64,000 nucleotides of DNA, taken from IMG/VR virus record IMGVR_UViG_3300006141_000001. One strand, written 5' to 3'. Source of the DNA: a virus. Position numbers and translations under genes: made by a program. Below, piece after piece: positions 1 to 64,000 of the stretch (positions within the stretch are counted from its first letter, which is position 1; every line of letters starts with the position of its first letter). Under the pieces are notes generated by a model. The model was not told the DNA's origin. It saw only the letters and a program-made list of their open reading frames with translations, and made no database searches.

Positions 1-29
1 TTATGCATTATTAACCCAATGAATCGGAG

Positions 30-236
30 GTGAGGAATATGGAAAACTATTTTTATAGGCTGGTCTGCGTAGACGAGCATAACCCATTGGAATATTCCGT
101 ATTAAAAGATGAGACTATCGGCGAATTAGAAGCAGTATATGAATATATTGGCCAGCATATTGGAGATTACACACCAGAACTGACTAAGTGGATGCTATTT
201 CCAGTAAGAAGAGATGACGTGATTGTAAGAAAATAA
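30..236 (+). CDS. hypothetical protein
   Basis: 68-aa ORF with a GGAGG-like RBS near the start; no recognisable motif. Confidence 0.5.
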   Translation: MRNMENYFYRLVCVDEHNPLEYSVLKDETIGELEAVYEYIGQHIGDYTPELTKWMLFPVRRDDVIVRK

Positions 237-475
237 AATCGAAACTTGGGGTTGCTTTTGCAGGTTCTTTTTTGTTTTGGAAAGGAAGATTAGATGGATA
301 TGTTTTTATCGGAAGATATTGTTAATTAGCGAAAAGAATTCAGAAATTAAAAATTCTATAATAAATACTTTATCTGTAAATAATTATACAATTTCACAGA
401 CAAAGTATTTATTTAATAATATCATTGAACAATTTGAGAGAAATACGTCAGTAAGTAAGGTTACTGTAAAATAGA

Positions 476-655
476 TTAAAGTATATTAGGCAGATAATTA
501 TGTGCAATTGCTTCAAAGAAAGATTGATATGTTTTTGCAAATTCATTAACGATATCTGGAATTTCTTTAGAATCGCTTTTAAATATGCCGTTTTCCTTTA
601 AATACTCGATAGATAATTCCTGCGCCAACGATTTCGCTTTTTCTCTATTCATCAT
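476..655 (-). CDS. small hypothetical protein (59 aa, below ORF-track cutoff)
   Basis: Minus-strand ORF MMNREKAKSLAQELSIEYL... preceded by GGAGGT. Confidence 0.5.
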   Translation of the reverse strand: MMNREKAKSLAQELSIEYLKENGIFKSDSKEIPDIVNEFAKTYQSFFEAIAHNYLPNIL

Positions 656-735
656 TTTTTACCTCCATAAATTTATTGTTATCGTAATATTAACATTTTT
701 AGAAGGAAAAGTAAATATTATTCGGAGGTGATTTT

Positions 736-921
736 ATGGCTAAATTAAATTTAAGGCAATCTTGTTACAGAGGTAGTGGTATTGAAAATGCAGTTGTCAA
801 AGAAATTCATAGAACATCTGCACATAAAACATTGGTTGATGAGGCCAATAAGGAAATAGAGAAGAATAGGATTCGTTATGCAACTGCATATAATAAAGCG
901 AAATCGTACTTGAGTAATTAA
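736..921 (+). CDS. hypothetical protein
   Basis: 61-aa ORF with GGAGGTG RBS. Confidence 0.55.
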   Translation: MAKLNLRQSCYRGSGIENAVVKEIHRTSAHKTLVDEANKEIEKNRIRYATAYNKAKSYLSN

Positions 922-972
922 GATGTTTTTAGATATATTGTTTCAATATTTTTATGAACAAAGGAGTATTTA

Positions 973-1395
973 ATGGCAAAATATAAAACATATAGCGCAT
1001 TGGTTAATGCTATGAATAAGAATGTGAATATTGCAGTAAAGAATGCCTGTTATAGAATTTTAGGAAGTTTGCAGGAAATTATTGATTCAGAGTTTTATGA
1101 TCTTTTTGAACCAGACTTTTATAAACGAACTTATCAATTTTGGAAATCGGCAACTACAAAAATGATAAACCGAAATTGTGGGCAAGTTTTTATGGATAAG
1201 TCTGCCATGAATTATAATAGTTTTTGGACTGGTGAAAAACAGCTTCTTGCTGCTTCTATTGGGTCTCATGGCGGCTGGGTTACAGAAGAAACAAAACAGC
1301 ATAGATTTTGGGATGTATTTATTGATTTTTGCGAAAATAACGCTGTGAACATCCTACGAGAAGAACTTTCAAAACAAGGCATAAAAACTAAATAA
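973..1395 (+). CDS. putative tail-associated protein immediately upstream of the tape measure gene
   Basis: AAGGAG RBS; function inferred from position only. Confidence 0.5.
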   Translation: MAKYKTYSALVNAMNKNVNIAVKNACYRILGSLQEIIDSEFYDLFEPDFYKRTYQFWKSATTKMINRNCGQVFMDKSAMNYNSFWTGEKQLLAASIGSHGGWVTEETKQHRFWDVFIDFCENNAVNILREELSKQGIKTK

Positions 1396-1462
1396 GATTC
1401 CTGTGGCGGATGTTAATAATTAGCATACGCCTTTTAATACTTAAAAGAAGGAGGCATGTGGA

Positions 1463-4400
1463 ATGAATGATTTTATTGTCCAGCTTATAGCAAGATTAGA
1501 TGCGACAAAAGTGAGCGGTGATATAAAAAAAATAGAAGAGCAACTAAAATCTAAAGGCATAAAATTAAAGCCTGTTATTGACTCATCTGTGACTAAACAA
1601 GAATTGCAAAATTTGTCTGTAGAATTACAATCAATATTAAAAAAATCTGGACTGAATATTGATACGAGTAAAATTCTCAGTTCCATCAACCAGATTATTA
1701 GAGAAACTAATAAGGTTGAAAAAGCTATTGTTTCATACACTAATAAATTAAATGATTTTAAGACAAAATACTCAGAAGCCAGTATTGATTACAGTAGTTT
1801 TGAAAAAGTATTTACTCAATTTAAAAATGGTGAGAAAACTTTGAATGAATTAAGCGTTGCTTGGAATAGGTTAAATAACACTGCAAAGCAAGGCACGCAG
1901 AATTTAAAAAGCAAGTCCTCATCTTTTGACCCAATCCAGCAAACACTAAATGATATGAGAAACTTACCTTCTAATTTGACTTCTTTAGAGAAAAGTATGT
2001 CCTCGCTAAAAGACAAATCTAGTTTGGCTGGAGTTTCCATAAAAGACTTAATGACAGAATATGAGGGTTTGAAAAATGAAATGTCACAAAGCAATGGAAA
2101 AGTCCCATTAACAGATGATTGGACTTTAAGATATAGGACTTTAATGGAAACTGTTCAATCTTTAACGAAACAGGTTGAAACATTAAAAAAAGTCGAAGCT
2201 TCAGATAATTCACAAGTTACAAAACAAGCGAATTATTATTCTACTATTCTATCCAACTATAGGCAGATATACTCTTTAAAGCAAAAGCTATTAACTGCTG
2301 GTAAAGAAGAAGAAAAAATCATCAAAGAACAGCTTCGTTCTCTTAGAGCAAGCAATGCAGCAACTTATAAGCAGTTATCATCTCATGGTTTAAAAGATAA
2401 AGGTTGGCAGTCACAGGTCAATGATTTTAAAAAAAGTGCAGAATATAGTTTGCGGGCGGCAGAAGCAAGGCAAAAAGATAAACAAGCAACTGCTGATGCT
2501 ATAAATGCGGAAAAACAACGGCAAGCGAATTTAAAAGAATCAAACAATATTATTAAAGAGTTGGAAAAATCTTATAATAATATAAGCAAATTACAGATAA
2601 AGAAAAGCACTCTTGATCCATCTGTTGATTCTGAAAAAATCACGAAGCTAAGCCAGGAAATAGCCCTAGCGAAAAGGGAATATGATGCACTTTTGTCTTC
2701 TTATAGCAAGAATAAAAATTTTGATAATTCTGCGTGGAAAAATGTTAAATCTGATATAGATGCCGCAACAAAAAGCGCAATTGAATATAATAATGCTTCT
2801 AAAACTGATTACATAAATAAGCAAAAAGAAAGTTTTTCTATTAATCTCGCTGCTCTAAAAACTTCATTAATAGAAAGTGGAACGTATACAGATGAACTAA
2901 AACAAAAGATTTCTTTGCTAGAGTCCGAACTTGAGAAAGTTTCAAATAAGGGGGATCTGTCCACTTTTAAAAATAATTTAAAATCCATACAAACTGAAAT
3001 CAGTTCATTAACATTGGCAAATAAAATTCAATTGAAAGTTGACAGCGGAGATTCTGAGTCAAGGGTTGAAGCACTTATCGCAAAAACCAATCAATGGACA
3101 GACGTTAATGGAAATGCCAGGATTAGTACGACCAGTTTAAGTCAGGCATTGAATGAATTGACTGCTGCTTCTGAGGCTTACAGAAATAATAATACAGGAG
3201 AAACCCAGAAACGTCTTATTACCGCAAACGAAAAACTTACTGAGGAATACAATAAGGTGACAAGTGCCGTAAGGAGGATGAATGCCACATATGCGAAGGA
3301 TACTGATATCGCTTCTCTACACAATAAGATTGGGGATTTTATTGGGAAAAATGGGGATATCATAAAACATCTCGGCACTGACCTGAATGCGATGTTTAGC
3401 CAAACAGCAAAAGGTTCCCAAATTACAACCCAGGAACTGGCCGCATTAGAGCAGAAATTTATAAGTGTGAAAAATGCCGCCAATCAAATTCAAATGGCAA
3501 ATGCCATACACCTAAAAATAGAAACTGGTGAATCAGAGTCAAAAGTTGCGGCATTGATTGACAAGACAAAGCAATGGACTGACGTGAATGGTAATGCAAG
3601 GATCAGCACATCTAATCTATCTTCTGCCCTACATGAATTAGTCACTGCTTCAAACGAATACGCAGGCAATAAGACAGAAACTGCACAGAAAAAATTGATT
3701 GCGTCCAATGAGAAATTAGATGCGGAGTATAAAAAAGTCGCAAATTCTATAAGGCAGACGAATGCAGAGCTGGCAAAGGATTCTGCTGTGGCCTCCCTGC
3801 ATAATAAAGTTTCTGAATTTATGGGAAAGAATGGCAAAGCTGTAAAATATTATGGCACACAGCTAAAAGATATATTCGACAAGACTGCCCAAGGCTCTGA
3901 AGTGTCGAAACAAAAATTGGCACAGCTAAACCAGGAGTTTATAAAATTACAGAATACAGCAAGGGCTAACGGGAAGCTTGGAAAAACATTTTTCCAGACT
4001 ATAAGGGAAGGGATGAGTTCTTTTTCTTATTGGACAAGTTCTACTTTTATGGTAATGAAGGCTATCCAGTCCGTCAAAAGCGGGATAAGCACTATCAAGG
4101 AACTGGACACTGCTTTGGTTGACTTAAAAAAGACAACTACCATGACAGCAAGTGAGCTGGAGGAATTTTATTATGACGCGAATGAGACTGCTAAGGAAAT
4201 GGGCGTTACTACCCAGCAGATTATAGAACAGGCATCGGCGTGGTCAAGGTTAGGATTTTCCAGTGCAGACGCAGCCACTAAAATGGCGAAATATTCCTCT
4301 ATGTTTAAAACAATATCTCCTGGGATGGATTTAGATTCTGCCACCGATGGTCTTGTTAGCATTATGAAGGCTTTTAAAATTGGGCTGGATGATTCTGATG

Positions 4401-4821
4401 AAGTGGTAGACGGAATTATGAGCAAGATTAATGTCATCGGGAATAGTAAGGCATTAAATAATTCAGATATAGTTGAATTTTTAAGGCGTTCTTCTAGTGC
4501 TATGGCTGAAGCCAATAATAGTCTTGAGGAAACCATAGCCCTCGGTGAAGCGGCTGTGGAGATAACTAGAGATGCCTCAAATACAGGGCAAGTTTTGAAG
4601 ACTACAAGTATGAGAATTAGGGGTTATGACGAGGAAGCACAGAGCTATACAGAAGAATTAGAAAATCTTAAAGGGGAAATTGCAGATTTAACAAAAACAG
4701 CAAAAACCCCAGGAGGAATCAGCCTCTTTACTGATGACACAAAAGAAACTTATAAATCTACATATAAAATTATAGAAGAAATCTCTGAAATATGGGATGA
4801 CCTTACAGATAAAAATCAGGC
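1463..4821 (+). CDS. tape measure protein, exon 1
   Basis: Long helical/coiled-coil ORF with TP901-type TMP core (ELDTALVDLKK...SAWSRLGFS...RIRG...IWDDLTDKNQ). The annotated ORF reads through into intron 1 and stops at 4858. Confidence 0.88.
3017..3960 (+). repeat. in-frame tandem duplication (period 480 nt / 160 aa) within TMP exon 1
   Basis: ANKIQLKVDSGDSESRVEALIAKTNQWTDVNGNARIST at 3017 vs ANAIHLKIETGESESKVAALIDKTKQWTDVNGNARIST at 3497. Confidence 0.9.
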
Positions 4822-5299
4822 AAACAATATGTGCCTGTATGTACAGAAATGTGCATAATATAACACATCTAAAACCAGTAAAACCTAAAGCTCTATCACT
4901 ACAATACGGATGAAATATGCTGGTATGAATGTAACGAAAGTAAAACAACGATAGAGATTCCATATGGCCAAAAGCCTAAGTGGAGATTTTGTCAATTTTA
5001 TATAAATTGAAAATGGTAGCTTGGTCGCAAAGTCCCGAATAGGGATACGTCAAACGACTAGATCCATGTAGGGGTTTGGGCTAGAGAATAAAGGTAAAAT
5101 CCTGAATATCCAAACCTATAATCGTAGGGCGCAAATATATGGCGTGGGTGAGAACCCCTTAAATCGAAACGGTGTGGCTGCTACTCTAATCAGAGTGTGG
5201 TTAAAAAATAGTCTAAACATCTATGGAAACATAGAGATGTTATTGGTTAATTAAATGAGTCTGATTAACTCAAAAAAATATAAGCAGGATAGATAATAT

Positions 5300-5473
5300 A
5301 TGAAGAAATTTGACAAAGAATATTCGACACAATATACTCCTGAAAAAGAATATCTGTCAAAAAAAGGAATTAAACCTTCTTTTGTAAAAATTATAAATGG
5401 AGTAACCACATATAAGTATAAAAAGACACCAGAACTATTTTTAGCTCTAGTGTCTTTTTACATGAAGAAATAA
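5300..5473 (+). CDS. small intron-encoded protein (57 aa) upstream of the endonuclease
   Basis: ORF MKKFDKEYSTQYTPEKEYLSKKGIKPSF...KTPELF read directly; below track cutoff. Confidence 0.6.
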   Translation: MKKFDKEYSTQYTPEKEYLSKKGIKPSFVKIINGVTTYKYKKTPELFLALVSFYMKK

Positions 5474-5507
5474 ATATATGAAAGGATAATAAACTGGTGA
5501 TAATATT

Positions 5508-7019
5508 ATGAAATGGACTTCTGAAGAAGAACGAATAATAAAAGATAATTATAAAAATATGTCTGATATTCAATTGATGAATCTTTTACCAAATAGATCT
5601 AAATCTAGTATAGAATCAAAAAGAAAAGACATGGGATTTATTAGACCAAAATATAAAAAATATTCTTTTGATGATGTTATTGATGAATTTTCTAATAGGA
5701 ATAATTATATTTTATTATCAACAAAAGATGAATTTATAGACTGTAATTCAAAAATGAGGTACATCTGCAAATTACATACAAATAAAGGCGAACAATATAT
5801 ATCATTAAATCATATGATGTCAGGAAGAGGATGTAAATATTGTGGCAGAAAACTTGCCGCTCAAAAAACGATGATTCATCTTGATAAAGAATCTGACAAA
5901 AAATTGTGCGAATCTAAAAATTTTGAATATGTAGATACGGTTAGAGAAAATGGCAAAATTAAAATTGTATTTATCTGCAATAATCACCGAGATTTAGGAG
6001 AGCAAAAGGTATTAAAAAGCAATATGAATCGCAATCAAGGATGCAAGTATTGCTGTGGCAAAGAATTGCCAGAGTGGTATGTGTTGCAAAAATCTCATAA
6101 AATAAACCCAAATATAAAATTATTAGAGCCCTATAAGAATTTAACAACTCGTATAAAATGCTTATGCACGAAACATAATCTTGAGACAAATAAAACAATG
6201 CAACAAATATTAAAAGGACAAGGATGTTGTCTTTGTGGGAGTGAAAAATTATCAAAACAAAAATTTCTTTCTATTGATGAAGTCCAAAACAGTATTAATA
6301 AATATAACCCGCATATTAAAATACAAAAATATAATGGGGCAAACGTTGAATCTACTTTTTATTGCCTAAAGCATAAAAAGATATTCAAAAAATGCTATAG
6401 CACATTATTACATCGTAAAAGCGGATGTGATGAATGTTATGCTGAAAACATTCGCGAAAGACAAGGAATGGGGATTGAGGAATTTAAAAATAGATTGCAA
6501 AAAGTACATCCAGAATTAATAGTGACTGGGGAATATGTAAATAATTCAACACCAATTAATGTATATTGCCAGAAACATAATTATGAATATGCTCTTACTC
6601 CTGTTGCATTATTAGATAGATTGACCTGTTGCAATAAGACACGTATCACATATAAAGAAGAGAATATTTGTCAATTGTTAGAAAAGTGGGGATTTAATAT
6701 AACCAGGCAAAAAATATTTGATGACTGTATTGATAAGCGCGCTTTGCCTTTTGACATTTATTTTGATGATTTCAATACAATTATAGAATATCAAGGAGAG
6801 CAACATTATAAGCCGATTAAATATTCTTCACAATCATATGACGATGCTAAAATCAAATATGAATATACCAAAAAACATGACAAAATAAAAAAAGAATATT
6901 GTAAAAAACACAAAATCAAGTTTATTGAAATTCCTTATTGGGAATTTGATGATTTAGAATATTTTTTATTTGATCAATTAGTTAAGAAGAAGATAATTAT
7001 AGAGAACAAAGCGGCATAA
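5508..7019 (+). CDS. intron-encoded putative homing endonuclease (Zn-binding repeats + C-terminal PD-(D/E)XK/Vsr-like nuclease)
   Basis: Repeated CxxH...GCxxC units; C-terminal LPFDIY...IEYQGEQHY...D..K motif; located in an intron stem loop. Confidence 0.8.
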   Translation: MKWTSEEERIIKDNYKNMSDIQLMNLLPNRSKSSIESKRKDMGFIRPKYKKYSFDDVIDEFSNRNNYILLSTKDEFIDCNSKMRYICKLHTNKGEQYISLNHMMSGRGCKYCGRKLAAQKTMIHLDKESDKKLCESKNFEYVDTVRENGKIKIVFICNNHRDLGEQKVLKSNMNRNQGCKYCCGKELPEWYVLQKSHKINPNIKLLEPYKNLTTRIKCLCTKHNLETNKTMQQILKGQGCCLCGSEKLSKQKFLSIDEVQNSINKYNPHIKIQKYNGANVESTFYCLKHKKIFKKCYSTLLHRKSGCDECYAENIRERQGMGIEEFKNRLQKVHPELIVTGEYVNNSTPINVYCQKHNYEYALTPVALLDRLTCCNKTRITYKEENICQLLEKWGFNITRQKIFDDCIDKRALPFDIYFDDFNTIIEYQGEQHYKPIKYSSQSYDDAKIKYEYTKKHDKIKKEYCKKHKIKFIEIPYWEFDDLEYFLFDQLVKKKIIIENKAA

Positions 7020-7079
7020 TCAACCGTTGCAATAATTAACCAATAACTCGTAAACGTTATGAACTTACGGAATACAATG

Positions 7080-7224
7080 ACAATTGCTTGAAGCTTTAGC
7101 GGGGAAAAGAAATGGGCAGGCTTTAGCAGCTATCATCTCTAATTTTAATAGCGCCCGCGAATCAATGGAACTTATGGAAAATTCTGCTGGAAATGCAGAA
7201 AAGGAAATGTCAGTCGTTGTGGAC
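7080..7224 (+). CDS. tape measure protein, exon 2
   Basis: QLLEALAGKRNGQALAAIISNF...NSAGNAEKEMSVVVD is the expected TMP continuation. Confidence 0.85.
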
Positions 7225-7766
7225 AAACAAAACTGTCCATATGTACAGAAATGTGCATATAGTTCATATTTAATTGCAGGTAATGCGTAAGAGCCTTGCA
7301 CCACAATAATCAGGAAACTAGATTATGAAGGTACGAAAGTAGAAAAAACGCAAGGATGGTATATGGTCAAAAACCTAAGTACTACTCTTATATCAAAAAG
7401 AGAAAATCGCTGTTCATGCAGCCAAACACCCTAACGTATCCCATAGACCATATGGTATTTGAGTCGAGGGTGGAGGTTCAACGATCATTCCCCGTAAGGG
7501 GATTTAGGAATACTGAAAATTCAGTTATAAAATAAAGGTGGAAATCCTGAATACCTAAATCAAAAGAAGTACGGCTTAATCGCAAATGAAGTCGGTGAAA
7601 CTCCGTTAAATGGAAAAGGTATGCTCTTAACACATAATGGTGAAGATGGAAAAATGATCTAAACATCCATGGAAACATGGAGATGCTATTGGTTAACTTA
7701 GAAAATAAACATATTATATTTTAACCAATAACTAATTGGATGTTGCGAATCCGATTGAATATTTTG
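7225..7766 (+). mobile_element. group I intron 2 in TMP gene (no ORF)
   Basis: P1 TGGAC/GTCCA; P10 ACT/AGT; P element AATTGCAGG; R GTTCAACGATCA (7476-7487) pairs with S TGATCT (7655-7660); terminal G 7766. Joining gives VVD-SIDYKLNRLKET in frame. Confidence 0.87.
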
Positions 7767-7967
7767 AGTATCGACTACAAACTAAACCGTCTCAAGGAAA
7801 CAGCCACTGGCACAGCCCAGAACTTATTCAAACGCGAAGACATGAAAACCATCATAGATGGATTGACAGGTCTTTTAAGCGTAATTGACTCATTAACAGA
7901 GAAATTAGGCATATTAGGAACCATAGGATTTGGTGCAGGCCTATTCGCTGGGATTAAAAACGTCGGT
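7767..7967 (+). CDS. tape measure protein, exon 3
   Basis: SIDYKLNRLKETATG...GLFAGIKNVG, TMP-like, with no RBS or start of its own. Confidence 0.82.
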
Positions 7968-8410
7968 AAGCCTAAAATGCGTGGCTTCATATTTTAAACG
8001 TGCCGACAATAATATGTGTTCTTTAGGATACTAAAGTTTCCATATTATCGAATGCGGGATATACGCATGGTAAATAAATAACAGGGACAATATGCGGGAA
8101 AAATTGAGGTACAACGGCTGCGTAATGGCAGTATATCACTACTCTCCTGCCCATGGGAACGTGTGCAGGTTCGTAAAAACGTGACGCTCCTCCAATCCGC
8201 AGGGACAGGCCTATGATGGCAAGCCCTCACAGAGCGGCAACTCCCACAATAAGTCTATTTGAAACGATGCTTATTGAATATGCGCTCGGTGCTGCCTGGC
8301 ATGACAGGTCAATCCGTGAAAAGATTGTACAAATGCGGGAATCTTATCTCCTGCTCATGCAATGTGGAACCCTTATTGCCAAGGGTTGGTAAGAATGGCA
8401 ATATTAAAAT
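7968..8410 (+). ncRNA. catalytic core of group I intron 3
   Basis: GC-rich structured non-coding block with P, Q, R, S elements in correct order (TATGCGGGAA, AATCCGCAG, TCACAGAGCG, AATATGCGCTCG). Confidence 0.8.
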
Positions 8411-8522
8411 TTGTGTAACTCAGAAAAAAGTCGAAAATTTTTTAAAAAATTTATTATAAATTATATTTACAAATTTTACTAATTATGCTACTCTGAAAAT
8501 ATAAAAATTTCGGAGGTGTAAA

Positions 8523-9515
8523 ATGAAAACAGCCAGTAAGGAAAGAACATTACAATGGATTGTAAACCAACATAAAAAAGGAAATATTTCTTTTTCGCAC
8601 AAGCTACAGAGGCCGATTGGGCAATGGAATGCAAGAATGAAGTCCCTATTGATACACAGCCTTTTGTCTGGATTCCCAGTGAACCCCATTTATATAGTAG
8701 ATGAGGATGGAACGTTATATACGCTTGATGGATCGCAAAGAACTTCAACTTGCATCTCCTATATAAACAATGAATTTTCATTAAGCAAAGATACTCCCAA
8801 AATTGTAATTAAAAGCAAAAAAGATGGGGAAACCGTATCGACAGAGTATGATATAGCAGGCAAAAAATTTAGCAAATTAGACGAAGAGGTGAAATCGACC
8901 TTGCTTGCATGTAGTTTAGAATTTTGCACATTATCTGAATATACAGATAATGAGGTCAAGGAAATGTTCAAGAGACAGAATACTTCCAAGCCTTTAAATG
9001 GTAAATTATTGCGCATAGTCCATGAATCAGATGCCTTCAGTGATGCTGTATATTCACTTGCTACTCATCCATTTATGCTTAAAATCACAACGCCAACACA
9101 ACGTAAGAATGGGACAGATAGGGATTTAATCATCCAAACACTTATGCTTATGTGTACTGACAAGGAAAATGATTTTACTTCGTTTAGGACAAAAGACATT
9201 GATGCCTTTGTTCGTGATTATGGTGACAGTATTTTAAACAAGACAGAAGTATTGCAAACTGCACTGGACAATTTTAATAAATCATTTGACGAGATAAAAA
9301 TACCTGTCACATCTGTACCAATGGTGTTATATAGCGGATATCGTATAACCAAAGACAAGAAATCATTCTCAAAATTAGTTGAAATGATAAACGAATTCTT
9401 AAATGGATATGATGGGAACGAAGAATATAAGAAGTATGTGCAATCCGGAACAAGCAATTCTGATAATGTCCGTGGAAGGTTTGATTATTGGAGGGAAAAA
9501 ATCAAGACGGCATAA
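8523..9515 (+). CDS. DUF262 (ParB-like/GmrS-type) domain protein
   Basis: LQRPIGQW...LIHSLLSGFPV..IY...LDGSQR...F.RQN matches DUF262 QR/DGQQR motifs. Confidence 0.8.
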   Translation: MKTASKERTLQWIVNQHKKGNISFSHKLQRPIGQWNARMKSLLIHSLLSGFPVNPIYIVDEDGTLYTLDGSQRTSTCISYINNEFSLSKDTPKIVIKSKKDGETVSTEYDIAGKKFSKLDEEVKSTLLACSLEFCTLSEYTDNEVKEMFKRQNTSKPLNGKLLRIVHESDAFSDAVYSLATHPFMLKITTPTQRKNGTDRDLIIQTLMLMCTDKENDFTSFRTKDIDAFVRDYGDSILNKTEVLQTALDNFNKSFDEIKIPVTSVPMVLYSGYRITKDKKSFSKLVEMINEFLNGYDGNEEYKKYVQSGTSNSDNVRGRFDYWREKIKTA

Positions 9516-9520
9516 ATTAT

Positions 9521-9556
9521 AGCCTGTAAGAAGAATGATTATTTTTCTTGCAGGCT
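9521..9556 (+). terminator. hairpin, probable terminator after DUF262 gene
   Basis: AGCCTGTAAGAAGAAT / ATTTTTCTTGCAGGCT inverted repeat. Confidence 0.6.
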
Positions 9557-9765
9557 TAATTTATAATATTACCATTTTTGTTACGCAAATATTAAGTTAT
9601 TATTAAATAAATGTTAATATACTTGACATTTAGTATTTTTGTGATACACTTTTGATGTTTAATTATATTGATTTGTTACATTTGTACAAAAATCGCTAAG
9701 AAACATTTGATTTTATTTACTATATTCACTAAATTTGATAATATTGTTTTAAAAGGAGGATTATT

Positions 9766-10401
9766 ATGAACAATATTGTCAATTTAAACACTAGGAGAAA
9801 AGATAAAATGAACAAAAATACACTTGTATCAAAATTAGAAGAACAACCAGGAAAAAGCTATACGATAACTCAAGCAGAAGATTTAGCAAAAGACGTATTA
9901 AAAATTTGTGGGTATGATAAATTAGTCGGAGCAATCCCTATAATTAAAGTTGCAAATAATTTTGGGTTTCGATGTGTAAAAGCAACTGTCCCAGAACATA
10001 TTTCTGGAAACATATTTGTAGGCGGTACGACTGAAAACATATATAAATCTGATAAAGTTATTGTTGTTGGAGATAACGAAGATCCAAAACATCAAAGATT
10101 TATTATTGCACATGAACTTGCGCACTACTTAATGGATTATATAGGGAGCGATAAATCAAAAAATCCAAATTTATTGTTTTCTGAAACATATTTAAAAGAA
10201 AATCATGATAACGATAAAGAAATGAGAGCTGATAGGTTTGCTGCTGAACTATTAATGCCATCCATGATATTTTTAAAGCAATTTCTTAAAGTGGCTGAGG
10301 CTTGTGATTATAATAGAAATTATATTATTTCTTACTTATCGAATTTCTTTAAAACTAAGAAAAGTAGTATTGAAAGACGTATAATAGAAGTTCTTTCATA
10401 A
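9766..10401 (+). CDS. ImmA/IrrE family metallopeptidase
   Basis: RFIIAHELAH (HExxH) and E.RADRFAAELLMP motifs. Confidence 0.88.
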   Translation: MNNIVNLNTRRKDKMNKNTLVSKLEEQPGKSYTITQAEDLAKDVLKICGYDKLVGAIPIIKVANNFGFRCVKATVPEHISGNIFVGGTTENIYKSDKVIVVGDNEDPKHQRFIIAHELAHYLMDYIGSDKSKNPNLLFSETYLKENHDNDKEMRADRFAAELLMPSMIFLKQFLKVAEACDYNRNYIISYLSNFFKTKKSSIERRIIEVLS

Positions 10402-10419
10402 AATATCGCGAGGGTAAAA

Positions 10420-10995
10420 ATGACAAATGATAATCGTGGGTTACAAACCCATAATAAATATACAGATGCATATGTTGGAATATTAAAAACATATAAAGAA
10501 CAGATTTCGAATTCTGTAACTAAAAAGAATGAATTAAAAGAAAAATTTTTCAATATAATCAAATGGATGTTGTATGCGTTGACAATTATTTTTGCTCTGA
10601 CTATGATAATTTCTCTTGGATTATTTGGTGTAATGGTATGCAAAGATTCCGAATCATCAGGTATTATTACTGGGGCAATTACCACACTTGTATCTTCTTT
10701 TGTTACAATGGTGTTGTCAATATTTAAACTTCCTAAAATTATTGCAGATTATTTATTCAACAAAGAAGAAGATAAATTAATGAAGGAAATAATTGAAAAT
10801 ATTCAGAGTTACGAAATTGAAGCTGTAAAGTATGAAATTAAAAACACTGAATTAGAAAGAGTTATGCAGTTAAAAACAGGAATAAGTGATGCAACAGATA
10901 AAAATTTAGAAGATTCAAACTACGGCGTGCCAGATGACCATCAAAACTCAGAAGAGACGGAGGACGATGTGTTAGAAGAATCTGATGTTTCTTAG
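10420..10995 (+). CDS. two-TM membrane protein with acidic tail
   Basis: Two hydrophobic segments; 18 nt after the IrrE-like gene. Confidence 0.7.
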   Translation: MTNDNRGLQTHNKYTDAYVGILKTYKEQISNSVTKKNELKEKFFNIIKWMLYALTIIFALTMIISLGLFGVMVCKDSESSGIITGAITTLVSSFVTMVLSIFKLPKIIADYLFNKEEDKLMKEIIENIQSYEIEAVKYEIKNTELERVMQLKTGISDATDKNLEDSNYGVPDDHQNSEETEDDVLEESDVS

Positions 10996-11341
10996 GAATA
11001 TTTTAGATGGATTAAGAACTTTGTAAAACTCAAGATGGAGTAAGTTAATCTTTCGCAGGCTTAAGTTATATGATTTATTCTCATCTGTATTTTAAATCTT
11101 AATTTTTTATTCATTCATGGATCTAATACCCTGCTGCTTGCAACGTTCTGAAGAAGGAGTTAGGGTTAGATATCCAGTAGTTTGTTGCGGATAGTTCGTT
11201 AAGTATTTGACAAATCGTTTAATATATATTATAGATAACATGTTATTTTGGCTTTGTGCATTTTATATAAAAATATTTGATTTTTTATTTATTCCAAAGT
11301 TGTACATTGAATACAAAAGGTTCACAGGAGATAAAATTATA

Positions 11342-13375
11342 ATGAAAAAGGAAAAATTCAAAAGTACATTTGCTATAATACATTTGTCAGATTTGCATAT
11401 CGTATCTCATACAAATGATTATTCAATATCTTTACATAAAATGATTGATCATATTTTCACAGTTACTGAAAACATTTCTAAAATTATTATTGTATTTACT
11501 GGAGATTTAGTTGAGAAAGCGGATTTTTCGAATTCGGAAGAAACTATATATAATTTTTTTAATGATTTATACTCTAAGTTAGGAACTAAAATTATTGATA
11601 TTGTATTCACACCTGGAAATCATGATAAAAAAAGAGGTCTTTTAATGTTAAAGACTTTAAAAAACGAGAACAATGAAAAGTTTTGGGGAAATTTTAAGAA
11701 AAACGAGTGGGCTTATTTTGCGAATCAGTTTGATGAATTCTTGAAAATTACACATACTATAAGAAAAGAAATTTTTAAATTGGGAGATACATTTGAAGGT
11801 ACATATGGTATGCACATCACAGAAATTGATTCTTTTAAAATTTGTTTTCTTTGTATAAATTCTTCATGGTTATGTATAGATGAGAATGATGAGGGCAGAT
11901 TAAGAGTTGGAATGTTTCAATTAGATGATTTAAGGTCAGATTATCAAAACAAAAAATCAGAAATAAATTTGGTTATAGCATTAATGCATCATCCTACAGA
12001 TTGGTTGACAAAAGACGAACAAAAATATTTAAACTTATACATGACAGATGAATATAGATTAAATACAAATATTATGTTACAAGGACATATTCACGAGAGA
12101 GAAACATATAATTGGTATAACCAGAACCATTCATTGACAACTTTAGTAACAGGCATGGGATGGGATCAGCAAAAAGAGATTAAAGATAATGGTCATCGTT
12201 ATTCTTTGTATGAAATTAATATGGATAGTTCTGTCATTAGGGTTAATACATTTGTATCTGACAACACTGGTAGGTTTACTGACGATACCGAAGTGTATAA
12301 AGATAATAACATTATATTCCCATTATTTGTTCATAAATATTTAGAAATGAATAAACTCAGATTCAATGGGAGTGAATACCCTCTTTTTTATCCAAATTAT
12401 AATATTGCAGATAATTATGAGGATATTGCGAATGGGATGAACAAATTTTCTATTAATATAATATCAATAATTAAAGATTTCCATTATGATTGCTTAATTC
12501 TCAATGAATATATCGCCTTTATAAAAGATATTATCATGTCGAGTTATGATGATGGAGAAATAAAATGGTCGAAAGAATTTCAAAATATTATAAAAAACAA
12601 AATTTCAAGAAATGATAAATCTCTATTATTAAAAAAGATCCGTAAAAGTAAAGATAAAGATTTTTATGATATTTTTAATAGTCTATGTACTGTTATTGAT
12701 TTAATTTCTAAAAAAGAAGAAATACGCTCTATAACAAAAATGGAAGAAATTTTAGATAAAATTTGTTTAAAACAAATAAATATTGATGCAAAAGATAAGT
12801 TTTATAGTTTTATTGGCTCTATATGTCTTGAATTGCAAAAATGTATTTTTAAAAAAGAGATTTTTTTTGAAGAATCCCTTTTAAGAATACATTTTCGGAT
12901 TGTAAATTTGATGGAAGACGATATAAAGTATAAAAAGTTATTTTCATATTCAGTGATTCAAGAAAAGGGTACAAAAAAACTAAAACCAATTGAAGACTCT
13001 GAACTGTCTGATATTAGTTATGATGGTAGTATGATAGAAAAGAGTTTTTCTTTAAATCGCTCTATGTTATTTTCACTAAATCCTTCAAGCAACAAACATA
13101 AAAGTGAAAATAATTGGATTGACTTCTTAACTATTGCTCCTAAAAATAGTTTCAATCTTTATAAAACAGATGACGATGATACTATACCATATTTATCTTT
13201 TGGTATCTCCGTAAATAGTTTTAAGCTACAAATATACCTTCGTGAACTGTCATTTATAGGATTTGATAAACTACTCTCAAACATTTTAAGTAATTTTTTT
13301 AAAAATATTCCTTTTGATATATCAACACTCTTAGAGGAGGGGGACAAAGTAAATGAATACGATGAATATTTATAA
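11342..13375 (+). CDS. calcineurin-like metallophosphoesterase with long C-terminal domain
   Basis: HLSDLH, TGDL, PGNHD, MHH, GHIH motifs. Start moved to ATG 11342 (AGGAG RBS); the track's TTG at 11207 is part of a TTGACA box. Confidence 0.85.
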   Translation: MKKEKFKSTFAIIHLSDLHIVSHTNDYSISLHKMIDHIFTVTENISKIIIVFTGDLVEKADFSNSEETIYNFFNDLYSKLGTKIIDIVFTPGNHDKKRGLLMLKTLKNENNEKFWGNFKKNEWAYFANQFDEFLKITHTIRKEIFKLGDTFEGTYGMHITEIDSFKICFLCINSSWLCIDENDEGRLRVGMFQLDDLRSDYQNKKSEINLVIALMHHPTDWLTKDEQKYLNLYMTDEYRLNTNIMLQGHIHERETYNWYNQNHSLTTLVTGMGWDQQKEIKDNGHRYSLYEINMDSSVIRVNTFVSDNTGRFTDDTEVYKDNNIIFPLFVHKYLEMNKLRFNGSEYPLFYPNYNIADNYEDIANGMNKFSINIISIIKDFHYDCLILNEYIAFIKDIIMSSYDDGEIKWSKEFQNIIKNKISRNDKSLLLKKIRKSKDKDFYDIFNSLCTVIDLISKKEEIRSITKMEEILDKICLKQINIDAKDKFYSFIGSICLELQKCIFKKEIFFEESLLRIHFRIVNLMEDDIKYKKLFSYSVIQEKGTKKLKPIEDSELSDISYDGSMIEKSFSLNRSMLFSLNPSSNKHKSENNWIDFLTIAPKNSFNLYKTDDDDTIPYLSFGISVNSFKLQIYLRELSFIGFDKLLSNILSNFFKNIPFDISTLLEEGDKVNEYDEYL

Positions 13376-13613
13376 AACCGTATTTTTAGATCGTATGACA
13401 GCGATAGCATTATTAGTTAGATTACAAAATGGGGATATACCTTATCCACATTCAAAACGATGTCGTGAACAATTAATATATTTTTTATCTTGCATTTTAA
13501 CAGATGAAGACAGAGATGAGCCTATATTAAAAATTGATTTTGAGGAATTAGACATGTTTATAGATGATGTCGATACTGCATTTAAAATAATAGAACAGTA
13601 TGGTATAACATGA
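13353..13613 (+). CDS. small protein overlapping the phosphoesterase stop
   Basis: GAGGAGG RBS inside upstream gene; overlap suggests translational coupling. Confidence 0.7.
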   Translation: MNTMNIYKTVFLDRMTAIALLVRLQNGDIPYPHSKRCREQLIYFLSCILTDEDRDEPILKIDFEELDMFIDDVDTAFKIIEQYGIT

Positions 13614-14056
13614 ATTATAGTTATTCGCACTGTACTTAAATAATAAGAGTGAAATCATTTTACTAATATCTAATCATTTAGTTATATAACTTTCCACACA
13701 CCAAAAACTGGTGCAGACACTTGAATTATCAAGAAAAATTGGTGTCTTGACGTTAAAATAGCACCTAATTCCAGAGTTTTACGTTCTTGTTCGTTGGCAG
13801 ATATCACAGCCTGTATCAAAAGTAAAGTGACCGAATGGATAATCTCTCAGGCGGCATTTATACAGGCTTTGTTTGAAAATATCTGCTGGGAAAGTTGAGC
13901 TATTAAATAAATGATACCCAGATTATTCTTGGGTGTCGGTTTTATTTTACTACTACTCTCCCACTATTGGAAATTTTACAGAGATATATAACAAATACAT
14001 GGCGTACGCGGATTAAACAAAGAAAGTTTTTACTTTATAGGGAGGAAAATAATAAA

Positions 14057-14236
14057 ATGAGTCTAATTGTTTGCTTATTTATAATCATGTTTCTTGCAAT
14101 GTTAATCTTTGGTGGGCTGGATATTCTACGGGATGAAAGAAATCCTCTGCCAAAGTTTGAAAATGGCGATGAGCATATAGAGCAGATTAAAGTTATAAAA
14201 AGAACACGTAAAATCATATTAAATATACTTGAATAG
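14057..14236 (+). CDS. small single-TM membrane protein
   Basis: GGAGG RBS, ATG 14057, hydrophobic N-terminus. Confidence 0.55.
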   Translation: MSLIVCLFIIMFLAMLIFGGLDILRDERNPLPKFENGDEHIEQIKVIKRTRKIILNILE

Positions 14237-14494
14237 ATTGTGTTGTATGTTCGTGAGTTAATCGTATAAACTGTTTGAGAACCCAAATGACTCTTGCCGT
14301 TCGTTATAAGTTACGTTAATCCAAAAGAGAGTCGTATCTAAGGTATCATCAGAATATAGGACGGTGATGGTAGTGAAATTAAAAAGCGCCTTTGGCAGTA
14401 AACTTTTATGAGCAATTAAACAGTTGCTCTTTTTTCGTATCAGAAAGAAATAATTATTCTGGTCATAATACAAAAGCGAAAGGAGGAAAATAGC

Positions 14495-14755
14495 ATGAGT
14501 GAATATGGCGAAACTGAAAGAAAGAATGATTTTAATTATTTTATTGATCATTATCAGGAATTTTACAAACAGTATGGGCATAAATTCATTGCCATTAAGG
14601 ATAAAGAAATTCTCGGATCATATGATACTGAATTGGATGCTATAAATACTACATCTAAAAAATATCCTCTTGGGTCTTTTATTGTCCAGGAATGTAATGG
14701 TGATGAGTCCGGGTATACAAATTATATCTCTTCATGGCAGCTTTTTAGTTTATAG
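14495..14755 (+). CDS. small protein, DUF5678-like
   Basis: AGGAGG RBS; F....EFYKQYGHKFIAI...ILG pattern typical of partners of retropepsin-like proteases. Confidence 0.6.
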   Translation: MSEYGETERKNDFNYFIDHYQEFYKQYGHKFIAIKDKEILGSYDTELDAINTTSKKYPLGSFIVQECNGDESGYTNYISSWQLFSL

Positions 14756-14757
14756 GA

Positions 14758-15198
14758 TTGGCGGTGCAACTAATGATAATATCTGTATTTACTGAAAAAT
14801 ACAATGGGATTCAAAAAAGATTGATTAACTCTGCAATTGCGGAATATAATAATAATGTCGCTCCTGTAAAAGCTCAATGGGACACTGGAGCCACTGGAAC
14901 ATGTATATCAAAGGAACTAGCAAAAAAGTTGAAACTTGTCCCTACTGGCCTTGTAAATGTTCAAACACCATCAGGTAATGGAACTATGAATAAATATATG
15001 ATCGACTTAACATTAAACAACGAAGTCAGAATTAGGAATTTACCTGTTATGGACTCTGAAATTGGGAAACAAGGGATAGATGTGCTGATTGGAATGGATA
15101 TTATTTCTATGGGTGATTTTGCAGTATCCAATTTTAATAAAAAGACGCAATTTTCGTTCAGAATTCCATCTCAAGAGCATGTTGAGTATTGCAGATAA
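14758..15198 (+). CDS. retropepsin-like aspartyl protease
   Basis: WDTGATGTCIS catalytic motif and DVLIGMD motif. Confidence 0.85.
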   Translation: MAVQLMIISVFTEKYNGIQKRLINSAIAEYNNNVAPVKAQWDTGATGTCISKELAKKLKLVPTGLVNVQTPSGNGTMNKYMIDLTLNNEVRIRNLPVMDSEIGKQGIDVLIGMDIISMGDFAVSNFNKKTQFSFRIPSQEHVEYCR

Positions 15199-15454
15199 TC
15201 ACTAGTTGTAGGGAATAATTATTAAAGAGATATGCCTATAAAGTTGATTGCACCCCGCTTTCAACTTGCAGTATTATAAAAAGCGCAATTAAGATAAGCG
15301 TGGAAATATCCAAATTAAATCATGCAAAATTTATGTATTACCGAAGATTGGAAAGAATAAAAGGGAGAGGAACAATTAACATCGGAACAGAAGAAAAATC
15401 TTTTTACCTACGGGTATTTAGATTGTTATATCATTTACTGTAATAAACCAATTA

Positions 15455-15483
15455 AAGACTCTACCTACGGGTAGGGTCTTTTG
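15455..15483 (+). terminator. intrinsic terminator
   Basis: AAGACTCTACC-TACG-GGTAGGGTCTT followed by Ts. Confidence 0.65.
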
Positions 15484-15809
15484 AATGTTCTGTCATCATT
15501 ATGTCTTAAAACATTATAAGGAATTAGAACGCTATAAAATCAGTTCCTTATTTAATGCTATTTGCATTATTGATAATATTGTTGTTTTACCATGTATATC
15601 CGCAATTTTTGCATTTAAATGATTTGTTGATTTTTTTGCTAAATAAACCCAACATTGCTACTGATATTACTCTTTTACAGTCTCCTATCTTCTTTATTTT
15701 TGTTGATGAACATGTTGGGCATTTTAGTTTAAGATTTATTGCTATGATGTTTTTTGAAATTGAATTAAGAGTAAAAAATATATTTGGAAATTCATTTTAT
15801 TATTAGGGT

Positions 15810-15838
15810 TTGACAAACTCAATATTTTATAGTATGCT
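15810..15838 (+). promoter_or_regulatory. sigma-A-type promoter
   Basis: TTGACA-17 nt-TATGCT upstream of ORF 15870. Confidence 0.6.
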
Positions 15839-15869
15839 GCAAATATAAAATATACATGAGGATAAAATA

Positions 15870-16937
15870 ATGGGTTATATCAATAAGCTTTTAGATTCGG
15901 ATTCAGAATCAGTAAATAATATGAAACTTAAACAAATTATCGTACTCGCAGGTGATGGCATTATTACTCATAAAAATTCTTTTGAAGAACTTAGGATGTT
16001 TTTCGCCAAAATTGATGCTACAATGATTTGTAAATTTATGAAAGAATGTTTATCCGAAGAAAAAGAAGACAAATTTGATGGAAGAGGCTTTGTATTACAA
16101 GATTTAATAAATGAAGTCGGGCATCGTCTTGGTTATAATGTAACGCATGGTTTATATAAAGGGAAAAAAGGTACTAATGGATTCGATGGATTATGGAAAC
16201 ATCCAAATGGTTTCTCTATTATTGTGGAGTCTAAAACTTCAGATGCATATGCTTTAAATATAGATTCAATAGTAGGTTATCGTGAAAAGTTAATAGAAAA
16301 CCATCAAATTGATAAAAATAAATGTTCAATACTAATTGTTCTTGGCCGAAATGATAAAAACACTTTTACCAATATCATAAAGGGTTCTAATGAAGCACAT
16401 AACATAAGAATCATCAGTGTTGTGGCACTATGCAGACTTTTAGAAATTTATGAAAGTTCAAATAGGCATAAGATAACGCAGAATAAAATTATGGATTTAT
16501 TAATTCCTCACGATTTTGTTCAATTGGATAACTTGGTTGATCTCGTATTCTTAGAAAATGACAATTCAGAAGTATCTATTGAGGAAACAAGGTCATACAC
16601 AGATATTCCTGAATTGCCAGATAAAAACCTTCTTACTGGCAAATTTGTAAATGAGGCAATGAGAAATCTCAGCAATAGTGGATATGTTTTTTCCGAACAA
16701 CAATTAGAATGTATGATGAGTAAGGAATGGAGCAATAAGGTTTTGAAATTGAATTATCCATTTTTTAAATTTTATAATCCGTCTGACATTAAAGGACACT
16801 ATATCAGAAATGTCCAGCGCTATTATGCAAACACTTTTTCATTTGGAAATGTTACTGTATATATAACAAAAGAATGGTATCCAAAAAACAAAAAGCCATT
16901 TATAGAATGGTATGAATCACTTACATATACACTATAG
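15870..16937 (+). CDS. PD-(D/E)XK restriction-endonuclease-like protein
   Basis: Q/E...GFDGLW...IVESKTS catalytic-type motif; separate C-terminal domain; no adjacent methyltransferase. Confidence 0.7.
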   Translation: MGYINKLLDSDSESVNNMKLKQIIVLAGDGIITHKNSFEELRMFFAKIDATMICKFMKECLSEEKEDKFDGRGFVLQDLINEVGHRLGYNVTHGLYKGKKGTNGFDGLWKHPNGFSIIVESKTSDAYALNIDSIVGYREKLIENHQIDKNKCSILIVLGRNDKNTFTNIIKGSNEAHNIRIISVVALCRLLEIYESSNRHKITQNKIMDLLIPHDFVQLDNLVDLVFLENDNSEVSIEETRSYTDIPELPDKNLLTGKFVNEAMRNLSNSGYVFSEQQLECMMSKEWSNKVLKLNYPFFKFYNPSDIKGHYIRNVQRYYANTFSFGNVTVYITKEWYPKNKKPFIEWYESLTYTL

Positions 16938-17133
16938 GGCATAATTTCCACATAGATAAAGGATTACTGTCAAATAGTATAGCAACCATTTATTTCTGTG
17001 AAAATTCATGATTCAAAAGGGATCCATAGAAGCAGGAAGAAAAAGGAAATTGACGAATAATATCTGTGTATGATATTATTGTTATATAAATATAGGTTTC
17101 TTTTTTGTTCATAAAAAATTCACATTCTGTTCG

Positions 17134-17162
17134 TTGACTGTTCTTTGAAATTGGTGTATACT
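17134..17162 (+). promoter_or_regulatory. promoter of type III TA locus
   Basis: TTGACT-17 nt-TATACT. Confidence 0.7.
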
Positions 17163-17190
17163 ATTAGCAAGAAATCTAAAAGGTTTCTAA

Positions 17191-17310
17191 CAAATACGTT
17201 TCACAATGTACGATACCCAAACATTGTTTATTCAATTACATTTCGCAATGTATGACAAGGAAACATTGCCTATACAAATACGTTTCACAATGTACGACAA
17301 AGAAACATTG
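17191..17310 (+). ncRNA. type III antitoxin RNA: about 2.9 tandem 42-nt repeats
   Basis: Units start at 17191, 17233 and 17275 (CAAATACGTTTCACAATGTACGA...AAACATTG) between promoter and terminator. Confidence 0.82.
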
Positions 17311-17312
17311 TT

Positions 17313-17341
17313 AAGACCTTTGTATAAACAAAGGTCTTTTT
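17313..17341 (+). terminator. terminator between antitoxin repeats and toxin
   Basis: AAGACCTTTGT-ATAA-ACAAAGGTCTT followed by T run. Confidence 0.85.
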
Positions 17342-17355
17342 ACTGGGAGATAATT

Positions 17356-17850
17356 ATGATACAAAATGGTATGTACTATATGACTGATGAATATAAAGAT
17401 TTAGTATGTTCACTGGGCGGCGAATGGAATGATAGAAAAAAACGTCCTATAGTTTGTTTATTACAATCTACAGAAAATCCAGAGCTTTACTGGGCTATCC
17501 CCGTAGGGAAAGTAAATCACAGAGATGACAAAGCACTAAAAAGAATAAATATGTATATGTCTTACAAGGATATACGTGGATGTTTTTATCATATTGGCAG
17601 AACAACAAACAAATCTATATTTTTTATTTCAGATGCCGTCCCTATCACTAATAAATACATACTAGAAGAACATTTAGGAGCAGACAAATGCCATTATATA
17701 TTAAAAAATCCTAAATTAATTTCTATCTTAGAAACAAAACTAAAACGTATATTATCATGGGAAAACGCAAACCCAAATTCGTTTAGACAACATATTACAG
17801 ATATTAAAAATTATCTACTTAATGAATTGAATAAAGCGGATTCTATTTAA
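17356..17850 (+). CDS. type III toxin-antitoxin endoribonuclease toxin (CptN/ToxN-like)
   Basis: YYMTDEY...RPIVC...YWAIP motif; canonical repeat-terminator-toxin layout; start 17356 with GGGAG RBS. Confidence 0.8.
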   Translation: MIQNGMYYMTDEYKDLVCSLGGEWNDRKKRPIVCLLQSTENPELYWAIPVGKVNHRDDKALKRINMYMSYKDIRGCFYHIGRTTNKSIFFISDAVPITNKYILEEHLGADKCHYILKNPKLISILETKLKRILSWENANPNSFRQHITDIKNYLLNELNKADSI

Positions 17851-17988
17851 TCATTCTAGGACTATAATAATATTTATATGCAGACAAAATGGCTCTACAG
17901 AAAACATAAATGTAAAGTCATTTTTTGTATAAAAATTACATACACTATTATACTTTTTAGAAAGGACGTGGTTTGACATATGATTTAG

Positions 17989-18381
17989 CTAATTATTTAT
18001 TTCAATCTCTGTCCATTGATCATCACCACCATTAATAGTTAGTTGAGCCATTATAAGTGCATAGTCACCGTACTCGATAATTTTTTCATAATCGTCATCT
18101 TCTATTGTTTGATATATACTATCATAAAAAATGGAATTGTCGTCAAGTAGTATTATTGCTTTATCGTTACTATGATTTGAAGAATAAAATTCTAAATATA
18201 CAGCATTTTTTTCTTTATTATATAAGCATTGATTTATTGATATTTCGTCTGATAAATCCTTATTTATTATTTCTCTTGATTCTTTTATAATCTTATCTTC
18301 TGGCGAACTAGATGAACATCCAGAAATTATAGTTAAGACAATAAAAATTATTAATATGACTTTATTTTTTAGTTGTTTCAT
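17989..18381 (-). CDS. lipoprotein (possible superinfection exclusion)
   Basis: MKQLKNK + hydrophobic stretch + ISGC lipobox; GGAAGGTG RBS; function inferred. Confidence 0.7.
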   Translation of the reverse strand: MKQLKNKVILIIFIVLTIISGCSSSSPEDKIIKESREIINKDLSDEISINQCLYNKEKNAVYLEFYSSNHSNDKAIILLDDNSIFYDSIYQTIEDDDYEKIIEYGDYALIMAQLTINGGDDQWTEIEINN

Positions 18382-18538
18382 GATATCCACCTTCCTTGAA
18401 TTATTTTTACTAATTATAACATTTTTGAATAAAATATTCAATATTTTTGTATTAAATATTTTTGTATTAAATATTTTATTTACACTTTGGTAACTCCACA
18501 ATACCAAAAATAATACTTATGTATTATATTACAGTATG

Positions 18539-30400: not shown

Positions 30401-32887
30401 GCATTGATTGGAGATGTTGATGCTATAAAGAACCAGGTGGATGGGAAGATTGACACCTGGTTTTTTGATTATGAGCCTTCTGATGATAAGGAGCCGACAA
30501 AAACATGGATCCAAAACAATGAAGAGGAAAGCCATAAAGGGGACTTATTTTATTGTACATCACAGGACAACCAGCATTCGTACCGTTATATCTATAACCA
30601 AAATACTGGAAAATATGAATGGATGCTTATTGTCGATTCTGACATCACAAGTGCATTGGAGTTGGCTTCAAAAGCAAAAGATACAGCCGACAATAAACGC
30701 AGGATTTTTGTGGTGCAACCGTCTCCTCCATATGATGAGGGGGATTTATGGGTGCAGGGGAAAGATGGGGATATCCTGCACTGCATAATCCCAAAATTAG
30801 ATATGGAGATTTTTTCACAATCAGACTGGGCAAAATCCAGCAAATATACAGATGACACAAAAGCCCAGGAAGCGTTGGTAAAAGCACAGGCAGCGATTGA
30901 CGATGCTGTAAAAGCAGTTACAACATCTAAAAATTATACGAATAATCAATGCAATAATCTCTCAAATAATCTAACAAACGCCTATAAGTCATATACTGAT
31001 AGCGAGGTATCTGCTTTGGACAAAGCTGTGTCTGGGTATTTGGGGATTGATGGGGGAACTCTTATTGGTGGTAGCTATATAATCTCTCCCTATATTGGAG
31101 GCGGATATCTTGACATTACTAATGATGATGGAGAAAAACGTGTGATTATAGACCCAAAAGGGTTAAGCAATACAGATTACATATTCCAGGTACATAACGG
31201 AAAAGAAATTTCTGTTGGTATAAAAGCTGATGGCAATGTTGAAATCAGAGGGACGATATATGCAAAAAACGGGGAATTTTCTGGGCAATTAAAATCACCT
31301 ACTGGACAGATTGGAGGATTTTATATAAACGAGAATTCTTTGTTCTGTAATAACCCGACTAGTGAAACAATAAAGATGTCAAGCTCAAATTATACAAAAG
31401 TGATAAATGGAAAGAGAATAGATAATCTCAGAATGTCTTTTGGAAATAATTTTGGGGTAACAGAAGAAGGCAAGCTGTATTGTGGGAATGCTGAAATTTC
31501 TGGAAAAGCGAATATAACCGGCGGATATATTGGTGGATGGACAATCAATTCTTCTTCTATTTTTTATGGATTTTTACATGACAACAAGCCTGGCTATATT
31601 GGGCTTTCAACATCTGATTTCACAAGGGTAATTAATGGAGAACAATTATCTGGCTTAAGGTTTGCGATAGCGGATAATTTTGCTGTGACAAAAGATGGGA
31701 AGTTATACGTGTCAGGAGGATCTATTGGAGGATTTAATATAAATAGTTCTTATTTATCTATCAACACAAGCAGTTTAGGCGGAAACAATAATAGCATTTA
31801 TATTGGAGAAAACGGGATAAGCTGTGGCACTGGTTTTGTCGTAACAAAAAATGGTTTCTGCAAAATAAAAGGAAATATTTCTTCTCATGGGTCATTTACG
31901 CTTGTAGGAGGCTTATGGGATTATTCTAAGCCATGGGAGCCAGTATTCACAGAAGATGGGAATGCAATAACAATGTATCCACGTCAGATTTCGTATACAA
32001 GCACTTCCTTGCCTCCTGGGAGGGCGGCAGTTAACCTTTATGTTGACAATGGGATAGAAACACCAGCTATATTTATAGGCACGAGATCTAAGCCTTTTAC
32101 TTTGCTTACTGAAAATGGGATGTTTAGGGAAGATGCTAACACAAATACTGGACTGTCCTGTTTTTTAAATTTTAAAAGTGATATCCTTGGTACACATGGG
32201 AACGTTGGAGTAGACGGATTTTTTGATGATGTCACCATTTCTGGCTCCATGAATCCAAAAAACACATCTTCTACAATCGGTCTGTCTAGCCGCCCATGGA
32301 ATTATCTCTATGTTAATAAGATACGGCTTGTGGACGCATCCCTAAATTGCGAATGGGCAGATGACAGCATCCATAATATATTGTCTGTAGAAAATAAGCT
32401 TGACATGTATTTAGGATGGAATGGCGTTGCAAATGGAAAGACTTACGATTCAAAATTGATACTTCGTGGGAATTCTATTCGGCTGAAAAATACATCAGGC
32501 ACAGTAGTCACATCAGATGAACGCCTTAAAAATTCATTTATGGGTATGGATAGGTATGAAGGGTTCTTTAATGATTTGGAACCATGTTTTTTCAAATACA
32601 ATAATGGCGCAAGCGGAAGATATCATAGCGGGTTTAAGGCACAGCAGGTATTGGAATCTTTGAAAAAGAATGGACTGACTTCAAATGACTTTGCAGGATT
32701 TGTAAAATATGAAGTATCTGAGGACAGTAGCGAATATAATGGGCTTGATGAAGAATATGGCCTAATTTATAGTGAGTTTACAGCATTAAATACCTATATG
32801 GTTCAAAAATTATGGAAAGAAAATAAAGAATTAAAAAAAAGAATAGAAAGGTTAGAAGGCATCTTGGAAGAACAAGGTGCCTTTTAA
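27476..32887 (+). CDS. large tail protein (tail tip/spike) with C-terminal peptidase S74 chaperone
   Basis: Follows TMP; PPYDEGDLW motif, GxIGGF repeats, SDERLK...GFKAQQV S74 motif. Confidence 0.8.
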   Translation: MAKIVLDKNNNVEMPRLILQNRNFDTIGLITDAHEFSYKENFNSANEIPQFVTYKYKNGKIHPLWDKIVDNKILYIPEFKERFEISVSTSENNLTQKTITCTSLCESELSNIKLYDIEINTETDILNPDYDEKFPTLFYRDPIDYPEKTEKEVKRASLLHRLLEKAPHYSIRYVQESLKKSEKVATFSISDTDIYSELTGEIAQEFGCIFIFDSLKREISVYDLYNTCGNNECKYRGDFSDKCPECGSTEFGGQYGDDTTIFISNENLSTEISLTTNKDSMKNCFFVEGGDDVMTSTIRAINPNGSQYIFMITEEMKNDMPSELVSVLNEYDELYKKYNETNEYSLTRNCVDNYNSVVDYVNERFPLIADGTKKDRYSNVDYVLVGYPATTKAMYEAVDLYGFVNDSMLPTVDTSALGIDDSMQAIIDGFMDGFGGDGESFSNEVALNNHMDAIVSIVENAIKNTAKVFYNSAYYTFELKRDSYTAPSPKDTTGIWTGKFILTSISERDENGDKIKRESGIVEITVSGNEALFLEQKIYRLMSNKDEVALYDITNIKMEESTFKTQLGYYSLSELTNLLNSFKACSELLYSTEITVDILSKDILEKYQNFYKTRESYIEDEIKKRQEMVNAIKLFYYFNPLTGECSGDLYEHRYRTNTILDFERFIKNKPNGLKLWNTFCSYRMEDKYSNSNYISDGLTDAEVVDKAQKLLEDARKELYKASHPQYTLSATMNNLLALEEFQPLKDYFSVGNWVRLKIDDNIFRLRLLSYQVDFDEIQSIDVEFSTVESIWSGESDIKSIMDSAENITKSYSGVVHQMDKSKGTTTYVQNWLTEGFNATLTKFVNDNDQDIVIDGHGILCRKFDDIFGNYSPYQLRVVKNGLYTTHDNWLTIDTGIGRISYIDPETGERVDDYGVIAKTIIGKLFIGEKLKIYGANNSVILDENGITLDGGTIKFTSKLSKDSVEGIDDFEKNIEALIGDVDAIKNQVDGKIDTWFFDYEPSDDKEPTKTWIQNNEEESHKGDLFYCTSQDNQHSYRYIYNQNTGKYEWMLIVDSDITSALELASKAKDTADNKRRIFVVQPSPPYDEGDLWVQGKDGDILHCIIPKLDMEIFSQSDWAKSSKYTDDTKAQEALVKAQAAIDDAVKAVTTSKNYTNNQCNNLSNNLTNAYKSYTDSEVSALDKAVSGYLGIDGGTLIGGSYIISPYIGGGYLDITNDDGEKRVIIDPKGLSNTDYIFQVHNGKEISVGIKADGNVEIRGTIYAKNGEFSGQLKSPTGQIGGFYINENSLFCNNPTSETIKMSSSNYTKVINGKRIDNLRMSFGNNFGVTEEGKLYCGNAEISGKANITGGYIGGWTINSSSIFYGFLHDNKPGYIGLSTSDFTRVINGEQLSGLRFAIADNFAVTKDGKLYVSGGSIGGFNINSSYLSINTSSLGGNNNSIYIGENGISCGTGFVVTKNGFCKIKGNISSHGSFTLVGGLWDYSKPWEPVFTEDGNAITMYPRQISYTSTSLPPGRAAVNLYVDNGIETPAIFIGTRSKPFTLLTENGMFREDANTNTGLSCFLNFKSDILGTHGNVGVDGFFDDVTISGSMNPKNTSSTIGLSSRPWNYLYVNKIRLVDASLNCEWADDSIHNILSVENKLDMYLGWNGVANGKTYDSKLILRGNSIRLKNTSGTVVTSDERLKNSFMGMDRYEGFFNDLEPCFFKYNNGASGRYHSGFKAQQVLESLKKNGLTSNDFAGFVKYEVSEDSSEYNGLDEEYGLIYSEFTALNTYMVQKLWKENKELKKRIERLEGILEEQGAF

Positions 32888-32898
32888 ATGGTGATAAT

Positions 32899-33276
32899 AT
32901 GGAATTAACTGGGTTACAGGTTATAAATATTTTTAATGCTTTGGAGAATTTATCTGAAAAAGAATTTGACTTAGACACAACCTGCAATATTGTAAAAAAC
33001 AGCAAAGAGTTATCTATTGCAAAAAAAGTGATTGATGACAGAAGGGACAGGCTATTGGCAGAATATGCAGAAAAAGATGAAGATGGCAACATAAAACAGG
33101 AAGAAAATGGGATGATCCATATAACTAATATCAATGTATTCCAGGAAGAATGCAATAAATTCCTTTTTGCAAAAACAGATGTGGATATTATTAAAATTAG
33201 GAAAGGGTCATTGGCTGACGTAAAGATATCCCCTAAAGACTATCATATTTTAGAAGAAATTCTTTCAGAGGATTAA
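32899..33276 (+). CDS. phage tail-module protein
   Basis: Position in tail operon; L.EYAEKDEDG motif. Confidence 0.6.
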   Translation: MELTGLQVINIFNALENLSEKEFDLDTTCNIVKNSKELSIAKKVIDDRRDRLLAEYAEKDEDGNIKQEENGMIHITNINVFQEECNKFLFAKTDVDIIKIRKGSLADVKISPKDYHILEEILSED

Positions 33277-33280
33277 AGCC

Positions 33281-34090
33281 ATGTATTGCACTAATTTTGA
33301 ATATGCTGGGGAGAAACTTTCGGATTATGGCATGATTGTATGCTCGTTTGGGGGCAAGGGGCTTGAAACTGTCTCATCTGGGGCAGACATAACATTCACC
33401 CAGGCCTCCCCATCAATGTCCAACCATTTCAACCTATATTCGTCTAATTATGAAGAGCCATTTTCATGCACTTTTCAGATATGCAAGGATCCGAAGCTTG
33501 TGCATTCTGCTGATGAAATGGCAATTTCAATACGTGAAATGTCTGCCGTCCAGCGATGGCTGTGCAGGAAAAATAGGTATTTTAAGTTCAAAATATTCCA
33601 GGAAGGATATGAGCATGTCTACTGGAATGCCACTTTTTCTGCAAAGCAGATAAATGTTGGAGGAGTGCCCATCGGATTAGAAGTTGAGATGCATACGGAT
33701 TCTCCATATGCTTACATGGATGACATTGTAATTGAAAAGGAAAGTGTTGACTTCCTAACTTTCGATATTTACGATCCATCCGATGAAGTAGGGGATATCC
33801 GCCTTAACCTAGAGATTGAGTTCCTTGAGAATGGAAAATTCAATCTTATAAATATGACTACTGGGAAAATAACAGTAATAGACGGATGTGAATATGGGGA
33901 GAAAATAATAATTGACGGAAAGAACTGCATTATAACAACATCTTCTTCTGAACATCTTTTGTCAAATAATTTCAATTATGTTTTTCCAACAATCACAAAT
34001 TCTTATGAAGACAATAAAACAACATTTATGTGCAATATGCCATGCAAAATAAAACTATCCTACTCTCCTATTCGGAAAGTTGGATTATAA
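33281..34090 (+). CDS. distal tail (Dit)-like protein
   Basis: FEYAG..LSDYG N-terminus, DSPYAY motif, size and position. Confidence 0.65.
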   Translation: MYCTNFEYAGEKLSDYGMIVCSFGGKGLETVSSGADITFTQASPSMSNHFNLYSSNYEEPFSCTFQICKDPKLVHSADEMAISIREMSAVQRWLCRKNRYFKFKIFQEGYEHVYWNATFSAKQINVGGVPIGLEVEMHTDSPYAYMDDIVIEKESVDFLTFDIYDPSDEVGDIRLNLEIEFLENGKFNLINMTTGKITVIDGCEYGEKIIIDGKNCIITTSSSEHLLSNNFNYVFPTITNSYEDNKTTFMCNMPCKIKLSYSPIRKVGL

Positions 34091-34110
34091 AATATTAGGA
34101 AGGAGGCACT

Positions 34111-37100
34111 ATGGGATTAGAAACAATACAAAAAATAACTTTAGATTTTACTGTCCCCCGCATTAAAAATGTACGCTGTATTGAGGATGACAGTAATTCT
34201 AGGACAATAAAAATCAATATCACGAATAATGGTGAGGCGTATCCATTGGATAGCGGATCTATGGATGTAAAATATAAGATACATAAGCCAGACCATACTT
34301 ACATATATAATGCCGTACCCATAGACAATGATGGAGGTGTCACAATAAAGCTTCCAGACCAGGCAATGGCCGTTCCTGGCATATCAAAATCGGAGCTGCA
34401 GGTATCTGAGTCTAAAAACGGGAAAATCATTTCTACAATGCCGTTCAATATCATCGTTGAGAAATCTGTATTGACAAGTCAAGATATCATATCTAAAAGC
34501 GAGTCAGATGTATTTGGCAATATTATCGAACATATCACAGATCATAATAATCCACATAAAGTAACGGCAGAACAGTTAAATATCCATATTGCTACTGAAA
34601 CGGATCCAGGGCTTGTCAAGTCTGGGACTGATATTGAAGTAGATGTTTTTGGCAATGTAAGTGTAAAAGATTATTCTCATCTTCATTATGTCAACAATAT
34701 AAAAGACTTATCTGCTACTTCAACTGAATTAAATTACTCTGTTGGTGTTACAAGCGGGATACAGGATCAGATTGACAGCAAGGCAGATATAGACAGCCCA
34801 GTCTTAATAGGAATACCAAAGGCTCCGACACCTCCTCCAGGCACAGAAACTGAACAGATTGCAACGACAGAATTTGTCCAAGATGTAAAAAACAGTTTAG
34901 ATACAGATATTAGCGGAAAAGTTGATAAGGTTGATGGAAAAGGGCTTTCCACAAATGACTATACAGATACAGATAAAAACAAATTAGATGGAATTGAATC
35001 TGGTGCAGAAGTAAACGTAAAATCTGACTGGAATGAAACAGACCAGTCATCTGATTCATATATTGAAAATAAACCAAAAATACCGTCAAAGCCAGAGGAT
35101 GTCGGGGCAGCCCCTTCCACCCATGCGCATCCAAATGCAACAATAACTGATCCTGGCTTCATGTCCTCATCTGACAAAGAAAAACTTGACGGGATTGAAG
35201 CTGGCGCAAATAAATATATCCACCCTTCTACCCATCCTGCGTCAATGATTTCACAAGATTCAACACACAGATTCGTCACGGATAACGAAAAAACTGCTTG
35301 GAATAAAACTTATGAGCAGTCAACAAAATATATTGATGGGAAAATTGCAGATTTGATTGGGACTGCGGATGAGGCAATGAACACATTAGGCGAATTATCT
35401 GATGCTATCAAGAAAAATGGGGACACTGTAAAGGCCATCAATGATGCGATCGGCAAGAAGGCAAACCAATCTGAACTGGATACTCATGTCAATAACAGCA
35501 CTATCCATGTAACTGCAACGGATAAAGAGAATTGGAATAAGGATATTGCAGAGCGTGAAATTACATTTGCCCCAGCAACAACAAGGACTAATATTTCTAC
35601 AGGAGATAAATTAAAGACCATATTAGGGAAAATCGCAAAATGGTTTTCTGATTTAAAGACAGTTGCATTTACTGGGAGTTATAATGACCTGAAAGATAAG
35701 CCTTCGATCCCACCCGAATATACGCATCCAACATATACAGGTAAGACAAGTGGACTGTATAAAATTGCAGTAGACGGCACTGGACATGTAAGCGCAACGA
35801 CCGCAGTGAAAAAATCAGATATTACGGCACTTGGAATCCCAGGAACTGATACAGATACCACATATGATGAAGCAACCAGTTCAAAATCTGGACTTATGAG
35901 TGCTGCGGATAAAGCTAAAATTGATGGGATTGCTACAGGTGCGAATAAATATGTGCATCCAAATTATACAAGCAAAGTAAATGGACTGTACAAGATTACT
36001 GTCGATGGTAGTGGTCATGTAAGCGAAACATCGCTCGCAAAAAAAACAGATATTACAGCACTTGGAATCCCTTCTACAGATACCACTTATTCTACTGGTA
36101 CTGCCAGTACAGGTGGAATAACAAAATTATACGGCAATACTGGTTCTAATACAGACGGCACTATGACTCAAAGAGCTATTACAGACGAACTGAAGAATAA
36201 GGCTTCCAGCAATCATACACATTCTTATAATGACCTAACAGATAAGCCTTCCATCCCTTCTGCGTACGTGCATCCAACCACAAGTGGGCATAAACATATC
36301 CCATCTGGTGGGACTTCTGGGCAGATTTTGCGCTGGGCTGCGGATGGCACTGCCACATGGGGAACAGATAACGATACGACCTATGGCGTTGCAACTGCAA
36401 ATAATGCTGGACTTATGAGCGCGGCAGATAAGGCGAAATTAGATACCATTGCATCTGGCGCAACTTCTGATTCTTATACGCACCCTGCTTATACCAGTCG
36501 GACTTCTGGGCTTTATAAAATTACTGTTGATGGGACTGGGCATGTAAGTAATACATCATCTGTAACAAAAAATGACATTACAGCTCTTGGAATCTCTGAT
36601 AACAGTCATACTCATAATAATTATCTTCCATTGTCTGGCGGGACTATGACGGGATCTATAATTCTAAATAGAGATGGGACAAATCCCACAGCATCAATTA
36701 TTCAAAAGCAGGCCAATACTTCACATTGCACCGATTTAGCAATGTGGGATGATGGGCTTAATGGAAGCAATAAATATCTTCCGGGCATAAACAGATTTAA
36801 CAAGGGTGGAGATGGTACAGGTTCTATTACATTACTACCATACGCAACAAATGCTACTCCATATAATGGGAATGTGGGCTTGTATATTGGAAAAAATATT
36901 TTGAAGCTGGATGGTGAAAATATTCCTACACAAGATTATTTGGATGCGCATTATGTTGCTGATTATATTTCTGCACACCAAGACACATTCCCTTCAAAAG
37001 GGTGGTATAGGATTGCATTGTATTCAGCATCAGGATATACTGTTGGTACAGCAAACGCTTATGCAGAACTTTCCTGTGATATAACAATAAAGCGTTCATG

Positions 37101-39450
37101 GCACAATTCATCTCCTGATTTCCATTGTTTGCAGTTGTTAGTCTCTAATAATTCAACCAAATTTGTATCTATTGCCCATAAAAACACAAATGCGTTTACA
37201 AAGATGCGCCTTACGCTTGCTAATGGAAAAGTATATATTGAAGCGTATTATAATTTAGACACATTCAATAGGGCATATTATTCAATTGACAAAGCCAAGG
37301 GCTTAGACTCTAGCAAATGGACAGCAATAGCCTTAGAAGCCGTAGGAGATACATATAGCGGGATGACTGTTCTTGCTTCGATAGATTTTCCAGATGATTT
37401 TGATTTAGGGAATCCTGTTGGGTTAGAAAAATTCCACACATACTATCTACAATCTTCTACTGCTAATTTAGACACTGACTTAAAGAATTTTTATGATAAT
37501 CTGACAGATGAAAATTTTGTCGTTTATATGGATGCTGGGGCAACATATAGAGTCGATGGTTATAAAAAGGGACAATATGGGGTTCTGAGGAAATGTGTGT
37601 ATGTGTCAAAAGACAATGCAGTTGTAACAGAACAATGTGCCTGTATAAATGGCATATGGGGTGATTGGCACAAAGAATATACAGAGGCGTATAAGCCTAC
37701 ATCTGATGAAATTGGAGCTGCCGCTGCAGACGGGAGTAATGTCAATGGCATGTGGAGAAATTTGTCCTCTGGCACAGTTTATGGCGAATACACACAAAAT
37801 GGCGGTTCCCAGCCTCCTGCATATATACCAAAAAACCGCGTTAAATTCAATATGATGCGCCAATTCAAGGGATTGGCAGATATATCAAACGCTTATATGG
37901 ACTGTATGCTAATGGATTGCTATGAAGGTAATGATGTGCCATATGTGACGGGGTTTGGCATGGCAAAAGCAGGAGGTATTCCAAGAGCATTCATTGCTGT
38001 TGGGTCAAAAGGAAACACTACCACATGGGGTTCCCAGGCTGAATTGATTACGACTGCTAATTACCAGGATTATTTGACTGGCGGGGGAAGTTCAGAAAGT
38101 GATTGGATAATTAATTCAGATGCAACAAAAAATGAAATGGACAGTACAGATACATATAAGCCTGGAATTTATGAATTAGCTGATATGGATACAGGATTTT
38201 CTGGAGTAGGTGGTTGGGGAACAGTTTTACAGATGCCAAGCAGTGCTGCAAGTACTGGGGATAATTCCATGTTCAGAACTCAAATGTATTTTGATAGTCT
38301 TAATGGTAGCTTATTCTATAGGACTTATACTACAAATAGTACAGAAAATCCGAATGGCTGGCATAGAATCTTAACGAATAATGATTTATCTAGTTTGAGT
38401 GAGGGAAGCAACTTAATAGGAGAAACTACGAATAATTATACTATTTTAGGAAGTAATTGTAGAAATAATGGGAACAACGTAAGTTCGGTGGCTATAGGTG
38501 TAAATTCATATTTTTCAGGAAATAACTCAATCGCGATAGGGTCTACTTGTAGTTCAGGGATAAATTCGATTGCAATTGGGGGGCAATGTTATGCCAGCAC
38601 CTTCAGTAATTCCGTAGCATTGGGATATTATGTTAAAAGTTCTAATAGTTCTGTTGTAATAGGAAGTAATTCAACTGCTACTAATGCTAGTGGATCTGTA
38701 GTCATTGGGAAAGACTCTTTGATAAGGGCAAATTCAAATTATTCAGTTGCAATAGGATATAATGCAATAGTTAGTTCCAGTAATTCCGTAGCTATTGGTT
38801 TTCATTCATTCGTAGGTAGTTCATCTCCCTGGTCAACAGCAATTGGATATAATACAAAAGTTACTCATAAATACTCTACCGCTATCGGATATAACGCTGT
38901 TTCGTCTGGAAATAACTGCATTCAACTTGGAGACTCTACGGTTTCCTCTCTTCAATGCAAAGTTTCATTGACAATCACATCAGATGAACGCGATAAAATT
39001 GATATTGAGCCAATTAATAAAAGTGCCGTTAAATTTTTAAACCACATTGAAGCATTTACGTATCAGTCGAATCAACGTATTCTATATATTGATGAAGAGG
39101 AAAACTTATCAGAAAAAGATAAAGAAAATAAAGCTAAATATGGTATATGTACTTATGATAAAGTGGAACATTCCAAAGGAACTAAAAAGGGTTCCAGACG
39201 AAGGACGGGTGTTTCTGCTCAAAAAGTGCAACAAGCGTTGGAAGAAGTATACGGCACATCGTCATATGCAAATTTAGTGAATGATAACTTATTTGATTAT
39301 GATAAGGATGATATTCCAGAAGATGTGGAAAGCCAGTTGTCTGTAAATTACGAAGGATTTATTCCATTTTTGATTAAAGCAATACAGGAATTGAACCAAG
39401 AAATTGTTGGTTTGAAATCAGAAATTGACTCACTGAAGGGGAATGAATAA
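34111..39450 (+). CDS. baseplate upper (BppU-like) / tail fibre with repeats, Hep/Hag-like beta-roll and S74 chaperone
   Basis: N-terminal DxNSR/KPD BppU motif; GLMSAADKAKLD and GLYKITVDGTGHVS repeats; SVAIG repeats; SDERDK S74 motif. Confidence 0.82.
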   Translation: MGLETIQKITLDFTVPRIKNVRCIEDDSNSRTIKINITNNGEAYPLDSGSMDVKYKIHKPDHTYIYNAVPIDNDGGVTIKLPDQAMAVPGISKSELQVSESKNGKIISTMPFNIIVEKSVLTSQDIISKSESDVFGNIIEHITDHNNPHKVTAEQLNIHIATETDPGLVKSGTDIEVDVFGNVSVKDYSHLHYVNNIKDLSATSTELNYSVGVTSGIQDQIDSKADIDSPVLIGIPKAPTPPPGTETEQIATTEFVQDVKNSLDTDISGKVDKVDGKGLSTNDYTDTDKNKLDGIESGAEVNVKSDWNETDQSSDSYIENKPKIPSKPEDVGAAPSTHAHPNATITDPGFMSSSDKEKLDGIEAGANKYIHPSTHPASMISQDSTHRFVTDNEKTAWNKTYEQSTKYIDGKIADLIGTADEAMNTLGELSDAIKKNGDTVKAINDAIGKKANQSELDTHVNNSTIHVTATDKENWNKDIAEREITFAPATTRTNISTGDKLKTILGKIAKWFSDLKTVAFTGSYNDLKDKPSIPPEYTHPTYTGKTSGLYKIAVDGTGHVSATTAVKKSDITALGIPGTDTDTTYDEATSSKSGLMSAADKAKIDGIATGANKYVHPNYTSKVNGLYKITVDGSGHVSETSLAKKTDITALGIPSTDTTYSTGTASTGGITKLYGNTGSNTDGTMTQRAITDELKNKASSNHTHSYNDLTDKPSIPSAYVHPTTSGHKHIPSGGTSGQILRWAADGTATWGTDNDTTYGVATANNAGLMSAADKAKLDTIASGATSDSYTHPAYTSRTSGLYKITVDGTGHVSNTSSVTKNDITALGISDNSHTHNNYLPLSGGTMTGSIILNRDGTNPTASIIQKQANTSHCTDLAMWDDGLNGSNKYLPGINRFNKGGDGTGSITLLPYATNATPYNGNVGLYIGKNILKLDGENIPTQDYLDAHYVADYISAHQDTFPSKGWYRIALYSASGYTVGTANAYAELSCDITIKRSWHNSSPDFHCLQLLVSNNSTKFVSIAHKNTNAFTKMRLTLANGKVYIEAYYNLDTFNRAYYSIDKAKGLDSSKWTAIALEAVGDTYSGMTVLASIDFPDDFDLGNPVGLEKFHTYYLQSSTANLDTDLKNFYDNLTDENFVVYMDAGATYRVDGYKKGQYGVLRKCVYVSKDNAVVTEQCACINGIWGDWHKEYTEAYKPTSDEIGAAAADGSNVNGMWRNLSSGTVYGEYTQNGGSQPPAYIPKNRVKFNMMRQFKGLADISNAYMDCMLMDCYEGNDVPYVTGFGMAKAGGIPRAFIAVGSKGNTTTWGSQAELITTANYQDYLTGGGSSESDWIINSDATKNEMDSTDTYKPGIYELADMDTGFSGVGGWGTVLQMPSSAASTGDNSMFRTQMYFDSLNGSLFYRTYTTNSTENPNGWHRILTNNDLSSLSEGSNLIGETTNNYTILGSNCRNNGNNVSSVAIGVNSYFSGNNSIAIGSTCSSGINSIAIGGQCYASTFSNSVALGYYVKSSNSSVVIGSNSTATNASGSVVIGKDSLIRANSNYSVAIGYNAIVSSSNSVAIGFHSFVGSSSPWSTAIGYNTKVTHKYSTAIGYNAVSSGNNCIQLGDSTVSSLQCKVSLTITSDERDKIDIEPINKSAVKFLNHIEAFTYQSNQRILYIDEEENLSEKDKENKAKYGICTYDKVEHSKGTKKGSRRRTGVSAQKVQQALEEVYGTSSYANLVNDNLFDYDKDDIPEDVESQLSVNYEGFIPFLIKAIQELNQEIVGLKSEIDSLKGNE

Positions 39451-39886
39451 GTAATAAATTAGGAATCCTAGTACCAAAATTACTAGGGTTCCTAGTAAAT
39501 AATTTAGAGGTAAAGATATGTATAACATTGAAGACGCAATACACTCAGAAAACGAGTTGCAACATAATGAAAATTCTTTTTATGACATTTTTGAATAATA
39601 TATAGATGAGGAAATAATAGAATATAAGCGCATGGGAGGAATACCTATTATAGAATAATTACCTTTACATAAAAACAGGAGCAAACGTTTAAGGTAGGAA
39701 AATGGTTTACTCCTGTCTTAGTTAGGGATGAGCAAAAGCATGGAAATGAGAATTAAAAACACTCTTGTCAGCCTTGAAAAGGGTGAAATCGTTTTGTCAT
39801 CATAAATTATAAACAAAAACGGAACTTGAAACGTTGGTGTCATAGATGTTGGTGCTTTCTTTCAATTTAAAATTATAGTAGAAGGA

Positions 39887-40075
39887 ATGAGAAAAATGAA
39901 ATATATTTTAAAAGAAAACCTGCAGCCAATTGTACATGGGTTTACAAATGATGATTATGAATCGGATTATGGTTTATTACGCGGTCATTTGGTGGATGTT
40001 GCTGAGAGGGATTTGGATCAGGAAAATTGCTATGTTAATATTTGCAATAAAAATTTAGGTGAAGCAAGTTTTTAA
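39887..40075 (+). CDS. hypothetical protein
   Basis: 62-aa ORF followed by a terminator. Confidence 0.4.
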   Translation: MRKMKYILKENLQPIVHGFTNDDYESDYGLLRGHLVDVAERDLDQENCYVNICNKNLGEASF

Positions 40076-40081
40076 TAATTT

Positions 40082-40119
40082 GGGCATATCGGATGAAAAA
40101 TCTGGTATGCCCATTTTTT
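40082..40119 (+). terminator. intrinsic terminator
   Basis: GGGCATATCGGAT / ATCTGGTATGCCC + T7. Confidence 0.7.
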
Positions 40120-40203
40120 TACGATTTTGTTTGACAATGCTTATTCTGTCTGTAATAATAAATATAAAGCCTATAATAAATAGATAGAAATGGGAGGAAA
40201 AAT

Positions 40204-41400
40204 ATGAGATGCTTGAAAGGTACTATATTGTTTGTATTAACCATTGTAAGTTGCATTTTTTTATTTAAAAGTGACGCCAAAGCAGCAGATGCAAGTTTTT
40301 TCAAAGAATATTCTGGCGATTACTGCGTATATAAAGAATATCATTTTACTTTAAAATACAAATGTAAAATGACAATTTACATGGAATGTGAAGAGTCCGA
40401 AGACGATGGATATTATGATGGATTGTTGATAACTATATATGATAATGATGAAAATTATAAGTTTGGGAAACAGATGTTTTCATCTGGTATTTTTCAGAAG
40501 ACAATCACTCTGATGCCTGGGAAATATACACTGGACATTGAAAGTGACGGTGCATATTATCTCATATTGGACGGAGAATACTGTCCTGAGTTATCACAAA
40601 AAAATATAACTTTGCAAGAAGGAAAATCCAAAACATTAAAAGTGAGTCCCCATACAAAAAAGATTAGATGGTCTAGTTCAAATAAATCAATTGTGACGGT
40701 TAATGGAAAAGGTGTTGTAAAAGCAAAGAAAGCTGGGAAAGCAATTATTACAGCTAAATGTGCTGGGTACACATTAAAATGTAAGGTTATTGTAGAAAAG
40801 AAACCAGTATCATATAAAGATATTTCGAAAAAAATGAAAGATTTTGCAAGGAGAAACAATGGGTTCAAATTTAAAAATGTAGACGTTGGAAGAATTTGTA
40901 GGGTTTATGCAGGTTCTTTAGGAGATATAGATAATTCAAAAGTTGATAGCGAGTTATATTCTATGTATGCAATTTTATGGCCATATATAGAATTAGTAAA
41001 AAAAAGTAATAGTAAAACTGAGATACGTATAAAAATATATGGCGAATTATTTGAAAGGGCATTATATGATAGCACTTCATTACATTGTTGTTCAATAAAT
41101 ACACGTACTTCTAATAGAATGATGGATTTTTCGATGACGCATACATATGGGAAGAATTTTTACAATTATGCAGAAGGATACTATGAAGGAAAAATGAAGG
41201 GGTATTCAACAGTGTTTACATCGTCAAAAGTAGATTCATCAAAACTAAAGAAATTTGAAACCATGTTAGGGCAAAATTCATTATCTATGAGGATCGTAAG
41301 TTCAGATGGAGCTTATTATCAAATCTCGATACCCTATGATGCAAGAAGTAATTGGAAGAAATTAGTAAAAGAGTATCGGCTGTTATTGAAACAATTTTAG
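40204..41400 (+). CDS. secreted protein with bacterial Ig-like (Big_2) domain
   Basis: Signal peptide ending AKA; WSSSNKSIVTVNGKGVVKAKKAGKAIITA Big_2 motif. Confidence 0.8.
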   Translation: MRCLKGTILFVLTIVSCIFLFKSDAKAADASFFKEYSGDYCVYKEYHFTLKYKCKMTIYMECEESEDDGYYDGLLITIYDNDENYKFGKQMFSSGIFQKTITLMPGKYTLDIESDGAYYLILDGEYCPELSQKNITLQEGKSKTLKVSPHTKKIRWSSSNKSIVTVNGKGVVKAKKAGKAIITAKCAGYTLKCKVIVEKKPVSYKDISKKMKDFARRNNGFKFKNVDVGRICRVYAGSLGDIDNSKVDSELYSMYAILWPYIELVKKSNSKTEIRIKIYGELFERALYDSTSLHCCSINTRTSNRMMDFSMTHTYGKNFYNYAEGYYEGKMKGYSTVFTSSKVDSSKLKKFETMLGQNSLSMRIVSSDGAYYQISIPYDARSNWKKLVKEYRLLLKQF

Positions 41401-41586
41401 GAACTTACGCAAAAAACTGAACTTTTAAAAACTGCCATATACATCTGCTTATATGTGCGTAAATCGGGTCTATTTGCCTTCAAAATATTTTACGGTAAAT
41501 TTTATAGCCTGTAATATTCTGACGCAAATTTGCGAGTAATTTTTGCCATATAAGCAGAGATATATGCCTATTTTGCAAATTGGCCA

Positions 41587-42171
41587 TTATGTCAATGGTG
41601 TCACTATTGCTTCTGCAGCAGATAACGCCGCTTCTTTTGAATCCCATTTTAAGCAGTCTCCATCCCTTACCTGCATGTCGCCTATATATGCATACCAGTG
41701 CTGGCCACCATTGAATTGTTTGATACGGATATCCTCCTTCTTAAAATCTGGGAAAACAAGGCTCTTCCTTCTACAGAACTGTACTGTTTCGATCCCGAAT
41801 GTATGCCCGCCAACCTGGTTGATAAAGACAGCACCATATTCCCGGATCGTGTCAAGTTCTGCTTTTCCTGTATCCATATTTAACAAACGAAATCCGTCTA
41901 TTATAGTCCCTTCTATTTGCTCTGCTAATATGATTGCAGATTGGAGGTATTTATAATCTCTACTTTCCATTAACTTAATTCGCTCCTGTAATGCGATGCC
42001 GTCAAGCAGGTCGTACCATTCTTTCCCGTCTTGCCTTAATTTCATGTATAGTCTTATTGCGCCCTCATACCTGTTTTCTGTCTGTTTATGGTAATCTATA
42101 ACCTGTTCTGGCTCTGTCAGTTTAAGCCACCATGCTTCGCTGTCATAGACAAAAAGATATTCATTTTCCAT
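41587..42171 (-). CDS. hypothetical protein
   Basis: 194-aa ORF with AGGAG RBS. Confidence 0.7.
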   Translation of the reverse strand: MENEYLFVYDSEAWWLKLTEPEQVIDYHKQTENRYEGAIRLYMKLRQDGKEWYDLLDGIALQERIKLMESRDYKYLQSAIILAEQIEGTIIDGFRLLNMDTGKAELDTIREYGAVFINQVGGHTFGIETVQFCRRKSLVFPDFKKEDIRIKQFNGGQHWYAYIGDMQVRDGDCLKWDSKEAALSAAEAIVTPLT

Positions 42172-42193
42172 TTTCTTTGGCTCCTTTCGTCAT

Positions 42194-42394
42194 TTAAGAA
42201 TGGAAGTATCTTCCAACCTCATCAACAAACTTGCTTGACTCCTCGTCTGAGAACCTGGTGAATTTTACCATGGAACAATAAAGTTCGTGTTTTGTCCTGT
42301 TTAATATCTTTCTTGTTTCTTCTGGGAACGGATAATCTTTATCATATAAGCCCGTATTATTTTCGGTTACTGTTTTCATCCTCTTTTTGGCCAC
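42194..42394 (-). CDS. hypothetical protein
   Basis: 66-aa ORF co-oriented with neighbour. Confidence 0.45.
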   Translation of the reverse strand: MAKKRMKTVTENNTGLYDKDYPFPEETRKILNRTKHELYCSMVKFTRFSDEESSKFVDEVGRYFHS

Positions 42395-42519
42395 CTTTCG
42401 CTTAATTATTTCTTAGTTTAAATTATTAATTTTTACCAGATTATTCTTAAGGATTTCTTTACAAATATTTTACATTTTTACCTGGGTTTTAGCATACGTG
42501 AAAATATCCTCCCGGTTTG

Positions 42520-42779
42520 TACCCTAATTTTTACCCTAATTGTTTCGATTTCAAACGGTCTGGAACGGTCTAAAACGACCCGGAACATACCACACGCAAT
42601 TAATACAAAAAAGCTACATCCACTGTATCATCAGGGTCTGTAGCATTTTCGTAGGGTTGGGCTATTCTATTTTAGCCAACAGCTCGTAGGGGAATCGAAA
42701 ATGTACGCTGCCACGAAAAACCGCCTATTTATGCGGTATTGCAATGCCGTTAGCCCAGATTACCCTAAAATTACCCTAA
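42520..42779. other. attP site: tRNA 3'-end core (42680-42699) flanked by arm-type repeats
   Basis: Minus strand TTCGATTCCCCTACGAGCTG is a T-arm/acceptor fragment (tRNA-Glu-like); TACCCTAA pairs at 42520/42532 and 42761/42772; next to the integrase 3' end. Confidence 0.78.
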
Positions 42780-42806
42780 TGCTTGAAAAAGACAGAAATG
42801 GCCGAC

Positions 42807-43979
42807 TCATATCATATCTACATACTTTTTCACGTCTGTCACATGCATCAAGTCCATAGCCTCGGCTTTCATCTCATTAATAATGTGGATATACCTGTCA
42901 TATGTGAACTGTACTGTACTATGCCCAAGGATTTCACTTATAACTTTTATGTCGACTCCTTTTCGGATCATGACCGATCCAAATGTATGCCTTAAGGCAT
43001 GTAGCCCTTTATATTCTATGTGGTTCTCCTCGCATATCCTTGAGAAGGTTTGCTCAAGCACCCTGACTAGCATCGGCTTCCCTTCCTTTGTCGATATGAC
43101 GTAATCTGACCCTGTGCATGTTTCCGCCTGCCTTTTCTTCAACTCTTTTAATATGAAGTAAGCCGTCTCATTCATCGGGATACACCTATTGCTTTTTTTG
43201 GTCTTGGCAGTTGTTATTACGTGTACATTTTTGGTGCTTTCATCAAATCTGCCCCTGTTCTTTATTGTAGATACAGTCTTGTTTATCCTTATGACACGTT
43301 TCTCAAAGTCAATATCAGTCCATCTCATGGCAGCAAGTTCCCCAACTCTCATGCCTGTGTTCAGCAATAATATATAGGCTGGTGCATAGCGATACCTGTT
43401 CGTGTTCCTCGTACTTGTCCCATAATATCCCATACATGCCTTGGTCATCTTATGAATCTCGTCCTGTAAGTATATCTTCGGGATATCTGCATCCTCATTC
43501 GTTCCAACCAGATTGTTTTTCCTTGGCATCGCCACGAAATCCAATGGGTTGAATGCCATCTTCTTTTCTATGACAGCGCGTTTTATCGCTGGGTTTATTA
43601 TTTCAATGATTTTCTTTAGTGTTGATTCAGAGTATTTTGAGGCAGTGTCATCTATAAAATATTGTATGTCATCTATTGTTATATCTTTTAGTCTTTTCTG
43701 GGAGATTGCGGATCCACAGATCTGGTTTTGGTATACCCTCTCAAGTATGTCATATGACGAATCCTTTATTTTTCCATATTTGTATGTTGTAAGCCAATTC
43801 TCAATATAATTTGAGAATATTTCTTTAGAGTATTCTACTCCTGCCAAATTTTTCCTGTATTCCCTCAGTTTCTTCCTGGCCTCAGCTTCGTTCTTCCCAT
43901 AAAACGACTTCTGCTCCCCCCCAATCATTACCCTCAGTTCTGTCCTGCCATTCTTTACCCTTAAACTTCCTTCTTTCAT
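42807..43979 (-). CDS. int: tyrosine recombinase / integrase
   Basis: TGMRVGE, HALRHTF, ILGHS...Y catalytic motifs. Confidence 0.95.
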   Translation of the reverse strand: MKEGSLRVKNGRTELRVMIGGEQKSFYGKNEAEARKKLREYRKNLAGVEYSKEIFSNYIENWLTTYKYGKIKDSSYDILERVYQNQICGSAISQKRLKDITIDDIQYFIDDTASKYSESTLKKIIEIINPAIKRAVIEKKMAFNPLDFVAMPRKNNLVGTNEDADIPKIYLQDEIHKMTKACMGYYGTSTRNTNRYRYAPAYILLLNTGMRVGELAAMRWTDIDFEKRVIRINKTVSTIKNRGRFDESTKNVHVITTAKTKKSNRCIPMNETAYFILKELKKRQAETCTGSDYVISTKEGKPMLVRVLEQTFSRICEENHIEYKGLHALRHTFGSVMIRKGVDIKVISEILGHSTVQFTYDRYIHIINEMKAEAMDLMHVTDVKKYVDMI

Positions 43980-44068
43980 TTGTGTCCTCCTTTATTGTCA
44001 GAAAAAGGAGGGTATTAACACGTATGATATACAGTATAACATCCTCCACATATAACGTCAACTAAAAC

Positions 44069-44251
44069 TTATTCATAAAACAATTCTTCACCTATATTAT
44101 CATTGATCCATTTTTCAACTGCACTTTCAGTTGTAATATAGTCATTCCCTATTTTTACTAATGGGAGTTCCCCAGCCTTCAACAGTTTATTGAATTTCGT
44201 TTTTCCAAAATGAAGCATATCCATCAGTTCTTTCCCAGTGATTATCTCCAT
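44069..44251 (-). CDS. excisionase-like HTH protein
   Basis: ITGKELMDML...KLLKAGELPLVKIG; GGAGG RBS; upstream of integrase. Confidence 0.75.
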   Translation of the reverse strand: MEIITGKELMDMLHFGKTKFNKLLKAGELPLVKIGNDYITTESAVEKWINDNIGEELFYE

Positions 44252-44329
44252 ATGCCACCACCTCCTTTGGATAGCCCTATATCTATAGATTATCCTATGA
44301 TCCATTCCCTTCATTAATATATCCGTGTA

Positions 44330-44686
44330 TTATATTTTCTTAATTCCTAATTTTTTCATTTCTTTCCTTATGCTCTTTTCAATGTCATTCAATATAGGAT
44401 CATAGTTCCCACAATCAACATGGTAGAATGGATAATATTTGTTCCTTTCTCCAAAATTCCTCCATACATCAACCCTGATTTCATTTGACAGTTCGTAATA
44501 ATTAAACTCACAGTCTAAAGTCGCAGTGTCTTTGTAATATATGGCATGGAACCTATATGTATAAACATTGCCATCTTCTTCATTTGAGTAAAATTTGTTC
44601 GGCTTAAACTTATTTTTGTCAAGCCATTCTTTTGTAATCCCTTCTTTAATATATGTAGATTCTGCAATAGCTCCCATAGAAATCAC
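44330..44686 (-). CDS. hypothetical protein
   Basis: ORF in minus-strand operon. Confidence 0.65.
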   Translation of the reverse strand: MISMGAIAESTYIKEGITKEWLDKNKFKPNKFYSNEEDGNVYTYRFHAIYYKDTATLDCEFNYYELSNEIRVDVWRNFGERNKYYPFYHVDCGNYDPILNDIEKSIRKEMKKLGIKKI

Positions 44687-44837
44687 TCCTTTTCAGGTTT
44701 ATAATTATTGCACGTAACACATCGCCCCCAATAATATGATTTTTCTTTGCAGCCGCAATAAACCGTTATTTTTGGCCTGTTTTCTTCATTGATGGGTGAA
44801 TAGATATATTTTTCACATTGGCTTGTTACAATTATAT

Positions 44838-45461
44838 TCATTTTAGCTTCCTTTCCAGATGCCTAATAAAGTTATCCCATTCGCCAATTGAATGTATGTA
44901 GTTCTTACCTTTAAGGCCTTTCAATGCCATATCTGCTTTTATGTCTTCCCAGGTATTCTTTTTAGTGGCTAAGGACTGTATGTATTTTTTTGTTATATGG
45001 CTTAATTCAACCATCCGTTCTAAACCAATTCTGTTTACTATTTCTTTATAAGGCTCCATATCTTCTTCAGATATTTTGTACTCCTTATTTTTAGGTAGGT
45101 TTTTGGAACTGAATGGGCTGATATTTGCGCCAGATGTTTTAGGCATTAAGTATTTTTTTAACTTATCAAAATCTTTGGCTTTAAAACGGAACAGGATTTC
45201 GGAATCGTTTTCTGTGATGTTGGATATGATGCTGTCCCCAAATTCTTCCATGGACGACCTGATAATATTGCGCCCTCTTTTGGCCGATGGTATGTATGCC
45301 TCTAAAATTCCTTTTCCATAATGAAAAACCCTGGTGTTCTTATAACAGTCAATATAACAGTCGATATCTTCATATGTCCCATCCAGCTTTTTAGGGAACA
45401 TGTTAGTAGTCTTATCATATTCACATTTAATCCGATATTTCCCCTTATAATGAGAAAACAA
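44838..45461 (-). CDS. hypothetical phage protein
   Basis: 207-aa ORF; true start possibly ATA at 45473. Confidence 0.7.
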   Translation of the reverse strand: MFSHYKGKYRIKCEYDKTTNMFPKKLDGTYEDIDCYIDCYKNTRVFHYGKGILEAYIPSAKRGRNIIRSSMEEFGDSIISNITENDSEILFRFKAKDFDKLKKYLMPKTSGANISPFSSKNLPKNKEYKISEEDMEPYKEIVNRIGLERMVELSHITKKYIQSLATKKNTWEDIKADMALKGLKGKNYIHSIGEWDNFIRHLERKLK

Positions 45462-45490
45462 GTAGTTTGATATATTCTCACCTTCTTTCT

Positions 45491-45757
45491 TTAATCTTCT
45501 TGCTCTGCTTCATATTCAGTCTTTGGGGCATTTTTCTCGGCATCAAGGACCCTATCCAAAGCAATGCCTCTGTCATAAAATAAAATTGTGCCAATATCCT
45601 GGTAGCCAAATAAGTAAGCATGTTTCTCTCTTTTCTCAATCCCTACGAACCATGTGTCCATGACTGTCCTAATTTTCAATTCGCATATTTCGTATAACCC
45701 TGCACTTGGTAAAATCCGTGCGTAATATAATATATCGTTCTTTTTCAGTGTTTCCAT
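45491..45757 (-). CDS. hypothetical protein
   Basis: 88-aa ORF. Confidence 0.6.
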   Translation of the reverse strand: METLKKNDILYYARILPSAGLYEICELKIRTVMDTWFVGIEKREKHAYLFGYQDIGTILFYDRGIALDRVLDAEKNAPKTEYEAEQED

Positions 45758-45923
45758 AAAATGGCTTCCTTTTATTTAATAAATTTGGGTTTATGTATTG
45801 CAAAATGTAAGAATGTATGTTATAGTGTATATATGTTTTAGCACCCTTTCCCCCGTAAGGGGGCTTACGGCTGCTTTGGATAAACACCATTGCAGCCATT
45901 TTAAATTCCTGTCCGTCCGTTTC

Positions 45924-46559
45924 CTAATCGCACCATAAAACAACGTCTCCTTGTTGTAGGGATTTTTTAACAGCTATTACCCTTTGGTTGCTGCTCCCCC
46001 TCCACTTAAGGGAAACATTCTTTTTAGAGTCTATGTACCTGCCATCTACAAACACATCGCATTGTGATATTATATTTTTTCTTTTCTCAAAGCACTCATA
46101 TGCCATTGCTGTGTAGCCATCAATAATAATTTTTGATTCCTCAAATATCTCCTCCCAGGTATAGCCGGAATAAATCCAGATAGATTTGCCAGCAAATGAA
46201 ATTGGCCTTTCATTGCATTTTGGGGCTTCGGAAACCAGTTGTTTTCTTGGGTTTTCTGAACTGGGTGTTTGGAAATTATGCGGATTTTTTATTTCTGTGA
46301 CCAAATCAAGCACAGGATCGAGATTCCATGGTGCAAGAGGATCTCCCCCGCTTAAAGTCAGCCCAGATATATGGTCTTTGCCCAGTTCATTGAGCAGTTC
46401 TTCTTTTGCTTCCTCATCAAACCTGATTCCACCATCTGGATCCCATGTCTGAGGGTTCTGGCAATTTTTGCATTTATGGGTACATCCTGAAAGCCACAAA
46501 ACGACCCTCAGTCCGTCACCATTATTCATGTCAGGATATGTAATGTTATGGTAGTTGAT
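45924..46559 (-). CDS. nrdG: anaerobic ribonucleotide reductase activase (radical SAM)
   Basis: NYHNI...NGDGLRVVLWLSGCTHKCKNC, GGDP, DGRY, WRGSSNQR; start extended to ATC 46559. Confidence 0.92.
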   Translation of the reverse strand: MNYHNITYPDMNNGDGLRVVLWLSGCTHKCKNCQNPQTWDPDGGIRFDEEAKEELLNELGKDHISGLTLSGGDPLAPWNLDPVLDLVTEIKNPHNFQTPSSENPRKQLVSEAPKCNERPISFAGKSIWIYSGYTWEEIFEESKIIIDGYTAMAYECFEKRKNIISQCDVFVDGRYIDSKKNVSLKWRGSSNQRVIAVKKSLQQGDVVLWCD

Positions 46560-46583
46560 AAAATCACTCCTTAAAATATAGTG

Positions 46584-49500
46584 TTACATTGATTTCCTAT
46601 CTTTTATCTCCGCATTTTTGGCTTCGTTATATCTTGTTTCCCCATGTACCCTAGTAAACCCAAGGTAACCATTCATCCTGTCTATTTTTGTAATCATTTC
46701 ACTTCCGCATTTTGGGCAAACATCCATTTCGACCTGCTGATATCCGCAATCTTCACAATAGCACATGGCGAGATTGACACCTTCATAGAAACCTTTCTCC
46801 ATTGCCCTAAGCACGAGTGTCTTAATTGCTTCTACATTATACCCCAAATTATAACGACAATATTGTATTTTCCCCCCGTTGAAGTATGGCCAGAACCTTT
46901 CTTCTTTGTCCTGCTTCTCAATTGGCGACATATCTTCTGATACATGGCAATGGAAACTATTGCTTACATACGACCTGTCAGAAACATTCTCAATCATCCC
47001 ATACATTTTCCTAAACTGTTCTATTTGCAGTCCGCAGAGCGATTCTGCTGGTGTCCCATAAATGGCATATAGGATATTATCTTCCTCTTTAATTCTGTCT
47101 ACATATTTTTGGATATACTGCATCACCTCCAATGCAAATTCACCGTCTTCACGGATTGATTTTCCGTTATATAGTCTTTGCAATTCGTTCAACGCAGTAA
47201 TTCCAAAGCTTATTGTCATTGGAGGCAAGATTGATTTGATTTTCTCTTCTGGCTTAAGCCTTCCTCCATACAGCCCTCCCTCACAGAATGCAACCGGATT
47301 CACGCTTGCCCGCAATTCTCCAACATAATCGTATGTACGCTTATGCAATCCTCTGATAAGTTCAAGATAATTGTATAATACATCATAGAAATTTTTTGAT
47401 TCTTGTTTTGCTTTCGCAAGAATCATCGGCAAATGCAAAGAAACAACTCCCAGGTTAAACCGCCCCTCAAATACTGGCTTGTCATTCTCATCGAGTGGGT
47501 ACATACCGCCTTTTTCATACCATGGCGAAAGGAATGCTCTACAGTTGTGGCTATATATTCCACTTACTTCAAAGTGTTCGCTATCAGTAGTCACATCATA
47601 ACTATACATTGTTGATTCAACTGGCAAAACCTCAATAACTTCCGCATTTGTATTATAATGGTCTGACACCATCTCTATATAACTATTTCTTTTTTTCAAA
47701 CAAACAATATAATTCAATAGTTCTTCAATAGGATAAAATTCTACCCTATACCTGATTGCATTTGGATTCTTCTTAGTGTAATGATTATGGTACAATTTTG
47801 CTGGCATAGCTAAAGCCTGTGCCAAAGCCATTTGCTGTAATGCCAATTCTTTATTGGTGGAACCAATTTGCACTACAGACCCGCCATGTGAATCTTTATT
47901 AATATATCCGTCTGCATCAATCATTCCTGCCAAAAAAGACAGTTTGCTTTCATAATCCCATGAAAAAACTTCATTTGGAATATGTCTATTGTTTTTATTT
48001 ATTCCTTCAAACTTCTTTGTCAAATAATTGATGGTTCTCTGTAAATTATTATTACAATCTGCAATTGCTGCTAAATCTTTATAAACGCCTTTTTTCCCAC
48101 GTTTTTGGAGTATGGTTTTGCTATCTAAATCAAAATATTTTTTAAACACAGCATGGAAATTTTCTTCAATATCATTCTCTTCCTCAGCAGCTATTGAAGC
48201 AAAAACTTTATTGCCTTGATAGCATCCGTCACATAACAGAAATCCTAATAACCATGCCTTATCCTTATTAAAAACAATATTTTCTTGTGTATATTGAGAT
48301 GAATTAATAAGAATCTGCTCTCCTTTATCAAGTTCGCCTGCTTTTTTGGTAATATTGTCTGTTGTTGTGATAGGATGATCTGATGTGCATAATAATCTTC
48401 TCCCATTTGATAAATGCAAATCTACCCAATTATCTGACATATTCCTTATGATTTTTTTAGTATTTACAAATCCCTTTTCTGTATCATAAATTTCTACATT
48501 TTCTAAATCCATATACTGATGCGGTTGCCCACTGATTTGTTGTTTGGGTTCAAAATAATCTGACAGCCTATTCCACATTCTTTCAAATGATTCCGCGTAT
48601 AGCATACTGTTATATTTATATGTAACAATTTCTTTACCATCAACACAGCCCATGGGACTTACCACTCTTCCATATTTTTTATACATGTCACATACATACC
48701 CATTCCCTGTTAAAGACAGCCAGTCTGGATACATAGTCTTGCTGCTACAGTCAATGCCAGCATTAAACACATCAGCGTTTTGATACCTATCGCTTCCATC
48801 ACCATGCAAATTTTTGTCGTATAAGAATACGATTTTAGGGAACAAAACAGGGCGTTTAAACCCATTTTTACCCTGTCCATTCTTATGTACATTAAGCAAT
48901 GTAATGGCTGCCATTTTACCAAACTTTTCTGTCGATAGCCCTATCGTCATTGTTACAAAAGGATAATCTCCTCTGCTTGATCCGACCGTATTCAACTTGT
49001 ATTCGATTCCCTGCCAGCCTTGCTCAAAGTCACGCCGCACTTTTTTATTCGCATATTTGTTGCGTTCATTTCGGAAATCATGCTCATACTTTGAAATATC
49101 ATAATCCAAATCTGTGCAAATACTATCAAATTCCTCTAGATACTTTTCATACGATTTTTCAGCATATGGTACTAACATCTTGTCAACTTCTGGTATTGTA
49201 AACCCACCGTACTGTTGTGCTGCTGTAGCTAAAATAATATCTCCCATTACACCAAAAGCGGTATTCAAAGAATTTGGCTCATTATACCAAATATTCCCCA
49301 TCTCAAATCCATTTTTCATGACCTCGCCAATCCTAAAAAGGCAGCAGTTAAAAGTATCAAGCCTTGCACTCCTATCATGGATGTAAATATACCCATCTTT
49401 CATTGCCTGCTTTTCATCTAATGTCAAAAAGAATTTCTTATAAAGTTCTCCGTTCAATTCATTAAAAATCAGGCTTCTTTTTGTCGCAACTAAGGCAGAA

Positions 49501-49850
49501 TCTGTATTTGCGTTATTTTTATCACCAATATACCTTATTGTCTGGCTTTTTTCGTATACCTTATCCATCATATGAACAAAGTCTTTTTTATAATTGCGAT
49601 ATTCCTTATACATTTTTGATACAACTGGGTAATGTTCTTCCAGGACAGACTCTACAATATTATGCATATCATAAATTTCTGTGTCCTCTAAATCATTTTC
49701 AACTAACTTATCCCATACCGCATTGCAGATAATTTGGTAGTCATCATTTGTAAGCTTAACCATTGCGCGCCTTGCCGCTTTATTACATGCATTGATTATT
49801 TTTTGCTCATCATATTGTTCTAGTACTCCATCTTTCTTTATTATTCGCAA
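46584..49850 (-). CDS. nrdD: class III anaerobic ribonucleotide reductase with ATP cone and intein
   Basis: IIKKDG ATP cone, NCCL, MG|CR, YGTPAESL, CxxC..CxxC, RMNGYLG glycyl radical motif. Confidence 0.96.
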   Translation of the reverse strand: MRIIKKDGVLEQYDEQKIINACNKAARRAMVKLTNDDYQIICNAVWDKLVENDLEDTEIYDMHNIVESVLEEHYPVVSKMYKEYRNYKKDFVHMMDKVYEKSQTIRYIGDKNNANTDSALVATKRSLIFNELNGELYKKFFLTLDEKQAMKDGYIYIHDRSARLDTFNCCLFRIGEVMKNGFEMGNIWYNEPNSLNTAFGVMGDIILATAAQQYGGFTIPEVDKMLVPYAEKSYEKYLEEFDSICTDLDYDISKYEHDFRNERNKYANKKVRRDFEQGWQGIEYKLNTVGSSRGDYPFVTMTIGLSTEKFGKMAAITLLNVHKNGQGKNGFKRPVLFPKIVFLYDKNLHGDGSDRYQNADVFNAGIDCSSKTMYPDWLSLTGNGYVCDMYKKYGRVVSPMGCVDGKEIVTYKYNSMLYAESFERMWNRLSDYFEPKQQISGQPHQYMDLENVEIYDTEKGFVNTKKIIRNMSDNWVDLHLSNGRRLLCTSDHPITTTDNITKKAGELDKGEQILINSSQYTQENIVFNKDKAWLLGFLLCDGCYQGNKVFASIAAEEENDIEENFHAVFKKYFDLDSKTILQKRGKKGVYKDLAAIADCNNNLQRTINYLTKKFEGINKNNRHIPNEVFSWDYESKLSFLAGMIDADGYINKDSHGGSVVQIGSTNKELALQQMALAQALAMPAKLYHNHYTKKNPNAIRYRVEFYPIEELLNYIVCLKKRNSYIEMVSDHYNTNAEVIEVLPVESTMYSYDVTTDSEHFEVSGIYSHNCRAFLSPWYEKGGMYPLDENDKPVFEGRFNLGVVSLHLPMILAKAKQESKNFYDVLYNYLELIRGLHKRTYDYVGELRASVNPVAFCEGGLYGGRLKPEEKIKSILPPMTISFGITALNELQRLYNGKSIREDGEFALEVMQYIQKYVDRIKEEDNILYAIYGTPAESLCGLQIEQFRKMYGMIENVSDRSYVSNSFHCHVSEDMSPIEKQDKEERFWPYFNGGKIQYCRYNLGYNVEAIKTLVLRAMEKGFYEGVNLAMCYCEDCGYQQVEMDVCPKCGSEMITKIDRMNGYLGFTRVHGETRYNEAKNAEIKDRKSM
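47544..48647 (-). mobile_element. intein (368 aa) with LAGLIDADG endonuclease in NrdD
   Basis: Begins CVDG, ends SHN before CRAFL; TSDH block B; LLGFLLCDG and FLAGMIDADG motifs. Confidence 0.93.
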
Positions 49851-50162
49851 TAATTTATTCCTCCATCATTTTTTAACCTAAGAAACTTATTATTTTTTGT
49901 TTTCATATTTTTACGAATGTATCAAATTGTTTGCAGTTATTACGCATCAATAATATCTGTAAATAAAATTTTTGATATAATCTTAAATTAAGGCCAAGCA
50001 CTGATTCTAAAAAATTAATTTTGTCATTAACATCTTTATTAATACCTTTCATTTTAAACTGCGAAAAAATATATGCAGCACCTGTTGATTTTCCAGAACC
50101 TGGGACTCCAAATAAATTAACTGCTATAATTTTTCCTCCTACTTTTTATCATATTTTTTTAA

Positions 50163-50399
50163 TCAGTTATAAGCACCAATATTCTTTATTTCTTCGTAAA
50201 AACATTCTATTTTTTTACCATCATCTGTATTTGGTTTTATGCCAACAACATTCCCCAATAAAGAAGCAACTCCTAATACACTACAGCCATCAATCGTATA
50301 TCTTCCATATGTCACGTCAATATCCATCTTATCCCTGTAAGTGTCGCAAATTTTACATAAGTCTTTTACAGTATCTAACGTTTCAAGATATAAGAGCAT
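50163..50399 (-). CDS. HPr-like (PTS phosphocarrier fold) protein
   Basis: DIDV..GRYTIDGCSVLGVASL resembles the HPr Ser46 region. Confidence 0.65.
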   Translation of the reverse strand: MLLYLETLDTVKDLCKICDTYRDKMDIDVTYGRYTIDGCSVLGVASLLGNVVGIKPNTDDGKKIECFYEEIKNIGAYN

Positions 50400-50437
50400 C
50401 CCATCATCCTTTCTTTTTATAATATTCTCGTGCTTGT

Positions 50438-50875
50438 TTATGTAAGATAAAAATTCTTTACATATTCTATCATCTCATTGATATCAGAAAAAATCCTATT
50501 GCACATTTCTATTTGCCACGGATGTAGATTCTGGCTATTCTCGTCTAATCCAATAATGTCAATGCCTCTGTCATATGCTATTGCTAATTCAGCCATTGTG
50601 CCTAAAGAGTACATATCATTAAAGTTTACAATTATTAGTTTTGAATCTTTCACCCTTCTTATATCAAAATTCATAACTTCCCTTTCACTTTTATATCGTG
50701 GCGGGCTATCTTTAAAATTGAAATAATCATTCGGATTGGTGACATAAGCCTTATATTTACTTTCAAAATTCTCTAAACAATGTTTACACTGAATGCGCCA
50801 TTTATTTGCTTTATCAAATTCATTCTTTCCAAATTTCCCCATTCCTCCGCATAGATAAATTTTAAATGTTTCCAT
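50438..50875 (-). CDS. nucleoside 2-deoxyribosyltransferase-like protein
   Basis: IYLCGGM...WR...D...SLGTMAELAIAY. Confidence 0.75.
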   Translation of the reverse strand: METFKIYLCGGMGKFGKNEFDKANKWRIQCKHCLENFESKYKAYVTNPNDYFNFKDSPPRYKSEREVMNFDIRRVKDSKLIIVNFNDMYSLGTMAELAIAYDRGIDIIGLDENSQNLHPWQIEMCNRIFSDINEMIEYVKNFYLT

Positions 50876-50876
50876 T

Positions 50877-51434
50877 TTATTTCTCCTTTATTGCTTTTTT
50901 GTATATACATAGAATCATTTCTGCTAAAACTCTTGGTTTGATATTTATCCCATCATTTCTGATTACAAAATCAACGTCATTATTGAAAATTTCACGAAAT
51001 ATTTGGGTATCATCTTTTAGCCGTCTTTTTATTTCTGTTATGTTATCTCCGCGCTGCTTAATTCTTTCAAAAATTGTATCCTCACTAACTAATATGAAAA
51101 ACGATATTGGATTTAACGATTCCATCTTTTTTAATTTCTTTAATGCATATGGGCTTGCGACCATAACTTTATCTTCTATTAAATCTTTCATTGCTGTACC
51201 ATAATACCAGGTATCACCAGATGCAACATTGTATGATGTGGTTTCTATAAAAAAATTATTTTTTTCTTTTTCCTTAAATTCATCTTTTGTAATAAAGTGG
51301 TATGCTGTATTATTAGTTTCATTTTTCCTAGGAGGACGGGTAGTGTATGGAATCACCTTGCCAATCCCCATGTTTGTTAATTCGTTCTGGATTGTGTCTT
51401 TGCCAGAACATGGCTTGCCAACAAGTAAAATCAT
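50877..51434 (-). CDS. gmk: guanylate kinase-like nucleotide kinase
   Basis: GKPCSGKDT P-loop, YTTRPPR, YHF, YYGT. Confidence 0.85.
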   Translation of the reverse strand: MILLVGKPCSGKDTIQNELTNMGIGKVIPYTTRPPRKNETNNTAYHFITKDEFKEKEKNNFFIETTSYNVASGDTWYYGTAMKDLIEDKVMVASPYALKKLKKMESLNPISFFILVSEDTIFERIKQRGDNITEIKRRLKDDTQIFREIFNNDVDFVIRNDGINIKPRVLAEMILCIYKKAIKEK

Positions 51435-51436
51435 TT

Positions 51437-52219
51437 CTATTTCCTTTCTTCTTCCAGTTCATCAATAAAAATTAGGTTCTGTGCATATGGTAATGTTCTT
51501 GCCCATGAAATAAAATTAGGTTTTGTGTTATCGTCTTGTCCTGACCATTCATTTAACTTATGGAATCTTCTTTGTCCTTTACTACACATTGCATGTAAGT
51601 TTTCATATGACATAGTTACTGTTCTTGTTTGTAACCATGATTCAGGTATCCAACGAATAAGTTCTTTCCAATACTTCTTGTCTTTTGTTTCCATATATCT
51701 TTGCCGCAACTGTTCTAAACAATCAATCATACATAATTCGCCTTCATTCATAAGGGCATTAATTGTAATATCAGAATCATTATAATTATCACTATTAATA
51801 ACTTTTATTTCTGGAGAATAATCATCAATTTCAAAACAATCTAATGTAATAGGTGTAACTGCCAGTTTGTGCATTGTACTTGTGCTATTCGCAACTGTCC
51901 CAATTTTGTATGTATCAAAATCTTTCCACCAGTACAGTGGTGCTGTAATATCTACAGATACAAATATCTGGTGCATAAACTTTCTATGCTCAGAACCCGC
52001 TTTTATAAGTCTCTGCGCAAGTTTCATGTCATATTTACCAATTTTGAATTTATGGTCAAACGAATGTTCACAGTATTGTTCTGAACAATTTTCGCACTGT
52101 ATCCCATCATCTCCACCTTTGCATATGCCGCTATCTGATTTATCATAATTTTTTACATAATTTTTCATTATCCTTAATGCTATATCAAAATTTCTTACAA
52201 TAGTGTTTTCAAATTTCAT
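51437..52219 (-). CDS. ThyX-like conserved phage protein
   Basis: GSEHRKF...ITAPLYWWK.FDTY...STSTMH resembles ThyX fold; lacks canonical RHR. Confidence 0.5.
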   Translation of the reverse strand: MKFENTIVRNFDIALRIMKNYVKNYDKSDSGICKGGDDGIQCENCSEQYCEHSFDHKFKIGKYDMKLAQRLIKAGSEHRKFMHQIFVSVDITAPLYWWKDFDTYKIGTVANSTSTMHKLAVTPITLDCFEIDDYSPEIKVINSDNYNDSDITINALMNEGELCMIDCLEQLRQRYMETKDKKYWKELIRWIPESWLQTRTVTMSYENLHAMCSKGQRRFHKLNEWSGQDDNTKPNFISWARTLPYAQNLIFIDELEEERK

Positions 52220-52237
52220 TATACTCTATCCTCCCTT

Positions 52238-52960
52238 TTAGTTTTTTATTTTTTCAAATAATTCTCTATTAATTTTTGGTTGGAAATTTTCGATTTGATC
52301 AGCGATAATTTCACAACATTCTTTCACTTCTGGGTTGGCATTTCCCTTTTTATTCCTCTCTTTAAATACATGCGCCCATTCCGTTAAATTTACTTTAAAC
52401 ATAAATGTGCTTGACAACCCAAGCATATATAAGCCACGCAATGAATCAGGGTTATTTTTATATTCTTCTAAAACATATCCGTTCTGGCATTTTACATAAT
52501 TTTCTCCGTTATATGTTATTTTACCTGGTGTATCTAGTTCAAGATAAGCCAAAGCAACATCTGTAGGAATTACTCTGTCTTGATAAAAATCGGATAGTTT
52601 TGTATCCATCGTTTTTACTCTGGTTGATAAACGAATAATGCGGTTATCAAATCGTTTCGCATGAGAATCCCAATCGTCTTGCCCTCCACGGTGTAAGCCA
52701 TCAACAGTAATAGAAAAGTCAATAAAGCGGAGTAAAGTAATGTGCTTCCAGCCCCATTTCATTAATTTGCTAAGATAGCCATTAAACCGTTCCACTTCTT
52801 CAAGATCAGCATCTGGTATAAATCTGCCAAACCTATCCAATACTTTATCATGTAAACTTCTAATATCAGTTTCCAATTCTTTGCTCCAATTGCCTGTGCT
52901 TATAAACATAGATACAATAGCATCATCTAGTCCTGTTATGCGATTCAAATAAATATTCAT
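52238..52960 (-). CDS. second ThyX-like protein
   Basis: HITLLRF..FS...SHAKR...STR...NLTEWAH..KER...A.PE ThyX-like architecture. Confidence 0.45.
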   Translation of the reverse strand: MNIYLNRITGLDDAIVSMFISTGNWSKELETDIRSLHDKVLDRFGRFIPDADLEEVERFNGYLSKLMKWGWKHITLLRFIDFSITVDGLHRGGQDDWDSHAKRFDNRIIRLSTRVKTMDTKLSDFYQDRVIPTDVALAYLELDTPGKITYNGENYVKCQNGYVLEEYKNNPDSLRGLYMLGLSSTFMFKVNLTEWAHVFKERNKKGNANPEVKECCEIIADQIENFQPKINRELFEKIKN

Positions 52961-53096
52961 ATTTTGTTCTCCTTTTCATTTTGGCATTTAAAGTTTGATC
53001 TACCAAATTGTTTGCAATAATATTGTATCCTTCATCAATAATTGTTTCGTTTTTAGTGCTTTAGTTTTCTTTATAGTCTCCATAATTTTTTGTCTC

Positions 53097-53462
53097 TTAA
53101 TTAAACATTTTTAATGCTCTCATTGGGACAATATCAATGTCATCATCAATTATTCTTTCATCCGATATTAGCGCATCTACCATTGCTGCATTAAAGTCAT
53201 GAATATCTATAAAAACTTGTTTTATATTGTATTGATTGCAAATCACAGGAATAGTAGAAACAACATCATATATTGAATTACAATTGTGCATACACAGTTT
53301 CTCTTCTAACGGATTCATTACCTTTATCACAGATTTATATTTACTTTTACTATTGAAATCCATATCTATATATATGAAACCATTAATAGTACCTTTCAAT
53401 TTACGTTTTTCAATTCGTTTATTTTTTTCTTCATTATATTTTTCATTAAACTGGTGTTCCAT
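53097..53462 (-). CDS. hypothetical protein
   Basis: ORF in operon. Confidence 0.55.
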   Translation of the reverse strand: MEHQFNEKYNEEKNKRIEKRKLKGTINGFIYIDMDFNSKSKYKSVIKVMNPLEEKLCMHNCNSIYDVVSTIPVICNQYNIKQVFIDIHDFNAAMVDALISDERIIDDDIDIVPMRALKMFN

Positions 53463-53674
53463 ATAAAGTTGTTTTTTTGAAACTCTTCTTTCATAAATGC
53501 CGCACTTTTAAAAGCATGATAGCAATTTGCATTACAGCCATCACATGGATCCTTCCCTTCCCGTACAAGACAATATACTAATTCTCCATCTAAAACACAT
53601 TCTGATGGCACAAGTCCTTTTTTAATGCATCTATCCAATAACTCTTTTTCATATTGTTCTTCCATATGATCCAC
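53396..53674 (-). CDS. hypothetical Cys-rich protein
   Basis: GGGAGTGG RBS; overlaps next ORF by about 67 nt. Confidence 0.5.
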   Translation of the reverse strand: MDHMEEQYEKELLDRCIKKGLVPSECVLDGELVYCLVREGKDPCDGCNANCYHAFKSAAFMKEEFQKNNFIWNTSLMKNIMKKKINELKNVN

Positions 53675-53778
53675 TCCCAGTTTTAATTCGACTTTAACTG
53701 TTTTCTCTTACTTCCAATCAACATCTACGTCCATTTTTGTATTAGAATCACTTCATTTATAAACCAAAAATTTTATTG

Positions 53779-53988
53779 TCATATATTGTTAGTGACCTTA
53801 GTATCTTCAATCGTTTTAACACAGTAATAAAACCTAATTTTCTTTCCAGATGGTGAAATTGTTTTAGGCTGGCAATTTATATAATATTTCTTCCCTCTAA
53901 CTTCTACTATGTCACCAATTTTCAATGTTTTATTTTTCACAATTGCAATTGGAATAATATGATTCCATACGCCATATAATAATTGCAT
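53779..53988 (-). CDS. hypothetical protein
   Basis: AAGGA RBS, 69 aa. Confidence 0.55.
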   Translation of the reverse strand: MQLLYGVWNHIIPIAIVKNKTLKIGDIVEVRGKKYYINCQPKTISPSGKKIRFYYCVKTIEDTKVTNNI

Positions 53989-54029
53989 AGTATTTACGTT
54001 TCCTTTCTATCTGAATAAAATAAATCTTT

Positions 54030-54743
54030 TTATCTATAAAATGTGTGACCTATACTGTCAGTAAAAACTGCCTTTAAATTATTTTTATTCCAAGATCCTC
54101 CGTTTGTACGATCAAATGCTACGCAGTCATATGCCGTAGATCCAAACATGTATGTATATTCAACCGCTAAAATTTCTTCTTCTGTCACATCTACAGTATA
54201 TATCCTCCCATCATATGTTGGTGTGAATTGAGGGCTTCCATTTGTTTCAAAAATTATGCTTAATATGTCATTTGGGTATTTCTGTGATTCAAGCCTGTTC
54301 CATACGACACTCGCCACATTGCACTTTGATTCAAAATCCCCTCCGCCAGCTTCCGCAGTTACAAGCCTATAGAACATATTGAGCTGGTCACTACCATAAT
54401 GCTGGTATACAGAATCAGGGATTCCTATGTATTCTGAATATTCAAGATATTGTTCCCTTATCTCTTTATAAGAAATAAACCAATTTTTCCTATTTGTGTA
54501 TTCTATATTATTTACTTTTAATATAAATTCCTGTCTCTTTTTCTCTGGTTCACTAAGAATATTTTCTATTTTTGCAAGATTGGTGTTACAATGCTTCGGT
54601 AGCCTATATTTACTCATTTCTATTGAAATTTTTATATCCCCAGGCAACTCGCACGGAGATAAAGAGTACTTTGGAATTGCCCCATTCAACATAATTGATG
54701 ATAATGCGGCTAATAAACCTATATTTATAATTTTGTTCTTCAT
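54030..54743 (-). CDS. SleB/Hydrolase_2 family cell wall hydrolase
   Basis: RLVTAEAGG...VASVVWNR...YPN.I...QF...IGHTFY; N-terminal signal. Confidence 0.85.
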   Translation of the reverse strand: MKNKIINIGLLAALSSIMLNGAIPKYSLSPCELPGDIKISIEMSKYRLPKHCNTNLAKIENILSEPEKKRQEFILKVNNIEYTNRKNWFISYKEIREQYLEYSEYIGIPDSVYQHYGSDQLNMFYRLVTAEAGGGDFESKCNVASVVWNRLESQKYPNDILSIIFETNGSPQFTPTYDGRIYTVDVTEEEILAVEYTYMFGSTAYDCVAFDRTNGGSWNKNNLKAVFTDSIGHTFYR

Positions 54744-54787
54744 ATATCAATTCTTTCGAATTTATAATCACCTCTTTATTTAGCTGG

Positions 54788-56755
54788 TTATGTTGGAATC
54801 ATTTCCAAAAACTGTTCTTCTGAAATAATTGGTATATTCAGTTCATTTGCTTTTTTATTCTTGCCAGAGGTACTTTGGGTGTCATTATTTATTAAGAATG
54901 AAGTTTTATTGCTGACGCTTCCTGATACCTTTCCACCAAAGTTTTCTATTACAGAAACCAGTTCCTCCCTATTTGTATAATGCTTTAGCTTGCCTGTAAT
55001 CACAAATGTCTTTCCATTGAAAATATCATTTCCTATTTCATTATTTTGGATTTTGAAAACAAATTCTTCTGCAAGTTCGTTAAGCGTTCCTGAGAATTCC
55101 TGGAGATAGATTGATACAGATTCGCCCATAGCTTCTCCGAAATCTTCTAGCTGTTTCCAATCAAAATCTACGGAACTAACAAATGATTTAAAATCATCTC
55201 TAAAGTATTTTGAGATTGTTTTGCTTGCTGTCCTGCCAATAAGTGGAATAGACAATGAGTATATGAACCTGTCTAAAGTCGTGTTTCTTGCCATTTCTAT
55301 TGCGCCTAAAATCTTCTTAACAGATTTTTCTCCAAATCCATCCAATTTCTCCATTTGTTCTTTATGTTCAGACAGTCGCATAATGTCAGCAAATGACTTA
55401 ACCCATCCAAGGTTTATGAATTTCTGTAGTGTCTGTTCAGACAGCCCATCTATATTGATTGCGTTTCTGCTTACAAAGTGAGACATTTTTCCAAGCAGTT
55501 TGCCAGTACATAACCCATTGGAACATACAAGGTTTTCTGTATTGTTTGTTTTTACAATTTTGGTTTCACTTTTGCAAATAGGGCAGTGTTTAGGAACAGA
55601 AATAATATTATCATCTGTTGTTTCAATATCATCAAATTCTACTGAATTAATTTGTGGGATTATTGAATTCGCTTTATAAACATTAACAGTTTGTCCTTTG
55701 TGTGTAATCCCAAGTTCTTTCATTATTGATAGGTTATGTAATGAAGCCCTTCCCACCATAGTGCCGTCAATTTCTATTGGCTCAAATATAGCAGTCGGTG
55801 TCAAAATGCCTGTTTTCCCCATGGTAAATTCTACATCCAGTAATTTTGTAGGATAGATGTCATCATAAAATTTGAACGCAATCTGTGAATTTACATGATG
55901 GGATGTTATGCCTAAAGATTCCCCATATTTTATATCATCATAGGAAAATACAATTCCATCTATCGGAAATCCTAATGATTGTGCTTTAAATTGGAGGGAA
56001 TCAATGGATTTTTTTATATCATCTTCTGATGCATTTTCATGTATTGTGATATGCGGGACAGTTTCAAACCCAATACTTTGAAGAAATTCTAATCTTTTCC
56101 CAAAACTGTTCGTGTCTGTACCCTCAACGCATTTCCAGGCAATGAATCTCAGACCTCTATCTTTAGTAATATTGCTATCTAATTGCCTTATTGATCCGCT
56201 TGCCAGGTTCCTTGGATTCTTGTATTTATTATCTTCTGATAAACTAAGATTTATTTTTTCGAATGTTTCATAGTCAATAATCATCTCTCCATCAACGATT
56301 ACTTCTTCATTAGCGATTTTTATTGGAATATTTTCTACTGTTTTTGCATTATGTAACACATCTTCCCCAATTTCCCCGTTCCCTCTCGTTTCGGCAGAGA
56401 CAAGGCTTTGCTTATACATTAGTGAGCAGGTAAGCCCATCCATCTTCAGCATAGCTATTCCTTTTCTTCCATCTAAAAATTTAACTATATCAGATGTAGA
56501 TTTAGTTTTATCAAGTGACAACATAGGATGATTATGTCTTACTTTTTTTAATTCTGATTTTACTTCATATCCAACTGATTGCGTTGGAGAGTTTGACATC
56601 ACAATATTTGTTTCTTCTTCAAGTTTCTTCAACTCGTCAAATAACTTATCATATTCATAATCAGGGATTTCTGATGTTGAATTATTATAATACGAATCAT
56701 TGTATTGATTAAGAAGTTTAACCAGTTTGTTTATTCGGTCTATCTTACTATGCAA
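54788..56755 (-). CDS. ligA: NAD-dependent DNA ligase
   Basis: YY...DYEYD, MLSLDK, KMDG, TRGNGEIGE, Zn finger, HhH, C-terminal BRCT. Confidence 0.96.
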   Translation of the reverse strand: MHSKIDRINKLVKLLNQYNDSYYNNSTSEIPDYEYDKLFDELKKLEEETNIVMSNSPTQSVGYEVKSELKKVRHNHPMLSLDKTKSTSDIVKFLDGRKGIAMLKMDGLTCSLMYKQSLVSAETRGNGEIGEDVLHNAKTVENIPIKIANEEVIVDGEMIIDYETFEKINLSLSEDNKYKNPRNLASGSIRQLDSNITKDRGLRFIAWKCVEGTDTNSFGKRLEFLQSIGFETVPHITIHENASEDDIKKSIDSLQFKAQSLGFPIDGIVFSYDDIKYGESLGITSHHVNSQIAFKFYDDIYPTKLLDVEFTMGKTGILTPTAIFEPIEIDGTMVGRASLHNLSIMKELGITHKGQTVNVYKANSIIPQINSVEFDDIETTDDNIISVPKHCPICKSETKIVKTNNTENLVCSNGLCTGKLLGKMSHFVSRNAINIDGLSEQTLQKFINLGWVKSFADIMRLSEHKEQMEKLDGFGEKSVKKILGAIEMARNTTLDRFIYSLSIPLIGRTASKTISKYFRDDFKSFVSSVDFDWKQLEDFGEAMGESVSIYLQEFSGTLNELAEEFVFKIQNNEIGNDIFNGKTFVITGKLKHYTNREELVSVIENFGGKVSGSVSNKTSFLINNDTQSTSGKNKKANELNIPIISEEQFLEMIPT

Positions 56756-56895
56756 TATCTTACCTCCTGTTTTTTTATTTTCTTTTTAATTACCTTCGTA
56801 ATCTCTTCTATAATACAAATGCCAATAATAACTTTAATATAAATAATAAGTATATAAATAATACTTTCTAAATATTTAAACATATTCCACCCCGT

Positions 56896-57228
56896 TTAAT
56901 CTATCATCGAAACAAGTATATTTCCCAGACCGTCACCTCCTTCAATATCAAAAATGACTTTTTCTTTCCTCATTTTATTTACAACTTTTGATACTTTAGA
57001 TTTTGGTATTTCAAGGCGTTCAGATACGGACTGAATAAGTTTTTCTTTTATCATTTCTTTCCCTTTTAATACTTCTTTTATTTCATCTCTAATATTGCCA
57101 TCATTAATCAAATCCTGTGTATCTACTAATACTAAACTGTAAATTTTATATTTGTTCATGTCTATATCAGGGATGTCGGATACATTTTCTACAATGATTT
57201 TTTCATCCTCATTAAGCAATAAATACAT
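56896..57228 (-). CDS. hypothetical protein (possible wHTH)
   Basis: 110-aa ORF with RBS. Confidence 0.55.
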   Translation of the reverse strand: MYLLLNEDEKIIVENVSDIPDIDMNKYKIYSLVLVDTQDLINDGNIRDEIKEVLKGKEMIKEKLIQSVSERLEIPKSKVSKVVNKMRKEKVIFDIEGGDGLGNILVSMID

Positions 57229-57244
57229 AAAACTGATCCCCTCC

Positions 57245-57544
57245 TTACGTATATAACTGGAATTTTTTCCCTATTTGGTCTATGACTTCTGATTCCATTG
57301 GACGGAACCCAATAACTGTTAGAGTCCGTCCATTTTCTTCTGGCTCTAGTTCTGTAAGGCAATTGTCTTTTATTAGCCAGAAATCTTTATTCTCCTTCAA
57401 CCCCAATTTTTCTGCCATTGTTTTTGCTTTTAGTAACTGATATTTATTCTTTGCCTGGAGGACACATTTTGTAAATACTTGGGCTGATAATTTTCCAGGT
57501 GACATATTCAAATCTTTACGGGCAATAATACATTGTTTATACAT
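57245..57544 (-). CDS. peptidyl-tRNA hydrolase Pth2-like protein, apparently internally deleted
   Basis: KQCIIARKDLNMSPGKLSAQ...I.D...TE...TLTVIGFRP. Confidence 0.7.
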   Translation of the reverse strand: MYKQCIIARKDLNMSPGKLSAQVFTKCVLQAKNKYQLLKAKTMAEKLGLKENKDFWLIKDNCLTELEPEENGRTLTVIGFRPMESEVIDQIGKKFQLYT

Positions 57545-57560
57545 CTGCTCATCTTCTTTC

Positions 57561-57905
57561 TTATTCAATATATTTATATTTCCATTTGCAAATATCAACT
57601 TGGCTTCTACATCTGTCACAGTCCCCGTTGTCCCACACAATAAAATTATACCAAGCATGTCCCATCCATTGATGATTATCCCATTCTCTCCCATCTTTAT
57701 CCTTCACAATAATCCATTTACCCTCTAACGGTTTAATAGATGCGTCAAACCATTGGTCATCATTATCTACTTCGAAACCCACAAAAATTCCGTTTTCATA
57801 TCTAATTTTGTATTCTTTATCTCCTATGAGTACAATTGCATCTTTCGCCCTAGTTACCCTTAATGGCTGCCTGCCTATCCGTTTATATATTTCTAAAAGT
57901 TTCAT
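57561..57905 (-). CDS. hypothetical protein
   Basis: 114-aa ORF coupled to dUTPase stop. Confidence 0.6.
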   Translation of the reverse strand: MKLLEIYKRIGRQPLRVTRAKDAIVLIGDKEYKIRYENGIFVGFEVDNDDQWFDASIKPLEGKWIIVKDKDGREWDNHQWMGHAWYNFIVWDNGDCDRCRSQVDICKWKYKYIE

Positions 57906-58372
57906 TATTTTATACCTGTCCTTCCGAATCCACCACGATCCTCATTTCCAAGAGATTCTACTTCAACAAAATTTATATGGGGTTGTTTTTTCATGATACG
58001 GAACTGGGCAATTCTATCTCCACGCATAATCCATGTTTTACCCTCACTTATTGGATTTACACATACTACTGGCATCATCCATTGGTCATTATCCCCACAG
58101 TATGAATTATCAACAATTCCAATAGAATTTGTCTGCATAATGCCAAAATTCTTAAATGTGGAGCTTCTTGGTGCAATATGTGCTTCATACCCTTCTGGCA
58201 ATTCCATAGCAATTCCAAGTTTAATCTGCTTATACTCTCCTTGTTTAATTTCAACATTTTCATCAGCGCAAAGGTCAATCCAGTCACCAATAGCAATTTT
58301 TTTTAGCCTTTTACAATCATCTTTAAAATATTTGACTTTTACTTGTAATACCTTGTTATTTTCTGTCTCCAT
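57905..58372 (-). CDS. dut: trimeric dUTPase
   Basis: [29 protein letters not shown] motifs. Confidence 0.93.
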
Positions 58373-58383
58373 ATTTTCTCCTT

Positions 58384-58749
58384 TTATTTATAAACTAAAA
58401 TTTCAATGTCTGTGTCTATAAAAACATCTTCAATGGCATTGATTACATCACTCCAAGATTTTCCGTCTGGAAATAAAGAGATTTTTGGGAAAGCAATTTT
58501 ATTGATCTTATGCTCTTCGCAAGCATCTCTTAAATTATGCAAGCATTCTTTAAATACTGGAGTTATTAACAATTCTTCATCAAAAGACTTTTTTGTACCA
58601 ATTAAATATAATAACTTGTCGTCTAAAATACAGTCTCCTATGTTTTTACCATTTTCAAAGATTATGTTGATGTCTGCTACTATGAATTTCACTTTATAAT
58701 AATCAGCAGGAATATCTTTATTTAAAAAGGTTCTTTCTTTGTATGTCAA
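58384..58749 (-). CDS. degenerate macrodomain paralogue
   Basis: Aligns by eye with 61625-62071 (KIAFPKI...W..V...[13 protein letters not shown]); TTG start with GGAGG. Confidence 0.6.
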
Positions 58750-58750
58750 T

Positions 58751-59059
58751 TTATCCCTCCTTGAGACATTGATATGATTGTGATTCCCATCTTGCTCCAC
58801 AGGTTAGGCAGTTATAGCAATCGCTTCTTATAATTCTTCTTGGGAAGAAGCCCTCGTGCCATTCCAATAGCATCCCTTTCGATATGCCTTTAATCTCATT
58901 ACCTTCTGTATAAATATATTTCGTTTCTCCACACTCAGGGCAAATATTGCAGCCTAAATTTGCATTTCTTCTCATAAATTTTGATATTTTCATATTGCTT
59001 ATCACAGTCTTGTCTAGGTGTCCATTTGAACTATTATACTTTGTTTTACGTTTTCTCAT
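58751..59059 (-). CDS. zinc-ribbon protein
   Basis: CPEC...CLTC. Confidence 0.6.
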   Translation of the reverse strand: MRKRKTKYNSSNGHLDKTVISNMKISKFMRRNANLGCNICPECGETKYIYTEGNEIKGISKGMLLEWHEGFFPRRIIRSDCYNCLTCGARWESQSYQCLKEG

Positions 59060-59073
59060 TTTAATCCACGTCC

Positions 59074-59349
59074 TTATTTCCTAGCTGCAAAACAATTATT
59101 ATATTGATAAAGTAAGCCAGTCCGCATAAACTCTTTTATAATATCTCTAATATCTTCTTCAGAGAGAAATAGATTATATTGCTCTAGTTCATGAAGTAAC
59201 TGGCTTTCTGTAAATATGTATTTTCTTTTCGAAAATATATGGTTATAAATAACAAATTGTATATTGTCTTTTACAGCGTTAGTATTTATTTTGGAATATA
59301 CCATAAAGTTTCCTTCCACACGTTTGGCAACGATATAATACAAATTCAC
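59074..59349 (-). CDS. hypothetical protein
   Basis: GGAGG RBS, GTG start. Confidence 0.55.
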   Translation of the reverse strand: MNLYYIVAKRVEGNFMVYSKINTNAVKDNIQFVIYNHIFSKRKYIFTESQLLHELEQYNLFLSEEDIRDIIKEFMRTGLLYQYNNCFAARK

Positions 59350-59482
59350 TTAATTCCTCCCATTTACATCACAACGAATTACCACATTTCCCATTCCTAA
59401 ACCTTGCTCTAGTCTACCATCAACTGTGTCGTATGACTTATAATTACACATACTACACATTGTGAAAAATTCTCCTATATTT

Positions 59483-60139
59483 CTACATCATATTTTTAAA
59501 CATATATAAAACTCTATCTACTGCTTCGAAAAACGGATTGTTATTACTCCAATCTTTTAAATTATCAATAGCTTCGGCTACTTCATCTCTTGTGTATTTT
59601 CTTTTAGATGTAATAAGCTCTGTTTCATCACATTTGGTGCGTTCATATAGACTCATGCCTTTATTCCCTTTATTCTTAATGATTTCATAAATATAGCTGT
59701 CATGATAATTTCCTTTGCTATCCTTACAAACATCATGTAATACCACAACATTCCCATTATATTTATTAAGGAACTTATCGTAATGCTTTTTAACTGGATT
59801 TCCACTTACCATTCTCCATTCTATCCTATGATGAATTTCAACAAGTTCTTCTAATTTTTCATACAGGTCTTTTCCAATGATAGGATTTCCTTTATCAAAT
59901 GAATATAGCCCAAAGTTATATACTGAATCAGCATTAGTATCTATCTGATATCCCAAATACCCTATAAGTTTTTTATGGGTATTTACAACAGCATATTGAT
60001 ATAGACAATCCTCTGCGCTAATTTTTGGTAATCCATTAGCAGAACCATATCCTTGATAATAGAAATAGTTATCAGTATAAAGTTCTTTTGCAAATGCCTT
60101 CTCTATTTCTTCTTTATATAAAATTGCTGGTACTAACAT
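59483..60139 (-). CDS. hypothetical protein, possibly GNAT-fold N-terminal part
   Basis: KLIGY...W..V.GNP...Y...G.YHD..IYE resembles acetyltransferase fold; weak. Confidence 0.5.
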   Translation of the reverse strand: MLVPAILYKEEIEKAFAKELYTDNYFYYQGYGSANGLPKISAEDCLYQYAVVNTHKKLIGYLGYQIDTNADSVYNFGLYSFDKGNPIIGKDLYEKLEELVEIHHRIEWRMVSGNPVKKHYDKFLNKYNGNVVVLHDVCKDSKGNYHDSYIYEIIKNKGNKGMSLYERTKCDETELITSKRKYTRDEVAEAIDNLKDWSNNNPFFEAVDRVLYMFKNMM

Positions 60140-60388
60140 CTTGCCTCCTTTCATTGCATTGAATCATAATATTTTCTAAATGAAACAGGTATTTCATCTT
60201 CTCGCATTCTTCTCATCCTCTATCATTTTTCTTAATCCTTCTAATGGAATTAGTTTTTGATATGGGTAAATAATATGATAATCCTCACGGTTCCCACAGC
60301 TATTGCACTTATGAAGCTATAATAGCGGATTTCCACAATTAGGACATTCACATGCTTTTACAATATTTACTTTTTCGTCTATCATGAT

Positions 60389-61618
60389 TTACCTCAGTTC
60401 CACCAAGTACCGAATTGTACATTGTTCTTCTTTGTATACTATAATTTCGTCATTTCTTAACATATTACCTGCATGTGCATGTAAGCAATTTGCCCCAGGA
60501 CATGCACTTTGCAATCTTTCATAGTCAAAATTATAATATTTACTATTGAATGAATAGACATCGTATGGCTTGCCATAAGCAACTTCCATTAAAGCCATAA
60601 AAGCTGAATTTGAATTTCCACCTGTCCAATATGCGCCTTCCAAAGAAGTATATCCTAGAGACTTTTGTGCTTTTGGTGCGTAATAAATGCCATATCCGAA
60701 CATTTTACCTGTTATGACAGCATTGGTTGGTTTTAAAACCAAACCTGTATTAATAATTGACCACCAGTTTTCATTCCTGCTTCCATGCCATAATAATTTT
60801 GTATTTTTGATACCTTCATTTACCACAAAATTTTCAAAACGTTCGCTTGTCCTCTTATTCTTGACTCTCCATGCTGAGTAAAACCTGTTAGAACAACTGC
60901 TCAACGAAGCTTTGATTTTAACAATATCGTCATTGTTACATTCAGAAAATTCCAGCCCCATTACATCCAATATTGTTGTAGGAATATGATCTTCTTTATC
61001 TGAATCAATAGAGTCCTCCGTTTGTTTCTGGACAACCTGGCCTTTCATTACATCCAACAAATCCTGTTCGTCCGCAATTATTCGTGAGAAATCTTTATTA
61101 GATTTAGCGAGATAGTCTGATACATTCTTCATTTTACGTGGTATGACGGAAAATATATTTAACAATATTTCATTGAATTTTTCCGTGTTGCTCACGTCAA
61201 CCAATTCTGCCAATAGATTCTGTGCCTCTTCTACCATTGCCTGAGTCACTTTATTTGAAGAAATTGTATAATTGTCAGAAATTGCTTTACGTGCCATTTG
61301 TTGTAGCCGTTCTACAATATCTGCAATGGACTTATTTTCAATCTTTTTATATTTTGAGTTTTCAGTATTTCCTTTTTCAACTTGGATCAAATCTTGGGCT
61401 AATCCACTCTGATCTATATACCCTTTTTTAATTTTCTCATTATATTTCTTTTCCCATTGGCTTATGGGATACTCCCTCCTTTGGCATGAACTGCCGATCC
61501 TTCCGTATTCGGCAGTCCATTTATCTCCATGAGGTGTCATATTGTAATACTTATTATTGTTTGCTGTTGCCGTTACCATAATAAGATGTTTTGGTGTAAT
61601 TTCTACGCTAATATTCAA
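60389..61618 (-). CDS. WGR-domain poly(ADP-ribose) polymerase (PARP)-like protein
   Basis: NNKYY...YGRIG...K.KKGY WGR domain; helical domain; LLWHGSR...GKMFGYGIYYA...KSLGY...DEIIVY with H-Y-E triad. Confidence 0.9.
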   Translation of the reverse strand: MNISVEITPKHLIMVTATANNNKYYNMTPHGDKWTAEYGRIGSSCQRREYPISQWEKKYNEKIKKGYIDQSGLAQDLIQVEKGNTENSKYKKIENKSIADIVERLQQMARKAISDNYTISSNKVTQAMVEEAQNLLAELVDVSNTEKFNEILLNIFSVIPRKMKNVSDYLAKSNKDFSRIIADEQDLLDVMKGQVVQKQTEDSIDSDKEDHIPTTILDVMGLEFSECNNDDIVKIKASLSSCSNRFYSAWRVKNKRTSERFENFVVNEGIKNTKLLWHGSRNENWWSIINTGLVLKPTNAVITGKMFGYGIYYAPKAQKSLGYTSLEGAYWTGGNSNSAFMALMEVAYGKPYDVYSFNSKYYNFDYERLQSACPGANCLHAHAGNMLRNDEIIVYKEEQCTIRYLVELR

Positions 61619-61624
61619 TCCCCC

Positions 61625-62071
61625 CTATAACGTACAGATTAAAATCTCAATATCTGTATTTTCAAACACTTCTTCAATGATATCCTTCACCTTATCCCAT
61701 TCTAATTTATCGTGTCCACATCCAATCTTGGGCATTGCTACTTTTTTAATATATTTTTCCTCCATAATATCTCTCATGTATTCCAGAGCAGACTTAAGCC
61801 TTTTATATTTTGCTTTTTTCCACGGATATTTTTTTGTGATAAGATTAAATACGTTGTCCACAACAAGTGCCATCCCAAGATAAAGCCTATCCTTTCCCTC
61901 ATAATCGTCATATCTGCCATAGCTGTTATGTAATTTATTTTTCATATCATAGACTTCATCCATTTTCTTAGCCACGCCAGCACCTAAAGAAAAATCTCCT
62001 GTAATGCAGTGTGCTAAATAATAACCCTGTGGTACGTTGAATAAATCCATTTTTTGTTCTTTAATTGTCAT
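61625..62071 (-). CDS. macrodomain ADP-ribose hydrolase (TARG1/DarG-like)
   Basis: DLF...AHCITGDFSLGAGVA...FNLITK...MPKIGCG.D.LEW. Confidence 0.88.
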   Translation of the reverse strand: MTIKEQKMDLFNVPQGYYLAHCITGDFSLGAGVAKKMDEVYDMKNKLHNSYGRYDDYEGKDRLYLGMALVVDNVFNLITKKYPWKKAKYKRLKSALEYMRDIMEEKYIKKVAMPKIGCGHDKLEWDKVKDIIEEVFENTDIEILICTL

Positions 62072-62253
62072 ATTGTTTTTTTCTCCTTTTCTTTGATATA
62101 TTTTTCTAATGCTTCACATGCAAGCAAACACGCTTTATTGACTGCTTCTAATTTTGCATCACACCCATTAAACCCACTAAAATATTCTATTTTTGCAAGT
62201 GCTTCCATTGTCGTGTCTGGATGCAATATTTCTTTGGCTTCTTCATATGTCAT
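62068..62253 (-). CDS. hypothetical protein
   Basis: 61-aa ORF overlapping macrodomain start. Confidence 0.55.
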   Translation of the reverse strand: MTYEEAKEILHPDTTMEALAKIEYFSGFNGCDAKLEAVNKACLLACEALEKYIKEKEKKTI

Positions 62254-62439
62254 ACCAGTTTCTCCATTTCATACTTTTACCTGATGTAATTACAGAGATG
62301 GTTCATTGCATCAATAATATGCCGATCTTTTGACAAAACTGGGTGCAGGATACAATCACAGGATCCTTTTGCCCCATACTTTTTATACTTTAGTAATGAG
62401 ATTTTTTGTAAATTCTTAGTCAATAATCTCGTAATCGGT

Positions 62440-62775
62440 TTAATCATATTCTACTTGTAACCTATAAGCCCTTTCTACTTGAACAATATCATCAAGATTA
62501 CACCCATGCTTGCACATGAAATGAATAAGTTCTTCTTTTGAAGGTTCGTGTGTAAATATCTTTTCTGCAACGAATTCAAGTTCAGAATCTTTATCCCGAC
62601 TTCCAAAACTGTGCTTATTCATATCTTTTTGGCATGTTGCAATCCATACATCTTCCAGATAAACTCCATCCGATATCACTGTTACCACATCTACGCAGGG
62701 AATGTATTCATTCTCGTAATCTATTGAACTATCATCTACTGGCAATACTTTTCCAGACCTGCATACTATTTTCAT
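62440..62775 (-). CDS. hypothetical protein
   Basis: GAGG RBS, 111 aa. Confidence 0.6.
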   Translation of the reverse strand: MKIVCRSGKVLPVDDSSIDYENEYIPCVDVVTVISDGVYLEDVWIATCQKDMNKHSFGSRDKDSELEFVAEKIFTHEPSKEELIHFMCKHGCNLDDIVQVERAYRLQVEYD

Positions 62776-62784
62776 GTCAGCCTC

Positions 62785-63528
62785 CTATAATTGGGTTAAT
62801 AATGTTTTAACTGGCTCCTTATGCATATTTGCCTTTGCCCATGCTATATAGCCTGGGTCAATCTTCGCCACATCAATCAGTTTTTCGCCGTTATATTTGC
62901 CAAAATCAAATACATAGTCTTCCAATTTTGGTTCAAATTCCTTAAGGGTTTCATATACTTTATCAGGATATGTCATATCAAGATTGTTTCTGCTGGCTAA
63001 ATAATCACATAAATGGACTAAAAACTGCTCATTGTTCTCTGGTTTCGGCAAGACTACTTTACTCCTATTGGAACTACACCATTGCCCGCTATGGCTTTCA
63101 CATAATCCTGCAATATATTCTTTTGTATCTTTGTCAATATCATGTTCTACGCTTGTATTCCTAACCCACTCTCCTGCAAGGATTGGATGGTTATGCACTG
63201 TATATTGTGAACCATTTAAGCCACATTTGATTGCATCATGGAAGATTGACGTACATCGCAAACAGTCTCTTTTCTTTGCATCTGGGATCTTTTCAGTAGC
63301 ATATTCTAGCCCCAAAATATAGTTCATGATTTCTCCAAACATGAGGATATGTAATATCTGGCCATGGGAGCCGCATTGTGTCTTGTTGTGGTATTTAAGG
63401 CTTGTACTACTTGGAATTGTGAAAATATAATCTGGAATATTCTCTATCATATCTTCGCAATATCTCTTCATATCTTCTGTTTCAAACTTGCATAAGATTG
63501 GTTCGAAAATTTTAATTTTATTTATCAT
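62785..63528 (-). CDS. HD-domain phosphohydrolase with C-terminal FGKY domain
   Basis: YH...H...FHD...HP...SH.G.W...VHLCDYLASR; FDFGKY. Confidence 0.8.
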   Translation of the reverse strand: MINKIKIFEPILCKFETEDMKRYCEDMIENIPDYIFTIPSSTSLKYHNKTQCGSHGQILHILMFGEIMNYILGLEYATEKIPDAKKRDCLRCTSIFHDAIKCGLNGSQYTVHNHPILAGEWVRNTSVEHDIDKDTKEYIAGLCESHSGQWCSSNRSKVVLPKPENNEQFLVHLCDYLASRNNLDMTYPDKVYETLKEFEPKLEDYVFDFGKYNGEKLIDVAKIDPGYIAWAKANMHKEPVKTLLTQL

Positions 63529-63574
63529 TTTTCCCCTTTACAATAATTCTTTTTGCTTGAAATTATGGCGTTTG

Positions 63575-64000
63575 CTATTCACCATTCACATCTTCATCTA
63601 ACAACTCCACCAAAAACGTATTTTTATCAGTAATCCCACTGTTTAGTGCCGCATTAAACAATGCTGTATTTTGCGCCACTGTAGTACAGTCTTTTTCTGC
63701 TCGTGTCCATAAAGTGTATAAAAGTTCTTTTGTTCTCATATTAGGAGGTGTTGTATTATCAAAAGCACCGATAATTACCTTTGCAGATGAACCTTGGTAT
63801 TTATGTACAGTGGAAGCATACCCCAATACAACTCCACTTTTTAAATCATTTGTGCCAAATACCATAGTATCATCAATCATTGGGATATAGATTTTATGGA
63901 ACCCAGTTTGTGTATCTACTTCTTTTAAGATCCCGCACCATCCGTTGAACACACCTTTCTTATTTTTCCCACAGATTTTATAGTTATTTTTAATGCACAT
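63575..64000 (-). CDS. RecD/RecD2-like SF1 helicase, C-terminal part (truncated by window edge)
   Basis: NG..G, LGYASTVHKYQGS, LLYT..TRA motifs. Confidence 0.85.
   Translation of the reverse strand: MCIKNNYKICGKNKKGVFNGWCGILKEVDTQTGFHKIYIPMIDDTMVFGTNDLKSGVVLGYASTVHKYQGSSAKVIIGAFDNTTPPNMRTKELLYTLWTRAEKDCTTVAQNTALFNAALNSGITDKNTFLVELLDEDVNGE

Follow-up and report, generated by a model that had tools for sequence, protein, structure and literature searches.

A predicted 10.6-kb group I intron with toxin-antitoxin and defence-like cargo in the tape-measure gene of a temperate gut phage

The window analysed here, 64,000 nt of DNA, comes from a temperate Clostridia-type gut phage with a genome of about 169-170 kb (the record is linear and 70% complete), whose tape-measure protein (TMP) gene lies in four pieces on the plus strand: exon 1 (1463-4821), with a PhageMin_Tail domain near its end, exon 2 (7080-7224), exon 3 (7767-7967; 67 codons, ending at the conserved KNVG codon) and exon 4 (18539-26680; 2,713 codons). 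Exons 1 and 2 are parted by intron 1 (4822-7079; the exon 1/2 junction is ungapped against uninterrupted TMPs), exons 2 and 3 by intron 2 (7225-7766), and exons 3 and 4 by intron 3 (7968-18538), 10,571 nt on the same strand made up of a ribozyme, cargo and a 3' module. When 7967 is joined to 18539 the reading frame is restored, giving an open frame of 3,949 aa whose alignment with uninterrupted TMPs is gap-free, and the junction proposed in a first-pass annotation is indeed in frame; over the first 319 aa of exon 4, identity to the uninterrupted TMP P0083 beyond its junction point is 51%. The junction is ungapped against four separate lineages of uninterrupted TMPs and at 14 of the 15 testable loci, and the insert occupies one fixed TMP codon. 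Judged from sequence, the four pieces very probably encode, as exons, a single TMP of 3,949 aa.

At the 5' end of intron 3, P1 (7962-7967/8002-8007, plus strand, as for all ribozyme elements) places a U.G pair at the splice site and carries a stop codon in its loop, and a degenerate P10 guide lies at about 7989-8001. The core (8010-8288) comprises P2, P2.1, a short P3 (8084-8087/8242-8245; 4 bp), P4 (8093-8097/8197-8201), an extended P5, P6, P7 (8230-8236/8283-8288, with J6/7 at 8227-8229) and P8, and is followed by a P9 domain of hairpins (8295-8394) that includes a docking segment (8363-8368) and in which the loop 8341-8348 is complementary to 8388-8394, both motifs being found in 26/26 loci. 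P1 with its U.G, P4, J6/7, P7, P9.0 and G18538 all lie where the first-pass annotation had placed them; it had overlooked that P10 is degenerate in the present copy, as well as the docking hairpin and the phage RNA polymerase described below.

Across 23 relatives, 84.4% of core cells are paired, as against 68.0% when shuffled and 31-46% when slid, and 37 of 52 core pairs show two-sided changes, with the reservation that shuffle tests ignore shared ancestry and that part of the covarying cells stem from single lineages. P1 is 96.4% paired, with two covarying pairs, and its splice-site pair is U.G in 18 sequences and replaced by C.A in 5; pairing reaches 91% in P4, 100% in both P6 and P7, 82% in P8 and 74% in P3, and the G-C pair of the G-binding site in P7 (G8232-C8287 here) is invariant. 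In the present copy P4, P6, P7 and P8 are fully paired. P10 is strong in most relatives (median at the 0.65th percentile of decoys) and degenerate in the present copy (-0.2 kcal/mol, 94th percentile of decoys); its matched-versus-shuffled comparison across relatives is not significant (5167/20000), because the exon starts are alike. Rfam searches at the gathering and E<=10 thresholds returned no group I match for intron 3, nor for introns 1 and 2, and exon 3 plus the ribozyme had no match in the isolated-phage collection.

At the far end, the 5' strand of P9.0 (8289-8294) pairs with 18532-18537, next to the terminal (omega) G18538, through four Watson-Crick and two G.U pairs. The P9.0/omega-G geometry had been put forward from this match; the pairing is present and covaries in relatives, but the match alone is not above chance and was set aside as stand-alone proof of G18538, since between 8295 and 18538 a 6-mer able to pair with 8289-8294 stands directly before a G in 14 cases, and exact copies of the P9.0/G 7-mer occur again at 13602 and 14576. 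What establishes the site is TMP colinearity together with a profile from relatives, by which G18538 ranks first in the 169-kb genome (18.8 versus 14.5), and a docking motif presented in a loop, the sole such motif, 38-43 nt upstream of G18538. This motif (18495-18500) sits in a plus-strand docking hairpin with a 7-bp stem (18486-18508) and is complementary to the docking segment in the P9 domain.

Statistics on the 3' end draw on 26 end-pairs with inserts of 0.7-14 kb, plus one 23.5-kb locus, leaving out five 3' calls that fell within cargo genes, as well as three loci whose ribozyme is a different one; scanning for relatives with a short DNA pattern also brought in many unrelated contigs, which filtering removed. 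The last base of the insert is G in 26/26 end-pairs (background 10.7%) and at the 23.5-kb locus. P9.0 proved conserved and covarying, as had been anticipated, with 125 of 130 cells paired, position 2 showing four kinds of Watson-Crick pair (23/20000 shuffles) and the present copy having a compensatory G-C of its own at position 6. In 25/26 loci the docking hairpin has a stem 5 bp long or longer, compared with 12.6% in the control; the stem is variable, and the loop changes together with the complementary P9 segment, their types matching with zero discordant pairs (7.08 bp versus 5.78 bp shuffled, 0/20000). This discrimination came from the matched-versus-shuffled and loop tests only, the duplex energy of the P9 segment being non-discriminating against decoy windows (median 41st percentile). 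Long inserts contain up to four tandem hairpins, and the present copy has an extra hairpin ahead of its 3' site.

Between the two ends lie 11 ORFs, 10 on the plus strand and one on the minus strand. The first (8523-9515) encodes a DUF262/GmrSD_N (NsnA-like) protein of 330 aa that has a homologue in the inserts of 12/25 relatives; NsnB/C were not found beside it. It is followed by an ImmA/IrrE metallopeptidase (CapP-like) with a two-helix membrane protein (9766-10995), a pair that recurs in loci L014 and L340, and by a 677-aa metallophosphoesterase with an 86-aa partner (11342-13613), 70% and 68% identical to a pair in L333; the metallophosphoesterase N-terminus resembles DS-8/PDC-S60 below the cut-off (291/994 positions, 112 versus 790 bits). 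Next come a 59-aa hydrophobic ORF with a Shine-Dalgarno (SD) sequence (14057-14236), a DUF5678 protein with a retropepsin-like aspartyl protease (14495-15198), a 355-aa protein whose likeness to restriction endonucleases is a lead only (15870-16937; scores 0.86-0.88), and a type III toxin-antitoxin module (17190-17850) made of three 42-nt RNA repeats (RF02920, 101 bits), a terminator (17313-17338) and a CptN-like toxin (17356-17850; E 6e-6 against PDB 4RMO, and 51.9 bits against NF047359, whose cut-off is 90). A lipoprotein-like gene (17989-18381), with an extended -10 promoter at 18441-18413, is the one on the minus strand. Matches outside the CptIN-like module are partial or below curated cut-offs, and Menshen, DS-8 and other named defence systems gave no complete set or full-length match above cut-off. 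The cargo appears defence-like, with the CptIN-like type III toxin-antitoxin as its only complete known architecture. Where the first-pass annotation had counted about 10 genes with their own promoters, there are 11 ORFs, and good promoter matches stand upstream of several, but promoter-like sites are not enriched over the cargo as a whole (81 versus 72 +/- 9); it also holds at least four sense-strand terminator-like hairpins. Homing endonuclease families had no match in intron 3, and the 355-aa nuclease-like ORF is not one that relatives share; L062 and L245 have an ORF akin to the endonuclease of intron 1.

Relatives combine a conserved core and 3' module with variable cargo, an arrangement the first-pass annotation had foreseen. 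Their inserts span 0.7-23.5 kb, including a cargo-free version of 741 nt (L282), and their cargo also includes repressors, antirepressors, endonuclease-like genes and, occasionally, IS elements. With constraint limited to its first ~430 nt and its last 55 nt, the insert would be a hot spot for gene gain and exchange, at which accessory, toxin-antitoxin and defence-like genes appear to be swapped. Among the distinct junctions collected, a sample skewed towards interruption, 111 were interrupted and 61 uninterrupted. A TMP tree was set aside for questions of gain and loss: the search behind it was unfinished, rows were out of register and some frameshifted contigs were labelled interrupted.

It is very likely that the 7967/18539 junction is made by splicing, whether in cis or in trans, and we think it fairly probable that cis splicing takes 7968-18538 out of the RNA as a single group I intron. 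We propose that a YonO-like polymerase would transcribe the late region as one long RNA, reading through the host-type terminators of the cargo; the phage genome has one profile hit for such an enzyme, related to PF05183 (the fragment had no PDB match), and searching the genome for sigma-70 gave no hit. The ribozyme would fold early and cut the 5' site, and once the far end emerges the hairpin loop would dock on P9, P9.0 would form and the exons would be joined. Host-type promoters would drive separate expression of the cargo, probably in the lysogen, and the last cargo gene, pointing away from exon 4, would keep cargo transcription off the downstream tail genes. Counting against this proposal are the degenerate P10 and 4-bp P3 of the present copy, the terminators, of which there are at least four, the stranded 3' modules described below, the chance of a cut in the precursor at the RNA repeats belonging to the toxin, and the silence of the Rfam group I model.

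The same ribozyme and junction would also serve if the halves met in trans or after breakage of the loop, with a second RNA, bearing hairpin, terminal G and exon 4, docking on an exon 3-ribozyme RNA that ends or is cut within the cargo. We hold this possible but doubtful. It would suit the loop-presented pairing and tandem hairpins, inserts of up to 23.5 kb, the terminators and RNase toxin in the cargo, and the tolerance of stranded 3' modules: three relatives have complete-looking ones upstream of the productive module, which a ribozyme acting in cis would meet first. Late genes of SPbeta, however, form one operon (PMC5467207), and separate RNAs are hard to square with the last cargo gene, whose start is often 65-120 nt from the 3' site, with extended -10 boxes near that site that lie mostly on the minus strand (12/26, versus 4/26 on the plus strand, no conserved sense promoter being seen), or with the colinearity of every locus with both ends recovered (the search covered the downstream, same strand).

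Production of the TMP as two proteins, in which translation of exons 1-3 halts at the P1-loop stop and that of the distal ORF begins at ATG 18536 on a leaderless or SD-less mRNA, with a ribozyme that only cleaves RNA or is a relic, seems improbable. The terminal G does fall within an ATG here and in 14/26 loci, and the present copy's P10 is weak, but the remaining last codons are ACG (8), GTG (2), CTG (1) and TCG (1), so that 10/26 end in ACG, TCG or CTG, and three loci are without any start codon within 150 nt (-3..+150). The lack of an SD noted in the first-pass annotation holds: anti-SD energy at ATG 18536 is +0.9 kcal/mol, versus -5.6 to -12.9 kcal/mol for eight neighbouring genes, and no SD precedes the distal ORF in 26/26 loci. 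The frequent ACG, TCG or CTG and the missing SD argue against the distal half being a gene of its own; a start Met would, moreover, be a residue extra to uninterrupted homologues, and the terminal G, P9.0 and docking loop are conserved, as is P10 in most relatives. That the family splices and the present copy is decaying in a defective prophage would fit the weak P10 and P3, the two G.U pairs in P9.0, the extra hairpin and the incomplete linear record, but with four exons open over 3,949 codons, P4, P6, P7 and P8 intact and a compensatory G-C in P9.0 we judge it very improbable. Excision from DNA by a recombinase before late expression, with the hairpins as DNA sites, could draw on three tyrosine recombinases in the phage genome; yet no recombinase or transposase was found in the present insert and no repeat joining its two ends, and hallmarks of catalysis by RNA are seen in the G-binding geometry, the U.G/C.A pair and the terminal G. 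We judge this route extremely improbable.

Read as one intron spliced in cis, the insert invites comparison with known systems. Prophage defence hot spots and morons, such as those of P2/P4, hold variable accessory or defence genes with their own promoters at a fixed position, and to our knowledge they lie between genes; the insert shares the variable genes and fixed position but is inside an essential reading frame. Group I introns are known from prophage TMP genes of the B. cereus group (TMP-IVS1-3) and Lactobacillus phage JCL1032, belong to IA1/IA2 and carry at most one homing endonuclease (PMC2504315). The present system resembles these in its in-frame ribozyme with an early stop in P1/P2 and in having different ribozymes at one site with the same P1/P10, and differs in its 10.6-kb length, in holding numerous genes on either strand with putative promoters of their own, and in its distal docking hairpin. 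The IStrons CdISt1 and BcISt1, IA2 ribozymes with P7.1/P7.2 fused to IS200/605 or IS607, occupy many unrelated sites (PMC4227781); they share Firmicutes hosts and DNA cargo after the P9 domain that is spliced out with the ribozyme (here by prediction), whereas the present copy lacks P7.1/P7.2 (only 5 nt separate P7 and P3), has no transposase and sits at one TMP codon. The hexacoral mitochondrial ND5-717 intron, a group I intron of up to 19.3 kb with 2-16 genes and splicing shown on RNA, is organellar, vertically inherited and carries core genes in P8, and its giant form back-splices on a small circular genome (PMC6545197). Ours is likewise a giant intron with genes in a peripheral element, but it belongs to a phage, holds fast-turnover accessory genes after P9, and its splicing is predicted from sequence. 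The polymerase, whose likeness to the processive YonO of SPbeta (PMC5467207) rests on that one profile hit, would be single-chain, which with the long late region recalls SPbeta-like temperate phages; no comparable TMP intron in such phages was found in the literature searched, and no description of a 10.6-kb gene-carrying TMP intron layout in literature from which subscription journals were largely absent.

We lean, by a little, towards a general reading in which widespread phage group I introns form a cargo bay of up to 23 kb in the TMP gene, where a hairpin-loop address pairing with P9 finds the distant 3' site, possibly across broken or separate RNAs, and cargo, ribozyme and C-terminal exon are exchangeable modules. 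In the docking hairpin there is a short candidate answer to how a ribozyme may reach a 3' site 10-20 kb away, which would be relevant to engineered trans-splicing. Since interruption is common, annotation has probably divided many gut phage TMPs into two genes in error, and estimates of tail length would be wrong; the insert also offers a defined place to search for new defence genes. If splicing is confirmed, these phages would carry extra genes inside an essential gene, in introns far longer than the TMP introns (PMC2504315) and IStrons (PMC4227781) compared here, and a selfish RNA would now serve temperate gut phages as a locus for keeping and trading toxin-antitoxin and defence-like genes.

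The gene for the tape-measure protein (TMP), which sets tail length, lies in four pieces (exon 1, 1463-4821; exon 2, 7080-7224; exon 3, 7767-7967; exon 4, 18539-26680) that give a single open frame of 3,949 residues when joined. A first-pass annotation had proposed that 7968-18538 (intron 3) is a 10.6-kb group I intron ending at G18538, and we found all the motifs it cited where it had placed them; its P9.0 argument is weak by itself, as the motif is present but 14 G residues within the insert are preceded by a 6-mer that would serve equally well. Uninterrupted TMPs were found. One of these (P0083) has KNFG-SIKTW at the position of KNVG-KFKTY in the joined protein, without a gap, and matches the N-terminal 319 residues encoded by exon 4 at 51% identity. 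For 15 of the 26 interrupted loci with both ends recovered, the start of exon 4 had a homologue in an uninterrupted TMP, and the aligned junction fell on the same codon in 14 of these 15, against four different uninterrupted lineages. The interruption of the TMP gene is a real feature.

With 3' sites called from a distal-exon protein motif and no G required, the base preceding the distal exon was G in 26/26 loci, compared to a third-position background of 10.7%. The last intron codon was ATG (14 loci), ACG (8), GTG (2), CTG (1) or TCG (1), a mixture indicating constraint on the G and not on a start codon. No Shine-Dalgarno sequence precedes the distal exon in the 26 loci, and in three of them the interval from -3 to +150 contains no start codon; comparison across the loci demonstrates that exon 4 lacks an independent start. 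Of the 130 P9.0 cells, 125 were paired, and T-A, G-C, C-G and A-T all occurred at position 2; 23 of 20,000 shuffles reached this level (slid controls, 9-75). The P1 loop of the relatives shows complementarity to the 10-12 nt at the start of the distal exon (P10; median 0.65th percentile of decoys), and P10 is degenerate in the window copy. A 3'-module profile trained without the window ranked G18538 top on both genome strands. At 10826-10846, within the gene for the membrane protein, 21 nt match the true 3' junction at 90% identity; no docking hairpin accompanies them, and the stretch is a possible cryptic 3' site.

In 23 aligned 5' modules the proposed helices were paired in 84.4% of cells, compared to 68.0% for shuffled and 31-46% for slid controls. 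These figures are not probabilities, because the core model was derived from the window sequence and shared ancestry is not taken into account by the shuffles. Two-sided changes occurred in 37 of 52 helix pairs, and P7 was 100% paired, with covariation at 4/6 pairs and an invariant guanosine-site G-C. At the 5' splice site, five sequences carry C.A where the others carry U.G, a replacement known to preserve splice-site geometry; they form one lineage (L140, L158, L194, L340, L348) in which the first P7 pair is G-C instead of C-G. P2, P2.1 and an extended P5 are present in the core and P7.1/P7.2 are absent, and we take the core to be closer to IC-type than to IA2 introns. An Rfam search gave no group I match to the ribozyme of intron 3, nor to introns 1 (4822-7079) and 2 (7225-7766) of the TMP gene. 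The latter two begin with the same six bases, and each has a C-G pair in the place of U.G at its 5' splice site; intron 1 encodes a 503-aa endonuclease.

Located 23-44 nt upstream of the terminal G is a docking hairpin whose stem sequence varies by lineage and has at least 5 pairs in 25/26 loci, compared to 12.6% of random cargo positions; it occurs in tandem in L014 and L332 (four each) and L333 (two). Its loop comes in two main types, complementary to a segment 60-75 nt 3' of P7, and loop type and P9 segment change together with no discordant cases. The longest perfect loop/P9 complement averaged 7.08 nt in matched versus 5.78 nt in shuffled pairs (0/20,000 shuffles). In the window, the hairpin lies at 18486-18508 and its partner segment at 8363-8368; among five copies of the loop motif in 8400-26700, this is the only one located in a loop that is closed by a good stem. 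We infer that the loop would pair with the P9 segment, which isolated folds of most relatives do not predict to be single-stranded.

At the level of its sequence, the intron 3 element has the features of a group I intron except for an Rfam match and, in the window copy, P10, and it probably works like one. An IStron identity was rejected, since the core lacks P7.1/P7.2 (definition in PMC4227781). The parts are known singly, as group I introns in TMP genes (PMC2504315), IS cargo after P9 (PMC4227781) and giant multi-gene introns in coral mitochondria (PMC6545197); in the literature searched we found no description of a phage intron with variable cargo of several genes or with a docking hairpin.

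Insert length ranges from 741 to 14,266 nt across the 26 loci, the shortest (L282, 10706-11446) being cargo-free with a compensatory P9.0 change, and reaches ~23.5 kb in the relative G001 (G001:C1:48630-72159; L337, L349), where TnpB and many other genes are carried. Clustering of the 158 proteins encoded in the cargo of 25 relatives gave 96 clusters, which include ToxN/AbiQ, IrrE/CapP, NsnA/NsnB, PD-T4-2, NYN, repressors, antirepressors and IS genes. Among the 11 ORFs of the window insert are a complete CptIN-like type III toxin-antitoxin module and an NsnA-like DUF262 protein (8523-9515). Others encode an IrrE peptidase together with a membrane protein, a phosphoesterase partly similar to DS-8, a DUF5678 protein paired with a protease, a nuclease-like protein and a lipoprotein. 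Of all cargo genes, DUF262 is the most constant (in the inserts of 12 of 25 relatives, usually first 3' of the ribozyme), and in 25/25 cargo-bearing loci the minus strand carries the last cargo gene. RF02920 (Fusobacteriales-1, listed in Rfam as cis-regulatory) matches 17192-17311, directly followed by a terminator and the CptN-like toxin, an arrangement suggesting that the family is a type III antitoxin RNA. These annotations bear out an accessory island rich in defence-like genes; the label "defence island", as first proposed, is not yet warranted.

The virus record that contains the window is linear (169,653 nt, 70% complete by CheckV) and encodes three tyrosine recombinases; its relatives are found in assemblies of Lachnospiraceae, Ruminococcus and other Clostridia. 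Upstream of the tail genes and on the same strand, a 942-codon frame with a PF05183 match above cut-off (G000:C1:125700-126776 minus, L350) is a candidate YonO-like single-chain RNA polymerase (PMC5467207). By analogy with SPbeta, whose late genes are on one transcript (PMC5467207), a processive phage polymerase would produce a single late transcript. The ribozyme would then cut the 5' site, and the hairpin loop and P9.0 would place the terminal G in P7, leading to exon ligation. A virion requires few TMP copies, so low splicing efficiency may be tolerated.

The comparisons establish the boundaries, the conserved core and the conserved long-range complementarity, and we consider it very likely that splicing occurs at the 7967/18539 junction, whether in cis or through trans-splicing or a broken loop. 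Splicing in cis from one transcript is the reading we moderately favour. Three sense-strand terminator-like sites found by scanning and the toxin-antitoxin terminator in the cargo speak against simple cis splicing, as do stranded 3' modules (each with hairpin, P9.0, G and a dead exon of 13-72 codons) within the inserts of L014 (+4126 from the 5' site), L333 (+5675, +7213 and +10350) and G001 (70817, with a stop after 13 codons), which are consistent with trans-splicing or 3'-site competition. Those in L333 and L014 are possible competing or alternative 3' splice sites. Trans-splicing or a broken loop at the same junction seems rather unlikely to us, and cis splicing from one transcript remains our working model.

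Several other ribozyme types occur at the same TMP codon, with inserts of 0.9-8.6 kb (L049-L051, L059-L061, L100-L113, L127, L252), and the nearest TMP relatives of the window have another ribozyme type there. Near-identical TMPs that have no insert also occur (L047/L048). L125, L126 and L127 have exon 4 and the 3' module in common and carry three different ribozymes. Modules are, as these combinations indicate, exchanged between loci, and the stranded 3' modules of L014, L333 and G001 suggest that inserts grow by the addition of blocks of cargo plus 3' module.

What the first reader, a model, noticed from the sequence alone, without database searches (positions are those of the whole stretch)
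8341..18538. Intron 3 may splice in trans: internal terminators and a compact 3' docking module
Seen: sense-strand terminator-like hairpins at ~9521, ~13914, ~14410, ~15455 and 17313, plus an antisense gene, lie inside the intron. The last ~50 nt form two hairpins (TTTGGTA/TACCAAA 18486-18508; TAATAC/GTATTA 18511-18526). The first loop contains TCCACA, complementary to TGTGGA (8363-8368) just after the core. An AT-rich direct repeat (AATATTTTTGTATTA x2, ~18440-18470) precedes the module. Inference: either strong late antitermination or two transcripts assembling a bipartite ribozyme. The 6-nt match alone could be chance.
Basis: inference. Interest (0 to 1): 0.8.

Follow-up and report, generated by a model that had tools for sequence, protein, structure and literature searches.

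The report
Remote splice-site docking in giant phage intron
A 10.6-kb self-splicing (group I) intron in a gut phage's tail-length gene has its whole ribozyme at one end and, 10 kb away, a small hairpin that base-pairs with it to mark the far splice site; whether the two ends meet on one RNA or on two cannot be decided from sequence.

Summary
There are five sense-strand terminator-like hairpins, an antisense gene, two terminal hairpins, an AT-rich direct repeat, and the TGTGGA/TCCACA complementarity.

The window is a ~170-kb viral contig. Its tape measure gene is cut by three group I introns. Splicing at the inferred sites gives one open 3,948-codon frame.

Intron 3 (7968-18538) belongs to a family at the same codon of tape measure genes in many gut-phage contigs, with lengths from 1.7 to 10.6 kb. 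The family has a covariation-supported core followed by swappable cargo genes.

The 6-nt match alone is weak: 9% of shuffles do as well. In ten relatives the same linker pairs with the loop of a 3' hairpin through three compensatory changes (permutation test 9/20,000). P9.0 and P10 also address the 3' splice site. The docking module is therefore real. It works like the remote 3' domain of the T4 sunY intron.

Trans-splicing is neither shown nor excluded. No conserved sense promoter precedes the module; that spacer holds the antisense gene's promoter. The two halves are collinear in every case resolved here. RNA data were unavailable. I favour cis read-through (0.55) over trans (0.25).

This scan had already noted cargo-carrying tape-measure introns on other DNA.

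The parts
7767..7967 (+). Tape measure exon 3. Its last six bases, GTCGGT (7962-7967), form the 5' strand of P1. U7967 is the 5' splice site.
   Evidence: tblastn of uninterrupted homologues; junction context
7968..8402 (+). Complete 5' ribozyme domain of intron 3. Elements: IGS GCCGAC 8002-8007; P2/P2.1 8009-8048; P3 8084-8087/8242-8245; P4 8093-8097/8197-8201; P6 8202-8226; P7 8233-8239/8281-8286 with a bulge; P8 8247-8276; P9 8295-8308; P9.1 8310-8327.
   Evidence: 21-sequence alignment and RNAalifold, 46 of 61 pairs with compensatory changes; coordinates
8289..8292 (+). J7/9 GUGC, the partner of the last four intron bases before omega-G (P9.0).
   Evidence: P9.0 table across ten introns, with a compensatory change in L002
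8335..8354 (+). P9.2 hairpin. Its conserved loop CUUAUC is complementary to GGUAAG (8388-8393).
   Evidence: compensatory variants in L064, L060, L084 and L093 read from the alignment
8363..8368 (+). Linker X (UGUGGA), the docking receptor for the 3' hairpin loop.
8368..8402 (+). H-type pseudoknot that closes the 5' domain: AACCCUU/AAGGGUU and AUUGCC/GGCAAU.
   Evidence: both stems covary among relatives, read
8403..18485 (.). Cargo of at least five autonomous transcription units.
8523..9515 (+). First cargo gene: a DUF262/GmrSD_N protein (PADLOC NsnA). The same kind of gene is first in the cargo of L019, L020, L147 and L171.
9521..9556 (+). Sense terminator-like hairpin 1 (16 pairs), 6 nt after the stop codon of the DUF262 gene.
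13912..13938 (+). Sense terminator-like hairpin 2.
14410..14429 (+). Sense terminator-like hairpin 3.
15457..15481 (+). Sense terminator-like hairpin 4 (12 pairs, then a U-run).
   Evidence: read
17192..17311 (+). Fusobacteriales-1 RNA: three ~42-nt repeats, likely a type III antitoxin RNA.
   Evidence: Rfam 101 bits; downstream CptIN-family toxin
17313..17338 (+). Sense terminator 5, lying between the antitoxin repeats and the toxin gene.
   Evidence: read
17356..17850 (+). CptIN-family type III toxin, 164 aa.
   Evidence: NCBIfam NF047359, E = 6.9e-14, full length but below the curated cut-off
17989..18381 (-). Antisense lipoprotein gene.
18413..18441 (-). Sigma-70-like promoter of the antisense gene: TTGAAT-17-TATAAT with an extended -10.
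18440..18472 (.). 18-nt direct repeat, two copies, directly upstream of that promoter's -35 element.
18486..18508 (+). 3' docking hairpin. The loop UCCACA (18495-18500) pairs with X.
18510..18527 (+). Second 3' hairpin. Relatives lack it.
18534..18538 (+). GUAU, the 3' strand of P9.0, followed by omega-G at 18538. The family's 3' end consensus is AGUAYG.
18539..26680 (+). Tape measure exon 4. It has no Shine-Dalgarno sequence. Joining the four exons gives one open frame of 3,948 codons.

Best explanation
Positions 7968-18538 are one group I intron in the phage tape measure gene.

Anatomy. The whole ribozyme (P1 to P9.2 plus a closing pseudoknot) occupies the first ~435 nt. About 10.1 kb of self-contained cargo genes follows. 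The last ~53 nt are an address label for the 3' splice site, made of four parts:
- a hairpin whose loop pairs with linker X of the ribozyme's P9 peripheral domain;
- GUAU pairing with J7/9 (P9.0);
- omega-G at 18538;
- a weak P10 between exon 4 and the internal guide.

Proposed mechanism. The label docks on the folded core and brings the distant splice site into the G-binding site. The exons are then ligated as KNVG|KFKT.

Shown: the anatomy, the family, and the covariation of the core, of the X-loop helix and of P9.0.

Inferred: that splicing happens, and that it normally uses one continuous late transcript that reads through the cargo's terminators. A low yield may suffice, because a virion needs only a few tape measure molecules (my own knowledge). 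The cargo units are transcribed on their own from internal promoters.
For: 1. Exons are collinear with uninterrupted homologues. PHROG tape-measure profile positions 247-832 match the first ORF and positions 940-1484 match the last ORF.
2. The four joined exons give one 3,948-codon open frame.
3. U.G pair at the 5' splice site. The guide covaries with the exon across relatives: GTCGGT/GCCGAC, TTCGGT/GCCGAA, GTTGGT/GCCAAC, AGCGGT/GCCGCT.
4. P4, P6, P6a, P7 (with bulge), P8 and P9.2 are supported by compensatory changes in 21 sequences.
5. The X-loop helix is kept as UGUGGA/UCCACA, UUGUUGG/CCAACAA, GUUUGG/UCAAAC and UUGUUUGAA/UUCAAACAA. In a permutation test, 9 of 20,000 permutations reach the observed score.
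6. P9.0 is kept, with a compensatory change in L002. P10 is 8-11 bp in relatives.
7. Introns of L015, L019, L176 and L057 end in ACG. Exon 4 therefore has no start codon there and must be spliced.
8. Exon 4 in the window lacks the strong GGAGG sites seen at neighbouring genes.
9. In favour of cis: the halves are always collinear, and no conserved sense promoter lies before the module.
Against: Five sense-strand terminators and an antisense gene with a strong promoter lie between the core and the 3' splice site. No phage RNA polymerase, sigma factor, NusG-like or Q-like antiterminator was found on the contig, which is only about 70% complete.

The window's copy has the weakest addressing in the family:
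- the X helix is only 6 bp;
- P9.0 has two G.U pairs;
- P10 is reduced to 9 of 14 interrupted pairs.

It also carries unique changes at conserved core positions: a 1-nt deletion in J6/7, the P7 bulge changed from A to G, and J7/9 changed from A to G.

Rfam's group I model finds nothing here.
Confidence: 0.55

Rival explanations
1. Bimolecular (trans) splicing. A 5' RNA (exons 1-3 plus ribozyme) ends at a cargo terminator. A separate 3' RNA carries the docking hairpin and exon 4. That 3' RNA could start at a cargo promoter such as the type III toxin-antitoxin promoter near 17134, or it could arise when a long precursor is cut inside the cargo, for example by the CptIN-type RNase at its repeats. 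The two RNAs would assemble through the X-loop helix, P9.0 and P10.
For: - Five sense terminators, the last only 1.2 kb before the 3' splice site.
- No terminator-like hairpin was detected on the sense strand between 17338 and 18538, so a transcript from the 17134 promoter could run into exon 4.
- Three separate pairings address the 3' module.
- The cargo sits where natural trans-spliced group I introns break. One known breakpoint lies downstream of P9.1, and breakpoints coincide with ORF sites (PMC3873408).
- Even the smallest relative (L015, 1.7 kb) has a sense terminator hairpin inside the intron.
- No antitermination factor was found.
Against: - No conserved sense promoter lies next to the module. 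The spacer is accounted for by the antisense promoter.
- No family member was found with the halves separated or inverted.
- Several relatives, including the 6-kb L019 intron, show no strong sense terminator.
- The intermolecular pairing in the window is short: 6 bp, plus 4 bp that include two G.U pairs, plus a broken P10.
- Natural trans-splicing group I introns are known only from organelles.
Confidence: 0.25
2. The window's intron 3 no longer splices. Either the tape measure protein is made as two polypeptides (exons 1-3 ending KPKMRGFIF*, and a 2,714-aa protein from the ATG at 18536), or this is a decaying prophage.
For: - The intron ends in ATG, in frame with exon 4.
- The window has the weakest P10, P9.0 and X pairings of the family, and unique substitutions at conserved core positions.
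- The record is a metagenomic contig, about 70% complete, so its viability is unknown.
Against: - The ATG has no Shine-Dalgarno sequence, whereas neighbouring genes have GGAGG.
- ATG alternates with ACG in relatives, so it is part of the AGUAYG intron end and not a conserved start codon.
- P1 is perfect and P3-P9 helices are intact.
- The window's count of deviations (13) is similar to that of other family members: L015 11, L084 12.
- All four exons remain open and in register over 3,948 codons.
Confidence: 0.15
3. The 3' hairpins and the 6-nt match have no RNA function. They would be DNA-level elements of the antisense gene's promoter region, and the complementarity would be chance.
For: - In the window alone, 9% of shuffles give a match as long.
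- In several relatives the antisense promoter's -35 element overlaps the hairpin.
Against: Compensatory changes at three of six positions between sequence classes, in a homologous position, across ten introns with unrelated cargo. Only 9 of 20,000 permutations reach the observed score.
Confidence: 0.05

Closest known systems
T4 sunY (nrdD) group I intron, with its remote 3' splice junction and 3'-terminal domain (Michel et al., Genes Dev 1990 and 1992; cited from my own knowledge, papers not held)
   Same: The ribozyme core is at the 5' end, an ORF-containing stretch follows, and a short 3' domain must pair with the core (P9.0 and a long-range pairing) before the distant 3' splice site is used. 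Both are phage introns.
   Different: About 1 kb against 10.1 kb. One homing-type ORF against at least ten genes in several transcription units, on both strands and with their own terminators. The partner elements here (a linker between P9.2 and a pseudoknot, pairing with a hairpin loop) were not compared with sunY residue by residue.
IStrons (CdISt1 of Clostridioides difficile, BcISt1 of Bacillus cereus). BcISt1 is mentioned in PMC2504315; the rest is from my own knowledge.
   Same: A group I ribozyme at the 5' end is followed by a foreign gene-carrying element. The 3' splice site lies at the far end of that element.
   Different: The load there is one IS200/IS605-type element of 1-2 kb. Here it is a variable set of defence-like, toxin-antitoxin and lipoprotein genes. 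No transposase was seen in the window's cargo.
Group I introns TMP-IVS1/2/3 in tape measure genes of Bacillus cereus-group prophages (Tourasse and Kolsto 2008, PMC2504315)
   Same: Same host gene and the same kind of element. Guide sequences are adapted to the insertion site.
   Different: Those introns are small, with or without a homing endonuclease gene. They have no multi-gene cargo, and no remote docking hairpin is mentioned in the passages I read.
Giant ND5-717 group I introns of hexacoral mitochondria (Chi et al. 2019, PMC6545197)
   Same: Group I introns of 18-19 kb that enclose many genes and are still removed precisely. This shows that size alone does not forbid splicing.
   Different: The cargo there sits in P8, not after P9.2. 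It consists of essential mitochondrial genes on one strand. [quoted passage not shown] They are organellar, not phage.
Natural trans-spliced group I introns of organelles (Pombert et al. 2013, PMC3873408)
   Same: Breakpoints coincide with the loop that holds the ORF in cis relatives. One (Pr.rnl.2) lies downstream of P9.1, comparable to the cargo site here.
   Different: There the halves are encoded apart or on opposite strands, which proves trans-splicing. Here the halves are always collinear and trans-splicing is only a possibility. No bacterial or phage case turned up in my literature search.

Membership tests
Group I intron | P1 formed by the 5' exon end and an internal guide sequence, with a U.G pair at the 5' splice site | tested here: met
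   GUCGGU(7962-7967)/GCCGAC(8002-8007). The guide covaries with the exon in four variants across relatives.
Group I intron | Conserved core topology P3-[P4-P5-P6]-P7-P3'-P8-P7'-P9, with a bulged P7 | tested here: met
   RNAalifold on 21 sequences: P4, P6, P6a, P7 (6 bp plus bulge) and P8 have compensatory changes. P3 compensatory changes were read from the alignment.
Group I intron | Terminal G (omega-G) at the 3' splice site, with P9.0 and/or P10 | tested here: met
   All eleven family 3' ends resolved here finish AGUAYG, and P9.0 is kept. P10 is 8-11 bp in relatives and weak in the window.
Group I intron | Match to the curated Rfam group I model | tested here: not met
   No hit at gathering score. 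No hit at E <= 1 over 4800-8600. The same searches also missed introns 1 and 2, although intron 1 shares sequence with annotated staphylococcal phage group I introns. I therefore read this as limited model reach.
Group I intron | Guanosine-dependent self-splicing | not testable with these tools
   Needs in vitro transcription or RNA from infected cells.
Intron with remote 3' splice site addressed by a 3'-terminal domain (sunY type) | Long-range base pairing between a peripheral element of the core and the 3'-terminal domain | tested here: met
   X (8363-8368) pairs with the loop (18495-18500). Three compensatory positions distinguish the sequence classes. Permutation test 9/20,000.
Intron with remote 3' splice site addressed by a 3'-terminal domain (sunY type) | The pairing is required for 5' cleavage and exon ligation | not testable with these tools
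   Needs mutational analysis.
Natural trans-splicing group I intron | The two intron halves are transcribed as separate RNAs (encoded apart, on opposite strands, or with a mapped internal 3' end and 5' end) | tested here: inconclusive
   The halves are collinear on one strand in all members. Five internal sense terminators are present. No conserved sense promoter precedes the 3' module. There are no RNA data.
Natural trans-splicing group I intron | Enough intermolecular pairing to assemble the halves | tested here: inconclusive
   Three short pairings exist (X-loop 6 bp, P9.0 4 bp, broken P10). Whether they suffice in trans cannot be computed reliably. RNAduplex was uninformative.
IStron | An IS200/IS605-type element with transposase lies between the ribozyme and the 3' splice site | tested here: not met
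   The window cargo ORFs that were searched gave no transposase domain.

The most novel reading that the evidence does not exclude
The 5' ribozyme RNA and the 3' docking-hairpin/exon-4 RNA are separate molecules in the cell. They could be made separately, or produced by cleavage inside the cargo. The covarying X-loop helix would be their assembly handle. This would be the first natural trans-splicing group I intron outside organelles, and it would explain how an essential phage gene tolerates a freely exchangeable, terminator-laden gene island inside it.
Probability: 0.22. Interest if true: 0.9.

Novelty: new variant of a known kind. Interest (0 to 1): 0.66.

Why it matters
It shows by comparative evidence how a ribozyme can pick a splice site ten kilobases away. 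The address has three parts: a loop-linker helix, P9.0 and P10. All three can be tested directly by compensatory mutation.

It defines a widespread family of phage introns whose middle is a swappable island of defence-like, toxin-antitoxin and surface-exclusion-type genes. That island is parked inside an essential late gene.

It also sets up a clean experiment on a question otherwise confined to organelles: can group I halves work in trans in bacteria?

On the practical side, gene callers will split such tape measure genes in two and annotate a start-less 2,700-aa 'orphan'.

Tried and rejected
- Rfam found no group I match.
- blastn of the 5' domain against phage records found nothing.
- MAFFT of the window core against the L001 core was too divergent to use. 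L001, L042 and L043 form a second subfamily at the same site that I did not analyse further.
- My first regex attempts to locate 3' ends in the 42 motif loci mostly failed. Only L049 and L076 were recovered that way.
- RNAduplex between the 5' domain and the 3' module gave long interrupted duplexes and was not informative.
- Searches of the contig for T7-like RNA polymerase, multisubunit RNA polymerase, sigma regions 2 and 4, NusG and Q antiterminator all found nothing. The contig is only about 70% complete, and the T7-like polymerase search rang in no control genome either.
- I looked for a conserved sense promoter in the last 220 nt of ten family introns. Only inconsistent weak hits appeared, whereas antisense promoters were consistent.
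- I considered that the terminal ATG is a conserved start codon for an independent C-terminal protein. I rejected this as a family feature because relatives end in ACG.
- L093 has no exon 4 within 10 kb downstream. This could mean a still larger intron or separated halves. Its record was not held, so it could not be followed.

Full report
**What the window is.**
The window lies on a single 169,653-bp viral contig, classed as linear and about 70% complete. Rfam finds only one family in it, Fusobacteriales-1 RNA at 17192-17311.

The ORF at 1463-4858 carries a PhageMin_Tail domain and matches positions 247-832 of the tape-measure profile phrog_4211. The 2,714-aa ORF that starts at 18536 matches positions 940-1484 of the same profile.

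Uninterrupted tape measure proteins from metagenomes align collinearly to four pieces of the window: up to 4822, 7075-7224, 7767-7967, and from about 18539 onward. Joining 1463-4821, 7080-7224, 7767-7967 and 18539-26680 gives one open frame of 3,948 codons. The junctions read DKNQA|QLLEA, VVVD|SIDYK and KNVG|KFKT, which agree with the homologues. The gene is therefore split by three intervening sequences. The finding concerns the third, 7968-18538 (10,571 nt).

**The observation.**
All listed features are present.
- The scanner finds sense-strand terminator-like hairpins at 9521-9556, 13912-13938 and 14410-14429.
- Two more, at 15457-15481 and 17313-17338, are plain on reading. The scanner misses them because their A-T stem ends take up part of the T-run.
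- The last 53 nt fold into two hairpins, 18486-18508 and 18510-18527 (z = -2.17).
- The first loop holds TCCACA (18495-18500), complementary to TGTGGA (8363-8368).
- An 18-nt direct repeat lies at 18440-18472.
- The antisense gene 17989-18381 encodes a lipoprotein. It has a near-consensus promoter with an extended -10 at 18441..18413 on the minus strand.

One correction: the structured 5' domain runs to about 8402, not 8341.

**It is a group I intron, one of a family.**
A related 176-kb phage record (MT835469, locus L001) has a 3.5-kb insert after the same codon, with different genes inside.

Scans of viral, metagenome and genome contigs with the exon 2-3 protein region returned 47, 80 and 17 loci. 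In many of them the tape measure frame stops right after the KNxG codon. In a sizeable subset, the exon's last six bases ending in U are matched 30-56 nt downstream by a guide, with a G opposite the U. The guide covaries with the exon: GTCGGT/GCCGAC, TTCGGT/GCCGAA, GTTGGT/GCCAAC, AGCGGT/GCCGCT.

A conserved core motif occurs in 42 viral contigs. An alignment of 21 distinct 5' domains gives a consensus fold in which 46 of 61 pairs show compensatory changes. Supported helices include P4, P6, P6a, a 6-bp P7 with a bulge, P8 and P9.2. P3 also covaries: GGGA/UCCC, GGAG/CUCC, CAGG/CCUG, ACCU/AGGU, GUCU/AGAC, read.

The helices occur in the canonical group I order, and everything up to P9.2 and a closing pseudoknot lies in 7968-8402. 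Rfam's group I model does not detect it. The same model also misses introns 1 and 2 of this gene, although intron 1 shares sequence with annotated staphylococcal phage introns.

Complete family introns resolved here measure 1,699, about 2,840, 3,038, 3,039, 3,455, 4,126, 4,624, 6,013, 6,452, 8,888 and 10,571 nt. The subfamily-B intron in L001 adds 3,547 nt. All eleven family 3' ends finish AGUAYG.

**The docking module is real.**
Just 5' of the closing pseudoknot, every family member has a short linker, which I call X. About 20-36 nt before the 3' splice site, every complete member has a hairpin whose loop is complementary to that member's own X:

| Intron(s) | X / loop |
|---|---|
| window | UGUGGA / UCCACA |
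| L015 | UUUGUGGAA / UUCCACAAA |
| L176 | UUGUGGA / UCCACAA |
| L171 | AUUGUGGA / UCCACAAU |
| L057 | UGUGGAA / UUCCACA |
| L002 | UUGUUGG / CCAACAA |
| L019, L020, L049 | GUUUGG / UCAAAC |
| L161 | UUGUUUGAA / UUCAAACAA |

Between the UGUGGA class and the GUUUGG class, three of the six pairs change on both sides.

In the window alone the match is unremarkable: 188 of 2000 shuffles do as well. Across ten lineages, only 9 of 20,000 permutations of 3' modules among introns reach the observed total, and cross-class combinations pair worse (mean 5.2 against 7.0).

Two further pairings address the same site.
- The four bases before omega-G (GUAY) pair with J7/9 (RUAC). L002 shows a compensatory change, AUAC/GUAU.
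- The start of exon 4 pairs with the guide immediately 5' of the P1 strand. This P10 is 8-11 contiguous pairs in relatives.

The 5' domain's end is itself knotted. Both stems of the pseudoknot covary, and the conserved P9.2 loop CUUAUC is complementary to GAUAAG in the pseudoknot loop. Compensatory variants are CUUACC/GGUAAG, CCUAU/AUAGG and UCUAUC/GAUAGA (read). X is thus a single-stranded strap held between two folded elements.

This is what an intron with a far-off 3' splice site needs. It parallels the 3'-terminal domain and P9.0 of the T4 sunY intron (my own knowledge; the papers are not held).

**The cargo.**
Between 8403 and 18485 lie separate units with their own promoter-like sites and terminators:
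- a DUF262/GmrSD_N protein (PADLOC NsnA, 2e-33);
- an M78/IrrE-type peptidase (PADLOC capP);
- a Metallophos protein;
- several small ORFs;
- a type III toxin-antitoxin locus. It has a promoter near 17134, three repeats that Rfam calls Fusobacteriales-1, a terminator at 17313-17338, and a toxin matching the CptIN family at 6.9e-14;
- the antisense lipoprotein.

These rest.

The cargo of relatives differs, but usually begins with a DUF262 gene and ends with one or more antisense genes.

**Cis or trans?**
- The window has five sense terminators, the last 1.2 kb before the 3' splice site.
- An antisense promoter fires into the cargo.
- The contig shows no phage RNA polymerase, sigma factor, NusG-like or Q-like factor.
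- The cargo lies at a position where organellar group I introns are known to be broken.
- Even the 1.7-kb relative has an internal sense terminator.

Arguments against trans-splicing:
- No sense promoter is conserved before the docking hairpin. The AT-rich spacer and the repeats coincide with the antisense gene's promoter. A good antisense promoter abuts or overlaps the 3' module in nine of ten relatives.
- Several relatives, including a 6-kb intron, lack strong sense terminators.
- No member was found with its halves apart or inverted. L093, with no exon 4 within 10 kb, could not be followed.

Size alone is no bar, since 18-19-kb group I introns are removed precisely in coral mitochondria, though by an unusual route.

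A third possibility must be kept. The window's copy has the weakest X helix, the weakest P9.0 and the weakest P10 of the family. It also has unique changes in J6/7, at the P7 bulge and in J7/9, so it may splice poorly or not at all. Against that:
- P1 and all core helices are intact.
- The number of deviations is within the family range.
- Exon 4 has no ribosome-binding site, unlike its neighbours.
- The terminal ATG alternates with ACG in relatives.

**Verdict.**
The docking module is established by covariation. Trans-splicing remains an open and testable minority possibility.

The element is a new variant of known kinds: phage tape-measure group I introns, sunY-type remote 3' splice sites, IStron-like 5'-ribozyme architecture, and giant cargo introns of coral mitochondria. 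Literature searches found no description of such cargo-laden introns in phages. Earlier notes of this scan record similar cargo-carrying tape-measure introns on other DNA.

Noticed in passing
window 4822-7079 and 7225-7766: Introns 1 and 2 of the same gene are sibling group I introns. Frame-restoring splice sites (after C4821 and C7224) put a C-G pair, not U.G, at the 5' splice site. Intron 1 carries an HNH-type endonuclease ORF (5508-7019) enclosed by a long P9-like stem. Part of it shares sequence with staphylococcal phage introns (Twort, SapYZU04 and others).
   Followed up: partly
window 17134-17850: The Rfam 'Fusobacteriales-1' cis-regulatory motif (three ~42-nt repeats) is followed by a terminator and a CptIN-family toxin gene. 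The motif is probably the RNA antitoxin of a type III toxin-antitoxin system.
   Followed up: partly
window 8523-9515; L019:11044-12075; L020:11044-12105; L147:11362-12423; L171:10982-12076: A ~330-360-aa DUF262/GmrSD_N protein (PADLOC NsnA-like) is the first gene after the ribozyme in several family members with otherwise different cargo. It may be the intron's own mobility or maintenance nuclease and not a defence gene.
   Followed up: partly
window 8335-8402: The end of the ribozyme forms a covarying H-type pseudoknot. The P9.2 loop (CUUAUC) is complementary to the pseudoknot's loop (GAUAAG/GGUAAG), with compensatory variants in relatives.
   Followed up: partly
L009, L011, L013, L017, L021, L023, L025, L027, L038 (about 0-40 codons after the matched exon 3 region): Other tape measure genes break at or near the same codon, but with unrelated sequence after the break. 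Several downstream exons start ATGTCTGTC..., again preceded by an antisense gene. This is probably one or more different intron families using the same hotspot.
   Followed up: no
L093:10463-20462: This is a family intron with a normal 5' domain, but no tape measure exon 4 lies within the 10 kb downstream that is held. It is either a still larger intron or separated halves.
   Followed up: partly
window 1463-26680: The spliced tape measure protein would be 3,948 aa. By the usual length rule (my own knowledge) this predicts an exceptionally long tail.
   Followed up: no
last 100 nt of family introns (L015, L176, L161, L001, L002, L019, L020; window 18413-18441): A strong antisense promoter, often with an extended -10, abuts or overlaps the DNA encoding the 3' docking hairpin. 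The same bases would then serve as a promoter element on one strand and as an RNA docking element on the other.
   Followed up: partly
window 7988-8007 versus 18539-18552: The P10 guide is eroded in the window (AUAUUUUAAACGU against the family's UGUUUUGAAUAU). Several pairs with exon 4 are broken that relatives keep.
   Followed up: yes
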